A DNA stretch of 44,752 nucleotides from Faecousia sp. (GTDB taxonomy: Bacteria > Bacillota > Clostridia > Oscillospirales > Oscillospiraceae): the NCBI GenBank assembly GCA_045540795.1, contig JAZQHW010000147.1:1-44752 (forward strand), in the 5' to 3' direction. The stretch's first letter is position 1; every line of letters starts with the position of its first letter. A program made the position numbers and the translations under genes. The notes under the pieces are model-generated. The model saw nothing but the letters and a program-made list of their open reading frames with translations, did no database searches and was not told the origin of the DNA. Shown here in pieces: positions 1-44,752 of the stretch.

Positions 1-10
1 CATGGCTACG

Positions 11-41
11 ATCCGACTTCACCGAAAGGTGACGGATTTTT
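11..41. terminator. Hairpin immediately downstream of the PqqD-family gene (possible terminator or REP-like element)
   Basis: ATCCG-AC-TTCACC-GAAA-GGTGA-CGGAT imperfect inverted repeat at 11-37. The T-run follows on the + strand, not on the - (coding) strand, so function is uncertain. Confidence 0.35.
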
Positions 42-307
42 CATTCTTCCAGCAAATCTTTTTGGCGCAGCTTGTCCAGGAAAGCCTCGATATCTGCTTC
101 TGCCTGGGCAGGCTCCACTTCAAACTGTTCTGTAACTGCCGCTACAATGGTGGCAATCTCTGTTTCTTCCTCCAGGCATTGCCAAATCACACGGCTGACT
201 GCATTTAGGACGATCATTCCGTTAAAGCGCAGGGCAGTTTCCCCTACAGGAATCGCCAAAACCTCATCCACCACCTGGCGGATCATAAAGTTACCATTGA
301 GTTTCAT
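41..307 (-). CDS. Stand-alone PqqD-family RiPP recognition element (RRE)
   Basis: 88 aa MKLNGNFMIRQVVDEVLAIPVG...GMIVLNAVSRVIWQCL...IVAAVTEQFEVEPAQAEADIEAFLDKLRQKDLLE matches the PqqD pattern (LN..G/S..IW..L; Y/F.V....A..D...F...L....L). Start moved to ATG 307 because GGAGGTG lies just upstream. Confidence 0.9.
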   Translation of the reverse strand: MKLNGNFMIRQVVDEVLAIPVGETALRFNGMIVLNAVSRVIWQCLEEETEIATIVAAVTEQFEVEPAQAEADIEAFLDKLRQKDLLEE

Positions 308-320
308 AAGCGCACCTCCG

Positions 321-1439
321 TTACTTATCTGCATCGTAGATCGCTACCGTAACGATCTGGCTGGAATCCTTGGAATAATGGCTGGGACGCAGAGTTTGGG
401 CTGCTTTTCCTTCCAAATTGGTCAGCTTCAGGGTAAAGGTGATGCCACCCACAAAAACATCTGCATCCTCCATATAATACTTATAAAACACACGGACTGC
501 CGGGATAGGCTGCTTAGTCAAATTCTCCACTGTGATAGATCCGTCCCCGTTGTCGGTGACCTTTACCTCCGGTGCAAAGCTGCCTGCGGTGTTGCCTTCT
601 GCCACCAACGCCGTACATCCGGTGGGCTTGCCCTGGGGTACTGCTTTTCTCTGCTGCGCCTGAACAACTGCCCGCTCACCGGCAGGCAGCGCAGATACCT
701 GGAAAAGCAATTCCTCTTCCCCGTACTGCACCGTGATCCGGGCATATTCCAACGTTTCACTGCCGGTGTTTTTTACCAGCAGCATCGCCACATCCTTGAT
801 CTGAGCATTGGTGCCGTCTTCCACATACATACCGGAATAAGGCGCAAGCTTCTCGATCACCAAAGAATGTCCCGGGATCTGGCTGGGGAAGGTGATTCCC
901 GTTTCTTCTCCCGTTACCGGATCTGTTTCCTGGGGAACTGTTACTTCCGGAACGGTTTCCATTTCCTCCGGTTCGGTAGGTTCTACCTCCGGCAAGGTGG
1001 TTTCTTCCGGCTCTGTTTCCTCAGGTTGGGTTGCAGGCTGAGAAGCTTCTTCTGTAACCTCAGTTGTTTCCTCCGGCTGCGTAGTTTCTCCCGGTTGGGC
1101 CGTTTCTGCGGTTTCTTCCGGCTCTGTCACAGATTCTGTCGCTTCTGTGGTTTCAGCCGACTTGGTTGTCTCAGTTGTTTCTTCCGGTTTGGTAACTTCC
1201 GTAGAAGCTGTTGTTTCTATAGAGGGATTTGTTGTTTCCCCATTTGCTTCCCCTGTAGTTTCCCCGGTGCTCTCCCCGGGCAGGGTAGTCGTGACAACCG
1301 GGTCTGTTCCTGACGGGGCAGACTCCGGCTTGGGCATTGTGACTGCCCAAATCAGCAGTCCGGCAAATACCACCGCGGCAACTGCCAGACCTGCTACAAG
1401 CCATTTTGTTTTCGCCGTCATTTTTCTCTCTTTTCCCAT
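321..1439 (-). CDS. Membrane-anchored hypothetical protein with long acidic Thr/Glu/Pro-rich linker and C-terminal beta-rich domain
   Basis: N-terminal basic residues and a TM helix (WLVAGLAVAAVVFAGLLIWAV), ~140 aa T/E/P low-complexity stalk, then ~190 aa globular region. RBS AAGGAGG. Overlaps the end of the radical SAM gene by 22 nt. Confidence 0.8.
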   Translation of the reverse strand: MGKERKMTAKTKWLVAGLAVAAVVFAGLLIWAVTMPKPESAPSGTDPVVTTTLPGESTGETTGEANGETTNPSIETTASTEVTKPEETTETTKSAETTEATESVTEPEETAETAQPGETTQPEETTEVTEEASQPATQPEETEPEETTLPEVEPTEPEEMETVPEVTVPQETDPVTGEETGITFPSQIPGHSLVIEKLAPYSGMYVEDGTNAQIKDVAMLLVKNTGSETLEYARITVQYGEEELLFQVSALPAGERAVVQAQQRKAVPQGKPTGCTALVAEGNTAGSFAPEVKVTDNGDGSITVENLTKQPIPAVRVFYKYYMEDADVFVGGITFTLKLTNLEGKAAQTLRPSHYSKDSSQIVTVAIYDADK

Positions 1440-2554
1440 AGCGTGCCCTCCTTAATCTGCTGAACCAGCTTTTCTCTTTGGGGGCGCATTGCCTTGGTCA
1501 TCGCACAACGATACTCCGGCACTTTATCAAAGCAGCCGCTTTCTGTGATCACCATAGCACCACAAGCGTGGCACTCTTTCTTCAGTCCGCAGCCGGCACA
1601 TTCCACCGGCAATCGAATTGTGGCAATCTGCTCCTTCACAGCTTCCCAGGCAGGCAGGAAGTCTTCCCGGGTCAGATTCCGGGCATCTTTTTCCGGGAAC
1701 ATACCGCAAGCCATCAGCTTTCGCTCCCAGGTGACCCAGAAGCTGCACTTACCGCCCCGGCAACGGATACCGTCCCCCTCCGGGACGCAGGTATCTTCCG
1801 GGATCGGTTCTGTGGGTGTGCCCCGGAGAAAATCCTCTTCTCCATAAACTAAGTATTCACAAAAGGCGGTACAGTACGCCGCCTCTTCTGCTGTCAATCT
1901 TACATTTCTGCCAACCTGCTCCGGATCCTTTCGTATCGGTGGGAACATATAGGCAGTGGTTTGCAGCACCAGATCGTTTTCCTTGGCAAATGCCACGATC
2001 TGCGGCAGCTCCTCCCTGTTCTGGGGGGTAATGCTGCAGCTGAGCTTCACAGGGATCCCCGCCTGCTTTAACAGACGTATGGCTCTTTCCACCTTGGTGA
2101 AGCCCTGTTTATCGCCACACAGACGTTCATATGCGGCATTGGTTGCTCCATACAGGCTGACGTTGATCCGCAGCGGCGGCACTTTTTTCAGCCATTGTAC
2201 CGTTTCTTCCGTGATCAGCGTACCGTTGGAATTAATGCTGATCAGAAGACCCATTGGATGCAGACCTTCCATAATTTCCCTAAAATCCGGGTGAGAGAAA
2301 GGTTCACCGCCGGTGAGCAGCAAATAAAGCATTCCTGCATCTCTGGCTTCCTTTGCCAGTGCCAACCATTGAGCACCGGTGGACAGGGGACGGATCGCCT
2401 CCTGCTGCTGCCGGGTCAGGCGAATATAACACATTTTGCAATTCAGATTGCACAGGGGTGTTAATTCAAAAGTACCGCTTAAAGGCACACCGGTACTGGC
2501 TGCCTTTTGATACAAATACTCCGTTATGACAGGCGTTACCGGCAAATGATTCAT
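1418..2554 (-). CDS. Radical SAM/SPASM domain protein (peptide-modifying type)
   Basis: CxxxCxxC (CNLNCKMC), TGGEP and NSNG motifs. C-terminal SPASM-type cysteines CRGG...C, ACG, CAGC-x5-CHAC, YRC. ATGA overlap with the upstream kinase gene. Confidence 0.93.
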   Translation of the reverse strand: MNHLPVTPVITEYLYQKAASTGVPLSGTFELTPLCNLNCKMCYIRLTRQQQEAIRPLSTGAQWLALAKEARDAGMLYLLLTGGEPFSHPDFREIMEGLHPMGLLISINSNGTLITEETVQWLKKVPPLRINVSLYGATNAAYERLCGDKQGFTKVERAIRLLKQAGIPVKLSCSITPQNREELPQIVAFAKENDLVLQTTAYMFPPIRKDPEQVGRNVRLTAEEAAYCTAFCEYLVYGEEDFLRGTPTEPIPEDTCVPEGDGIRCRGGKCSFWVTWERKLMACGMFPEKDARNLTREDFLPAWEAVKEQIATIRLPVECAGCGLKKECHACGAMVITESGCFDKVPEYRCAMTKAMRPQREKLVQQIKEGTLWEKREK

Positions 2555-3435
2555 AATCTATTCTCCTGTTCCAGAGTGTTCTTTAACAGCATCACCGCAT
2601 CTGCATCCGGGCGGCAGCTAAGACGGTAGACCGGAACTTTTACCAAAAGATCGGCAAGGAGTGTCAATGCAAGATCCACAGACCGGGAATCCCAGCGATG
2701 GATTGCCAGCTCCGGGAACAGGCAGCGAAGTGCTTCCTGCTCTGTAAGCCGCACAATGCGGTTTCCTTCCGCCTGCTCCAGCACCACCAGCGCCGCCAAA
2801 GGGGCGGCTTCATTGCGATAGATCCCGGAGCTGCCGGCATAGGGCAGACCCCAGCCTTTCCATTGGTTTTTCTCTTCCTTCAGCGCTGCCCGATCTCCGT
2901 TCAGGATCCGGGCACCCAAATGCTTTTCCCAAAGATCAGCCTGAGTAGATTTACCGATACCGCAAGGACCGGTAAAGCCGATACCCCGACCCCGGTATTG
3001 GATCAATGCGCTATGAAGCACAAAGGTTTTTCGCTCCAACAGGATCTGCTCCGTTGCCACCTTGTTAAAGATCCCCGTAGTACCGGCAAAGTACTTTGCC
3101 GCCTCCGGTAAATACCGCAGGGTGATCCGATTCTCCTTGATATGAACAGAGCCGTAAGGCTCCTGCTGAGGGTGGGAATGGTAAAAAATCCACAGCTCAT
3201 CCAATTTCCGGATATAGTGGACACCGCCGATCCAAGACCCTTTTCCGGGAGAATTGGGAATGGCTCCCGGCTGAACGTCCAGGAGTACATCATACGCATC
3301 CCCCGCCGGCTCCCGGAGAAAAGGCAGAAAGTTTCCGCCGATCTCCAGGTCAGCCGGTGCCTGCATCCGAACACAGATACCGGCAAGGATAATATCCCAA
3401 GATTTCAAATTATCAGGAATGGAATGCGGTTGCAT
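2551..3435 (-). CDS. HprK-related P-loop kinase (ScmC / lasso-peptide-kinase-like)
   Basis: LHSA followed by Walker A GPCGIGKST, then LNGDR and GLPYAGSS, the arrangement of HprK-related kinases in RiPP clusters. Start uncertain (ATG 3435 or TTG 3408). Confidence 0.8.
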   Translation of the reverse strand: MQPHSIPDNLKSWDIILAGICVRMQAPADLEIGGNFLPFLREPAGDAYDVLLDVQPGAIPNSPGKGSWIGGVHYIRKLDELWIFYHSHPQQEPYGSVHIKENRITLRYLPEAAKYFAGTTGIFNKVATEQILLERKTFVLHSALIQYRGRGIGFTGPCGIGKSTQADLWEKHLGARILNGDRAALKEEKNQWKGWGLPYAGSSGIYRNEAAPLAALVVLEQAEGNRIVRLTEQEALRCLFPELAIHRWDSRSVDLALTLLADLLVKVPVYRLSCRPDADAVMLLKNTLEQENRL

Positions 3436-3664
3436 CGCTGGTCAGGTTGTGATAGCAACCCAGAGGTGTCAAATTACCATCCTCTGTGCAAGCATTGTTA
3501 CCCAGTGTGAACAACATTATGCCGCCAAAATTCCATGCACAATTCTGCGTGCTTTGCAGGGTCAAATCCTCCAGTGCCACCTTTTCAGAGCAGGCACGGT
3601 TTGTACTCTGGGCAGCTGTAAACATTTCCGCCTGGAACAGCGGTGCCGTATAAACTTTTTTCAT
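3413..3664 (-). CDS. Candidate RiPP precursor peptide (83 aa, 4 Cys)
   Basis: Strong RBS (GGAGG, inside the last codons of the upstream gene). Leader MKKVYTAP with YxxP motif; Cys25/42/59/70; ends CYHNLTSDATAFHS. Sits directly upstream of kinase, radical SAM and PqqD genes. Confidence 0.8.
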   Translation of the reverse strand: MKKVYTAPLFQAEMFTAAQSTNRACSEKVALEDLTLQSTQNCAWNFGGIMLFTLGNNACTEDGNLTPLGCYHNLTSDATAFHS

Positions 3665-3669
3665 TTTGA

Positions 3670-6600
3670 CTATCCTCCTATTTTCAGCCAGGAACGAATA
3701 CTTCCGAACAAACGGCTGATAAACTTTTTATACTTTAACATTTCCTCTCTGTCGCCGGGTTCCTCTGCCGGAGGCTCGGTAGCTTCCGGTTCCGTTGCTT
3801 CGGGCTCGGTAGCTTCCGGTTCGGTGGTTTCCGGCTCCGTTACTTCGGGCTCGGTGGTTTCCGGCACTTCCTCTTCCTGTCTGTTCATTCGCAGGAAGAA
3901 GGTTTGCACTGCCTCCACCGCCTCGCTGCTCTCCACCTTCAGGACACCACCGTTGGCAGGTACGCCCTTCAAACTGGTAGCACGGAGCTGGGTGACAGAC
4001 ACGATCGGTGCTTTTTCTCCCTCTGTCGTGGCTTCGGAATCGTTCATAATCACGATATAGCCGTCCACCGGAGTTACCTGGTAGAACATATCTGTCGAGT
4101 GGGACAGCTGGATCTGCACAGGCTCCTGACTGTCGATGCCGCTGACGGCAACCGTTACTGGCACACCGTTCAAGCTCTTAAGTCCCACATAGTAGGTATT
4201 GGCAGGATCTACCTTCAGCACGATGGACTGACCCTGAGTCATATACACCTCATTTTTAGGACCGTATTCCCGGAAGGTTCCGATCTCATAAGAAGGAGTA
4301 CCGTCATCCACGGCATCGTTACCGCTTTGTTGGCCGTCCCGGATCCAGTCGATAAATACTGCACCGGTTTTGCCGTCGGTACCGTCTGTCTGGTCGATAT
4401 TAAAATCATTGTAGTCCAGCAGGATATCCCGGACTTCGGTAAAGACTGCATTCAGTTCCTTTCCGTATGCGTCCTTAACCGTTTCGTCAGCATAGGTCTG
4501 GTCGCTGTCCAGGGGGTTATAGACCCGGATACCGTCCAGATAATATTCATACCGCTTGCCGTCATCGGTGGGATAGTCTTCCTCTGCCTTAGCGCTGGAA
4601 GCCAGCAGCTTGACACAGTAGGTACCGTATTTCAAATTCCGGAAGCTGACAGTGGGGATATGGTAGTAATCACCGGAAACTGCCAGGTTATCCATAATGA
4701 ATCCGGACTGTCTTACCAGCGTTTCCTCGCCGTTTTCTTCTTTCACCTGATACAGAGTTGCCATAATCAAGCCGGACTTGCTGTTGGTACGGGTGTAAAC
4801 ATCCACACCGGTACCGGTAAAGGTGAATTGTACACCGGCACCCCGTTCCTTATTGATACCCGTTGCGTGGGCACTGCCATCGGAGAAATCACCATCATCA
4901 TCCATAGAATCGATCCAGCCGTGGACATCGCCGTAGGGCGGATTTTCCAAATGCTCCGGGGTTTCGGTGTTTTGATCCGCTGCAGCTTCTCCGCCGTTAC
5001 CGAAAACAGTTTCCCAGCTGCCGGTGAAGGTAAATCCGTCCACACCGGTACCGTCACCGTTATCGGTTGTCACAAAGGAATCCTCATAATACACGCTGTT
5101 GGCAGGGATCACATTTACCTTGGACCACAGGTTGCCGTTTTGGTTGGCATCTTGAGAAACAACGGTGTTCCGCCAGGTGTTACCAAAGACATAGAACTGG
5201 TCATAGGCGCCCCAACGCATCGTGGTGGGTGTGTAGGTGACCACGCCGTCCTTCAGTTCCACAGTACCGTACTTGGTAGCCGTCAGCTTATTCTGCGGCA
5301 AAGTTTCATCGAACCAGGTCATACCGTCGCTGAAAATATTATCCAAATGGATAGCAGATGCCTGCTTGTCACCCTCGGAATCGTAATACCACCCGGTAAG
5401 GGTGAATTCCTTGGCATAGTCCAGCACATAGGCCCGCTCTACAAATATGGTAGAGGGCTGATCGAAGGGCAGCAACAGCACCCGCTCACCCTGGGCATTT
5501 TTCGGCAGCCACAGACCGGATTCCGGATTGTTGGTCAGGGTGGAGCGTCCCCACTCCACATCTTCCCGTCCCTCGATCCGGGTGATCTGTACCATCAGCC
5601 GGTATCCGTTGGGATGGCTTTCGTTGATATACCAGTTACTGAAATCATAGCCGGTAATATCCACCGTATGGGGGTGGTAGTCCTGTTCGTTGGGATCGGT
5701 GGCATTTTCTGCATCCAGATTAAACACCTGAATGCTCACGCCCTCCTTACCGGTAACAGATGTCTGTCCGGTCTTCAGCTCCAGGGTGGCCATCGTGACC
5801 AGCTCCGGATCGCCGTTGCCGTCCACCGCCCAATCCACCTGGCCGGTGGTGTTGTTGTAAACACCTTCCTGGGTATAGGCAGTGATCACCGTATCCTCAG
5901 TGAGCACCAGACCCTGTCCCATAATATCCCGGAGGATGGTATCCTCGTGAAGGATGATCTCCGTGGTGATCTTGGTGGTGATCTCCTTCATAACATTGTT
6001 AAAATAGTCATTCAGCTGGTCCGCACTGTCGGTGGTCTGATAGTAACCACTGTGCTCCGTGGGGCGGTACTGACTGTCCAGATACGCATAGACGGTCTGT
6101 CCGCCCACCTGCCCGTTGGTAACGGTGGGATTCTTGGTAGTGGAGATACTGTTGTTGGTGGTAGTAAGCCAGCCGCTGGTCTGGTAATACCAGCAGTTCT
6201 GCCAGCGCCAGCCCACACGGACATAGCCATACTTCAGCGGCAGATAGTTTCCGTCCTGCAGCACATAGTAGGTGGCATTGCTATCCAGCACAGTGCCGTT
6301 CTCCAGCTGGGTATAGCCGCCGTAGATCACATCCTCCATAGACTTCGCTTCCGGATAGTTGGAGGACAGGGCATTCATATAGACCGCCTGGTCACTGTGC
6401 TCATCCACACCCTGGCTGTGATACAAACCGATGGTGTAGCTATAGGCATTGTAGGTATTCTTGGTGATATAAGCCTCGGCAATGGCTTCGTTGGCCGTGG
6501 CGTTGTCAAAGGTGCCGATACCAGGCATACCGTCGGTGAACATCACCATAACCCGCACACGGTCCTGCTCCGCCTCTGTATCGTGCTGGGCAAAGATCTT

Positions 6601-9600
6601 GTTTGCCATCTCAATACCGTACTGCACATAAGTGCCGCCATTGGAGGCAAGGTGCTGGGTGGAAGCGAGCAAACCGGGGTTCACACCACCGGAACCGTTG
6701 GCACCCACAGAAACCGGGATCAGCGCATCCTTATAAATATTCACCTGGGGATTTCTGCCGGTTGTGGAAGTACGGGTGAACAGTCCGGAGTGGCCATCGG
6801 TGCAGGTGTAGCTGCTGCCGGTGCCATAGGCGTGGATCTGCCGGGGCTCAATGCCCTGGCGGTGCGTCCACACATCCTCGTGGTAGGTGAAAAATTCTTT
6901 CCAGGAGTAGGACAGCTTGGCGCCGTCCCGCTCATAGATCCACATACCGCTGAGGTTCCGGGTCAGTGGTACAAAGCGACCGGAATGATAGTCATTGGGG
7001 TCATCGTAAACATAACCGTAAACCTGGACGCCTTCCAAATCCTCGATCCGGGCATCCTCTTCTGAGATCAGATGGTAGTAACTGTCGTGATGCCGCAGAC
7101 GCAGGTATTCGCCGTTGTTAAACACATAGTAGTCACCATCCGCCAGAGGTGCACCGTGGTACTGGGAGTACACAAAGCCGGTGGTGGGATACGGATAGAA
7201 GTCACCCTTGGAGTCAAACACACCGGTATTGACCCATTCGGAGGTGTTGCCGCCGGCGATGGGGTAATCGTTGGTGTTGGTACCGGTAGGCGGTTCATCC
7301 GCATCACCGGCATAGCCTACCACCGCGATCCGGTGGTCCACTTCGTTGATACGGCCGTGGTTGGCAATTGCCACCACAAAACTGTTCAATGCCGTCTGGA
7401 GTTCATCCAGATAGCCTTCCTTAATAATAGAACCGGACTGGTCAATGACCATTACGATATCCAGGGGCGTATTCTGCTGGATCATAGTAGTCACCGGATT
7501 ATCTCTGGTGAAGGTATCCAGCCAGACGGTATAGGTGCCGTTGTTTTCCAAAGTAGCGGTCTTGTCCAGATGCAGATTGCTCTCCACCTGGTCCGTAAAG
7601 CCGTCTGAGCCGTCGGACAGGTAATACAGAGTGATCAGATTCGCAGCATTCTCCACCACTGTCAGGGTGGGATTCTGCTCATCATCCTGGTACTGACCGC
7701 CGATGGTGGCGCCCACATACTTGTAACCAAGGATGGCTACCGCCTCGTCCCGGGCAGCAATTACTGCACCCACCCGGGCATTGTTATAAACCTTGGAGCC
7801 TTGCAGCACCTTCTCGGTGTTCAGCTCCAGATAGCGGACAACATATGCCGGATCTTCCACAGGCTCCCACTGGGCAGTAAGGGTCACAGACTCTGCCAGC
7901 GCACCTGCTACCGAGATATCACCCATACTTGTGTGGATGCCTGCGTTACTTTCATAAGTCCAACCCTTGAAAACATAACCGGGTCGGTAAGGATAGGCAC
8001 GAAGAGTATCGGCAAAACCCCAGGTATGGCTGGCAGAAAGGAAGGTTCCGCCTCTTCCGTCATCGGTGACGAAATCCTGCATACCCTGGATGGCTCCCAG
8101 CTCTTCTTCCGGAGCATTCAGATCAAACAGAATGTGGTATTCCTTGGGGATCAGCTTGGCCCGAAGCCAGCGGGTGGCACTGTTTGTGGCGTTGTCCCAG
8201 CGGACAGGGTCGCTATATTCAATGACATAAGGAGCCGTGTCACTGTTAAATTCGGTGCCGGTGGCATCAAAGACACCGGGAACACTGCCGTATAGCCTGG
8301 TAATGTTCATCTGATACTGATACAGCGTACCGTTGGTGTGCCATTTCCACACATGATAGCCGCCGGAACCAACACCGTTGCTTCCTACAAGAATGTAAGT
8401 GCCGTAGGGGTCGGTATCGTGCTGTGCGATCCGGGTGTACTGGCCGTTATTGCCCAGATCCCGGTAGAGCACCTCCACCAGGGAGTCGTTGGGCCGGAAG
8501 CCTTCTGCCAAAGCAGAGGCATCCACCTCCATCATCAGGGGGAATGTCTCCGGATCCAGCTGCAGATGCACATTGACCTGGGCAATATCGTCGTCTCCGG
8601 CCAATGCCACAAACTCTTCCCCAGTGTAAGAATCCGGCTCCGGATCGATCTCATTGTCGTAGGTACTGGTGTAGTTCAGCTCCAGCACCTGGATCCGGTA
8701 TTCTGCACCGTCCTGAGGAACCTTTTCAAAACTGTACGCAGCCGTAGCCGTATCACTGCCGTCAGGGTAGGTAAATCTAACGATTTCACCGGCCACATCA
8801 TTGAACGAGCCGTTGGGCAGCTTCCGCTGCAGGACCACCAGCGATTCCTTTGCCCGGTCCTGCTCATTGATGGTCACATTGGTGTCCTGCATATAGGTGG
8901 CAGTCACGGTAACCATACCCTGAATGGTGAAGGGTGTACTCCACTTGGCATAGTAGGTCACATTCCCGGTCAGATATGCGCCTGCCCGGTTTTCTGCCGG
9001 CAAGGTACACGCCGGATCCAGGAACCAACCGGAGAAGGTGTAATCTTCGTCAGAATGGGTGGGGAGCTTGCTGTAAAGCTCCGGATACAGGAACTGGTTC
9101 TCCAAAATCAGTACATCCTGCCCCTCCACCGTGCCGCCCTGGGCATCGAAGGTCACCTGATAGGAATGAATATCCACGGTAACAGTGGGCGTACCGTTCT
9201 GGTGCCGGTAGTCAATATCATAATAGGTGCCGGTAAGGTCGGTATTGCTGCCGGCAGGGTAGGTGGGAACTGCGCCCTGTCCGCCGGTAATACCGTCGGG
9301 CTCGTTGGTCACCACTGCCGTGTACAGACCGGAGCCGTCTGGGAGGTAGGTGATCCCGTCTGCCGAGGGAGCAGCAGGCAGGATGGTGCCGTCGGGCATC
9401 ACAAAGGAGGTGACCTCCACCCGGTATGCATACGGTTCATCACTGTCTGCCCAGTATTTCCACACCGGGTACAGGCCGGAGCCTCTGCCGGTTTCCGGAT
9501 CGATGCGCACCGTAGAGGGAGGCAGGGTGCCTGCGTGCTGGAAGATCGTATGCCAGCCCAGCACACCGTTTTCATCGTAGCTCCAGCAAGTAATCTTCAC

Positions 9601-11295
9601 ATTCACCGCCTTGGGCAGCATTTCCTTGGTTTGCCCGGTAAAATTGACGATAACATCAAAGTCCAGGTCAAAGTCATCCGGCGTATAATTCAAAGTCAGA
9701 TAAATATCCTGATCTTCATAAATCTCACCGGTATGGGTCTGGGTGGTGGTATAGTGGGACTTTGCCGAACTGGCGTGGTAGCGTCCCTGGGGAACATCGG
9801 TAAGGGTGTAAGTATAGGTTGTGGTCTCCCCGTCGGAGGTAACGGCCTTGGTTTCGTCCAGCTGTACACTCTCCAGGGGCAGGTTTACACCGTTCTGCAC
9901 CACCAGCATCTGCAGCAGCATATCGTGCTTATTCCGGCTGTTGTCCACCGAACCATCCTCGGCCTTATGGTTCATCGTGATATGCACGGTGACATCAATG
10001 GTTTCTTCCCACTGGGCAGTGAGGACTGTCTTTTCGCTGATACCCTCTGTGATCTGTCCGCCGGGGGCAATGGCATTTCCGTTCTGGTCCTGCCAGCCGG
10101 TGAAGATGTAGCCTTCCCGGGAGGGAACTGCCGTGGTGGCAGTCACCGGTGTGCCGGAATGGTAGTGGGCAGAGCCGGGATCTTCTCCCGCTGCCCAGTT
10201 CCCGCCGGCAGTATCGTACAAAACACTGTAGTTATGCAGCTCTGTACGGCCGTTTTGGTTGTAAATGATGATCTGATGGCCGTGGACCTCTTCAAATTCC
10301 CCGGCTTCGTTTTTAAAGTATACCTGATAGGTGCCGTTGTCGGTGACGGTTTCCATATAAGTACCGGTCTGGGTCTTGGGTAACTCAATAAAGTCCTCCC
10401 CGTCGGAGCTCATATACACCGTCACATTTTCGCCCAGAATGTTTTCCACATTGGCAGGCTCTCCGTCCAGATTGGTCACCACCGTGGCGGAGTATTTGTT
10501 CGCCATATACCATTCAGCATACAGAACCAGATCGCTGTTGATCTCCACCACCTGCCCCGGCTCGTAATGGGTGCCGGTGCCGTCTTCTTTGGTGTTCCAG
10601 CCGTTGAATATGTAGGTATCTCTGTCCACCCGCTTCACCAGGTTGGCAGGCTTTGCCTCGATGGTGTACCTGGTGCCGGCTTCCAGATCCGTAACACCGC
10701 TAGGTGCGCCGCCGGCAGTATTGCCGTTACCATAATAGTTAACAGAATAGGTTTGCTTCTTGGTGATCAAGCCGTCAATGTGCCAGCTAGCATCACTTTT
10801 CTGATACTTCACCACATACCAAATGATGGTATAATCGTCTACATTCTCCTCGGTGATACCTTCTCTTCCGGCATTGAGGATAATGGTCCGCTCTGTTTCC
10901 GCATTATGTCTGCCTTCAGAGTCCACCAGCCCACTGGACTCCAGCAGATATCTACTGCCGCCTGTGGTGCTGAAAACACCCCAGACGCCGCTGGTGCCCT
11001 GGACCACATCGTCCAGAATCTGTGTCTTCAGAATGCCGTTGGCGCTGTCGGCAAAGGTGCCTACATAGCCATTGAGCTTCTCAAAGCTTCCGTTATAGTT
11101 TTGATAGTCACTGACACTGTGCTCCGCAGGCTCACCGGGGAAGTTTTCCCCTATGTACAGCGCAAGGTACACCGGACCGTTCAGGTCAATAGGTTTACCT
11201 GTGGAGTCATGGGCAGCAAACGCTGAGGCAGGGAGCAGGGTAAACACCATACACACTACCAGAAGCATTGCCAAGCTACGTTGCGTTTTTTTCAC
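3670..11295 (-). CDS. Giant secreted surface protein/adhesin (~2541 aa): InlB B-repeats, MucBP-like domain, vWA domain
   Basis: Signal peptide (VKKTQRSLAMLLVVCMVFTLLPASAFA). About four Listeria/Bacteroides B-repeats (e.g. GYIFTGW...LTAQW, YTFSGWF...YYAKW). MucBP-like YVVRYL...ILGY. vWA with MIDAS DQSGS and FTDG. PExTE repeats and an amphipathic C-terminal tail. Start set at GTG 11295, 9 nt after AAGGAG; the ORF-track start 11433 lies in the promoter region. Confidence 0.88.
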   Translation of the reverse strand: MKKTQRSLAMLLVVCMVFTLLPASAFAAHDSTGKPIDLNGPVYLALYIGENFPGEPAEHSVSDYQNYNGSFEKLNGYVGTFADSANGILKTQILDDVVQGTSGVWGVFSTTGGSRYLLESSGLVDSEGRHNAETERTIILNAGREGITEENVDDYTIIWYVVKYQKSDASWHIDGLITKKQTYSVNYYGNGNTAGGAPSGVTDLEAGTRYTIEAKPANLVKRVDRDTYIFNGWNTKEDGTGTHYEPGQVVEINSDLVLYAEWYMANKYSATVVTNLDGEPANVENILGENVTVYMSSDGEDFIELPKTQTGTYMETVTDNGTYQVYFKNEAGEFEEVHGHQIIIYNQNGRTELHNYSVLYDTAGGNWAAGEDPGSAHYHSGTPVTATTAVPSREGYIFTGWQDQNGNAIAPGGQITEGISEKTVLTAQWEETIDVTVHITMNHKAEDGSVDNSRNKHDMLLQMLVVQNGVNLPLESVQLDETKAVTSDGETTTYTYTLTDVPQGRYHASSAKSHYTTTQTHTGEIYEDQDIYLTLNYTPDDFDLDFDVIVNFTGQTKEMLPKAVNVKITCWSYDENGVLGWHTIFQHAGTLPPSTVRIDPETGRGSGLYPVWKYWADSDEPYAYRVEVTSFVMPDGTILPAAPSADGITYLPDGSGLYTAVVTNEPDGITGGQGAVPTYPAGSNTDLTGTYYDIDYRHQNGTPTVTVDIHSYQVTFDAQGGTVEGQDVLILENQFLYPELYSKLPTHSDEDYTFSGWFLDPACTLPAENRAGAYLTGNVTYYAKWSTPFTIQGMVTVTATYMQDTNVTINEQDRAKESLVVLQRKLPNGSFNDVAGEIVRFTYPDGSDTATAAYSFEKVPQDGAEYRIQVLELNYTSTYDNEIDPEPDSYTGEEFVALAGDDDIAQVNVHLQLDPETFPLMMEVDASALAEGFRPNDSLVEVLYRDLGNNGQYTRIAQHDTDPYGTYILVGSNGVGSGGYHVWKWHTNGTLYQYQMNITRLYGSVPGVFDATGTEFNSDTAPYVIEYSDPVRWDNATNSATRWLRAKLIPKEYHILFDLNAPEEELGAIQGMQDFVTDDGRGGTFLSASHTWGFADTLRAYPYRPGYVFKGWTYESNAGIHTSMGDISVAGALAESVTLTAQWEPVEDPAYVVRYLELNTEKVLQGSKVYNNARVGAVIAARDEAVAILGYKYVGATIGGQYQDDEQNPTLTVVENAANLITLYYLSDGSDGFTDQVESNLHLDKTATLENNGTYTVWLDTFTRDNPVTTMIQQNTPLDIVMVIDQSGSIIKEGYLDELQTALNSFVVAIANHGRINEVDHRIAVVGYAGDADEPPTGTNTNDYPIAGGNTSEWVNTGVFDSKGDFYPYPTTGFVYSQYHGAPLADGDYYVFNNGEYLRLRHHDSYYHLISEEDARIEDLEGVQVYGYVYDDPNDYHSGRFVPLTRNLSGMWIYERDGAKLSYSWKEFFTYHEDVWTHRQGIEPRQIHAYGTGSSYTCTDGHSGLFTRTSTTGRNPQVNIYKDALIPVSVGANGSGGVNPGLLASTQHLASNGGTYVQYGIEMANKIFAQHDTEAEQDRVRVMVMFTDGMPGIGTFDNATANEAIAEAYITKNTYNAYSYTIGLYHSQGVDEHSDQAVYMNALSSNYPEAKSMEDVIYGGYTQLENGTVLDSNATYYVLQDGNYLPLKYGYVRVGWRWQNCWYYQTSGWLTTTNNSISTTKNPTVTNGQVGGQTVYAYLDSQYRPTEHSGYYQTTDSADQLNDYFNNVMKEITTKITTEIILHEDTILRDIMGQGLVLTEDTVITAYTQEGVYNNTTGQVDWAVDGNGDPELVTMATLELKTGQTSVTGKEGVSIQVFNLDAENATDPNEQDYHPHTVDITGYDFSNWYINESHPNGYRLMVQITRIEGREDVEWGRSTLTNNPESGLWLPKNAQGERVLLLPFDQPSTIFVERAYVLDYAKEFTLTGWYYDSEGDKQASAIHLDNIFSDGMTWFDETLPQNKLTATKYGTVELKDGVVTYTPTTMRWGAYDQFYVFGNTWRNTVVSQDANQNGNLWSKVNVIPANSVYYEDSFVTTDNGDGTGVDGFTFTGSWETVFGNGGEAAADQNTETPEHLENPPYGDVHGWIDSMDDDGDFSDGSAHATGINKERGAGVQFTFTGTGVDVYTRTNSKSGLIMATLYQVKEENGEETLVRQSGFIMDNLAVSGDYYHIPTVSFRNLKYGTYCVKLLASSAKAEEDYPTDDGKRYEYYLDGIRVYNPLDSDQTYADETVKDAYGKELNAVFTEVRDILLDYNDFNIDQTDGTDGKTGAVFIDWIRDGQQSGNDAVDDGTPSYEIGTFREYGPKNEVYMTQGQSIVLKVDPANTYYVGLKSLNGVPVTVAVSGIDSQEPVQIQLSHSTDMFYQVTPVDGYIVIMNDSEATTEGEKAPIVSVTQLRATSLKGVPANGGVLKVESSEAVEAVQTFFLRMNRQEEEVPETTEPEVTEPETTEPEATEPEATEPEATEPPAEEPGDREEMLKYKKFISRLFGSIRSWLKIGG
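3775..3864 (-). repeat. Six imperfect 15-bp tandem repeats encoding PE(T/V/A)TE
   Basis: Translation PETTE PEVTE PETTE PEATE PEATE PEATE near the C-terminus of the giant protein. Confidence 0.9.
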
Positions 11296-11423
11296 ATTGG
11301 TCATCTCCTTAGTTTCATTAAAAGCAACAGTTCTTGGTCTGCATATCTCTCTTTCGCAAGGTGCAGATCGTTTGTATACGTTTGTTGAATAAGAACACTT
11401 ATCCATCTTATAATCCACCTTAC

Positions 11424-11452
11424 AGTATAACACAACACTTTCAAAAAAACAA
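11424..11452 (-). promoter_or_regulatory. Putative sigma-A promoter for the adhesin-RiPP operon
   Basis: Minus strand TTGTTT-17 nt-TATACT, with extended -10 TG. Confidence 0.55.
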
Positions 11453-11493
11453 CTGATATTTCTATATTTTTTTCTGCTTTTTCAGTTATTTTT

Positions 11494-11546
11494 AAGAAAA
11501 ATACCGTAATACACCAGAATTTACCTTCTTTTATGTATTACGGTAT
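11494..11546 (-). terminator. Intrinsic terminator after the BY-kinase operon
   Basis: 13-bp perfect inverted repeat ATACCGTAATACA / TGTATTACGGTAT (11501-11513, 11534-11546), followed on the minus strand by TTTTCTT. Confidence 0.7.
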
Positions 11547-11556
11547 CTCTATTTCA

Positions 11557-12909
11557 TTACGGGAATATTTTTTTATGATAATTATTCAGCACAAAGCCTG
11601 CCATATCCGGCACACTTTTCCGCAATTTCCCCAGGCAGTCATTCACCGCATCGGTGAGCATAAAATCTGCACGAACGACCATTACCGCTATATCCGCCAG
11701 CCGTGCCATCAGCTCTGTATCCGCTGCCGCCAGCATAGGCGGTGTGTCCAAAACAATATAGTCATTTTCTTTCCTCAGCCGGTCGATCAGCTCTGCAAAA
11801 GTCTGTCCGCTAAGAATACTGTGAAGAGAGCGCTGCTCCGGGCAGCTGATGCCCAGCAGCAGATTCTGCTTCTTTCCGGAAACCAAAAACTCCCCGTCCA
11901 ACTTACCTCCGCTGCGAAGGTAGGCAGAGAAGCACCGTTCCTTATTCTGAGGCTGTTCCATAATTTTGTGCAAGGAAGGCTTCCGGAAGTCACAGTCCAG
12001 CAATACTGTCCGTTTCCCCCGTAATGCCATTGCCAATGCCAGATTGGTAGCAACGGTGGATTTTCCCTCGTTTTCGCCGGCGCTGGTAACCAGAATTACC
12101 TGCTGTCCACGCTTACGCATATGGTACTCCATAGCGGAGCACAAATTCATATTATCCTCGATAAATGTCTTACTGATCAGAGGGTTGGTGATCAGCGGCG
12201 CTTCGTTTTTCCGCTTATACTTAGCACGGAGAGTCTTATTCCGTTCCTCGTGATGGATGATCCGCAGCAATCGGGCATCCAGCTTCCGTCGGGCTGCCTT
12301 GGGTGTCTGCACTGTATCCCGGAAGATAGAAAGGAGCACCACTGCTGCCAATCCCAAAACAGCAGACAGGATCAGCACCACCGGGTAGTTATCCTTAATA
12401 TTCAAAGGGTTCGTGGGAACCATCGGCACAGCCGGTGCTTTGATCACCTCCAGCTGGGCATTGGCAAAGACATAATCGGAAATAGTAGCGTAGTTTTCAA
12501 TGATCAGATTCAAACTCCGGAAAGACATTGCCGGGGTAGGGGAGGTTACGCTGACCACCAGCAGATTGGTCTCCGGAATGGTTGCACTGGTGATAGTGCC
12601 GTTAAATTTCTCACTGCCCAGCTGCTCCTGGACCTTATCCCGCAGCACGTTGCTCTTAAACACTTCACCGAATACCATCGCCATATTCTGCGTCGTGGTC
12701 AGCGAATTATATGCATTGGTGCTGTCCTTAGCGCCCACCATAAAGGTGGCATAAGAGGTGTATTGGGGTTCATAAGTAACTTTGGCAATGCCCGTATAGA
12801 CCATCACCGCGCTGATGCACAGTAGCGCCACCACCCACAGATTCCGGAGGATCGCAACTGCCAGAGAGTGAAGATTGACCTCCTCCAGCAAAAACCGTTT
12901 CTCGTTCAT
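11557..12909 (-). CDS. Wzz/CpsC-CpsD/CapB fusion, bacterial tyrosine (BY) kinase with intact catalytic motifs
   Basis: Two TM segments flanking an extracellular loop. Walker A TSAGENEGKST, Walker A' LLDCDFRKP, Walker B IVLDTPP. Ends GFVLNNYHKKIFP with no Tyr cluster. Confidence 0.9.
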   Translation of the reverse strand: MNEKRFLLEEVNLHSLAVAILRNLWVVALLCISAVMVYTGIAKVTYEPQYTSYATFMVGAKDSTNAYNSLTTTQNMAMVFGEVFKSNVLRDKVQEQLGSEKFNGTITSATIPETNLLVVSVTSPTPAMSFRSLNLIIENYATISDYVFANAQLEVIKAPAVPMVPTNPLNIKDNYPVVLILSAVLGLAAVVLLSIFRDTVQTPKAARRKLDARLLRIIHHEERNKTLRAKYKRKNEAPLITNPLISKTFIEDNMNLCSAMEYHMRKRGQQVILVTSAGENEGKSTVATNLALAMALRGKRTVLLDCDFRKPSLHKIMEQPQNKERCFSAYLRSGGKLDGEFLVSGKKQNLLLGISCPEQRSLHSILSGQTFAELIDRLRKENDYIVLDTPPMLAAADTELMARLADIAVMVVRADFMLTDAVNDCLGKLRKSVPDMAGFVLNNYHKKIFP

Positions 12910-13736
12910 TCTGCCACCTCCCCGGTAACCACGACTGTCAGCACCGTCTGCCCGGTGAGTGTTCCGTCTGCATAGGTATAGGTCAGACTGTAACAGCCGG
13001 GGGTGTCTGTATCCAAATTACCCTCCACCGTCACTTTCGACCGGTCCAGCGGTGTATGATCCCGGTCTGTCACAGAAGCGATCCATCTTGCAGGCGCAAA
13101 ATCCCCGCCCTGCTCCACATATACCAGATATTCGTGGAGCTTAATGGAAACTGCCGTGCTGCGTTTTTCCAAATATGTGACCATAATCTGCACCTGCACC
13201 GTTTCTCCGTAGCTGTTGGATGCCTCCACAACCACCGGGTACACACCGGGGGTATAGTTGCTGACCCCGTTGGAAACTACCCGGATCCGCTGGGAAATAT
13301 CCCCATCGATCACATCTGTAACAGAAAGGTTGCTCAACAAATCAAAATTCTCACCTTTTTGATAGACCGGTGCTTTGGAAAGGGAGAACACCGGAAACAC
13401 ATAATCTGTGTAATGGATCTGCCTGGTGAAGGTATCGGAATTGTTATGGGAATCAAACACCACATATTTTGCCCGAACCGTTCCCGGTTCCAGGAAATGA
13501 GATACCGATGCCACCATAATTTTATCTGTCAGATCTCCGTCGGTTTCATCCTCTGCCGTCAAGCCCTGAAGCAAGGCTTCCTTGCCGTCGGCAACTGACA
13601 GCTCCAGCGTGGCGTCCTCGCCAACGATCCTGGGTTTATCATTGTTTTGCCGTTTATTGTACTGCAGCGTTGCCCAGCCGCTGAACAGCAGCGCCGCCAC
13701 AAATACAAGTATCACCAATAAGCGAAAGTACCGCAT
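12906..13736 (-). CDS. Membrane-anchored protein with about three Ig-like (DUF5011-type) repeats
   Basis: N-terminal TM/signal. Repeated TAxDxxDGDLT/IS motifs (LTAEDETDGDLTDKI, LSVTDVIDGDISQRI) and PGxY strands. ATG 13736 follows GAGGTG; the GTG at 13748 is an alternative start. Confidence 0.8.
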   Translation of the reverse strand: MRYFRLLVILVFVAALLFSGWATLQYNKRQNNDKPRIVGEDATLELSVADGKEALLQGLTAEDETDGDLTDKIMVASVSHFLEPGTVRAKYVVFDSHNNSDTFTRQIHYTDYVFPVFSLSKAPVYQKGENFDLLSNLSVTDVIDGDISQRIRVVSNGVSNYTPGVYPVVVEASNSYGETVQVQIMVTYLEKRSTAVSIKLHEYLVYVEQGGDFAPARWIASVTDRDHTPLDRSKVTVEGNLDTDTPGCYSLTYTYADGTLTGQTVLTVVVTGEVAE

Positions 13737-13744
13737 ACCGCACC

Positions 13745-15292
13745 TCACTGTCTGTTTCGTTTCTTTTCCGGTTTCGGTTTCTCTTCTCCGTAACCGTAAC
13801 CGTAGCCATAATGACCGTAATGGCCATAATGTCCGTAATTTCCGTATCTGCCGTACCTGCCGTAATGGCCGTACCTGCCATAGTGACCGTACTGACCGTA
13901 GGTGCCGTAACCGTAACCGTAGCCGTAACCGTAACCGTAGCCGTAACCGGTCAAGCCGCTTTCCAAGCCGTTAAGCACACAGCCCAAAAGCTCTCCGTCA
14001 AAATGACCCAGATCTTCTATGCAGTTCATGATCCGGCTGGTCTTGCAGCTATCCTGACGAACTACAAACAAGATCCGCTCTGCCAGCTCCAATGCCGGAG
14101 TTGCCTGATCCAGATCTTCCAAAGAAGGTGCATCCAGAATAATGTAGTCCATTACCTGTTTGGCACCTGCGATCAGCTCCCGGAAACGGGAAATTGCCCG
14201 ATTCCGCTCCCCTCCGGTTAAGGGTCGGCTGCAGCCAGCCTCCCAAACACCCTTGGTATTGCTCTGGCGAAGAACACCGGTCAGGTCGCCGCCTTCCAGC
14301 AGAAAGCTTTCCAATCCTGTTTGCAGCGTATCACAATGCTGCAGATCTGTATTGATCAAAAGCACCTGCTTCCCTTGATCCGCCAGCGCACAGGCAAGAT
14401 TCTCCGCCATTGTGGATACGCCTTCACCCCGGACCGCACCGGTAACTGCCAAAACCTTCATTCCATCCATTTTTCTATGGACGTGCAGCGCCATGCCCCG
14501 GATGCTCTCTCGGAACGGCGCGCCTACATGCTCGCCACGAATAGACAGCCGTTTCGTTGTCTGACCGCCGGACCGCTTTCTGAAAACCAAAGGCACCGTG
14601 CCTAAACATTGGGTGTGCAACCGCTTAGTGATATCTGCTTCTTTCCGTACCGTGCCCCGGGAAACAGCATACATCACCAGCATACAAACAGCAAAAAAAC
14701 CACCTATAAGAACACCTTTTAATATAGCCGTTGTACGGTTTGCGCTGTTATACGGCTTTTCCGGAACCTGGGGCAAGCCGATCATATTCAGCCGGGTCTT
14801 ACCAATGACATATTCCGAAACAGCCGGGTAATTATCGATCAGTGCCAGCAGAATATCATAAGCTGCCTGAGGGTCGGCACTGGTCACCGTTAATGTAAAC
14901 AGGTTGGAATTTTCGATCACCGTTGCTCCGGGGACACCGTTCAGAACCTCCACGCCCATATCTGCCTTTACCCGGTCCAGCAAAAGATCGCTGTCCAGCA
15001 GGTAAGGGAAGGTCCGTGCCATCTGTGCGGCTGTCCGGTTATCGTAATAGAAGGAGTAGCCTGCTTCATTGTTGTCGGTCTCCACCGTAAAGGTAGCCTC
15101 CGCCCGGTACATGGGACGGTAGCTTCCGGTGCTGGTGACAAAACCGGCAGCTGCGCCAAGCAGGACCAGTGCCACCACCAGCCACCAAAACTTCAGCGCA
15201 CCGCGCATAATATCGTGAAACAGGATCCCCAGATCCAGTTCCATCAATGCCTCACCGGTCTCGTTTTTTGTTTCTTCCTGTAAATGATCCAT
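13745..15292 (-). CDS. Wzz/CpsC-CpsD-like fusion with degenerate kinase motifs and very long Gly-Tyr tail (probable pseudokinase)
   Basis: Two TMs. Walker A reads TGAVRGEGVST (Lys to Val), Walker A' reads LINTDLQH, Walker B IILDAPS. C-terminal (GY)7(GxY)11(GY)3. Confidence 0.85.
   Translation of the reverse strand: MDHLQEETKNETGEALMELDLGILFHDIMRGALKFWWLVVALVLLGAAAGFVTSTGSYRPMYRAEATFTVETDNNEAGYSFYYDNRTAAQMARTFPYLLDSDLLLDRVKADMGVEVLNGVPGATVIENSNLFTLTVTSADPQAAYDILLALIDNYPAVSEYVIGKTRLNMIGLPQVPEKPYNSANRTTAILKGVLIGGFFAVCMLVMYAVSRGTVRKEADITKRLHTQCLGTVPLVFRKRSGGQTTKRLSIRGEHVGAPFRESIRGMALHVHRKMDGMKVLAVTGAVRGEGVSTMAENLACALADQGKQVLLINTDLQHCDTLQTGLESFLLEGGDLTGVLRQSNTKGVWEAGCSRPLTGGERNRAISRFRELIAGAKQVMDYIILDAPSLEDLDQATPALELAERILFVVRQDSCKTSRIMNCIEDLGHFDGELLGCVLNGLESGLTGYGYGYGYGYGYGYGTYGQYGHYGRYGHYGRYGRYGNYGHYGHYGHYGYGYGYGEEKPKPEKKRNRQ
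13787..13948 (-). repeat. Nested 6-bp and 9-bp tandem repeats encoding the Gly-Tyr cluster
   Basis: On the + strand, (CCGTAA/G)n hexamers flank eleven imperfect 9-mers. 54 codons with 21 Tyr. Confidence 0.95.
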
Positions 15293-15293
15293 A

Positions 15294-16136
15294 TCAACTC
15301 TCCTTCTCCCGTTTTTCTGAGGGAGTCATCCCGAAATATTTTTTAAAGCAAAGCTGGAAACCGCTATAGGAATGATAGCCCACCAGCCAGGCGATGTCCT
15401 CCAGGCTCTTCTCCGGATCCCGGATATAGATCTCCGCCAGCTCCATTCTTCTGCGGATGATCACACTTTTATAATCTTCCCCTAAAAACTGACGCACCAG
15501 CTTCCGGGTCTGCCGCTGGCTGAGGAACAACGCCTCTGCCAGTCCGGACAAGCCTGTGCTTTCCGTAAAATGCCGCTCAATATATTCTTCAATGATCCAT
15601 TTCTGCCGCAGTGCGTGACTATCCCGGCGGACAGGCAAAATCCGGGCACCGGACAGATTGCCAAACAGCCGCAGCACCACACTTAAAAGCAGCAACCCCT
15701 GCCGCTGCTCGTGGAAGGGCTCCGGGTCTTTCAATCGCAATTCCCGGCATTGACTGGCAAATCCTATCGCTTCCGGATCTTCAAAGATCATTACTTCCCG
15801 GATCTTCCTGTAAAGCGCCAAAAGAGGTGTTTCCTCTTCCGCCTCGCAGCTGAAATTAAAGCACAGCCGGGATACCGTACCGTTGTCGGTGTTGACACCG
15901 TGATAGCTCTCCCGGGGCATCAGCAGGATCTGCCCCGCTGTCAGCCGGATCTCCCGTTCCTCCAAGGGCAGGGAAATGGTCTCTTCCCCCTCAAAAACGC
16001 AATGAAACTCCATAAAATAGTGCTTGTGGGGGCGGTCAGCAACGACCTCCTGCCGCTGCACATCACTATGGTAACTGCGGATATGGCACTGTGTACCGTC
16101 GATTACCGCAGAAAAAACATATTCCATTAACTTCAT
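15294..16136 (-). CDS. AraC-family transcriptional regulator
   Basis: N-terminal cupin (PHKHYFMEFH) and C-terminal double HTH (LAEALFLSQRQ...IAWLVGYHSYSGFQLCFKKYFGMTPSE). Start ATG 16136 after AAAGGGA; the ORF track gives 16178. Confidence 0.9.
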   Translation of the reverse strand: MKLMEYVFSAVIDGTQCHIRSYHSDVQRQEVVADRPHKHYFMEFHCVFEGEETISLPLEEREIRLTAGQILLMPRESYHGVNTDNGTVSRLCFNFSCEAEEETPLLALYRKIREVMIFEDPEAIGFASQCRELRLKDPEPFHEQRQGLLLLSVVLRLFGNLSGARILPVRRDSHALRQKWIIEEYIERHFTESTGLSGLAEALFLSQRQTRKLVRQFLGEDYKSVIIRRRMELAEIYIRDPEKSLEDIAWLVGYHSYSGFQLCFKKYFGMTPSEKREKES

Positions 16137-16197
16137 AAGCGTCCCTTTCCGGATTGAAAAAGCGGAATTCTTTTTCATAAGCGGTACGGAGAATCAA

Positions 16198-16227
16198 TGG
16201 ACATTCTCCAACCGCCGATGGTACAAT
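16198..16227 (+). promoter_or_regulatory. Putative sigma-A promoter of the catabolic operon
   Basis: TGGACA-18 nt-TACAAT with extended TG. The -35 is overlapped by the inverted repeat GGAGAAT-N8-ATTCTCC. Confidence 0.55.
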
Positions 16228-16230
16228 ATC

Positions 16231-16259
16231 AGTATATAATCCCAAAAGCTCCCTGTCAA
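16231..16259 (-). promoter_or_regulatory. Sigma-A promoter for araC and possibly the BY-kinase genes
   Basis: Minus strand TTGACA-17 nt-TATACT. Confidence 0.75.
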
Positions 16260-16290
16260 GTCGACAAAGGTTATAAGAAAGGAGAATTCT

Positions 16291-17373
16291 ATGATTTTTA
16301 ATACTGTCGGTCGAACAGCAGAAGGCTTTTTCCGTTATCAGGCGTGGCCAACGGTGGTGAAGACACCGGACGGCACGTTATACGCTGCCGCCTCCGGAAG
16401 CCGGTTAGGACATTTGTGTCCCTTCGGTAAAAACTACCTATACATCAGCCGGGATGACGGAGAAAGCTGGGAAGGTCCCATCATTGCCAATGACACCTGG
16501 CTGGATGACCGGGATGCCGGTCTGTGTGCCTGGGGCAAGAGCAACCTGCTGCTGTCCTGGTTCAATCTGCGTCCGGAACGCTTTGACCGCCGGGAGGGTA
16601 AGCACCTTGCCGGGATCACCGCTCCCATCAGCCTGGCTGCCCGGGAATATTGGAGAAACCTGCCCCCGGAGGATATCCAACCCGGTTCTTACCTGAAGCT
16701 CTCCCAAGATGGCGGCAAGACCTGGGGTGACAAGATCCGGGTACCGGTAACCTCTCCTCACGGTCCTCTGTGCAAAAAAGACGGCAGCCTGCTGTACCTG
16801 GGCAAGATCTATATGCCCCAGGATCCGGAAAACTACCCCAACGGGCAAATCTGCGCTATCCAAAGCCGGGACGGCGGTAAGACCTGGGAAAAGCTGGGTC
16901 TTGTGGAAGAAGCAGAGAATACGCCCCGGAGTATCTGTCACGAGCCCCACGCTCTGGAACTGGCTGACGGCACTTTACTAGGCGCTATCCGGGTGTCTCC
17001 CGGCAAGTTTATCGGTGACAGCACAGTTCATTTGACCCGTTCTACTGATGGCGGCAAGACCTGGACCCGTCCGGTACCCACCGGTTGGGTGGGTACACCC
17101 CCGCATCTGCTGCTCCACTCTTCTGGTGCTGTGATCGTCACATACAGCTGCCGGGTAGCCCCCAACAGTCAGCGGGCACGGATCAGCTATGACAACGGCA
17201 ACACCTGGAGTGAGGAGATCGTTATCAGTCCCGAATCTCCGGACTGGGATCATGGCTATCCCTCTTCTGTGGAGCTTTCTGACGGCAGCATCCTCACTGT
17301 ATACTATCAAAAATGTCCCGGTGATGAATTCAACTCTATTTTAAGTACCCGTTGGCAATTACCGGAAAAATAA
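16291..17373 (+). CDS. Sialidase-family (BNR/Asp-box) beta-propeller protein, cytoplasmic
   Basis: Five Asp boxes (SRDDGESW, SQDGGKTW, SRDGGKTW, STDGGKTW, SYDNGNTW), CHEP and GYP motifs. No signal peptide and no canonical FRIP motif. Confidence 0.85.
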   Translation: MIFNTVGRTAEGFFRYQAWPTVVKTPDGTLYAAASGSRLGHLCPFGKNYLYISRDDGESWEGPIIANDTWLDDRDAGLCAWGKSNLLLSWFNLRPERFDRREGKHLAGITAPISLAAREYWRNLPPEDIQPGSYLKLSQDGGKTWGDKIRVPVTSPHGPLCKKDGSLLYLGKIYMPQDPENYPNGQICAIQSRDGGKTWEKLGLVEEAENTPRSICHEPHALELADGTLLGAIRVSPGKFIGDSTVHLTRSTDGGKTWTRPVPTGWVGTPPHLLLHSSGAVIVTYSCRVAPNSQRARISYDNGNTWSEEIVISPESPDWDHGYPSSVELSDGSILTVYYQKCPGDEFNSILSTRWQLPEK

Positions 17374-17403
17374 TCACTTTATTTACAAGGAGATTTCCCA
17401 ATT

Positions 17404-18189
17404 ATGCATGTAATGGAAATGTTCAATTTGAAAGGAAAAGTTGCTTTGGTCACCGGCGGTGCCGGTAATTACGGCAAGCAGATGGTGGAAGCTTTGGCAG
17501 AAGCCGGCGCCACCGTCTGGACGGCATCCCGCACTCTGGAGAAAAATGAAGCCTTCGCCGCTCTGCTCCGGGAAAAGGGCTTTGATGTCCACGGTGCCGC
17601 CTATGATCAGGCTGATGAAGAAAGCATCCAGGCACTTCTTAAGCAGATCCTGGAAAAGCACGGCAAAATCGATATTCTGGTGAATAACTCCGTGCTCCGG
17701 TGCTGCAAGGGCTTCTATGCCGATGCGGAAATGCTGAACAAAAGCTTTGCTGCCAATGCCACCGGCTTGATCATGGTGTGCCGCAATTTTGGCGACCAAA
17801 TGGCTGCCCAGGGCAGCGGCAGCATTATCAACATTGGCTCTTATATGGGTATGCTGGGCTGCAATGAGACCCTTTACGAAGGCTGCCCTCATATTTCCAG
17901 CATCAATGCCAATGACTATTTCTTCCACAAAGGCGGTATGCACAACTATACCCGCTTTTTGGCTTCCCACTTTGGTCCCAAGGGTGTCCGCTGCAACTGC
18001 CTGAGCCTGGGCGGTCTGTTTAACAATCAGCCGGAGCCCTTCCAGGAGCAATATGCCAAGGCAACCTTTCTGGGCAGACTGGCAAACGGAGAAGACATCA
18101 AGGGTATCATCGTTTACCTCGCCTCCGAGGCATCCCGTTATATGACCGGCGCCGTAATTCCTGTAGACGGCGGGTATTCCGCAAAATAA
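17404..18189 (+). CDS. Short-chain dehydrogenase/reductase (SDR)
   Basis: TGGAGNYG, DILVNN, YFFHK (YxxxK), C-terminal VDGG. Confidence 0.92.
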   Translation: MHVMEMFNLKGKVALVTGGAGNYGKQMVEALAEAGATVWTASRTLEKNEAFAALLREKGFDVHGAAYDQADEESIQALLKQILEKHGKIDILVNNSVLRCCKGFYADAEMLNKSFAANATGLIMVCRNFGDQMAAQGSGSIINIGSYMGMLGCNETLYEGCPHISSINANDYFFHKGGMHNYTRFLASHFGPKGVRCNCLSLGGLFNNQPEPFQEQYAKATFLGRLANGEDIKGIIVYLASEASRYMTGAVIPVDGGYSAK

Positions 18190-18202
18190 AAGGAGAATAC
18201 AT

Positions 18203-18988
18203 ATGAATATGAGAAAAAGCCGTGTTCTGCGGCAAATGCGTGCAGGCAAAGTTGCCACCTGCGTAAAGCTGAACCTATCTGATCCCCGGAACGCAGAGAT
18301 CGCTGCTATGTGCGGCTTCGACTGTGTTTGGATCGATATGGAGCACGTTCCCAACAATATGTCCTGCGTAGAGGATACTGTCCGTGCTGCCAAGATCTAC
18401 GATGTAGACGTGCTCACCCGGGTGAGCAAGGGCTGCTACAGCGATATGTGCCGTCCTCTGGAAGGGGATTCCACCGGTATTATGGTGCCCCATCTGATGA
18501 GCCTGGAGGAAGCCAAGCAGATCGTATACTACACCAAATTCCATCCCATCGGCAGACGACCTGTGGACGGCGGCAACGCAGACGGTGCTTACTGTCTGGT
18601 AAGCCCTGCTGACTATATGAAGCAAGCTAACGAGGAACGCTTTACTGTAGTGCAGATCGAAGATCCGGAGCCTATGGCAGAGCTGGAAGAGATCTGTGCT
18701 CTGCCCGGTATTGATATGATCTTCTTCGGTCCTGCGGACTTCTCCCAGGGCATCGGCAGTCCCAACAGTCCCGATCCCCGGATCGACGAAGCCCGGTGCC
18801 TCATTGCCAAAACTGCCCGGAAATACGGCAAATTTGCCGGTACGGTGGGCGGTGCTGCCAATTTCGACCAACTGGTGAAAATGGGTTACACCTTCATCAG
18901 CACCGGTGCTGACGTAGTCGCCCTGTGGAAGTACTATAAGGATATGGTGGAAAAGGTCAGCGGCAGAGATATTGCCAGTGTGGAGTAA
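18203..18988 (+). CDS. HpcH/HpaI (GarL/RhmA-type) class II pyruvate aldolase
   Basis: GFDCVWIDMEH, GIMVP, PIGRR, VQIE, FFGPADFS motifs. Confidence 0.92.
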   Translation: MNMRKSRVLRQMRAGKVATCVKLNLSDPRNAEIAAMCGFDCVWIDMEHVPNNMSCVEDTVRAAKIYDVDVLTRVSKGCYSDMCRPLEGDSTGIMVPHLMSLEEAKQIVYYTKFHPIGRRPVDGGNADGAYCLVSPADYMKQANEERFTVVQIEDPEPMAELEEICALPGIDMIFFGPADFSQGIGSPNSPDPRIDEARCLIAKTARKYGKFAGTVGGAANFDQLVKMGYTFISTGADVVALWKYYKDMVEKVSGRDIASVE

Positions 18989-18992
18989 TGCT

Positions 18993-19919
18993 ATGAAACA
19001 GATTGGTAAATTTTCCGCTATGACCCTGGGTACTGTCCAGTTGGGAATGAACTACGGCATTGCCAACAACGACGGAAAACCCAGTGAGGAGAAGAGTTTT
19101 TCCATTCTCCGTTCCGCTTTGGAAGGGGGGATCACCTCTTTGGATACTGCCCGTGCCTACGGAGATTCCGAACAGGTCATCGGCAGATTTTTAAAAACCT
19201 GGCAGGGAGAGGTTCCTGCTATCGTCACCAAGGTCCGGAAACTGGAAGGCTCTACCCCCAAAGAGCTGGAAGCCTTCGTGACAGAGTCTGTTGAGCAGTC
19301 TTTGGAAAACCTGGGTGTCAACAAAGTGGATGCGGTGATGCTCCACGGTGCCCAGGATCCTGTGATCCACGGCAAAGCCTGTGCCGATGCGGTCAAATCA
19401 CTCATTGACCACGGTTATACCGACAAGGTTGGCGTTTCTGTTTACACCGCCGAGGATATCGAGGGTATGCTGCCTTATGATATTTTCTCCGTGACCCAGG
19501 TGCCTATGTCCATTTTTGACCAGCGGCTCATTGCCGGCGGCTCTATCGATAAGCTGAAGGAACGGGACTACACCGTTTTCGTCCGGAGCGTATTTTTGCA
19601 GGGTCTGTTCTTCCTGGATCCCGAGGGTATGACTGACCCCATTCTGCAGGAGCACGCAGCACCCAAGATCCGCCTGCTGCGGCAGATCGCAGAAGGGGAG
19701 GGGCTGACTTTGGAGCAGCTTGCCATTGCCTTTATGCGGGACTGCGCCGGTGTCACCAGTCTGGTGCTGGGTGCGGATACCCCGGAGCAGGTAACTGCCA
19801 ATATTTCCGCCTTTGAAACGCCAGCATTAGACGACAGCACAGCCTCCCTTCTGAAAAAAGAATTTGCCAATGTCGATATTCCTGCCATTATGCAGGTTCT
19901 GTCCCGCCCTAAAAAATAA
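18993..19919 (+). CDS. Aldo/keto reductase
   Basis: LGTVQLGMNYG, DTARAYGDSE, VTK, SLENLG, MLH, GVSVY. Start set at ATG 18993 after GGAG. Confidence 0.92.
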   Translation: MKQIGKFSAMTLGTVQLGMNYGIANNDGKPSEEKSFSILRSALEGGITSLDTARAYGDSEQVIGRFLKTWQGEVPAIVTKVRKLEGSTPKELEAFVTESVEQSLENLGVNKVDAVMLHGAQDPVIHGKACADAVKSLIDHGYTDKVGVSVYTAEDIEGMLPYDIFSVTQVPMSIFDQRLIAGGSIDKLKERDYTVFVRSVFLQGLFFLDPEGMTDPILQEHAAPKIRLLRQIAEGEGLTLEQLAIAFMRDCAGVTSLVLGADTPEQVTANISAFETPALDDSTASLLKKEFANVDIPAIMQVLSRPKK

Positions 19920-19937
19920 TTTTGGAGGAATGTTTGT

Positions 19938-21479
19938 ATGAAAAAGCTGTTTTGTATCATTCTCAGCGTTCTTATGATTTTAAGCCTATGCGCCTGCGGT
20001 GGCAACAACGAAGACGCCCCTCAGGAGCTCAAAATCGAAAGCTTCTCCGTTGGTTATGGACAAGCAGATATCTCCTCAAACCTGCCTTTGCAGCTATACG
20101 GCTTCGCTGCCGGCGGTGAGCGTCTGTCCCAGACAATTCTGGATCCCATCTATGCCACCTGTGTTGCTTTTACAGACCCGGACAACACTACCGTTTTGCT
20201 GGTAGCTACCGATCTGTGCCAGTCCTTCAAGATTACTGCAGATGTGCGGCAGCTGGTCTCAGATGCCACCGGTGTTCCCGTATCCAATATCCTGTTCACT
20301 GCCTCTCATACCCACAGCGCCCCGGGTCAGGACGGTGGCGGTGATCCCAACGTCAGCACCTATAACGAGATGTACAAGACCCAGTGTGTTCAGGCAGCCA
20401 AAGACGCAATGGCAGACCGAAAGCCTGCCAAAATGGAAACTGCCTGTGGCCGTCCCGAGGGATATGTTTTCAACCGCCATTATGTGATGGCAGACGGCAC
20501 CTTCCTGGGTGTAGGTGTAGGTTCTTACAAGCAAAACGAGATCTACGGACATATCGATGCCGGTGATAACCTGATGCAGCTGGTAAAATTCACCCGGGAG
20601 GGTGGCAAGGACATCGTGATGATTAACTGGCAGGGGCACTATTACGGCACCTCCGAGGTCAACTACTATGCCATCTCCGCTGACTATCCCGGTATCCTCC
20701 GGAAAGAAGTGGAAGAAGCTCTGGACTGCGAATCCATTTTCATTCTGGGCGGCTCCGGCAACCAGAACACCAAGTCCCAGATCGATACCGAAAACAAACA
20801 TAAAAACTATATTGAATTCGGCGAAGCCTTAGCCCAGGAAGCTCTCAAGGTGGCAGAAGGCTTCCAGCCTGCTGAAACCGGCAAGATCGCTCTGGTGGAG
20901 AATATGCACACCTTTGCCGGCTCTGCCGCTGCAATTCCTCTGTATGCCTTCGGTTTTGGAGATTTCGGCTGCGCCACCGCCCCCAACGAGCTGTTTTCCT
21001 CCACCGGAATCGGTGTCCGAGAAGCTTCTAAGTTCAAGTACACCTTTATTGCCACCTGCGCCAACGGCAACTATAAGTATTTGCCGGATGAATTTGCCTT
21101 TACTTATAAAAGCTACGAAGCAGAGGAATGCACCCTGTATCCCAAGGGAACTGCGGAAGCAATGCAGGAAGAGCTGACCAAACTGCTGGATACGGTCTTT
21201 ACCGCCACTGGCGGCAGCGTAAAGGAAAAAGATCCCGGTTATATCACTGACAACAGTCCCAAATCTGACGGTGTGGAATACACCAATCCCTTCCCCGGTG
21301 ACCTTACTGCCTGTCGGGAAATGCCCAACGGTCTGTATCAGATCACCGTACTTACTCCTCAGCAAACTTTGAAGGATTTCTTTGTAAAAGACAAAGAAAC
21401 TGCCGAAAAAGTGCTGACACAAACTAATCTGAAACTTCTGTTTGACGCAAGAAATATTATTACCGGATTAGGAGAATAA
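19938..21479 (+). CDS. Lipoprotein with neutral/alkaline ceramidase-like amidohydrolase domain
   Basis: Lipobox LCAC. VGYGQADI, DPIYA, ASHTHSAP, NWQGH, ISADYPG, PNELF and YLP motifs of the ceramidase_alk family. Confidence 0.8.
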   Translation: MKKLFCIILSVLMILSLCACGGNNEDAPQELKIESFSVGYGQADISSNLPLQLYGFAAGGERLSQTILDPIYATCVAFTDPDNTTVLLVATDLCQSFKITADVRQLVSDATGVPVSNILFTASHTHSAPGQDGGGDPNVSTYNEMYKTQCVQAAKDAMADRKPAKMETACGRPEGYVFNRHYVMADGTFLGVGVGSYKQNEIYGHIDAGDNLMQLVKFTREGGKDIVMINWQGHYYGTSEVNYYAISADYPGILRKEVEEALDCESIFILGGSGNQNTKSQIDTENKHKNYIEFGEALAQEALKVAEGFQPAETGKIALVENMHTFAGSAAAIPLYAFGFGDFGCATAPNELFSSTGIGVREASKFKYTFIATCANGNYKYLPDEFAFTYKSYEAEECTLYPKGTAEAMQEELTKLLDTVFTATGGSVKEKDPGYITDNSPKSDGVEYTNPFPGDLTACREMPNGLYQITVLTPQQTLKDFFVKDKETAEKVLTQTNLKLLFDARNIITGLGE

Positions 21480-21482
21480 GTT

Positions 21483-22778
21483 ATGAAAAAAGTAATTGCA
21501 ATTCTTTTAGCCACTGTATCTGTTCTTTCCCTGTTTGCCTGTTCCAACAAGGAAAATCCCGCTCCCACAGAGGAGAAGAAGGACTTTTCCGCCTATGCCG
21601 GCATCGTTACTGACACCAAAACCTGGTACGATGAGCTGATGGCTCTGCCCATTGCCAACGAGAATATGACAGAAGACGAGCTGCGCCAGCTGTGTGTGGA
21701 TTGGGCGCGGATCAACAGCTCCTTCACCTGGACCCCCACAGAGGACATTTCCTATACCTTTAATCTCCAGGATAGTACCTCCGAGGTTTTCCTGCCCAAG
21801 GGCATTGCCTATGCCGGTATGTGCTATAACAACAATATCGCCAAAGGCAACGTCTGGAAGGTGCTGAATTATTACGATCACGAAACCGGCGCGCTGGATG
21901 TCGCCGCTATGGACGGCAGTCCTATGAATATCATCTCCAGTGCCTGTGCCCGGTATGTGCAGTGGGGTTGGTCACGGGTATCCAATTCCAACAACCTGGA
22001 CGATATGGGCACCTTCAGCCAGTATGCCTCCAATATCGTCACCGTAGGACCCTACACCTACGCCCCTGGCAAGTATAACTTCTCCGGCGGTGACGGCACT
22101 CTGCAGATCGTCCAGGAAAACGGCAGCGATATAATGTGCCAGTCCTATGCCGCTATGAAACCGGCTGACGGCATATATTCCTCCTCTTCCTATCACGTAA
22201 TGATGTGCTCTGCCAAACCGGTAGTGGTAACGGATGCTAACGGCTGGATCGATCCTGACCAGAGCTACCTGCTGGTTTGTGAGCAGGATGCCGTAGGCAG
22301 CAAAACTGAGAATAAAAATTCCCTCCAGGAAAACGGTGTGACCTTGCGCGCCCTGGGTTCTGTGGACAACAAGTACACCTTCCGTCAGCTGATGGACAAG
22401 GGATATCTGCCCTTTACAATGAAAGAGTTCATCGGACAGGATCCTGTAGAAGCCGGCGATGCCTGGGTAGGCACGCAAACCAGCCGCATTGAGGACAATG
22501 CTGACATCACCCTCCAGGACCTGCTGAAAAGCACCGCCTACAGCAACTATGCCATTTGCACCCTGGCTCTGCAGATCCGGGATCTTGAGGGCAATGTCCT
22601 GTACAATTATGACACCGCCCTGCAATCCCAGCCCAACACCTTCTCTACACCGCTGAATAATATTCAGACACCCTGGGCAGAGCCCTACGCCAACGGCAGC
22701 AACACCATCCACGTGATGATCCGCCTTGCCAACGGCGAGCTGAAGGACGCTGTCAGCACCGTTTTGAAACTGAGCTAA
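21483..22778 (+). CDS. Hypothetical lipoprotein, possibly divergent NlpC/P60-like
   Basis: Lipobox LFAC. SACARYVQWGW and MKPADG...YHVMM segments resemble the Cys and His regions of NlpC/P60. Confidence 0.7.
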   Translation: MKKVIAILLATVSVLSLFACSNKENPAPTEEKKDFSAYAGIVTDTKTWYDELMALPIANENMTEDELRQLCVDWARINSSFTWTPTEDISYTFNLQDSTSEVFLPKGIAYAGMCYNNNIAKGNVWKVLNYYDHETGALDVAAMDGSPMNIISSACARYVQWGWSRVSNSNNLDDMGTFSQYASNIVTVGPYTYAPGKYNFSGGDGTLQIVQENGSDIMCQSYAAMKPADGIYSSSSYHVMMCSAKPVVVTDANGWIDPDQSYLLVCEQDAVGSKTENKNSLQENGVTLRALGSVDNKYTFRQLMDKGYLPFTMKEFIGQDPVEAGDAWVGTQTSRIEDNADITLQDLLKSTAYSNYAICTLALQIRDLEGNVLYNYDTALQSQPNTFSTPLNNIQTPWAEPYANGSNTIHVMIRLANGELKDAVSTVLKLS

Positions 22779-22791
22779 GGAGTTGTTTATT

Positions 22792-23748
22792 ATGTTTCCC
22801 TTTGGAGATAAACAATTAAAAATCGGTATTCTGGGATTTACCGAAGGCAACGGTCATCCTTATTCCTGGAGTGCTATGTTCAATGGCTATGACCCGGAAG
22901 AAATGGCAACCTGCGGTTTCCCTGTGATCCCCCAGTACCTTGCCAAGCAGCCAGAGCATACCTTCGGCATTCCCGGGGCGAAAATCACCTGTGTCTGCTG
23001 CACCGGCTTTGCCACCCGCAAGGAGGCAGAGCATATTGCCCGTGCCGCTAAGATCCCCACCGTCTATGAACGTCCGGAAGAGATGATCGGCAATGTAGAC
23101 GCTGTGATCGTGGCAACGGATATCGGCAACGAGCACGTGGAGCGCTGCCGCCCCTTCATTGAAGCCGGCATCCCTATGTTCATTGATAAGCCATTGGTAA
23201 ACAAAGAAGAGGATCTGCAGACCTTCTGCCGCTGGCGGCAGGCAGGTGCCAAATTTATCAGCTCTTCTTCCTTGCGCTATACCAAGGAGCTGGAGCCCTA
23301 TTACGAAAACCATTACGAGCTGGGTAAACTCCAGTACATCTGCTCACCTATGGCAAAATACTATGAAACCTACGGAATTCACGCTTTGGAGCGGGTATAT
23401 CCTCTGTTGGGACCCGGCTTTGTATCTGTCCGGAACACCGGCACCAAGGAGAAAACCGTAGTGCATATCAAGCACGAAAGCGGCTGTGATGTCCACATCG
23501 TACAGGGTAGCCTGGTAGGTGCCGGTATGATGATCTTAGGTGACAAGGGCGGCATCGTTGTCCGCTCCGGTGACTCCTACTACAGCTTCAAAAAACAGCT
23601 GGATGTCTTTGTAAAATGGCTGCGTACCGGAGAAGATCCCTTCCCCTTTGCCGAAACCGTGGAGCTGATGAAGCTGGTTATCGGCGGTCTGCGCAGCCGG
23701 GAAGAAGGGGGCAGGGAAGTGTTCCTGTCTGAGATCAGCGAGGTGTAA
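22792..23748 (+). CDS. Gfo/Idh/MocA-family oxidoreductase
   Basis: KIGILG, VDAVIVAT, FIDKP, YGIH motifs. Start ATG 22792, 9 nt after AAGGAG. Confidence 0.88.
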   Translation: MFPFGDKQLKIGILGFTEGNGHPYSWSAMFNGYDPEEMATCGFPVIPQYLAKQPEHTFGIPGAKITCVCCTGFATRKEAEHIARAAKIPTVYERPEEMIGNVDAVIVATDIGNEHVERCRPFIEAGIPMFIDKPLVNKEEDLQTFCRWRQAGAKFISSSSLRYTKELEPYYENHYELGKLQYICSPMAKYYETYGIHALERVYPLLGPGFVSVRNTGTKEKTVVHIKHESGCDVHIVQGSLVGAGMMILGDKGGIVVRSGDSYYSFKKQLDVFVKWLRTGEDPFPFAETVELMKLVIGGLRSREEGGREVFLSEISEV

Positions 23749-23751
23749 TGT

Positions 23752-25095
23752 ATGAATAAACTAATGGCAGGCTTTGCCCGGGTAGACTGTACACCCCCTT
23801 TGGGCATTGCCATTAACGGCTATTTTGTGCCCCGGATCGCTGACGGTGTCCGGGACCCTCTGGAGATCAACTGTCTGGCATTGGGTTGTGACGATACCCG
23901 TATCGTTCTTTTAAGTATGGACAATACCGGCATTTCCAACGAAGTGCTCTCTGAGATCTTCCCGGCAGTGATGGCTGCCGTCGGACTTCCCAGGGAAGCC
24001 ATCTTCATTCACTCCACCCACACCCATACAGGCGGAGCGCTGCTGCCCAACCTGGACGGTCCCATTGAACAGGAGTATAAAAAAATGACCTGCCGGAAAA
24101 TGGCAGATGCCGCAAAAATGGCACTGGATGACCTGCAGCCTGCCCGGATGGGTTGGCGGGTGATCCCGGCACCGGGTGTTTCCTTCACCCGCCGTTACCG
24201 GATGAAGGACGGCTCCGTCCGTACCAATCCCGGCATCGGTAACCCGGATATTCTGGAAGCCTTGGGAAAGCCCGATGATAATGTGCGCCTCCTGCGCTTT
24301 GACAGAGAAAAGGATTCTCTGGCTCTGATACACTTTGGCTGCCATCCCGATACCATTGGCGGCTGTAAGCTTTCTGCCGACTGGCCCGGCTTTGCCCGGA
24401 GAACCCTGGAGCAGGCACTGCCCGGCACCAAAGCCATTTTCTTCAACGGTGCAGAAGGGGAGGTTGGTGTCCAGAATATCCGTCCCAAAAGCGGCGATAT
24501 GAACCACCTTTCCCTGGATTTTGACGATGTTTACCGTGGCTACGGCTCTACCCGCCATTTAGGTCGTTTTATTGCCGGTGCTGCGCTGCAGTACTTTGAC
24601 GTGGTGGAATACACCGATGTGGACAAGCTCACCTTTGCCCAGCGGCAAATTCAAGTACCTGCCAACGTTCCCACCCCGGAGCAGCTGCCCTTGGCACGGG
24701 AATATGCCGCTTATCACGAAGCCGGTCAAGACGAAAAGATCCCCTATACCGGTATGCAGCTGACCACTGTGGTGGCAGAAGCCCTGCGTATGGTGCATCT
24801 GGCAGAAGGTCCTGACTATTTTGATATGTTCCTCAGCGGCATCGGTATCGGTCCGGTTGCCCTGGTAGGCTTCCCCGGTGAACCCTTTGCCGGTATCAGC
24901 TTCGGTCTGCAGGAAGCAGAGGGCTGGGGCACTGTGCTGGCTGTCTGCAATACCAACGGCAAAGAGGGATATTTCCCTATGCAGGATGCCTATGATGAAG
25001 GCGGCTACGAAGCCAGAAGCTCTGCCTTTAAGGCAGGCGTTGCCGAGCTGATGATCCGGGAAGGTACTGCCCTTTTGGAAACACTACGGAGGTGA
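23752..25095 (+). CDS. Neutral/alkaline ceramidase-like amidohydrolase (cytoplasmic)
   Basis: AGFARVDCTPP, DPL, STHTHTG, FGCHPD, SADWPG, FPGEPF, GYFP...GGYE motifs. Confidence 0.88.
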   Translation: MNKLMAGFARVDCTPPLGIAINGYFVPRIADGVRDPLEINCLALGCDDTRIVLLSMDNTGISNEVLSEIFPAVMAAVGLPREAIFIHSTHTHTGGALLPNLDGPIEQEYKKMTCRKMADAAKMALDDLQPARMGWRVIPAPGVSFTRRYRMKDGSVRTNPGIGNPDILEALGKPDDNVRLLRFDREKDSLALIHFGCHPDTIGGCKLSADWPGFARRTLEQALPGTKAIFFNGAEGEVGVQNIRPKSGDMNHLSLDFDDVYRGYGSTRHLGRFIAGAALQYFDVVEYTDVDKLTFAQRQIQVPANVPTPEQLPLAREYAAYHEAGQDEKIPYTGMQLTTVVAEALRMVHLAEGPDYFDMFLSGIGIGPVALVGFPGEPFAGISFGLQEAEGWGTVLAVCNTNGKEGYFPMQDAYDEGGYEARSSAFKAGVAELMIREGTALLETLRR

Positions 25096-25099
25096 TTCT

Positions 25100-26131
25100 A
25101 TGGAACTTGCCAAACTGGACAGGGAAATCTCCCAAATCGCAGAAGCAGAACGGTTTTCCGGTGTTATCCGGATCACACTAAAAGATGAGATCCTCTACGG
25201 GCGCTGTATCGGGGTTGCCGATCATGAAAAAAAGATCCCCTTTACCCCGGAGTCGATGTTCACCCTTTATTCTTTGAGTAAGCCTTTCTGTGCCATCGGT
25301 CTGTTGCTGCTGGCAGATAAAGGGTTGGTGGATCTGGATGTCCATCCCGGTGTTTATTTAAAGGAAGCAAAACACTTTGATTCCCGGGTGACCATTCGTC
25401 ATATGCTCAACCACACCAGTGGTATTCCGGATTTTCTGCGGATAGATACCTTCAAGAATACACCCGGTACACCTGAAAAGATCCGGGAATTGCTCCCTAT
25501 GCTGGCAGAGCATCCCACCGCCTTTGCGCCCGGCACCCAGGATCTGTATGCCAACATCAATTTTACATTATCTGCCCTGATCATTGAAAATATCACCGGT
25601 ATGCCCTACGCAGACTATATGAAGCAGGAAGTTTTTGAACCTATGGGGGCAAAAACCCTGGTGGTAGACAGTAAAAGCAGGGTGATTCCCCATCGGGTAC
25701 AGGGATATTCCCTGATAGACAATGTGATAACCCCTATCGAAAAATGTCACGATTGGATGCTGGGCGCCGGTGACCTGGTCGGCAGGGTAGAGGACGTCTA
25801 CTGTCTGAATCTGGCGATCAAGCATCGGCTTTTGCTGAAACCGGAAACCTGGGAACAGGTTTTGACACCCTCTCCCATCAACAACCGGGGTCTGGGCTGC
25901 ACCGTGCATCACAACTGGCACGGCAAGCACCGCATTACCCACAACGGCGGTCACCGTGGCTTCCGTACCTTCCACGTGCAGTTCCCCCAGGACGACCTGG
26001 ATGTGATCATTCTGTCCAACCACGGCTTCGGCGGTGCCCGGCAAGCGATCGTAGAAAGCGTTTACCGTGCCTTCTATCAAGATGAAGCTGCCCCGGAAAC
26101 AGAACTGGTACTGGATTACAACTTGCGTTGA
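25100..26131 (+). CDS. Serine hydrolase, beta-lactamase class C/esterase family
   Basis: SLSK (SxxK), LNHTSGI, YAN (YxN), HNGG. No signal peptide. Confidence 0.9.
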   Translation: MELAKLDREISQIAEAERFSGVIRITLKDEILYGRCIGVADHEKKIPFTPESMFTLYSLSKPFCAIGLLLLADKGLVDLDVHPGVYLKEAKHFDSRVTIRHMLNHTSGIPDFLRIDTFKNTPGTPEKIRELLPMLAEHPTAFAPGTQDLYANINFTLSALIIENITGMPYADYMKQEVFEPMGAKTLVVDSKSRVIPHRVQGYSLIDNVITPIEKCHDWMLGAGDLVGRVEDVYCLNLAIKHRLLLKPETWEQVLTPSPINNRGLGCTVHHNWHGKHRITHNGGHRGFRTFHVQFPQDDLDVIILSNHGFGGARQAIVESVYRAFYQDEAAPETELVLDYNLR

Positions 26132-26169
26132 AATAAAAAATCGGCACAAATTGTGCCGATTTTTTATTT
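26131..26169. terminator. Bidirectional intrinsic terminator
   Basis: Palindrome AAATAAAAAATCGGCACAA-A-TTGTGCCGATTTTTTATTT between convergent genes. Confidence 0.92.
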
Positions 26170-27040
26170 AGCTTCCCATCAGGATCTTTGCCAGATCCGA
26201 ATCTTTGTCCAGAATGACCGTCTTTTCTGTGCCGGTGAGGCTATTCTTCAAAGCATCCAATGCTAAAGTGAACTCATAGAAATCCTTCTTGTCAGCGGTG
26301 TTATAGGCTGCCGCCAGCAGCTTCATATACTCTGCTTCGCCCTCAGCAATCAGCTTGGCAGATTCTGCCTGGGCATTGGAAACGATGATATTTACCTGCT
26401 TATCCACATTGTTGCGGATAATGGATGCGTCGTAGTTGCCGTCTGCGGTGTACTTTTCCGCCATCTGATTCCGTTCGGAGATCATACGGGAGTACACGGC
26501 ATTCAGGTTGGACTCCGGCAGGTCAAACTGCTTGATCTTCACATCCTCCACATGAATACCATAGGTAGCCGCCTGGCCATCCACCGTAGTGGCGATGCCT
26601 TCGTAGATCTCGTTACGCTCAGCACCGTCATTCATATTGATGATATCTGCCTGTGCCAGAGTACCCATTGCGGTTTTCAAGGCATTGTAGGTGATGGCAT
26701 TGAGCCGTTCCTCCGCTCTGCCGGTAGTACCCAAAGCGCGGTAGAACTGCTGGGGATCGCTGATCTTCCAAAGAATATAGCAGTCAACGGTCATATTCTG
26801 CTTGTCAGAGGTCAGCACCTCAGAGGGAGGAATATCGTAAAACTGCGTAGCCTTGGAAAAATACTTCACAGAATCCACAAAGGGCAGCTTGAAATGAATA
26901 CCCGCTTCTCCCACGGTATTGACGATCTCGGAAAACCGGAAGGTACAGGCATACTGGTTTTCTTCCACGGTGTAGAACATTCCGCTGGACACCACCACAA
27001 GCGCCAGTAAAATCACACCAATAATGATCCATTTTTTCAT
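26168..27040 (-). CDS. hflC: Protease modulator HflC (SPFH domain)
   Basis: N-terminal TM, GIHFKLPF, EVLTSDK, WKISDP, RMISER. Start ATG 27040 after GGAGGGG. Confidence 0.92.
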   Translation of the reverse strand: MKKWIIIGVILLALVVVSSGMFYTVEENQYACTFRFSEIVNTVGEAGIHFKLPFVDSVKYFSKATQFYDIPPSEVLTSDKQNMTVDCYILWKISDPQQFYRALGTTGRAEERLNAITYNALKTAMGTLAQADIINMNDGAERNEIYEGIATTVDGQAATYGIHVEDVKIKQFDLPESNLNAVYSRMISERNQMAEKYTADGNYDASIIRNNVDKQVNIIVSNAQAESAKLIAEGEAEYMKLLAAAYNTADKKDFYEFTLALDALKNSLTGTEKTVILDKDSDLAKILMGS

Positions 27041-27041
27041 A

Positions 27042-28037
27042 TTATTCCCCTCCCTGTGTCTGGACCATAGAATCCAGGGGCAGCAACATATCCACATTCT
27101 CTCCACTGCCGGTGTTGATATACACCTTCACACCGGGAAGAACCTGGCTGATGGCTTCATAATACATACGGCTGCGGGTAATGTCCGGATTTTGGGCATA
27201 TTCGGTGTACATTGCGTTAAACATTGCCACCTGCTCCACCGCTTCGTTGATACGCTTCTGACGAAGATACTCCGCATCCTGCAAAAGCTTATCTGCCTTT
27301 GCCTGGGCATCGGGCAGCTGAGCATTCTGATATGCCTTGGCGTCATTGACCACCGTTTCTGCCTTCTGCTTGGCAGTTTCCACCGCCTTAAATGCTTCAA
27401 TAACTTCCTGTGTAGGCGGTTCAGAGTCCTGGATCCGCACATCCACCAAAGTCAAGCCGATGTCATACTCCTCCAAAATCTGGGTCACCAGATCCTTCAC
27501 CTGCATCTGAATATTTTCCTTGCCGTCGGTAAGCACCGCGTCCACAGAAGTAGAGCCTACCACATTCCGCACCTGGCTTTGGATCAGATTCCGCAAAATG
27601 GTTTCCGGCTTGTTGGAAGAGTACAAATACCGCTCCGGGTTGGAGATCTTATACTCCACAAAGAAATCCACATTGACGATATTGTAATCACCGGTGATCA
27701 TTGTGCTCTCGTTGTCCTTGGTGGTATAATCGCCGTTACTCTCGGTGGTGTAACCCAACTCGATCTTCTGATATACATTTACATCCACCTTCTGCACCTT
27801 TTGAATCCCAAAGGGCAGCTTAAAATGCAAACCTGCATCGGTGATATCCGTCACCTTGCCAAAGGTCGTCACCACTGCCTGCTGCTTGTCATCCACCGTG
27901 TAGAAGCAAGTCGCAACCAAGCTGACTACCACAATTGCCGCAATGACGATCAAACCGATCCGCAAAACTTTTTTCCAGTCCTGGCTTTGCCCCGAATTTT
28001 GCTTCGGAGACCATCTGTAGCTTCCGTTTTGTTCCAT
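27042..28037 (-). CDS. hflK: FtsH protease modulator HflK (SPFH domain)
   Basis: TM, GLHFKLPFGI, MITGDYNIV, PPxQEVIEAF, PDITRSRMYYE. Adjacent to hflC; start ATG 28037 after AAGGAG. Confidence 0.92.
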   Translation of the reverse strand: MEQNGSYRWSPKQNSGQSQDWKKVLRIGLIVIAAIVVVSLVATCFYTVDDKQQAVVTTFGKVTDITDAGLHFKLPFGIQKVQKVDVNVYQKIELGYTTESNGDYTTKDNESTMITGDYNIVNVDFFVEYKISNPERYLYSSNKPETILRNLIQSQVRNVVGSTSVDAVLTDGKENIQMQVKDLVTQILEEYDIGLTLVDVRIQDSEPPTQEVIEAFKAVETAKQKAETVVNDAKAYQNAQLPDAQAKADKLLQDAEYLRQKRINEAVEQVAMFNAMYTEYAQNPDITRSRMYYEAISQVLPGVKVYINTGSGENVDMLLPLDSMVQTQGGE

Positions 28038-28052
28038 AAAATTCACTCCTTA

Positions 28053-28610
28053 TTAATGTATGTCCAGTTCGTCCAGCATTTTCTCCGCTTCCTGACGCAT
28101 CCGGGCAGCCACGTATGCCGTCAGCATCACCCGCAGCACCTGCTTGACCCGTTCCCGGGCACCTTCCACAGGCTCCCGGTAGGCTGCCAGCGTCTGTTCC
28201 AGAACTGCATCCGGATCACCTGCCTGGTCCAGCTCCTTCACCTTTGCCGCCAGCCGCACAAACATAAAATACAGCTGGGAGTCATCGATCATATCATCGC
28301 TCTCATCATTCAAGTGACCGTTGATATAGCCCAACAGTCCGCAGATTCGCTCCATAGGAAGCACCGACTTAAGCATATTGATATTGATGATCCGGCAAAG
28401 CTGCCGCAAGGTGTACCGCTTTCGCTCCGGAGGCACCAGAAATCCCCGCTTCACCCAGTTTTGCACCGTGTAAGGCTCCAAACCGGTGATCCCGGACACC
28501 TGACTCAGAACGATCCCACCTGCCAAAAACATAGAACGGAAAACATCTTCAATATTCTCTGCGTTTTCCCGGGGGATCTCCAATACCGTTCCCGGTATCG
28601 TCCATTTCAT
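28053..28610 (-). CDS. DUF1836-domain protein (MerR-like HTH, putative regulator)
   Basis: LSQV...LEPYTVQNWVKRGFLVPPERKRYT...LKSVL pattern. Confidence 0.8.
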   Translation of the reverse strand: MKWTIPGTVLEIPRENAENIEDVFRSMFLAGGIVLSQVSGITGLEPYTVQNWVKRGFLVPPERKRYTLRQLCRIININMLKSVLPMERICGLLGYINGHLNDESDDMIDDSQLYFMFVRLAAKVKELDQAGDPDAVLEQTLAAYREPVEGARERVKQVLRVMLTAYVAARMRQEAEKMLDELDIH

Positions 28611-28640
28611 ACCATCACCCTTTCTTTTTGAAGTGACTTG

Positions 28641-28669
28641 ATTATATCATATGGTTATGTGATTGTCAA
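28641..28669 (-). promoter_or_regulatory. Consensus sigma-A promoter for DUF1836-hflK-hflC
   Basis: Minus strand TTGACA-17 nt-TATAAT with extended TG. Confidence 0.85.
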
Positions 28670-28728
28670 GTATTATTTTATAATTGTTTGTTTAGCAAAA
28701 AAAGTATCGATTTATCCCTCCTTTCCTC

Positions 28729-28757
28729 TTTACGAACCGGAGAAAATGGTGTACAAT
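28729..28757 (+). promoter_or_regulatory. Putative sigma-A promoter for the zinc-ribbon gene-parA-parB-serS operon
   Basis: TTTACG-17 nt-TACAAT. Confidence 0.6.
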
Positions 28758-28789
28758 AGGAGAGAATATTATGATGAGGAGTGTGGGCT

Positions 28790-29137
28790 ATGCATTGCTT
28801 GAAATGCGGTAAGGAAACAGAAGAATCTCAAATCTTTTGCCCGGAATGTCTGCAAATGATGGATTCCTATCCTGTAAAGCCCGGCACCCCTGTGATTTTG
28901 CCCCAACGAAATCATACTTCCGGTGAGAAAGCAAACCACAAAAAAGAGCAAACACCGGAAGAACAGCTCCGTACCCTGCGTAATATTTCCCGCATTCTCC
29001 TGGCGGCTGTGGCAGTTCTCTCGGTTCTTCTGTGCATTACCGGTGTTTTACTCCTCCGCACGCTGGACCGCACCGCCCCTGCTCAAGAGGCACCACCCAA
29101 TAACATTGGTAGGAATTATACCACAACTTCCGGTTAG
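28790..29137 (+). CDS. Small zinc-ribbon membrane protein
   Basis: MHCLKCG...FCPEC (two CxxC) and one C-terminal TM helix. ATG 28790 after GAGGAG. Confidence 0.75.
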   Translation: MHCLKCGKETEESQIFCPECLQMMDSYPVKPGTPVILPQRNHTSGEKANHKKEQTPEEQLRTLRNISRILLAAVAVLSVLLCITGVLLLRTLDRTAPAQEAPPNNIGRNYTTTSG

Positions 29138-29150
29138 ACTCGAACCGAAA

Positions 29151-29166
29151 TGTTTCACGTGAAACA
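29151..29166. promoter_or_regulatory. parS: parS centromere site 1
   Basis: Perfect palindrome TGTTTCACGTGAAACA, matching the Spo0J/ParB consensus, upstream of parA. Confidence 0.97.
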
Positions 29167-29179
29167 TTGCCGAACCATT

Positions 29180-29195
29180 TGTTTCACGTGAAACA
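29180..29195. promoter_or_regulatory. parS: parS centromere site 2
   Basis: Second perfect TGTTTCACGTGAAACA, offset 29 bp from the first. Confidence 0.97.
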
Positions 29196-29217
29196 ATACA
29201 AACAAAGGAGAAACCCT

Positions 29218-29973
29218 ATGGGTAAGATCGTTGCCATTGTGAACCAAAAAGGCGGCGTGGGAAAGACCACCACCGCCGTCAATCTCACCGCAACCCTCAC
29301 AGACGCAGGTAAGAAAGTCCTTCTATGCGACTTTGACCCTCAAGCCAACGCAACCTCCGGCTTAGGTGTGGACAAACGGAAGCTGAAGCTTTCTGCATAC
29401 GATGTGATCATTGACGGCACTTCCGCAAAAGAAGTGATCCAACACACGAAGTACGGCGATGTACTCCCTGCCAGTGCAGGCTTGGCAGGTGCTGCAGTGG
29501 AGCTTTTAAGCCTGCCGGAACCAAACTTCCGGCTGCGGAAAGGGCTGCAGCCCTTAATAGATGAATACGATGTAATCTTAATTGACTGTCCCCCTTCTCT
29601 GGAACTGCTGACCATCAATGCGTTGGCAGCAGCAGACAGTATTTTGATCCCGGTACAGTGCGAATACTACGCATTGGAAGGTCTGGCAGACCTGATGACC
29701 ACGCTGCGCCTTATGAAAAAGCGCATAAATCCCACATTGGAGATCTTCGGTGTCATTCTTACGATGTTTGACGGACGAACCAATTTTTCCAATCAAGTGG
29801 CGCAGGAGGTTCGCCGTCATTTCCCCGGCAAGGTATTTGCCAACGTAATCCCCCGAAATGTGCGTCTTGCAGAAGCGCCCAGCCACGGTCTGCCCATCAC
29901 GGTATATGACCGAAGCAGCCGGGGTGCTGTAGCGTATAGAGCCATTACCGAAGAAATTATTAAACGCCTGTAA
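29218..29973 (+). CDS. parA: ParA/Soj chromosome partitioning ATPase
   Basis: NQKGGVGKTT, DFDPQANAT, IDCPP, PVQCEYYALEG, IPRNVRLAEAPS. ATG 29218 after AAGGAG. Confidence 0.97.
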   Translation: MGKIVAIVNQKGGVGKTTTAVNLTATLTDAGKKVLLCDFDPQANATSGLGVDKRKLKLSAYDVIIDGTSAKEVIQHTKYGDVLPASAGLAGAAVELLSLPEPNFRLRKGLQPLIDEYDVILIDCPPSLELLTINALAAADSILIPVQCEYYALEGLADLMTTLRLMKKRINPTLEIFGVILTMFDGRTNFSNQVAQEVRRHFPGKVFANVIPRNVRLAEAPSHGLPITVYDRSSRGAVAYRAITEEIIKRL

Positions 29974-29980
29974 AGAAAGG

Positions 29981-30850
29981 ATGATAAATTTGGCTGCATC
30001 AAAAGGGTTGAACAGAGGCCTGGGAACGCTGCTGGATGATCCACTGCTGGAACAGGCAAGCAACAGTCCCTATCAATTACTGCCGCTGCATAAGGTAGAA
30101 CCGAATCCGGATCAGCCACGGCAGGATTTTGATGAAGAAGAACTGCAATCTCTGGCAGATTCCATTGCCACCCACGGAGTAGTGCAACCTCTGACCGTTC
30201 GGGAGCTGCCCTCCGGATATTATCAAATCATTGCCGGCGAGCGTCGCTGGCGTGCCGCAAGACTGGCTGGCTTGTCAGAAGTTCCGGTAATCATTACTGA
30301 AGCAGACGATAAGCTGACTATGGAGCTGGCGCTGATCGAAAATCTTCAACGACAGGACTTAAACCCTGTGGAAGAAGCCATGGGTTACCGTGTCTTGATG
30401 GAAGAATACGGACTTACCCAGGAGGATACCGCATCCCGGGTGGGAAAATCCCGTCCCGCTGTGACAAATGCCCTGCGGCTGCTGGCACTTCCCTCTGTTG
30501 TTCTGGATATGCTGCGGTCAGGAGAGCTTTCCGCCGGACACGCAAGAGCCGTGCTTTCCTTAAAAACAGAGAAGCAACAAGTAGACATTGCCAACAAGAT
30601 CATAAATTTAGGTCTTTCTGTCCGGCAGGCAGAAATGCTTTGCAAGAATATGCTCCGGGATCCTGCCCCCAAGCAGGAAACCTTCTTTGCCGTGGACTAT
30701 GTGGCAGAATGTGAAAAAACCCTGTCCAAGCATTTAGGCAGAGGCGTCAAGATCGTCAACGGCAAGCGGAAAGGCCGCTTTGAATTGGAATTTTACGGGC
30801 AGGAGGATCTGCAGATCCTGCTGGATGCCCTGTTAAAAATAAAAAAATAA
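29981..30850 (+). CDS. parB: ParB/Spo0J partitioning protein
   Basis: GLNRGL, PNPDQPR, IIAGERRWRA, ENLQRQDL, HTH GKSRPAVTNALRLL. TTG 29990 is an alternative start. Confidence 0.97.
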   Translation: MINLAASKGLNRGLGTLLDDPLLEQASNSPYQLLPLHKVEPNPDQPRQDFDEEELQSLADSIATHGVVQPLTVRELPSGYYQIIAGERRWRAARLAGLSEVPVIITEADDKLTMELALIENLQRQDLNPVEEAMGYRVLMEEYGLTQEDTASRVGKSRPAVTNALRLLALPSVVLDMLRSGELSAGHARAVLSLKTEKQQVDIANKIINLGLSVRQAEMLCKNMLRDPAPKQETFFAVDYVAECEKTLSKHLGRGVKIVNGKRKGRFELEFYGQEDLQILLDALLKIKK

Positions 30851-30877
30851 GTAGAAGTCATCAAAGGAGAGGTTACT

Positions 30878-32209
30878 ATGTTAGATATTAAAATTATCAA
30901 GGAAAATCCCGATGCCGTTAAGGCTGGCTTGAAAGCAAAAGAGGTAGACTGTGACGTGATCGTAGATCGGATCCTGGAACTGGATGTGCAGATCCGTGGA
31001 CTGAAAACCTCCACCGAGACCCAAACTGCCCAAAAGAACAAGCTGGCAAAGGAAAACGGCAAGCTATTCGGTCAGAAGAAGGGCGCAGAAAAGCAAGGTA
31101 AGGACACCGCAGAGCTGGACGCACAGATCGAAGCCAACAAGCAGGAGAGCATTCGCCTGGACGCTGCCATTGCTGACGATGCCGCAAAGCTGAAGGAGCT
31201 GAATGTGGAATTCCGCACTGCAATGCTCAGCCTTCCCAATCTGCCGGACGCAGACTTGAAGCCCGGTGGCAAGGAAAACAACGAGCCTCTGCGTTATGTA
31301 GGCAATAAGCCCAACTTTGATTTTGAGCCCAAGCACCATGTGGATCTTTGCACCGATTTGGGTCTGATCGACTACGAGCGGGGCGTTAAGCTGGCAGGCG
31401 CCGGTAACTGGATGTACACCGGTATGGGCGCAAGACTGGAGTGGGCACTGCTGAACTACTTCATCGATACTCACACTGCTGACGGCTATGATTTCATTCT
31501 GCCGCCTCATATGCTGGAGTACCAGTGCGGCGAAACTGCCGGTCAGTTCCCCAAATTTGCAGACGAAGTGTACAAGATCGCCAACCCCACTGATGACCGG
31601 ATCCATTATATGCTTCCCACTGCAGAAGCAGCACTGGCAAGCGTTTACCGTGACGAGATCCTGTCTGAGGCAGATCTCCCCAAGAAATTCTTTGCTTATA
31701 CCCCCTGCTTCCGCAGAGAAGCCGGTTCTCACCGTGCTGACGAGCGTGGTATGGTTCGGGGACACCAGTTTAATAAAGTGGAAATGTTCCAGTTCACCAA
31801 GCCTGAGGATTCCGATGCCGCATTTGACGAGCTGGTAACCAAGGCGGAAAAGCTGGTGGAAGGATTGGGCTTCCATTTCCGTACCGTAAAGCTGGCAGCA
31901 GGCGACTGCTCCGCTTCTATGGCAAGAACCTACGATATTGAGATCCTTATTCCCTCTATGGATGGCTACAAGGAAGTTTCCTCTGTGTCCAATGCCCGGG
32001 ATTACCAGGCTCGCCGGGGTAACATCCGCTTCCGTCGGGAAGCTACCGGCAAGCCGGAGTTCCTCCACACCCTCAACGGTTCCGGTCTGGCTACCTCCCG
32101 TATCTTCCCGGCACTGGTGGAGCAGAACCAGAGAGCTGACGGATCCATCGTCGTGCCCGAGGTCCTGCGGAAATATTTGGGCGGTCTAGAAATCATCGAA
32201 AAGAAATAA
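30878..32209 (+). CDS. serS: Serine--tRNA ligase
   Basis: MLDIK start, PTAE, CFRREAG, HQFNKVE, EVSSVSN, HTLNGSGLA. Confidence 0.98.
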   Translation: MLDIKIIKENPDAVKAGLKAKEVDCDVIVDRILELDVQIRGLKTSTETQTAQKNKLAKENGKLFGQKKGAEKQGKDTAELDAQIEANKQESIRLDAAIADDAAKLKELNVEFRTAMLSLPNLPDADLKPGGKENNEPLRYVGNKPNFDFEPKHHVDLCTDLGLIDYERGVKLAGAGNWMYTGMGARLEWALLNYFIDTHTADGYDFILPPHMLEYQCGETAGQFPKFADEVYKIANPTDDRIHYMLPTAEAALASVYRDEILSEADLPKKFFAYTPCFRREAGSHRADERGMVRGHQFNKVEMFQFTKPEDSDAAFDELVTKAEKLVEGLGFHFRTVKLAAGDCSASMARTYDIEILIPSMDGYKEVSSVSNARDYQARRGNIRFRREATGKPEFLHTLNGSGLATSRIFPALVEQNQRADGSIVVPEVLRKYLGGLEIIEKK

Positions 32210-32249
32210 TTATAAATATTATGTAAACCATTGAAAGGAGCGCAATACT

Positions 32250-32714
32250 ATGAAAAAGCTGCAAAAACCTTCCTGGTGGGACGAATTCAAGACCTTTGCC
32301 ATTAAGGGCAACGCAATGGCACTGGCAGTTGGTACTATCATCGGTGCTGCCTTCTCCACCATCACCAAAAGTCTGACAGATGACATTATTATGCCTGTGG
32401 TATCCATCTTCCTGGGCGGTATCGACTTCTCCGAACTGAAGATCGTCCTGCCCCGTCTGTGGGGAGAAGCCAAGCTGGACGAAGCCGGCAATGAGATCCT
32501 CAACACCCTGAACTGGGGCAACTTCCTGTCTGCCGTGATCAACTTCTTCATTTTGGCACTGGTGGTATTCTTCCTGGTAAAGGGACTGAACAAACTGGCT
32601 GAGATCGGCAAAAAGGAGGAAGAACCCGCTCCCGAAGAAGAGCCGGCACCTCCCGAGCCCACCAATGAGGAGCTTCTGTTGACGGAAATCCGGGATTTGC
32701 TGAAAAACAAGTAG
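32250..32714 (+). CDS. mscL: Large-conductance mechanosensitive channel
   Basis: EFKTFAIKGNAMALAVGTIIGAAF...INF...LLTEIRDLL. Confidence 0.97.
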   Translation: MKKLQKPSWWDEFKTFAIKGNAMALAVGTIIGAAFSTITKSLTDDIIMPVVSIFLGGIDFSELKIVLPRLWGEAKLDEAGNEILNTLNWGNFLSAVINFFILALVVFFLVKGLNKLAEIGKKEEEPAPEEEPAPPEPTNEELLLTEIRDLLKNK

Positions 32715-32731
32715 TTTTATATCGAAAACCT

Positions 32732-32760
32732 TTGACAAACTGTGTAAACAGGTCTATAAT
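32732..32760 (+). promoter_or_regulatory. Consensus sigma-A promoter for nfnAB
   Basis: TTGACA-17 nt-TATAAT. Confidence 0.88.
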
Positions 32761-32808
32761 TGGTTTTTAGGTTGTTTATGCCAAGAACAAAAGAAGGAAG
32801 GAATCAGG

Positions 32809-33663
32809 ATGTTTAAAATCGTTCGCAAGAAGGAGCTGAACGAGGCCGTTACTCTGCTGGAGATCGAGGCACCTTTCATTGCCAAGAAAGCAAAAGCCGG
32901 TCAGTTTATCATTTTCCGGATCGACGAACAGGGTGAGCGTGTTCCCCTAACCATTGCCGGCTATGACCGGGAAAAGGGCACCGTAACCATTATCTTCCAG
33001 AAGGTTGGTTTTGCTACCATCGCTCTGGGCAGCCTGAAGGAAGGCGATTACATTAGGGACTTTGTAGGTCCTCTGGGTAAGCCCACCCCCGTGGAAGGCA
33101 AGAAGCGTGTCTGCGTGGTAGGCGGCGGTGTCGGCTGTGCCATCGCACTGCCCTCTGCACAGGCATTTAAGGAAGCCGGTGCGGAAGTGGATGTGATCGT
33201 TGGCTTCCGTAGCAAGGATATTGTGATCCTGGAAGAGGAATTCAAGGCAGTTGCCGACAATATGTACCTGATGACCGATGACGGCTCTTACGGAGAGCAG
33301 GGCTTCGTTACTGTGAAGCTGCAGCAGCTGCTGGAAGCCGGTCGGGAATATGACGAAGTTCTGGCAATCGGACCGGTTCCCATGATGAAGTTCGTCTGCA
33401 AGACCACCGAGCCCTTCGGTGTACATACCAGCGTTTCTCTGAACCCCATTATGGTGGATGGCACCGGTATGTGCGGCGGCTGCCGTGTTACCGTTGGCGG
33501 CGAAACCAAGTTTGCCTGTGTGGACGGTCCTGAATTTGACGGTCACAAGGTAGACTTTGCTGAGCTGATGAGCCGTAACAGTACCTATCGTGGCAGAGAA
33601 GCCGATGTAAAAGAACACCATGCCTGCCGCATTGAAGCAATGGGCAAGGAACTGATTAAATAA
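32809..33663 (+). CDS. nfnA: Electron-bifurcating transhydrogenase small subunit NfnA (SudB/PyrK-like)
   Basis: GERVPLTI, GPLG, GGGVG, MVDGTGMCGGCR...CVDGPEF. Paired with the downstream GltD-like gene. Confidence 0.92.
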   Translation: MFKIVRKKELNEAVTLLEIEAPFIAKKAKAGQFIIFRIDEQGERVPLTIAGYDREKGTVTIIFQKVGFATIALGSLKEGDYIRDFVGPLGKPTPVEGKKRVCVVGGGVGCAIALPSAQAFKEAGAEVDVIVGFRSKDIVILEEEFKAVADNMYLMTDDGSYGEQGFVTVKLQQLLEAGREYDEVLAIGPVPMMKFVCKTTEPFGVHTSVSLNPIMVDGTGMCGGCRVTVGGETKFACVDGPEFDGHKVDFAELMSRNSTYRGREADVKEHHACRIEAMGKELIK

Positions 33664-33676
33664 GGAGGAAACTGTA

Positions 33677-35059
33677 ATGGCAAATATGACTTTAGTCAAG
33701 ACCCCTATGCCCGAGCAGGATCCTCATATCCGTGCCCGGAACTTCAAAGAAGTGGCATTGGGCTATACCGCTGAAATGGCAATCGAAGAAGCAAACCGCT
33801 GCCTGGGCTGCAAAAATCCCAAATGTGTAGAAGGCTGCCCCGTCAATGTCCGGATCCCGGAATTTATCAAGAAGGTGCAGGAAGGCGATTTTAAAACCGC
33901 TTATGAGATCATCACCTCCACCAACGCACTGCCCGCCCTGTCCGGTAGAGTCTGCCCCCAGGAAAGCCAGTGCGAAAGCAAGTGTGTCCGTGGTATCAAG
34001 GGTGAGCCTGTTGCCATCGGCAGACTGGAGCGTTTTGTTGCTGACTGGTATCGGGAGAACATCAACGCTATGCCCGAAAAGGTCGCTTCCAACGGCAAGA
34101 AGGTGGCAGTTGTAGGTTCCGGCCCTGCCGGTATGACCGCAGCTTCCGACCTGGCTAAAAAGGGCTACGAAGTGACTATGTTTGAAGCTCTGCATACCGC
34201 CGGCGGTGTGCTGGTTTACGGTATTCCGGAGTTCCGTCTGCCCAAGGCTATCGTGGCAAACGAGGTCAAGAAGCTGGAAGCACAGGGTGTGGAAGTGATG
34301 ACCAATATGGTCATCGGCAGAGTGCTGACCATTGACGAGCTGTTTGAAATGGGCTACAAGGCTGTATTCGTAGGCTCCGGTGCCGGTCTGCCTATGTTTA
34401 TGAACATCCCCGGTGAGTCCCTGGTGGGTGTTATGTCCGCCAACGAATATCTGACCCGTACCAACCTGATGAAGGCATATGATGAAAATTACGATACGCC
34501 TATCATCAAGAGTAAGGCTGTAGCCGTTGTCGGCGGCGGTAACGTGGCTATGGACGCTGCCCGCTGCGCAATGCGTTTGGGCGCTGAGCACGTATATGTT
34601 GTCTACCGCCGTGGCGAAGCAGAAATGCCCGCCCGTGCCGAAGAAAAGCATCACGCCAAGGAAGAGGGCATCGAGTTTAAGACTCTGTGCAATCCCATTG
34701 AGATCGTCGGTGACGAGAACGGCAGAGTCTGCGGTATGAAGTGCATCCGTATGGAGCTGGGTGAGCCGGACGCTTCCGGTCGCCGCCGTCCCATCGAGGT
34801 TCCCAATTCCGAGTTTATACTGGATGTGGATACCGTAATTATGTCCCTGGGCACCAGCCCCACCCCCCTGCTCCGGACCACTACCCCCGGTCTTGAGACC
34901 AACAAAAAGGGCTGTCTCATCGTCAACGAAGAGGAAATGACCACCCGTGACGGTGTCTTTGCCGGCGGCGATGCCGTTACCGGCGCTGCTACCGTCATCC
35001 TGGCAATGGGTGCCGGTAAGAAGGGCGCTGCTGCCATCGATGCCTACCTGAGCAAGTAA
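33677..35059 (+). CDS. nfnB: Electron-bifurcating transhydrogenase large subunit NfnB (often annotated as NADPH-dependent glutamate synthase small subunit)
   Basis: RCLGCKNPKCVEGCP, GRVCPQESQCE, GSGPAG, YGIPEFRL, GGGNVAMD. No gltB large subunit adjacent. Confidence 0.92.
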   Translation: MANMTLVKTPMPEQDPHIRARNFKEVALGYTAEMAIEEANRCLGCKNPKCVEGCPVNVRIPEFIKKVQEGDFKTAYEIITSTNALPALSGRVCPQESQCESKCVRGIKGEPVAIGRLERFVADWYRENINAMPEKVASNGKKVAVVGSGPAGMTAASDLAKKGYEVTMFEALHTAGGVLVYGIPEFRLPKAIVANEVKKLEAQGVEVMTNMVIGRVLTIDELFEMGYKAVFVGSGAGLPMFMNIPGESLVGVMSANEYLTRTNLMKAYDENYDTPIIKSKAVAVVGGGNVAMDAARCAMRLGAEHVYVVYRRGEAEMPARAEEKHHAKEEGIEFKTLCNPIEIVGDENGRVCGMKCIRMELGEPDASGRRRPIEVPNSEFILDVDTVIMSLGTSPTPLLRTTTPGLETNKKGCLIVNEEEMTTRDGVFAGGDAVTGAATVILAMGAGKKGAAAIDAYLSK

Positions 35060-35072
35060 TTAGAATCTTTTT

Positions 35073-35105
35073 AAGCCGCAAGTTCTTTTGAACTTGCGGC
35101 TTTTA
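35073..35105 (+). terminator. Intrinsic terminator of nfnAB
   Basis: AAGCCGCAAGTTC-TTTT-GAACTTGCGGCTT followed by a T-run. Confidence 0.88.
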
Positions 35106-35139
35106 TGCGCAAGTTTCGGAAGGAGCTTGCGCATTTTTT
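35105..35139 (+). terminator. Second tandem terminator-like hairpin
   Basis: ATGCGCAAG...CTTGCGCAT followed by TTTTT. Confidence 0.6.
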
Positions 35140-35177
35140 GGGTTTTGTCCCCATAGGCTTGTTCTGGAGGGATGTAT

Positions 35178-35951
35178 ATGCGAAAAAAGGATTTATGGAT
35201 CTTATTTGGTGCCGTTGCTGCGGCACTGATTTTGGCTGTCAGCCAATTTGCTTACAGAACCATTGAAACAGGTGCCTGGGGGTTAAGCTTTCGTACCGAA
35301 GGACAGCCTCCGGCAGGACCGGTGAGCAACCATCAGCTAAAGGACTATGATGGGGTATATTTGGGAGACCCCACCCAAAAGATCTTGTATCTAACCTTTG
35401 ATGCCGGGTATGAAAACGGCTGCACAGAAAAGATCCTGGATATTTTGAAAGCACATCAAGTACCTGCCGCCTTCTTTTTGGTGGGCAACTATATAGAAAA
35501 GAATCCGGATCTGGTTCGCAGGATGGTGGCAGAAGGACATATTGTAGGCAATCACACTATGCACCACCCGGATATGAGTAAGCTCACCCAAAAGGAAGCC
35601 TTTCAAAAAGAGCTGAAGGATCTGGAAGATCTCTTTTTCTCCGTCACCGGAAAAGAATTGCCCAAATACTACCGCCCTCCACAGGGGATCTATAGCGAAG
35701 AGAACTTAAAAATAGCGCAGGAACTGGGTTATAAAACGGTATTTTGGAGTCTTGCCTATGTAGACTGGAACAACAATGCCCAGCCGACCCGGGAAACGGC
35801 AATGAAAAAGCTGATTCCCCGAACCCATAACGGCGCAGTGATCCTGCTCCATTCCACATCTGCCACCAACGCAGAATGTCTGGATGAACTCCTCACCCGC
35901 TGGAAGGAGATGGGCTACACCTTCCAGCGGATCAATGACCTGTTTGCATAA
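35178..35951 (+). CDS. pdaA: Polysaccharide deacetylase, PdaA (spore cortex delta-lactam-biosynthetic) type
   Basis: WGLSF, LYLTFDAGYENG, GNHTMHHP, YRPPQG, FWSLAYVDW, ILLH. N-terminal anchor. ATG 35178 is better spaced from GGAGG than 35172. Confidence 0.88.
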   Translation: MRKKDLWILFGAVAAALILAVSQFAYRTIETGAWGLSFRTEGQPPAGPVSNHQLKDYDGVYLGDPTQKILYLTFDAGYENGCTEKILDILKAHQVPAAFFLVGNYIEKNPDLVRRMVAEGHIVGNHTMHHPDMSKLTQKEAFQKELKDLEDLFFSVTGKELPKYYRPPQGIYSEENLKIAQELGYKTVFWSLAYVDWNNNAQPTRETAMKKLIPRTHNGAVILLHSTSATNAECLDELLTRWKEMGYTFQRINDLFA

Positions 35952-35982
35952 AGAAACTGCGGCATTGTACAGCGTAAATAGC

Positions 35983-36011
35983 TTGACAATTTCCCACCAC
36001 TTTCCTATAAT
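35983..36011 (+). promoter_or_regulatory. Consensus sigma-A promoter
   Basis: TTGACA-17 nt-TATAAT upstream of the 36042 gene. Confidence 0.88.
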
Positions 36012-36041
36012 TTCAGTATATATCAAAAAAAGGAGAAGGTT

Positions 36042-37166
36042 ATGATCACAGAGGATAAAATTTTAGAGTATCAAGCTGCCATCAGCGAGACCTTTAATAC
36101 CGGCGACGTGGCAAAGCGTTTTGAATTATCTAATCAACTTTACAATGAAACCAACAAGAACTATTCTTATTTCTTAGGCGCCTGCTATCTGAACGGCTGG
36201 GGTGTTGGACAGAATATTAACTGGGCAGCCCAGCTTCTCACCGGGGCAGCAGACCATCAGGACAATTATAACTATGCCTGCTATCTGGCAGCCATTGCCT
36301 ACTACCGGCTGCAGGATTTCGAAAATGCCTTTGAATGGTTCTGCAAGGCAGAAGAAGCCGGTGTCCGGGACAGCGTTGCCCTGTTTGCAGACTCCGCTGC
36401 TGGCTGTGCATTTAATCTTTGGGAAAAAGTCCGGACCGCCTTCCTGCAAAGTGAGGTAACCCAGGGTGCTTCCATTGTCAAAAAGTTTATGGCCATTGGC
36501 ATTGAACTGTATATGGAGGCTGCCGAACAAGCACCGGAAACTATGAATGCTTCCCTTTATTGCGGATACGCCAGACTGCTGATCCTGATGTACAATATGG
36601 GCACCACAGGAATGCTGGATATGCAGGAAGTTGCTACCGATTCCTTAAGCGGCATCGTTGCCGGCGGTCTGGAAGCACTGCAGAAAATGCTGGATACAGA
36701 GGCACACAATAAGGTCCTTGCAAAATGCATCATCGGTGCCCATTTCCTGGAGGAACACGGTGCACCGCTGGTGGCAGAATATCTCCGTGCCTTCCTGGCA
36801 TTAATGGAGAGTACACGGGATCGGTCTGCCGTTGCATTCTATCGGGCAAGATGGCATATGAAACGAATCGGCGAAATGCGTAACACCGATCCGGACGCTG
36901 CTTTGGTTGCCAATATTTTCACCGATATTGACGGTCAATACCGGTTGGCAGAGCATAAATACAGTGCAACCGTTATGAATATGATGCGGTCCGGTCAACT
37001 GCCGGATCTCACAAAGTCCTTCCTGCCCGGCTATGCGCCGGCTGCAGAAAGCTGCGAAAACTTTATGGTTATGTTCCGGAATGCCCATAGCAGTGCCCAG
37101 CAGTCTGCCACACAAAATCCGGCAGAAAAAGCCGGCGGATTCCTGAAGAAACTTTTTAAGTTCTGA
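36042..37166 (+). CDS. Hypothetical helical protein with Sel1/TPR-like repeats
   Basis: YFLGACYLNGWGVGQNINWAAQLLTGAA and DFENAFEWFCKAEEAG are Sel1-like. RBS AAGGAG. Confidence 0.75.
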   Translation: MITEDKILEYQAAISETFNTGDVAKRFELSNQLYNETNKNYSYFLGACYLNGWGVGQNINWAAQLLTGAADHQDNYNYACYLAAIAYYRLQDFENAFEWFCKAEEAGVRDSVALFADSAAGCAFNLWEKVRTAFLQSEVTQGASIVKKFMAIGIELYMEAAEQAPETMNASLYCGYARLLILMYNMGTTGMLDMQEVATDSLSGIVAGGLEALQKMLDTEAHNKVLAKCIIGAHFLEEHGAPLVAEYLRAFLALMESTRDRSAVAFYRARWHMKRIGEMRNTDPDAALVANIFTDIDGQYRLAEHKYSATVMNMMRSGQLPDLTKSFLPGYAPAAESCENFMVMFRNAHSSAQQSATQNPAEKAGGFLKKLFKF

Positions 37167-37177
37167 GAGGCAGAAAA

Positions 37178-37630
37178 ATGACCTTTATCATTGCTTTAGT
37201 GATCCTGATCATACTTTCCTGCTTTTTTATGGGACTTCGGGCATATATGAGTTTTTGTGCCCTTGTGGTGGGATTGCCTGCCACACTGGTTGGCTTATTC
37301 GGCGAGAAGGCACTTATGATCGCAGGTCTGCTCGCTGTGGCTTATGCCTTCCTGGCAGCCTATTTCACCGTCCGCACTTCCCCTAAAAGTATGCTCCGCC
37401 TGCAGATCCTCCGCTTTTTCGGCTACGGAATGTTTCGCTTTCTCCAGGTGATCATGATCATGCTTATTATCTTTATCCCCCTTGCTAATGTCTTCGGTCA
37501 GTTTGCCCGGAGCTACCGGGATGTGATCATCGTAGACTGTCTGGGAAGAGAAATCGGAAGAACAACGGTAGATGACCGCAACAGAGGACCTAACGGAGAA
37601 GAGTATGATGATCCGGACGATTGGTATTAA
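37178..37630 (+). CDS. Hypothetical integral membrane protein
   Basis: Three to four hydrophobic helices and an acidic C-terminus. RBS GAGG, 11 nt after the previous stop. Confidence 0.7.
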   Translation: MTFIIALVILIILSCFFMGLRAYMSFCALVVGLPATLVGLFGEKALMIAGLLAVAYAFLAAYFTVRTSPKSMLRLQILRFFGYGMFRFLQVIMIMLIIFIPLANVFGQFARSYRDVIIVDCLGREIGRTTVDDRNRGPNGEEYDDPDDWY

Positions 37631-37640
37631 ATTATGATAA

Positions 37641-37674
37641 AACGTGAGCACCTCATTTTTGAGGTGCTCACGTT
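37641..37674. terminator. Hairpin terminator between convergent genes
   Basis: AACGTGAGCACCTCA-TTTT-TGAGGTGCTCACGTT. The T-run follows on the minus (lctP) strand. Confidence 0.85.
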
Positions 37675-37681
37675 CAATATA

Positions 37682-39322
37682 TTAGAGAATGTAAGTAGAA
37701 ACTGCCAAAATAGCAATTACGATCACGGTGTAAACTGCTGCGGGAATGGCACAGGTACGGATGATCCTGCCCTCTCTACCGCCGGTGCCTACTGTTGCAC
37801 AGGCTGCCACTACATTGTTCACACAAATCATATTGCCAATAGAACCGCCCACAATATTCACAGCCACGATCATAATTACATCCAGTCCCAAATTCTGGGC
37901 GGACATATACTGCAGGTTGGTAAACAGTGTAACCGCAACCGTATTGGAGCCGGAAATAAAGGCACCCAAAACACCGATAACAGGAGAAACGATAATGTAC
38001 AGCAGATCGCCAACCTTGGACAATGCCTCAGCCATATAGAAGATCATACTCTTGATTCCAGGGTCTGCCACATCGTTACTGCCGGAGTACCGGAGGATCT
38101 GCACCAGTGCCAAGCCAAACACCAAAGCAACGGCAGCTCCACTAACCTGCTTCAAGGATGCCAGCCAGGCATTTTTTACATCTGCCGCCTTCATTTTGTG
38201 CATAAACACGGTAATGATGGCAACCAGCACAAATACCGTGCCAGGCACGTATGCCCATTTCAAGGTAAATGCCGTGTTGGGTACACCGAACAGGTTGCCG
38301 GTCTTGATCACAAAAATGCCTTCCTGAAGCATCTGCTTGATGCCCAGTGCCGGGATCCGGGTAAGGATCAGAATTACGGCGATCAAAACATAAGGGATCC
38401 AGGCGCGGAGTAAAGACATATTGGAGGGATTGGGTTTTTCCGGAGCGTGGGTTGCTTTCCAGCCTTCATCCCACTCTTCCTCTTTGCCAAAATGCCATAC
38501 GGTTTTGGGAGTCAGGAACCGGAACTTTGCTGCAAGCACAGTAATTATCAATCCGATCAGTGCACCGAAGATGGTGGGGAATTCATAACCGATGAACATT
38601 GCCACCAAAAAATAAGGTACGGTAAAGGACAAGCCTGCAAACAATGCAAAGGGCAGCACCTGCAGTGCAGGCTTGAAGGAACGCTGAGGGCTGAAGAACT
38701 TACACATCATTGCAACTGCAATAAAGGGGATCAGCGTACCAGCAATGGCATGGGGAATGGCAGTCCATACAGACAATGCCTGCCGGAAACCTTCATTGGC
38801 AACTTCCCCACCCAAACAGGCAAAGGCCTGGGCAACGGGTGTACCTATCGCGCCAAAGGCAACCGCTGTACTGTCACAGATCAAAGCAACCACCACCGCA
38901 GCCACCGGCGGGAAGCCTAAGCTCACCAGCAGCGGTCCTGCCAAAGCTGCAGGTGTACCGAAGCCGGCAGCACCCTCGATGAAGGAAACGAACATAAAGC
39001 CAATGATGATCGCCTGCACCCGGGCATCGGGGCTGACTGCTTTAAATCCGTTATTAATGGTGGACATACCGCCGGACATTTTCAGAGTATTCATAACCAG
39101 AATTGCACCGAAAATAATGATCAGCACTTCAAAGGAGCTGAACAGTCCGGAAATGGAATATGCCAACAAGGTAAGCAGTTCCATATTCCAAAAGAAGAAT
39201 CCCAGGATCACAACCATCACCCAGGAGACCGGCATTGCATACTTTGCAGGAACATTGAAAGCAGCCATTGCCACAACACAGAACAGGATCGGGATAAATG
39301 CCAATAATGCGTACATTTTCAT
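37682..39322 (-). CDS. lctP: L-lactate permease family transporter
   Basis: Many TMs. IIFGAI, FIEGAAGFGTPAA, AFGAIGTP, GAFISGSNT, GNMICVNNVVA. Confidence 0.92.
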   Translation of the reverse strand: MKMYALLAFIPILFCVVAMAAFNVPAKYAMPVSWVMVVILGFFFWNMELLTLLAYSISGLFSSFEVLIIIFGAILVMNTLKMSGGMSTINNGFKAVSPDARVQAIIIGFMFVSFIEGAAGFGTPAALAGPLLVSLGFPPVAAVVVALICDSTAVAFGAIGTPVAQAFACLGGEVANEGFRQALSVWTAIPHAIAGTLIPFIAVAMMCKFFSPQRSFKPALQVLPFALFAGLSFTVPYFLVAMFIGYEFPTIFGALIGLIITVLAAKFRFLTPKTVWHFGKEEEWDEGWKATHAPEKPNPSNMSLLRAWIPYVLIAVILILTRIPALGIKQMLQEGIFVIKTGNLFGVPNTAFTLKWAYVPGTVFVLVAIITVFMHKMKAADVKNAWLASLKQVSGAAVALVFGLALVQILRYSGSNDVADPGIKSMIFYMAEALSKVGDLLYIIVSPVIGVLGAFISGSNTVAVTLFTNLQYMSAQNLGLDVIMIVAVNIVGGSIGNMICVNNVVAACATVGTGGREGRIIRTCAIPAAVYTVIVIAILAVSTYIL

Positions 39323-39425
39323 TACCTCTCAATCACAGATTGAATAAATCCTACCATATACAGATTGCTTTCGCTAGAGATATCTTGTATAATAATGGCA
39401 ATATTTTGGTATGGAGGCAATTTTT

Positions 39426-40190
39426 ATGGAAGGAAAAGCCGGTTCGAACCTAAATGACCGCCAATATAAAGTGGTGGTGGCATCCAATTCCCATTTCCCC
39501 AGCCATATTCATAATGTTTATGAGGTTCTGTGTGTCCGGGAAGGCTCTGCCAAAGCAGAGATCAACGGAAAAGAATACTTATTGGAAAAAGGACAGGGTT
39601 TGGCAGTGTTTCCCTTGGAATACCATTCCTATACAGTAGACGTTTCTTCCTGTGTGGAGATTTTCATTTTCTCACCCCATTTTATTGGTGAATTTCAGGA
39701 GCAGGCAGCCGGACGAAAACCCGTGGACGCTTGTTTGAATGTATCTGACATTCCCTCTTTTCCTACCGATAGCAGCAATATTTTGTGCATAAAATCGTTC
39801 TTCTACGATTTGTGCAGCAAATTATTGGACCGTGTTTGTTTGACACAAAGCATCCAGGAGGGCAGTGATCTTTCCCTTTTAGATAAACTGTTCCTATTCG
39901 TGGACAAGCATTATCAAGCCCAGTGTTCCCTTGCCGACGCTGCCCAATCCTTGAAATATGACTATACTTATCTTTCCAAACTTTTCAAAAGCAAAACCGG
40001 TATGCGTTTTAATGATTATGTAAACCAATTTCGCATCGGTCATGCCAACTATCTTCTTTACAGCAGCGACAAAAGCGTAACGGAAATTGCCTATGATGTT
40101 GGTTATAATTCTGTCCGCACCTTTAACTGGGAGTTTCAAAAGATTATGCACACCACCCCGGCAAAATATCAATCCGGTTTAAAACGGTAA
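39426..40190 (+). CDS. AraC-family transcriptional regulator divergent from lctP
   Basis: Cupin FPSHIHNVYE; HTH YLSKLFK...EIAYDVGYNSVRTFNWEF..TP. ATG 39426 after GGAGG. Confidence 0.92.
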   Translation: MEGKAGSNLNDRQYKVVVASNSHFPSHIHNVYEVLCVREGSAKAEINGKEYLLEKGQGLAVFPLEYHSYTVDVSSCVEIFIFSPHFIGEFQEQAAGRKPVDACLNVSDIPSFPTDSSNILCIKSFFYDLCSKLLDRVCLTQSIQEGSDLSLLDKLFLFVDKHYQAQCSLADAAQSLKYDYTYLSKLFKSKTGMRFNDYVNQFRIGHANYLLYSSDKSVTEIAYDVGYNSVRTFNWEFQKIMHTTPAKYQSGLKR

Positions 40191-40230
40191 AAACCACCCT
40201 GTTATGGAAAACCATAACAGGGTGGTTTTT
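40189..40230. terminator. Bidirectional intrinsic terminator
   Basis: AAAAACCACCCTGTTATGG-AAAA-CCATAACAGGGTGGTTTTT. Confidence 0.92.
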
Positions 40231-40513
40231 ACATATCGTCAAGGGAATTTTCCTTTTCTATTTTTGTAAGAAGCTCTTTTTCCCGGACGCGCCGTTTCTT
40301 TAACTCCTGTGCGATCACATCAATGATCTTTTCCGGATACTTGATTCCATCCTCTCTGCCATGGTCCCACAGAACCTCCAGCAGCTTGGATGTAGGGATC
40401 TGACGCACATAGTTTTCAATAGAATATCCTTCCATATCCATACTTTGCCGCTGAAATGCTGCTTTCCGGGGTTGTTTCACAGTGACCTTAACTTTTTTCT
40501 TATTTTGCTCCAT
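40229..40513 (-). CDS. Hypothetical protein (94 aa), last gene of the gyr operon
   Basis: RBS AAAGGA, ATG start, charged helical composition. Fills the gap between remB and the terminator. Confidence 0.6.
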   Translation of the reverse strand: MEQNKKKVKVTVKQPRKAAFQRQSMDMEGYSIENYVRQIPTSKLLEVLWDHGREDGIKYPEKIIDVIAQELKKRRVREKELLTKIEKENSLDDM

Positions 40514-40531
40514 AAGGTGTTTCCTTTCCCG

Positions 40532-40774
40532 TTATTTCAGCCGCTTTTCCAATGTGGCAGAGGACAGTGCAGAAAGATGGACCCGGGACATACCGTATTC
40601 TGTTGTAAGAACAAAGGATTTCGGCAGATCGTCACAGGGTACAACCTGTCCTTCCGCTTCTGCCCGGTTCAAGAATTCCCGTGTCCGCTTGGAGGTGGTG
40701 GTATTGTCCATATCGAAAATACCGATCACCGATGCCTCCCGGACTGCCATATCATTGCCGATGGATAAATACAT
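40532..40774 (-). CDS. remB: RemB/YaaB (DUF370-like) family protein
   Basis: MYLSIG...VIGIFDMD...PKSFVL...LSALSSATLEKR. Confidence 0.85.
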   Translation of the reverse strand: MYLSIGNDMAVREASVIGIFDMDNTTTSKRTREFLNRAEAEGQVVPCDDLPKSFVLTTEYGMSRVHLSALSSATLEKRLK

Positions 40775-40783
40775 AGCGATTCC

Positions 40784-41227
40784 TCAAATACTCTTAAACT
40801 TTTGGGATTGCTCCACTGCCATTTGGTCACACCGGTTGTTCTTAGGGTTGTCTGCGTGGCCTTTGACCCAATGGTAGTGCAGCCGGTGTACCTGTGAAAG
40901 ATCCAGCAGGATCTCCCAAAGATCCGGATTCAACGCAGGTTTTTTATCGGATTTGATCCAGCCCTTTTTCCGCCATCCCCATGCCCAGCCCTTTTCCAAA
41001 GCGTCAATGACATATTTGGAATCGGAGTAAAGCTCCACGATGCAAGGCTCTTTCAATGCCTGCAGACCGGAGATCACGGCAGTCAGCTCCATACGGTTGT
41101 TGGTGGTGCTTTCCGCACCACCGGACAACTCCTTTTCAATTCCGTTAAATTCCAGGATCGCACCCCAGCCTCCGGGACCGGGATTTCCGGAACAGGCACC
41201 GTCAGTATACAAAGTTACGGTTTTCAA
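40784..41227 (-). CDS. rnhA: Ribonuclease HI
   Basis: [40 protein letters not shown] start overlaps the gyrA stop. Confidence 0.97.
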
Positions 41228-43731
41228 GCTTCCGTCTCCTCTTCGGAAATAGCTTCCACCCGCTCCAGAGATACCAGCTTATTGCCTTCCTCGATGCGCA
41301 TAATGATAACACCCTGCACATCCCGCTTATAAACATTGATGGAAGCAGCGGGCACACGAATGATCACACCGCCGTTTTCGATCAGCATAATATCGTCTGT
41401 TTCTTTAACCACACGGCAGCCTGCAACCTTACCGGTCTTGGGTGTGATATTATAGTTTTTAAGACCCTTACCGCCACGGCTCTGGGCAGTCTTTTCGCCG
41501 TTGGCACCGGTACGCAGGTACTCAGAAAGGGCAGTTCGCTTACCGTAACCGTTTTCCGTTACCGTCAGCAGTGTCATTCCCTCTTCTGCCTTCTCTGCAC
41601 CGATCACTTTATCATCACCGGTTAACATAATACCACGAACACCGGCTGCCATCCGTCCCATAGGCCGCAGATCAGTTTCGTTGAAGCAGATTGCCATACC
41701 GTTGGCGGTGGCAAGGATGATATTATCGTTGCCGTTGGTGCGGATCACATTGATCAGCTGATCACCCTCGTCCAGGGTCAGAGCACGGATACCGGTTCTT
41801 CTCCGGGTAGACAGTGCAATAAAGGGGATCCGCTTTACAGTACCCTTCCGGGTAACCATCACCAAATACTCATCCTCGTGGAATTCCCGCGTTACCACCA
41901 TTGCAGTGACAGTTTCACCGGGTTCCAAAGGCAGGATATTTACCATTGCCGTACCCCGGGCAGTTCTGCCAGCCTCCGGAATTTGATAACCCTTCCGGTG
42001 GTGGACCTGTCCACGGTCCGTAAAGAAGAGAATATGATCGTGGGTAGAAGCAGCATTTAAGCTCTTCACGTAATCTTCATCCTTAAGATTCTGGGCATTG
42101 ACACCTCTGCCGCCACGGCTTTGGGTCCGGTAAGTATCCACCGGCATTCTCTTGACATAGCCCTGGTTGGAGATGGTGAATACACACTGTTCCTCTTCGA
42201 TCAAGTCTTCAATATCGATCTCATCCTCGATATCCTGGATCTCAGTCTTTCTTTCATCACCGAATTTGTCCCGGATAGCAATGAGTTCTTCTCTGAGAAC
42301 AGTCTGCAGCTTCTGAGGATCTGCCAGCAATTCATTATAATAAGCGATTTTCTCCTGCAGCTCATCAAATTCTGCCTGGAGCTTTTCCCGGTCAAGTCCC
42401 TGCAATGCTTTCAGGCGCATATCCAGAATTGCCTGTGCCTGCACATCATCCAAACCAAACCGCTGGCACAGACGCTCCTTGGCATCGTCATAAGCACTGC
42501 GGATGATACGGATAACCTCGTCGATATTATCCTGTGCAATGAGCAGACCCTCCAACAGGTGGGCACGCTCCAGGGCTTTCTTCAGATCGTACTGGGTACG
42601 GCGGGTCAGAACTTCCATCTGGAAGGTGAGATACTCGTCAATGATCTGCGGCAGGGACAGGATCCGGGGCTGCTTCTGATCATCTACCAGTGCCAGCATA
42701 ATAATACCGAAGCTGGACTGCAAAGCCGTCTGCTTAAACAGGGTATTCAGCACAACCTGCGGATTGGCATCCTTTTTCAGCTCTATAACCATTCGCATAC
42801 CGTTCCGGTCGGTTTCGTCCCGGAGGTCGGAAATGCCATCCAAACGCTTATCCTTTACCTGTTCGGCAATGTTTTTGATCAGCTGACGCTTATTCACCTG
42901 ATAGGGCAGCTCTGTAACAATGATCCGCACCCGGTCATTTCCAAATTCTTCAAATTCTGTACGGGCACGGACTACCACCTTGCCTCTGCCGGTGGCATAA
43001 GCTGCCCGGATACCGCTGCGACCCATAATGATACCACCGGTGGGGAAATCCGGTCCGGAGATATGATCCATCAGATCCACCATGGTTACTTCCGGATCGT
43101 CCAGCACTGCCACACAGGCATTGATCACTTCCGTAAGGTTATGGGGCGGAATATTGGTTGCCATACCAACGGCAATACCGGAAGAGCCATTGATCAGCAG
43201 GTTGGGGAACCGGCTGGGCAGCACCCGGGGTTCTTTCCGGGATTCATCGAAGTTGGGATCCCAGTTGACGGTATCTTTATCGATATCCCGAAGCATTTGG
43301 TTAGACAGCTTGGAAAGTCTTGCCTCTGTATAACGGTAGGCAGCCGCAGGGTCGCCATCTACAGAACCGAAGTTACCGTGGCCGTCCACCAGCATATAAC
43401 GCATAGAGAAATCCTGAGCAAGACGCACCATTGCATCGTAAACTGAAGCATCACCGTGGGGATGGTACTTACCCAGCACATCACCCACACAGGTGGCAGA
43501 TTTCTTAAAGGGCTTATCAGAGGTCAAACCGCTCTCGTACATTGTATAAAGAATACGGCGGTGTACCGGCTTCAAGCCGTCCCGAACGTCCGGAAGGGCT
43601 CTGCCGACGATGACGCTCATGGCGTATTCAATGTAGGATTTTTCCATTTCATCCACAAGATTGGATGTGGTAATTGCCTGATCCGGGAACAAAATATCCT
43701 CCGGCTTATAATTACGGTTATGCTTAGCCAA
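41224..43731 (-). CDS. gyrA: DNA gyrase subunit A
   Basis: [26 protein letters not shown], GyrA-box QSRGGRG, C-terminal pinwheel repeats. Confidence 0.97.
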
Positions 43732-43745
43732 AATGCGTCACCTCC

Positions 43746-44752
43746 TTAAATATCAATATTAATAGCATACTTGGCGTTCTTTTCGATCCATTCTTTCCGG
43801 GGCTCAACCTGCTCACCCATCAAAATGGTAAAGATCTCGTCTGCCCGGCGGGCATCCTCCAGGGTGATTCGCCGCAGTGTCCGCTTCTCCGGATCCATAG
43901 TGGTCTCCCACAGTTCATCCTTATTCATCTCACCAAGACCCTTGAACCGGTTGATGTCCACTTTGGCATTGCTCTCTCCCCGAAGCTCTGCAGAAACCTG
44001 ATCCCGTTCTTCATCGGAATACGCCACTCTCACAGTTTTACCTCTTGTGAGCTTGTAAAGAGGCGGCACAGCAGAATAAACATAGCCGTTTTCGATCATA
44101 GGACGCATATAGCGGAAAAAGAAGGTCAAAAGCAGCGTACGGATATGAGCACCGTCTACGTCCGCATCGGACATAATAATTACTTTGTGATAGCGAAGCT
44201 TTTCAATATCAAAGTCCTCACCGATACCGGCACCCAGTGCCACGATCAGCGGATACAGCTTATCATTGCCGTAGATTTTATCGGCTCTTGCCTTCTCTAC
44301 ATTCAGCATCTTACCCCACATTGCCAGAATTGCCTGGAACCGGGAATCTCTGCCCTGAATGGCAGAACCTGCAGCAGAGTCACCCTCGACGATGTAAATT
44401 TCGCACAGAGAGGGGTCCCGCTCATTGCAGTCCTGGAGCTTATCCGGCATCTGTCCGGATTCCAGACCTGTTTTACGGCGAACGGATTCTCTTGCCTTCC
44501 GGGCAGCTTCTCTTGCCCGGTTTGCCATCATTGCCTTTTCCAGAATGATCTTTGCCGTGGCAGGATGCTCTTCAAAGTAAGTTGCCAGCTCTTCGTTGAC
44601 GATTTGATCTACCAAAGTACGGATATAGGCATTACCCAGCTTTGCCTTTGTCTGACCTTCAAACTGGGCATCTGTCAGCTTTACGGAAATGACGGCGGTG
44701 ATACCCTCCCGGCAGTCCTCGCCGGAGACCTTGTCGTCACCCTTGATGATGC
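43746..44752 (-). CDS. gyrB: DNA gyrase subunit B (5' part beyond the window edge)
   Basis: [33 protein letters not shown]. The frame stays open to the right edge. Confidence 0.96.

Follow-up and report, generated by a model that had tools for sequence, protein, structure and literature searches.

We describe a gene module for peptide maturation in Faecousia sp. whose product may partner a giant surface protein, an explanation to which, taken whole, we give about an even chance. Directly observed are the gene set, its conserved residues, its co-distribution across genomes and the adjacency of the peptide and giant genes. In the mechanism that we propose, a stand-alone PqqD likely grips the YxxP leader of the precursor, a radical SAM/SPASM enzyme likely crosslinks its four-Cys core through thioethers, an HprK-like protein likely phosphorylates its C-terminal Ser, and the product likely pairs with the giant secreted protein whose gene lies immediately upstream.

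A probable peptide-maturation gene run

The window (the whole 44,752-nucleotide stretch analysed) starts at the end of contig C147, and the five minus-strand open reading frames proposed in a first-pass annotation were all recovered (Table 1). Two of the three proposed overlaps are present (2551-2554 and 1418-1439), while the third (3413-3435) hinges on the kinase start codon, disappearing if an in-frame TTG at 3408 is used. As proposed, the radical SAM enzyme (PF04055, E = 1.7e-23, residues 30-189) has no N-terminal RRE fused to it, and the PqqD matches PF05402 (E = 6.8e-18). The same annotation had left out the link to the giant secreted protein upstream and the capsule-regulator genes of this gene run. 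DNA contigs from four runs span most of positions 1-4200 with few differences. In 89 comparison loci, most of them retrieved via the radical-SAM gene, the calls number 85 for this gene, 69 for the kinase and 41 for PqqD, a recurrence that places the arrangement far beyond chance. An inverted repeat directly 3' of pqqD gives a weak hint that the gene run ends there, and a promoter scan returned a result at chance level. Bases 1-20 of the window are found again at, or close to, six further contig ends.

Table 1. Features of the gene run, with positions in the window.
Feature	Position	Strand	Remarks
Inverted repeat directly 3' of pqqD	11..37	(-)	z -1.83; 11/200 shuffles equally stable
Stand-alone PqqD/RRE, 88 aa	41..307	(-)	PF05402; counted from ATG with ribosome-binding site
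Membrane-anchored protein, 372 aa	321..1439	(-)	Hydrophobic N-terminus, stalk, unnamed C-terminal domain at 324-920
Radical SAM/SPASM enzyme, 378 aa	1418..2554	(-)	C35/C39/C42 and seven conserved SPASM Cys
HprK-like P-loop protein, 294 aa	2551..3435	(-)	H141, Walker A K162, D181 invariant; G180
Precursor peptide, 83 aa	3413..3664	(-)	YxxP leader (Y5, P8), Cys25/42/59/70, Tyr71, C-terminal F-H-S
Giant secreted protein, 2541 aa from likely start	3670..11295	(-)	Open frame extends to 11433
Unnamed C-terminal domain of giant protein, ~425 aa	3958..5298	(-)	All-beta, CBM-like jelly roll
Wzz/Wzc-like capsule co-polymerase/tyrosine-kinase fusion	11557..12909	(-)	
Surface Ig-like protein (PF16403)	12906..13748	(-)	Present in 13/89 loci
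Second Wzz/Wzc-like protein	13745..15292	(-)	Gly-Tyr-rich tail

A large precursor family that co-occurs with the enzyme

The 83-aa peptide is a member of a precursor family that is large and has no name (2,265 clusters at E ≤ 1e-3 and 484 at 1e-10), the hallmarks of which are a YxxP leader, four Cys and a C-terminal F-x-S. Among 151 precursors that were selected by profile, Y5, P8 and the four Cys columns are conserved in 100%, the Tyr after the last Cys (Tyr71) in 99%, Phe81 in 95% and Ser83 in 99%; a Ser lies within the last two residues in all 151, and 128 have exactly four Cys. In a control with peptides chosen by position and leader only, a terminal Ser occurred in 35 of 53, compared with 49 of 819 neighbouring proteins. 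The leader consensus is YxKPxxxFExFxLSxxIAxxC, with T21-N22 in the window's peptide at the place where 111 of the 151 precursors carry I-A. Some members have no aromatic residue in the terminal motif and carry Leu, Ile, Pro or Gly-type residues there (TLTS, TINS, TMPS, VSGS). None of 27 precursors matched an NCBIfam model at E < 0.07.

We searched 301 genomes of the host's bacterial family with profiles that were built partly from positive genomes, in a set in which related genomes do not count as independent (17 of 134 genera), finding the enzyme in 24, the peptide in 23 and both in 22. Thus, the peptide is present in 22 of 24 enzyme-positive but 1 of 277 enzyme-negative genomes, and the two copy numbers match in G005, G105, G210, G247 and G277. 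A quick, hand-labelled tree required 4 label changes compared with 18.7 after shuffling, so the label is clustered yet does not mark one clade. The family and its co-distribution bear out the earlier proposal of a conserved precursor beside homologous radical-SAM genes, and the peptide is very likely the substrate of the module.

Other components follow the enzyme to different degrees. The C-terminal domain of the giant protein was detected in 21 of the 301 genomes, all among the 22 with both enzyme and peptide, and in none of the 277 enzyme-negative genomes; the domain of the membrane-anchored protein was found in 18, including 16 of the 24 enzyme-positive genomes. An S26 peptidase occurs in 21/24 enzyme-positive versus 31/277 enzyme-negative genomes and a PF14907 nucleotidyltransferase in 19/24 versus 41/277, with neither found in G006 (95% complete).

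The giant secreted protein as a candidate partner

The giant gene, which encodes VWA modules and Listeria-Bacteroides repeats, stops 5 bases short of the precursor start. A domain-bearing gene lies within 310 bases of 34 of 42 distinct four-Cys-type peptides but of none of 13 other-type peptides, and the adjacency of peptide and giant gene is kept even with the enzyme gene 12 kb off (G277) or on a separate contig (G225, G278 and G270). The window's protein has no LPxTG and no C-terminal membrane anchor, and neither LPxTG nor a C-terminal membrane segment was found in any of 34 domain carriers or 120 close homologues of it. SLH-like repeats, recognised by eye, end 3 of the 34 carriers, so some are self-anchored. 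The peptide is inferred to bind the giant protein.

The C-terminal domain itself has no Pfam or NCBIfam match and a median Cys count of 0. Its core resembles a CBM (Z 13.8, rmsd 2.8, 126 aligned), with CBM-like matches over residues 61-268 only, Foldseek TM of at most 0.24 and only sub-0.8 leads in an atlas search. A protease fold was looked for and not seen, in comparisons that covered chiefly the first two thirds of the domain. On this modelled fold, the domain may bind sugar instead of peptide. An unlikely, broader form of this idea holds that the module makes a free modified peptide, such as a signal or narrow antimicrobial, with a giant gene that encodes its receptor, is inherited alongside it or is carried along under shared regulation, and whose CBM-like domain binds capsule sugars alone. 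Identity between peptide cores rises with that between enzymes (partial rho 0.27, 7/2000 shuffles, 20 loci), a correlation that also supports our proposed mechanism, but shows no such relation to identity between domains when the enzyme is allowed for (partial rho 0.10, p = 0.14), as a free peptide would predict; the hypervariable core, the exporter present in the genome and the enzymes found with other peptide types, where the domain is missing (0/13), fit as well. However, such a peptide would leave the restriction of the domain to enzyme-positive genomes and the persistence of the peptide beside the giant gene, even at loci from which the enzyme gene has moved away, without a ready explanation.

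We consider that the peptide is likely to act as the surface partner of the giant protein, not as a free antibiotic. Together with the C-terminal domain and the membrane-anchored protein, it would hold variable cargo (VWA, GH20 and PA14 modules) at the capsule, a cell-surface function for and against which the case is evenly balanced. A more specific and doubtful version is sortase-independent display, in which the crosslinked peptide, acting as a clip, docks by its rigid core in the conserved C-terminal domain and its phospho-Ser is joined via the nucleotidyltransferase to a capsule sugar, mooring interchangeable adhesins or glycosidases. On that view, the LPP-like Ser peptides that follow other giant proteins of the same genome would amount to a version with no radical-SAM step.

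Predicted crosslinking chemistry of the radical SAM/SPASM enzyme

The first assignment of the enzyme as a peptide-maturase-type SPASM protein holds. A profile search with its family gave the sactipeptide synthase SkfB as the best solved match (E = 3e-33), and Foldseek placed SuiB on top. In a fold comparison, anSME, SuiB, SkfB, CteB and ChlB tied at Z 23-25 with 16-19% identity, so the fold does not single out a reaction. The spacing of the seven conserved SPASM Cys (265, 283, 319, 322, 328, 331 and 350) equals that of thioether-forming CrpC (PMC13692751). Extra Cys precede C283 in 55 of 69 enzymes (C256 and C270 in the window's), and either residue could serve as the fourth ligand of auxiliary cluster I in place of a three-Cys site, and might thereby block the free iron position on which thioether formation depends. 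On balance, thioether crosslinks in the four-Cys core are slightly favoured.

It is rather improbable that the same module and partner use other chemistry, in which the four Cys pair into two disulfides after export and the enzyme places a streptide- or cyclophane-like link (C-C or C-O) at the invariant Cys-Tyr or at the terminal Phe-x-Ser. The conservation of Tyr71, Phe81 and Ser83, the SuiB match, a first auxiliary cluster that the extra Cys could fully ligate and the even Cys number of most precursors are all consistent with this alternative. In triceptides, an aromatic-x-Ser motif is crosslinked by an enzyme of the FxsB/GrrM/XyeB class. A similar F-x-S is present in most precursors here but missing in some, where the aromatic is replaced; the FxsB, GrrM and XyeB models are not among the best 25 of 68 NCBIfam matches, and the best profile match is SkfB.

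An HprK-like protein with an altered motif

The kinase has no Pfam match and only weak HprK-related NCBIfam matches (E = 0.003-0.06, far below cut-off), while its family profile matches PEPCK and HPr kinase structures (E = 0.002-0.009). H141, the Walker A K162 and D181 are invariant, and G180 stands where lasso kinases carry the first Asp, which is missing in 60 of 62 aligned kinases. A review (PMC9266682) calls the His-Lys-Asp-Asp motif essential in lasso-type HprK kinases, which phosphorylate a conserved C-terminal Ser to which PsmN adds a hexose. Because G180-D181 replaces D-D, phosphorylation is less safe than the first-pass annotation implied. We lean narrowly towards phosphorylation of the terminal Ser, after which the PF14907 enzyme may add a sugar or nucleotide, as with PsmK/PsmN. 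This enzyme shares a locus with G-D kinases in G181, G193 and G262.

Two simpler rules for this motif were rejected. G-D is not a marker of radical-SAM linkage, occurring also in 8 of 13 kinase loci without a radical-SAM motif nearby, and a D-D kinase acting in trans is not general, since at E 1e-30 such a kinase turned up in 5 of 25 genomes and it was seen in none of G181, G193, G262 and G300, four genomes of 96-99% completeness. The further observation that D-D was never seen next to a radical-SAM gene would suit a non-kinase role, in which the protein binds ATP as a scaffold or activator and offers the peptide C-terminus to the radical-SAM enzyme, giving a crosslinked product without phosphate. 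We regard this as improbable given the invariant His, Lys and second Asp, the G-D kinases apart from radical-SAM genes, the conserved terminal Ser and the shared PF14907 loci.

Proposed leader recognition, cleavage and export

PqqD residues L34, N35, V37, F62, E63, D72, F76, L80 and L85 align with the leader-contact residues of LppB at a constant +2 offset; the Tyr-leader pocket is thus kept, in agreement with the earlier reading of PqqD as a leader-reading RRE. The membrane-anchored protein combines an N-terminal hydrophobic segment, a Glu/Thr/Pro-rich stalk and a conserved C-terminal domain of ~195 aa, with unnamed clusters as its atlas matches. That the operon has no protease or exporter was correctly noted, but there is no need to place them left of position 1 as had been suggested, since contig C210 encodes an S26 peptidase (TIGR02228, E = 5e-11) and an ABC exporter and contig C3 the PF14907 nucleotidyltransferase, both in capsule-type loci. 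In relatives, the peptidase, nucleotidyltransferase and exporter share one locus. Probably, the peptidase and transporter would cut the leader after about residue 22-24 and then export the product.

A reading in which the enzyme modifies a capsule-pathway cofactor or sugar in place of the 83-aa peptide is very improbable: the heme-pathway models AhbD/NirJ are among the top NCBIfam matches and capsule genes lie nearby, but those matches are all far below cut-off and the co-distribution, the RRE with its matching leader pocket and the matching copy numbers all speak against it.

Relation to known systems

The closest described system is the family of linear polyphosphorylated peptides (LPP; LppA/K/B/S/D/N, Paenibacillus alginolyticus), described in 2026 by Popov et al. 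(PMC13381572) and not among the systems compared in the first-pass annotation. Both have a discrete RRE, a YxxP leader, an HprK-like kinase and a capsule-locus setting, and the SpI/S26 peptidase, NTP transferase and MsbA-like exporter of LPP are also found in the module's genome, here outside the operon (PMC13381572). The LPP leader, YxxPxVLxHQxIxFETxxS with Ser3 as acceptor, has Ser three places after the likely cut where the present consensus has Cys (PMC13381572). In LPP, the main modification is polyphosphorylation of a linear core. Unlike LPP, the module has a radical-SAM step, a Cys core, a terminal F-x-S, putative giant- and membrane-protein partners and a G-D kinase, and the LPP main text makes no mention of radical-SAM, SPASM or Clostridia (PMC13381572). 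Our literature search, mostly outside subscription journals, gave no paper that describes the present radical-SAM variant.

Paeninodin and pseudomycoidin (PadeK, ThcoK, PsmK, PsmN) likewise pair an HprK-like kinase and C-terminal Ser with a PqqD-type B1 and a nucleotidyltransferase, with H-K-D-D in the kinase instead of H141, K162, G180 and D181 (PMC9266682). Neither a macrolactam cyclase nor a B2 cysteine peptidase was found in the window's operon or among annotated recurring neighbours of the 89 loci. SkfB, CteB and CrpC share the radical SAM/SPASM fold, the seven-Cys spacing and a Cys-rich substrate, whereas the RRE here is a separate protein, identity is 16-19% and thioethers are predicted. 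The SynChlorMet cassette (TIGR04248-04251) also combines radical SAM/SPASM, PqqD and an HprK-like ScmC, but with two radical-SAM genes in place of one. Its models are among the best matches, although far below cut-off (ScmC 14.6/125, ScmD 28.3/100, ScmE 79.4/400 and ScmF 77.3/400 bits), as are PqqE (72.8/381) and MftC (77.9/265), and no pqqB/C or mft genes were seen among recurring neighbours. With no six-Cys-in-45 SCIFF precursor either, the model scores, Cys count and missing cyclase agree with the earlier exclusion of SCIFF, PQQ, mycofactocin and lasso systems.

QhpC is a small crosslinked polypeptide that is exported and assembled as a subunit of quinohemoprotein amine dehydrogenase. Likened by role alone, QhpC/QhpD offers a precedent for a small polypeptide that is crosslinked by a radical-SAM enzyme and joins a larger exported protein as one of its subunits, with three thioethers and RRE-leader engagement reported in PMC13692751. 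In contrast, the present system lacks a quinone cofactor, a haem subunit and a QhpE-type protease, and the putative partner is a variable-cargo surface protein.

Implications

What LPP and paeninodin-type phosphopeptides do, and the reason for their capsule-locus setting, have been stated as open (PMC13381572). The present family gives a concrete candidate partner, an unnamed domain found only with peptide and enzyme among the genomes searched. It also provides a subfamily of radical-SAM enzymes from gut Clostridia whose diverse natural substrates number in the thousands, present in ~8% of the sampled species of its bacterial family. If the peptide is indeed a structural partner of surface proteins, the roles of RiPPs would widen beyond antibiotics, signals and cofactors.

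Gene content of the window

All five open reading frames of the cluster proposed in the first-pass annotation lie where it placed them, and its radical SAM and PqqD assignments are borne out by Radical_SAM and PqqD matches above cut-off; for the 294-aa protein called an HprK-like kinase, HprK-related matches were weak only. The window spans all of contig C147. Upstream on the same strand, two genes are Wzz/Wzc-like and one encodes an Ig-like surface protein; the gene of a giant secreted protein also lies there and stops 5 bases before the precursor start. The repeat tail of the Wzc-like protein far exceeds the usual tyrosine cluster. The first bases of the window recur at or near six further contig ends and form a short repeat that probably caused the assembly break. 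The ceramidase-like lipoprotein has 13 paralogues within the 1.95-Mb genome, which also encodes many large secreted proteins with common C-terminal modules.

Features of the window and of other contigs of its genome (G000); C and L denote contigs and loci
Feature	Location	Description
Repeat	window 1-20	at contig end
PqqD/RRE	window 41..307 (-)	
Membrane-anchored protein	window 321..1439 (-)	
Radical SAM/SPASM enzyme	window 1418..2554 (-)	
HprK-like kinase	window 2551..3435 (-)	
Precursor	window 3413..3664 (-)	83 aa
Giant secreted protein	window 3670..11295 (-)	C-terminal domain at 3958..5298
Wzc-like protein	window 13745-13900	coordinates of its long Gly-Tyr/His-Tyr repeat tail
Ceramidase-like lipoprotein	window 19938-21479	
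Contig C210	C210	capD, wzz, cpsD, second PqqD, D-D kinase, S26 peptidase, ABC exporter
Membrane-anchored protein	L188:3955-4722 (G000:C210)	Glu/Thr-rich, between S26 and ABC genes
PF14907 nucleotidyltransferase	L192:3511-6000 and G000:C3 to 15695	end of capsule-sugar locus: epimerases, flippase, polymerase, glycosyltransferase
Second ABC exporter	L191 (G000:C56:5102-6862 + next gene)	cassette-type, then CpsB-like phosphatase
47-aa peptide	L189 (G000:C52:20950-21096, -)	Cys-free
47-aa peptide	L190 (G000:C159:170-322, -)	Cys-free

A four-cysteine precursor family

The precursor is genuine. Searching with its sequence alone returned one relative (69%), but many more came from the surroundings of the enzyme genes. 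A profile of 27 four-Cys members, which matched no NCBIfam family, reached 2,265 clusters at 50% identity. The 151 members examined follow the pattern MKKxYxKP..FExFxLS..IAxxC, then C-Y and a terminal F-x-S, with Cys spacings mostly of 11-13, 16-20 and 11-15. Gene calling covered 89 loci: besides the window and contig C210, these were 58 of 80 enzyme-neighbourhood loci, with 22 distant ones omitted, and 29 others. It revealed the enzyme in 85, kinase in 69, PqqD in 41, S24/S26 peptidase in 27, Wzc in 22, ABC in 20, CpsB in 17, the membrane protein in 16 and PF14907 in 13. Short YxxP open reading frames occurred at 58 of the 89, some rows being noise, and 35 of 53 peptides chosen by position and leader only were Ser-ended, versus 49 of 819 larger neighbours. 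Among 301 family-level genomes, 24 carried the enzyme (E<=1e-60), 23 the peptide and 22 both, counts to be read knowing that 23 of the 103 peptide-profile rows came from enzyme loci and that related genomes are not independent. The sole genome with peptide and without enzyme gave a weak match of a different type. The 83-aa open reading frame is conserved beside homologous radical SAM genes.

Related enzymes with other precursor types (100-160 aa and Ser-ended, or 40-80 aa with two to three Cys) were seen at L036, L045, L050, L057, L058, L059, L073-L079 and L065-L086, where the giant-protein domain was absent. At six loci (L041-L047, L053) a secreted GH20 gene lies between the kinase and radical SAM genes.

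Genomic pairing with a giant-protein domain

Large genes beside the peptides vary in cargo (VWA, GH20, PA14, pilin Ig) and have in common a region of ~425 aa close to the C-terminus. In long loci, 32 of 42 distinct four-Cys-type peptides lay <=199 bases downstream of a domain carrier gene (31 within 48); of the other ten, two were just upstream, two about 2 kb off and six had no domain seen; for two of these six, an upstream gene of 4,400 aa contains the domain in split form. None of 13 other-type peptides adjoined a carrier. The domain occurred in 21 of the 301 genomes, all of which also have the enzyme and the peptide. Where the enzyme gene sits elsewhere, the peptide is still found with the giant gene. 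The peptide could instead act free, with the giant gene a passenger, which we regard as unlikely but the foremost alternative; peptide identity tracks the enzyme and not the domain, which counts against direct peptide-domain pairing.

At least 485 protein clusters contain the domain, which has no Pfam or NCBIfam name and is predicted to be all-beta with a CBM-like core (pLDDT 73). None of 34 carriers had an LPxTG or membrane anchor; the C-terminus is an amphipathic helix in several and a set of SLH-like repeats in three. That the system anchors proteins in a categorically new way is unlikely. The membrane protein's domain is almost confined to enzyme-positive genomes (16 of 18). One genome, G121 (C3, C14, C16, C19, C25), holds five domain carriers of 1,600-3,100 aa; its peptides number four and its enzymes three.

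Proposed crosslinking and phosphorylation

The confident enzyme model (pLDDT 94) matched anSME, SuiB, SkfB, CteB and ChlB in a tie (Z 23-25); Foldseek ranked SuiB first, and the family profile favours SkfB (E 3e-33 versus 6e-20). The seven SPASM Cys are 99-100% conserved, with the spacing reported for thioether-forming CrpC (PMC13692751). An open iron site is uncertain because 55 of 69 enzymes have an extra, weakly conserved Cys ahead of C283. We favour thioether crosslinks because the substrate has four fixed Cys; a Tyr or Phe-x-Ser crosslink in their place seems rather improbable.

The best solved matches of PqqD are lasso and LPP (linear polyphosphorylated peptide) RREs. Nine residues of LppB that PMC13381572 names as contacts have counterparts of like kind in PqqD, at a +2 offset; one is D72 (89% conserved), which corresponds to the Asp forming the bond to the leader Tyr. 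The kinase retains His141 and the Walker A Lys; of the Asp pair, Asp181 is kept and position 180 is Gly. Among 62 aligned kinases, near-duplicates included, the dyad was G-D in 55, N-D in four, Y-D in one and D-D in two, neither of the last adjoining the enzyme. Lasso kinases, which target a C-terminal Ser, are described as requiring all four of His-Lys-Asp-Asp (PMC9266682). G-D is a common variant, since it is also found at 8 of 13 kinase loci without a radical SAM motif within about 1.5 kb; the G-D form is likely, not assuredly, active. An inactive kinase is improbable.

Proposed leader removal and export

Protease and exporter had been placed tentatively left of position 1; an S26 peptidase and an ABC exporter are on contig C210, and a PF14907 gene is on C3. 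Among the 301 genomes, S26 was present in 21 of 24 enzyme-positive versus 31 of 277 others, and PF14907 in 19 of 24 versus 41 of 277.

The L189 and L190 peptides (80% alike) have YxxP leaders and a Ser close to where the leader is likely cleaved, and the gene of each immediately follows that of a secreted protein of 1535 or 1603 aa; by sequence they are LPP-like precursors, and perhaps substrates of the D-D kinase on C210. The L188 protein's final residues resemble the ends of these peptides, the closest of three non-peptide matches in a genome-wide motif scan.

Relation to known systems

The S26 peptidase, ABC exporter, PF14907 and capsule-locus setting also form the LPP core set, in which LppK phosphorylates Ser3 and LppS cuts the leader (PMC13381572). 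The module resembles LPP and paeninodin tailoring with a SPASM crosslinker added. Unlike LPP precursors, the four-Cys family lacks the leader YxxPxVLxHQxIxFETxxS, and the module differs from lasso clusters, which have a macrolactam cyclase, B2 peptidase and His-Lys-Asp-Asp kinase. In PMC13381572, radical SAM is not mentioned in the main text and has one column (Radical_SAM) in a supplementary matrix. About 300 lasso-like discrete RREs adjoin radical SAM enzymes (PMC7470986), and no description of the radical SAM variant was found in the literature searched, including the accessible parts of PMC10352776, PMC4289311, PMC7470986 and bioRxiv 467670.

QhpC, itself crosslinked, serves as a subunit within a larger protein, and on the same logic we propose that peptide and giant protein belong together. 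The module would crosslink the peptide and phosphate would be added at its end; the peptide would then be cut and exported, and its mature form may be used at the cell surface together with the giant protein. We consider this the most likely reading, at about even odds.
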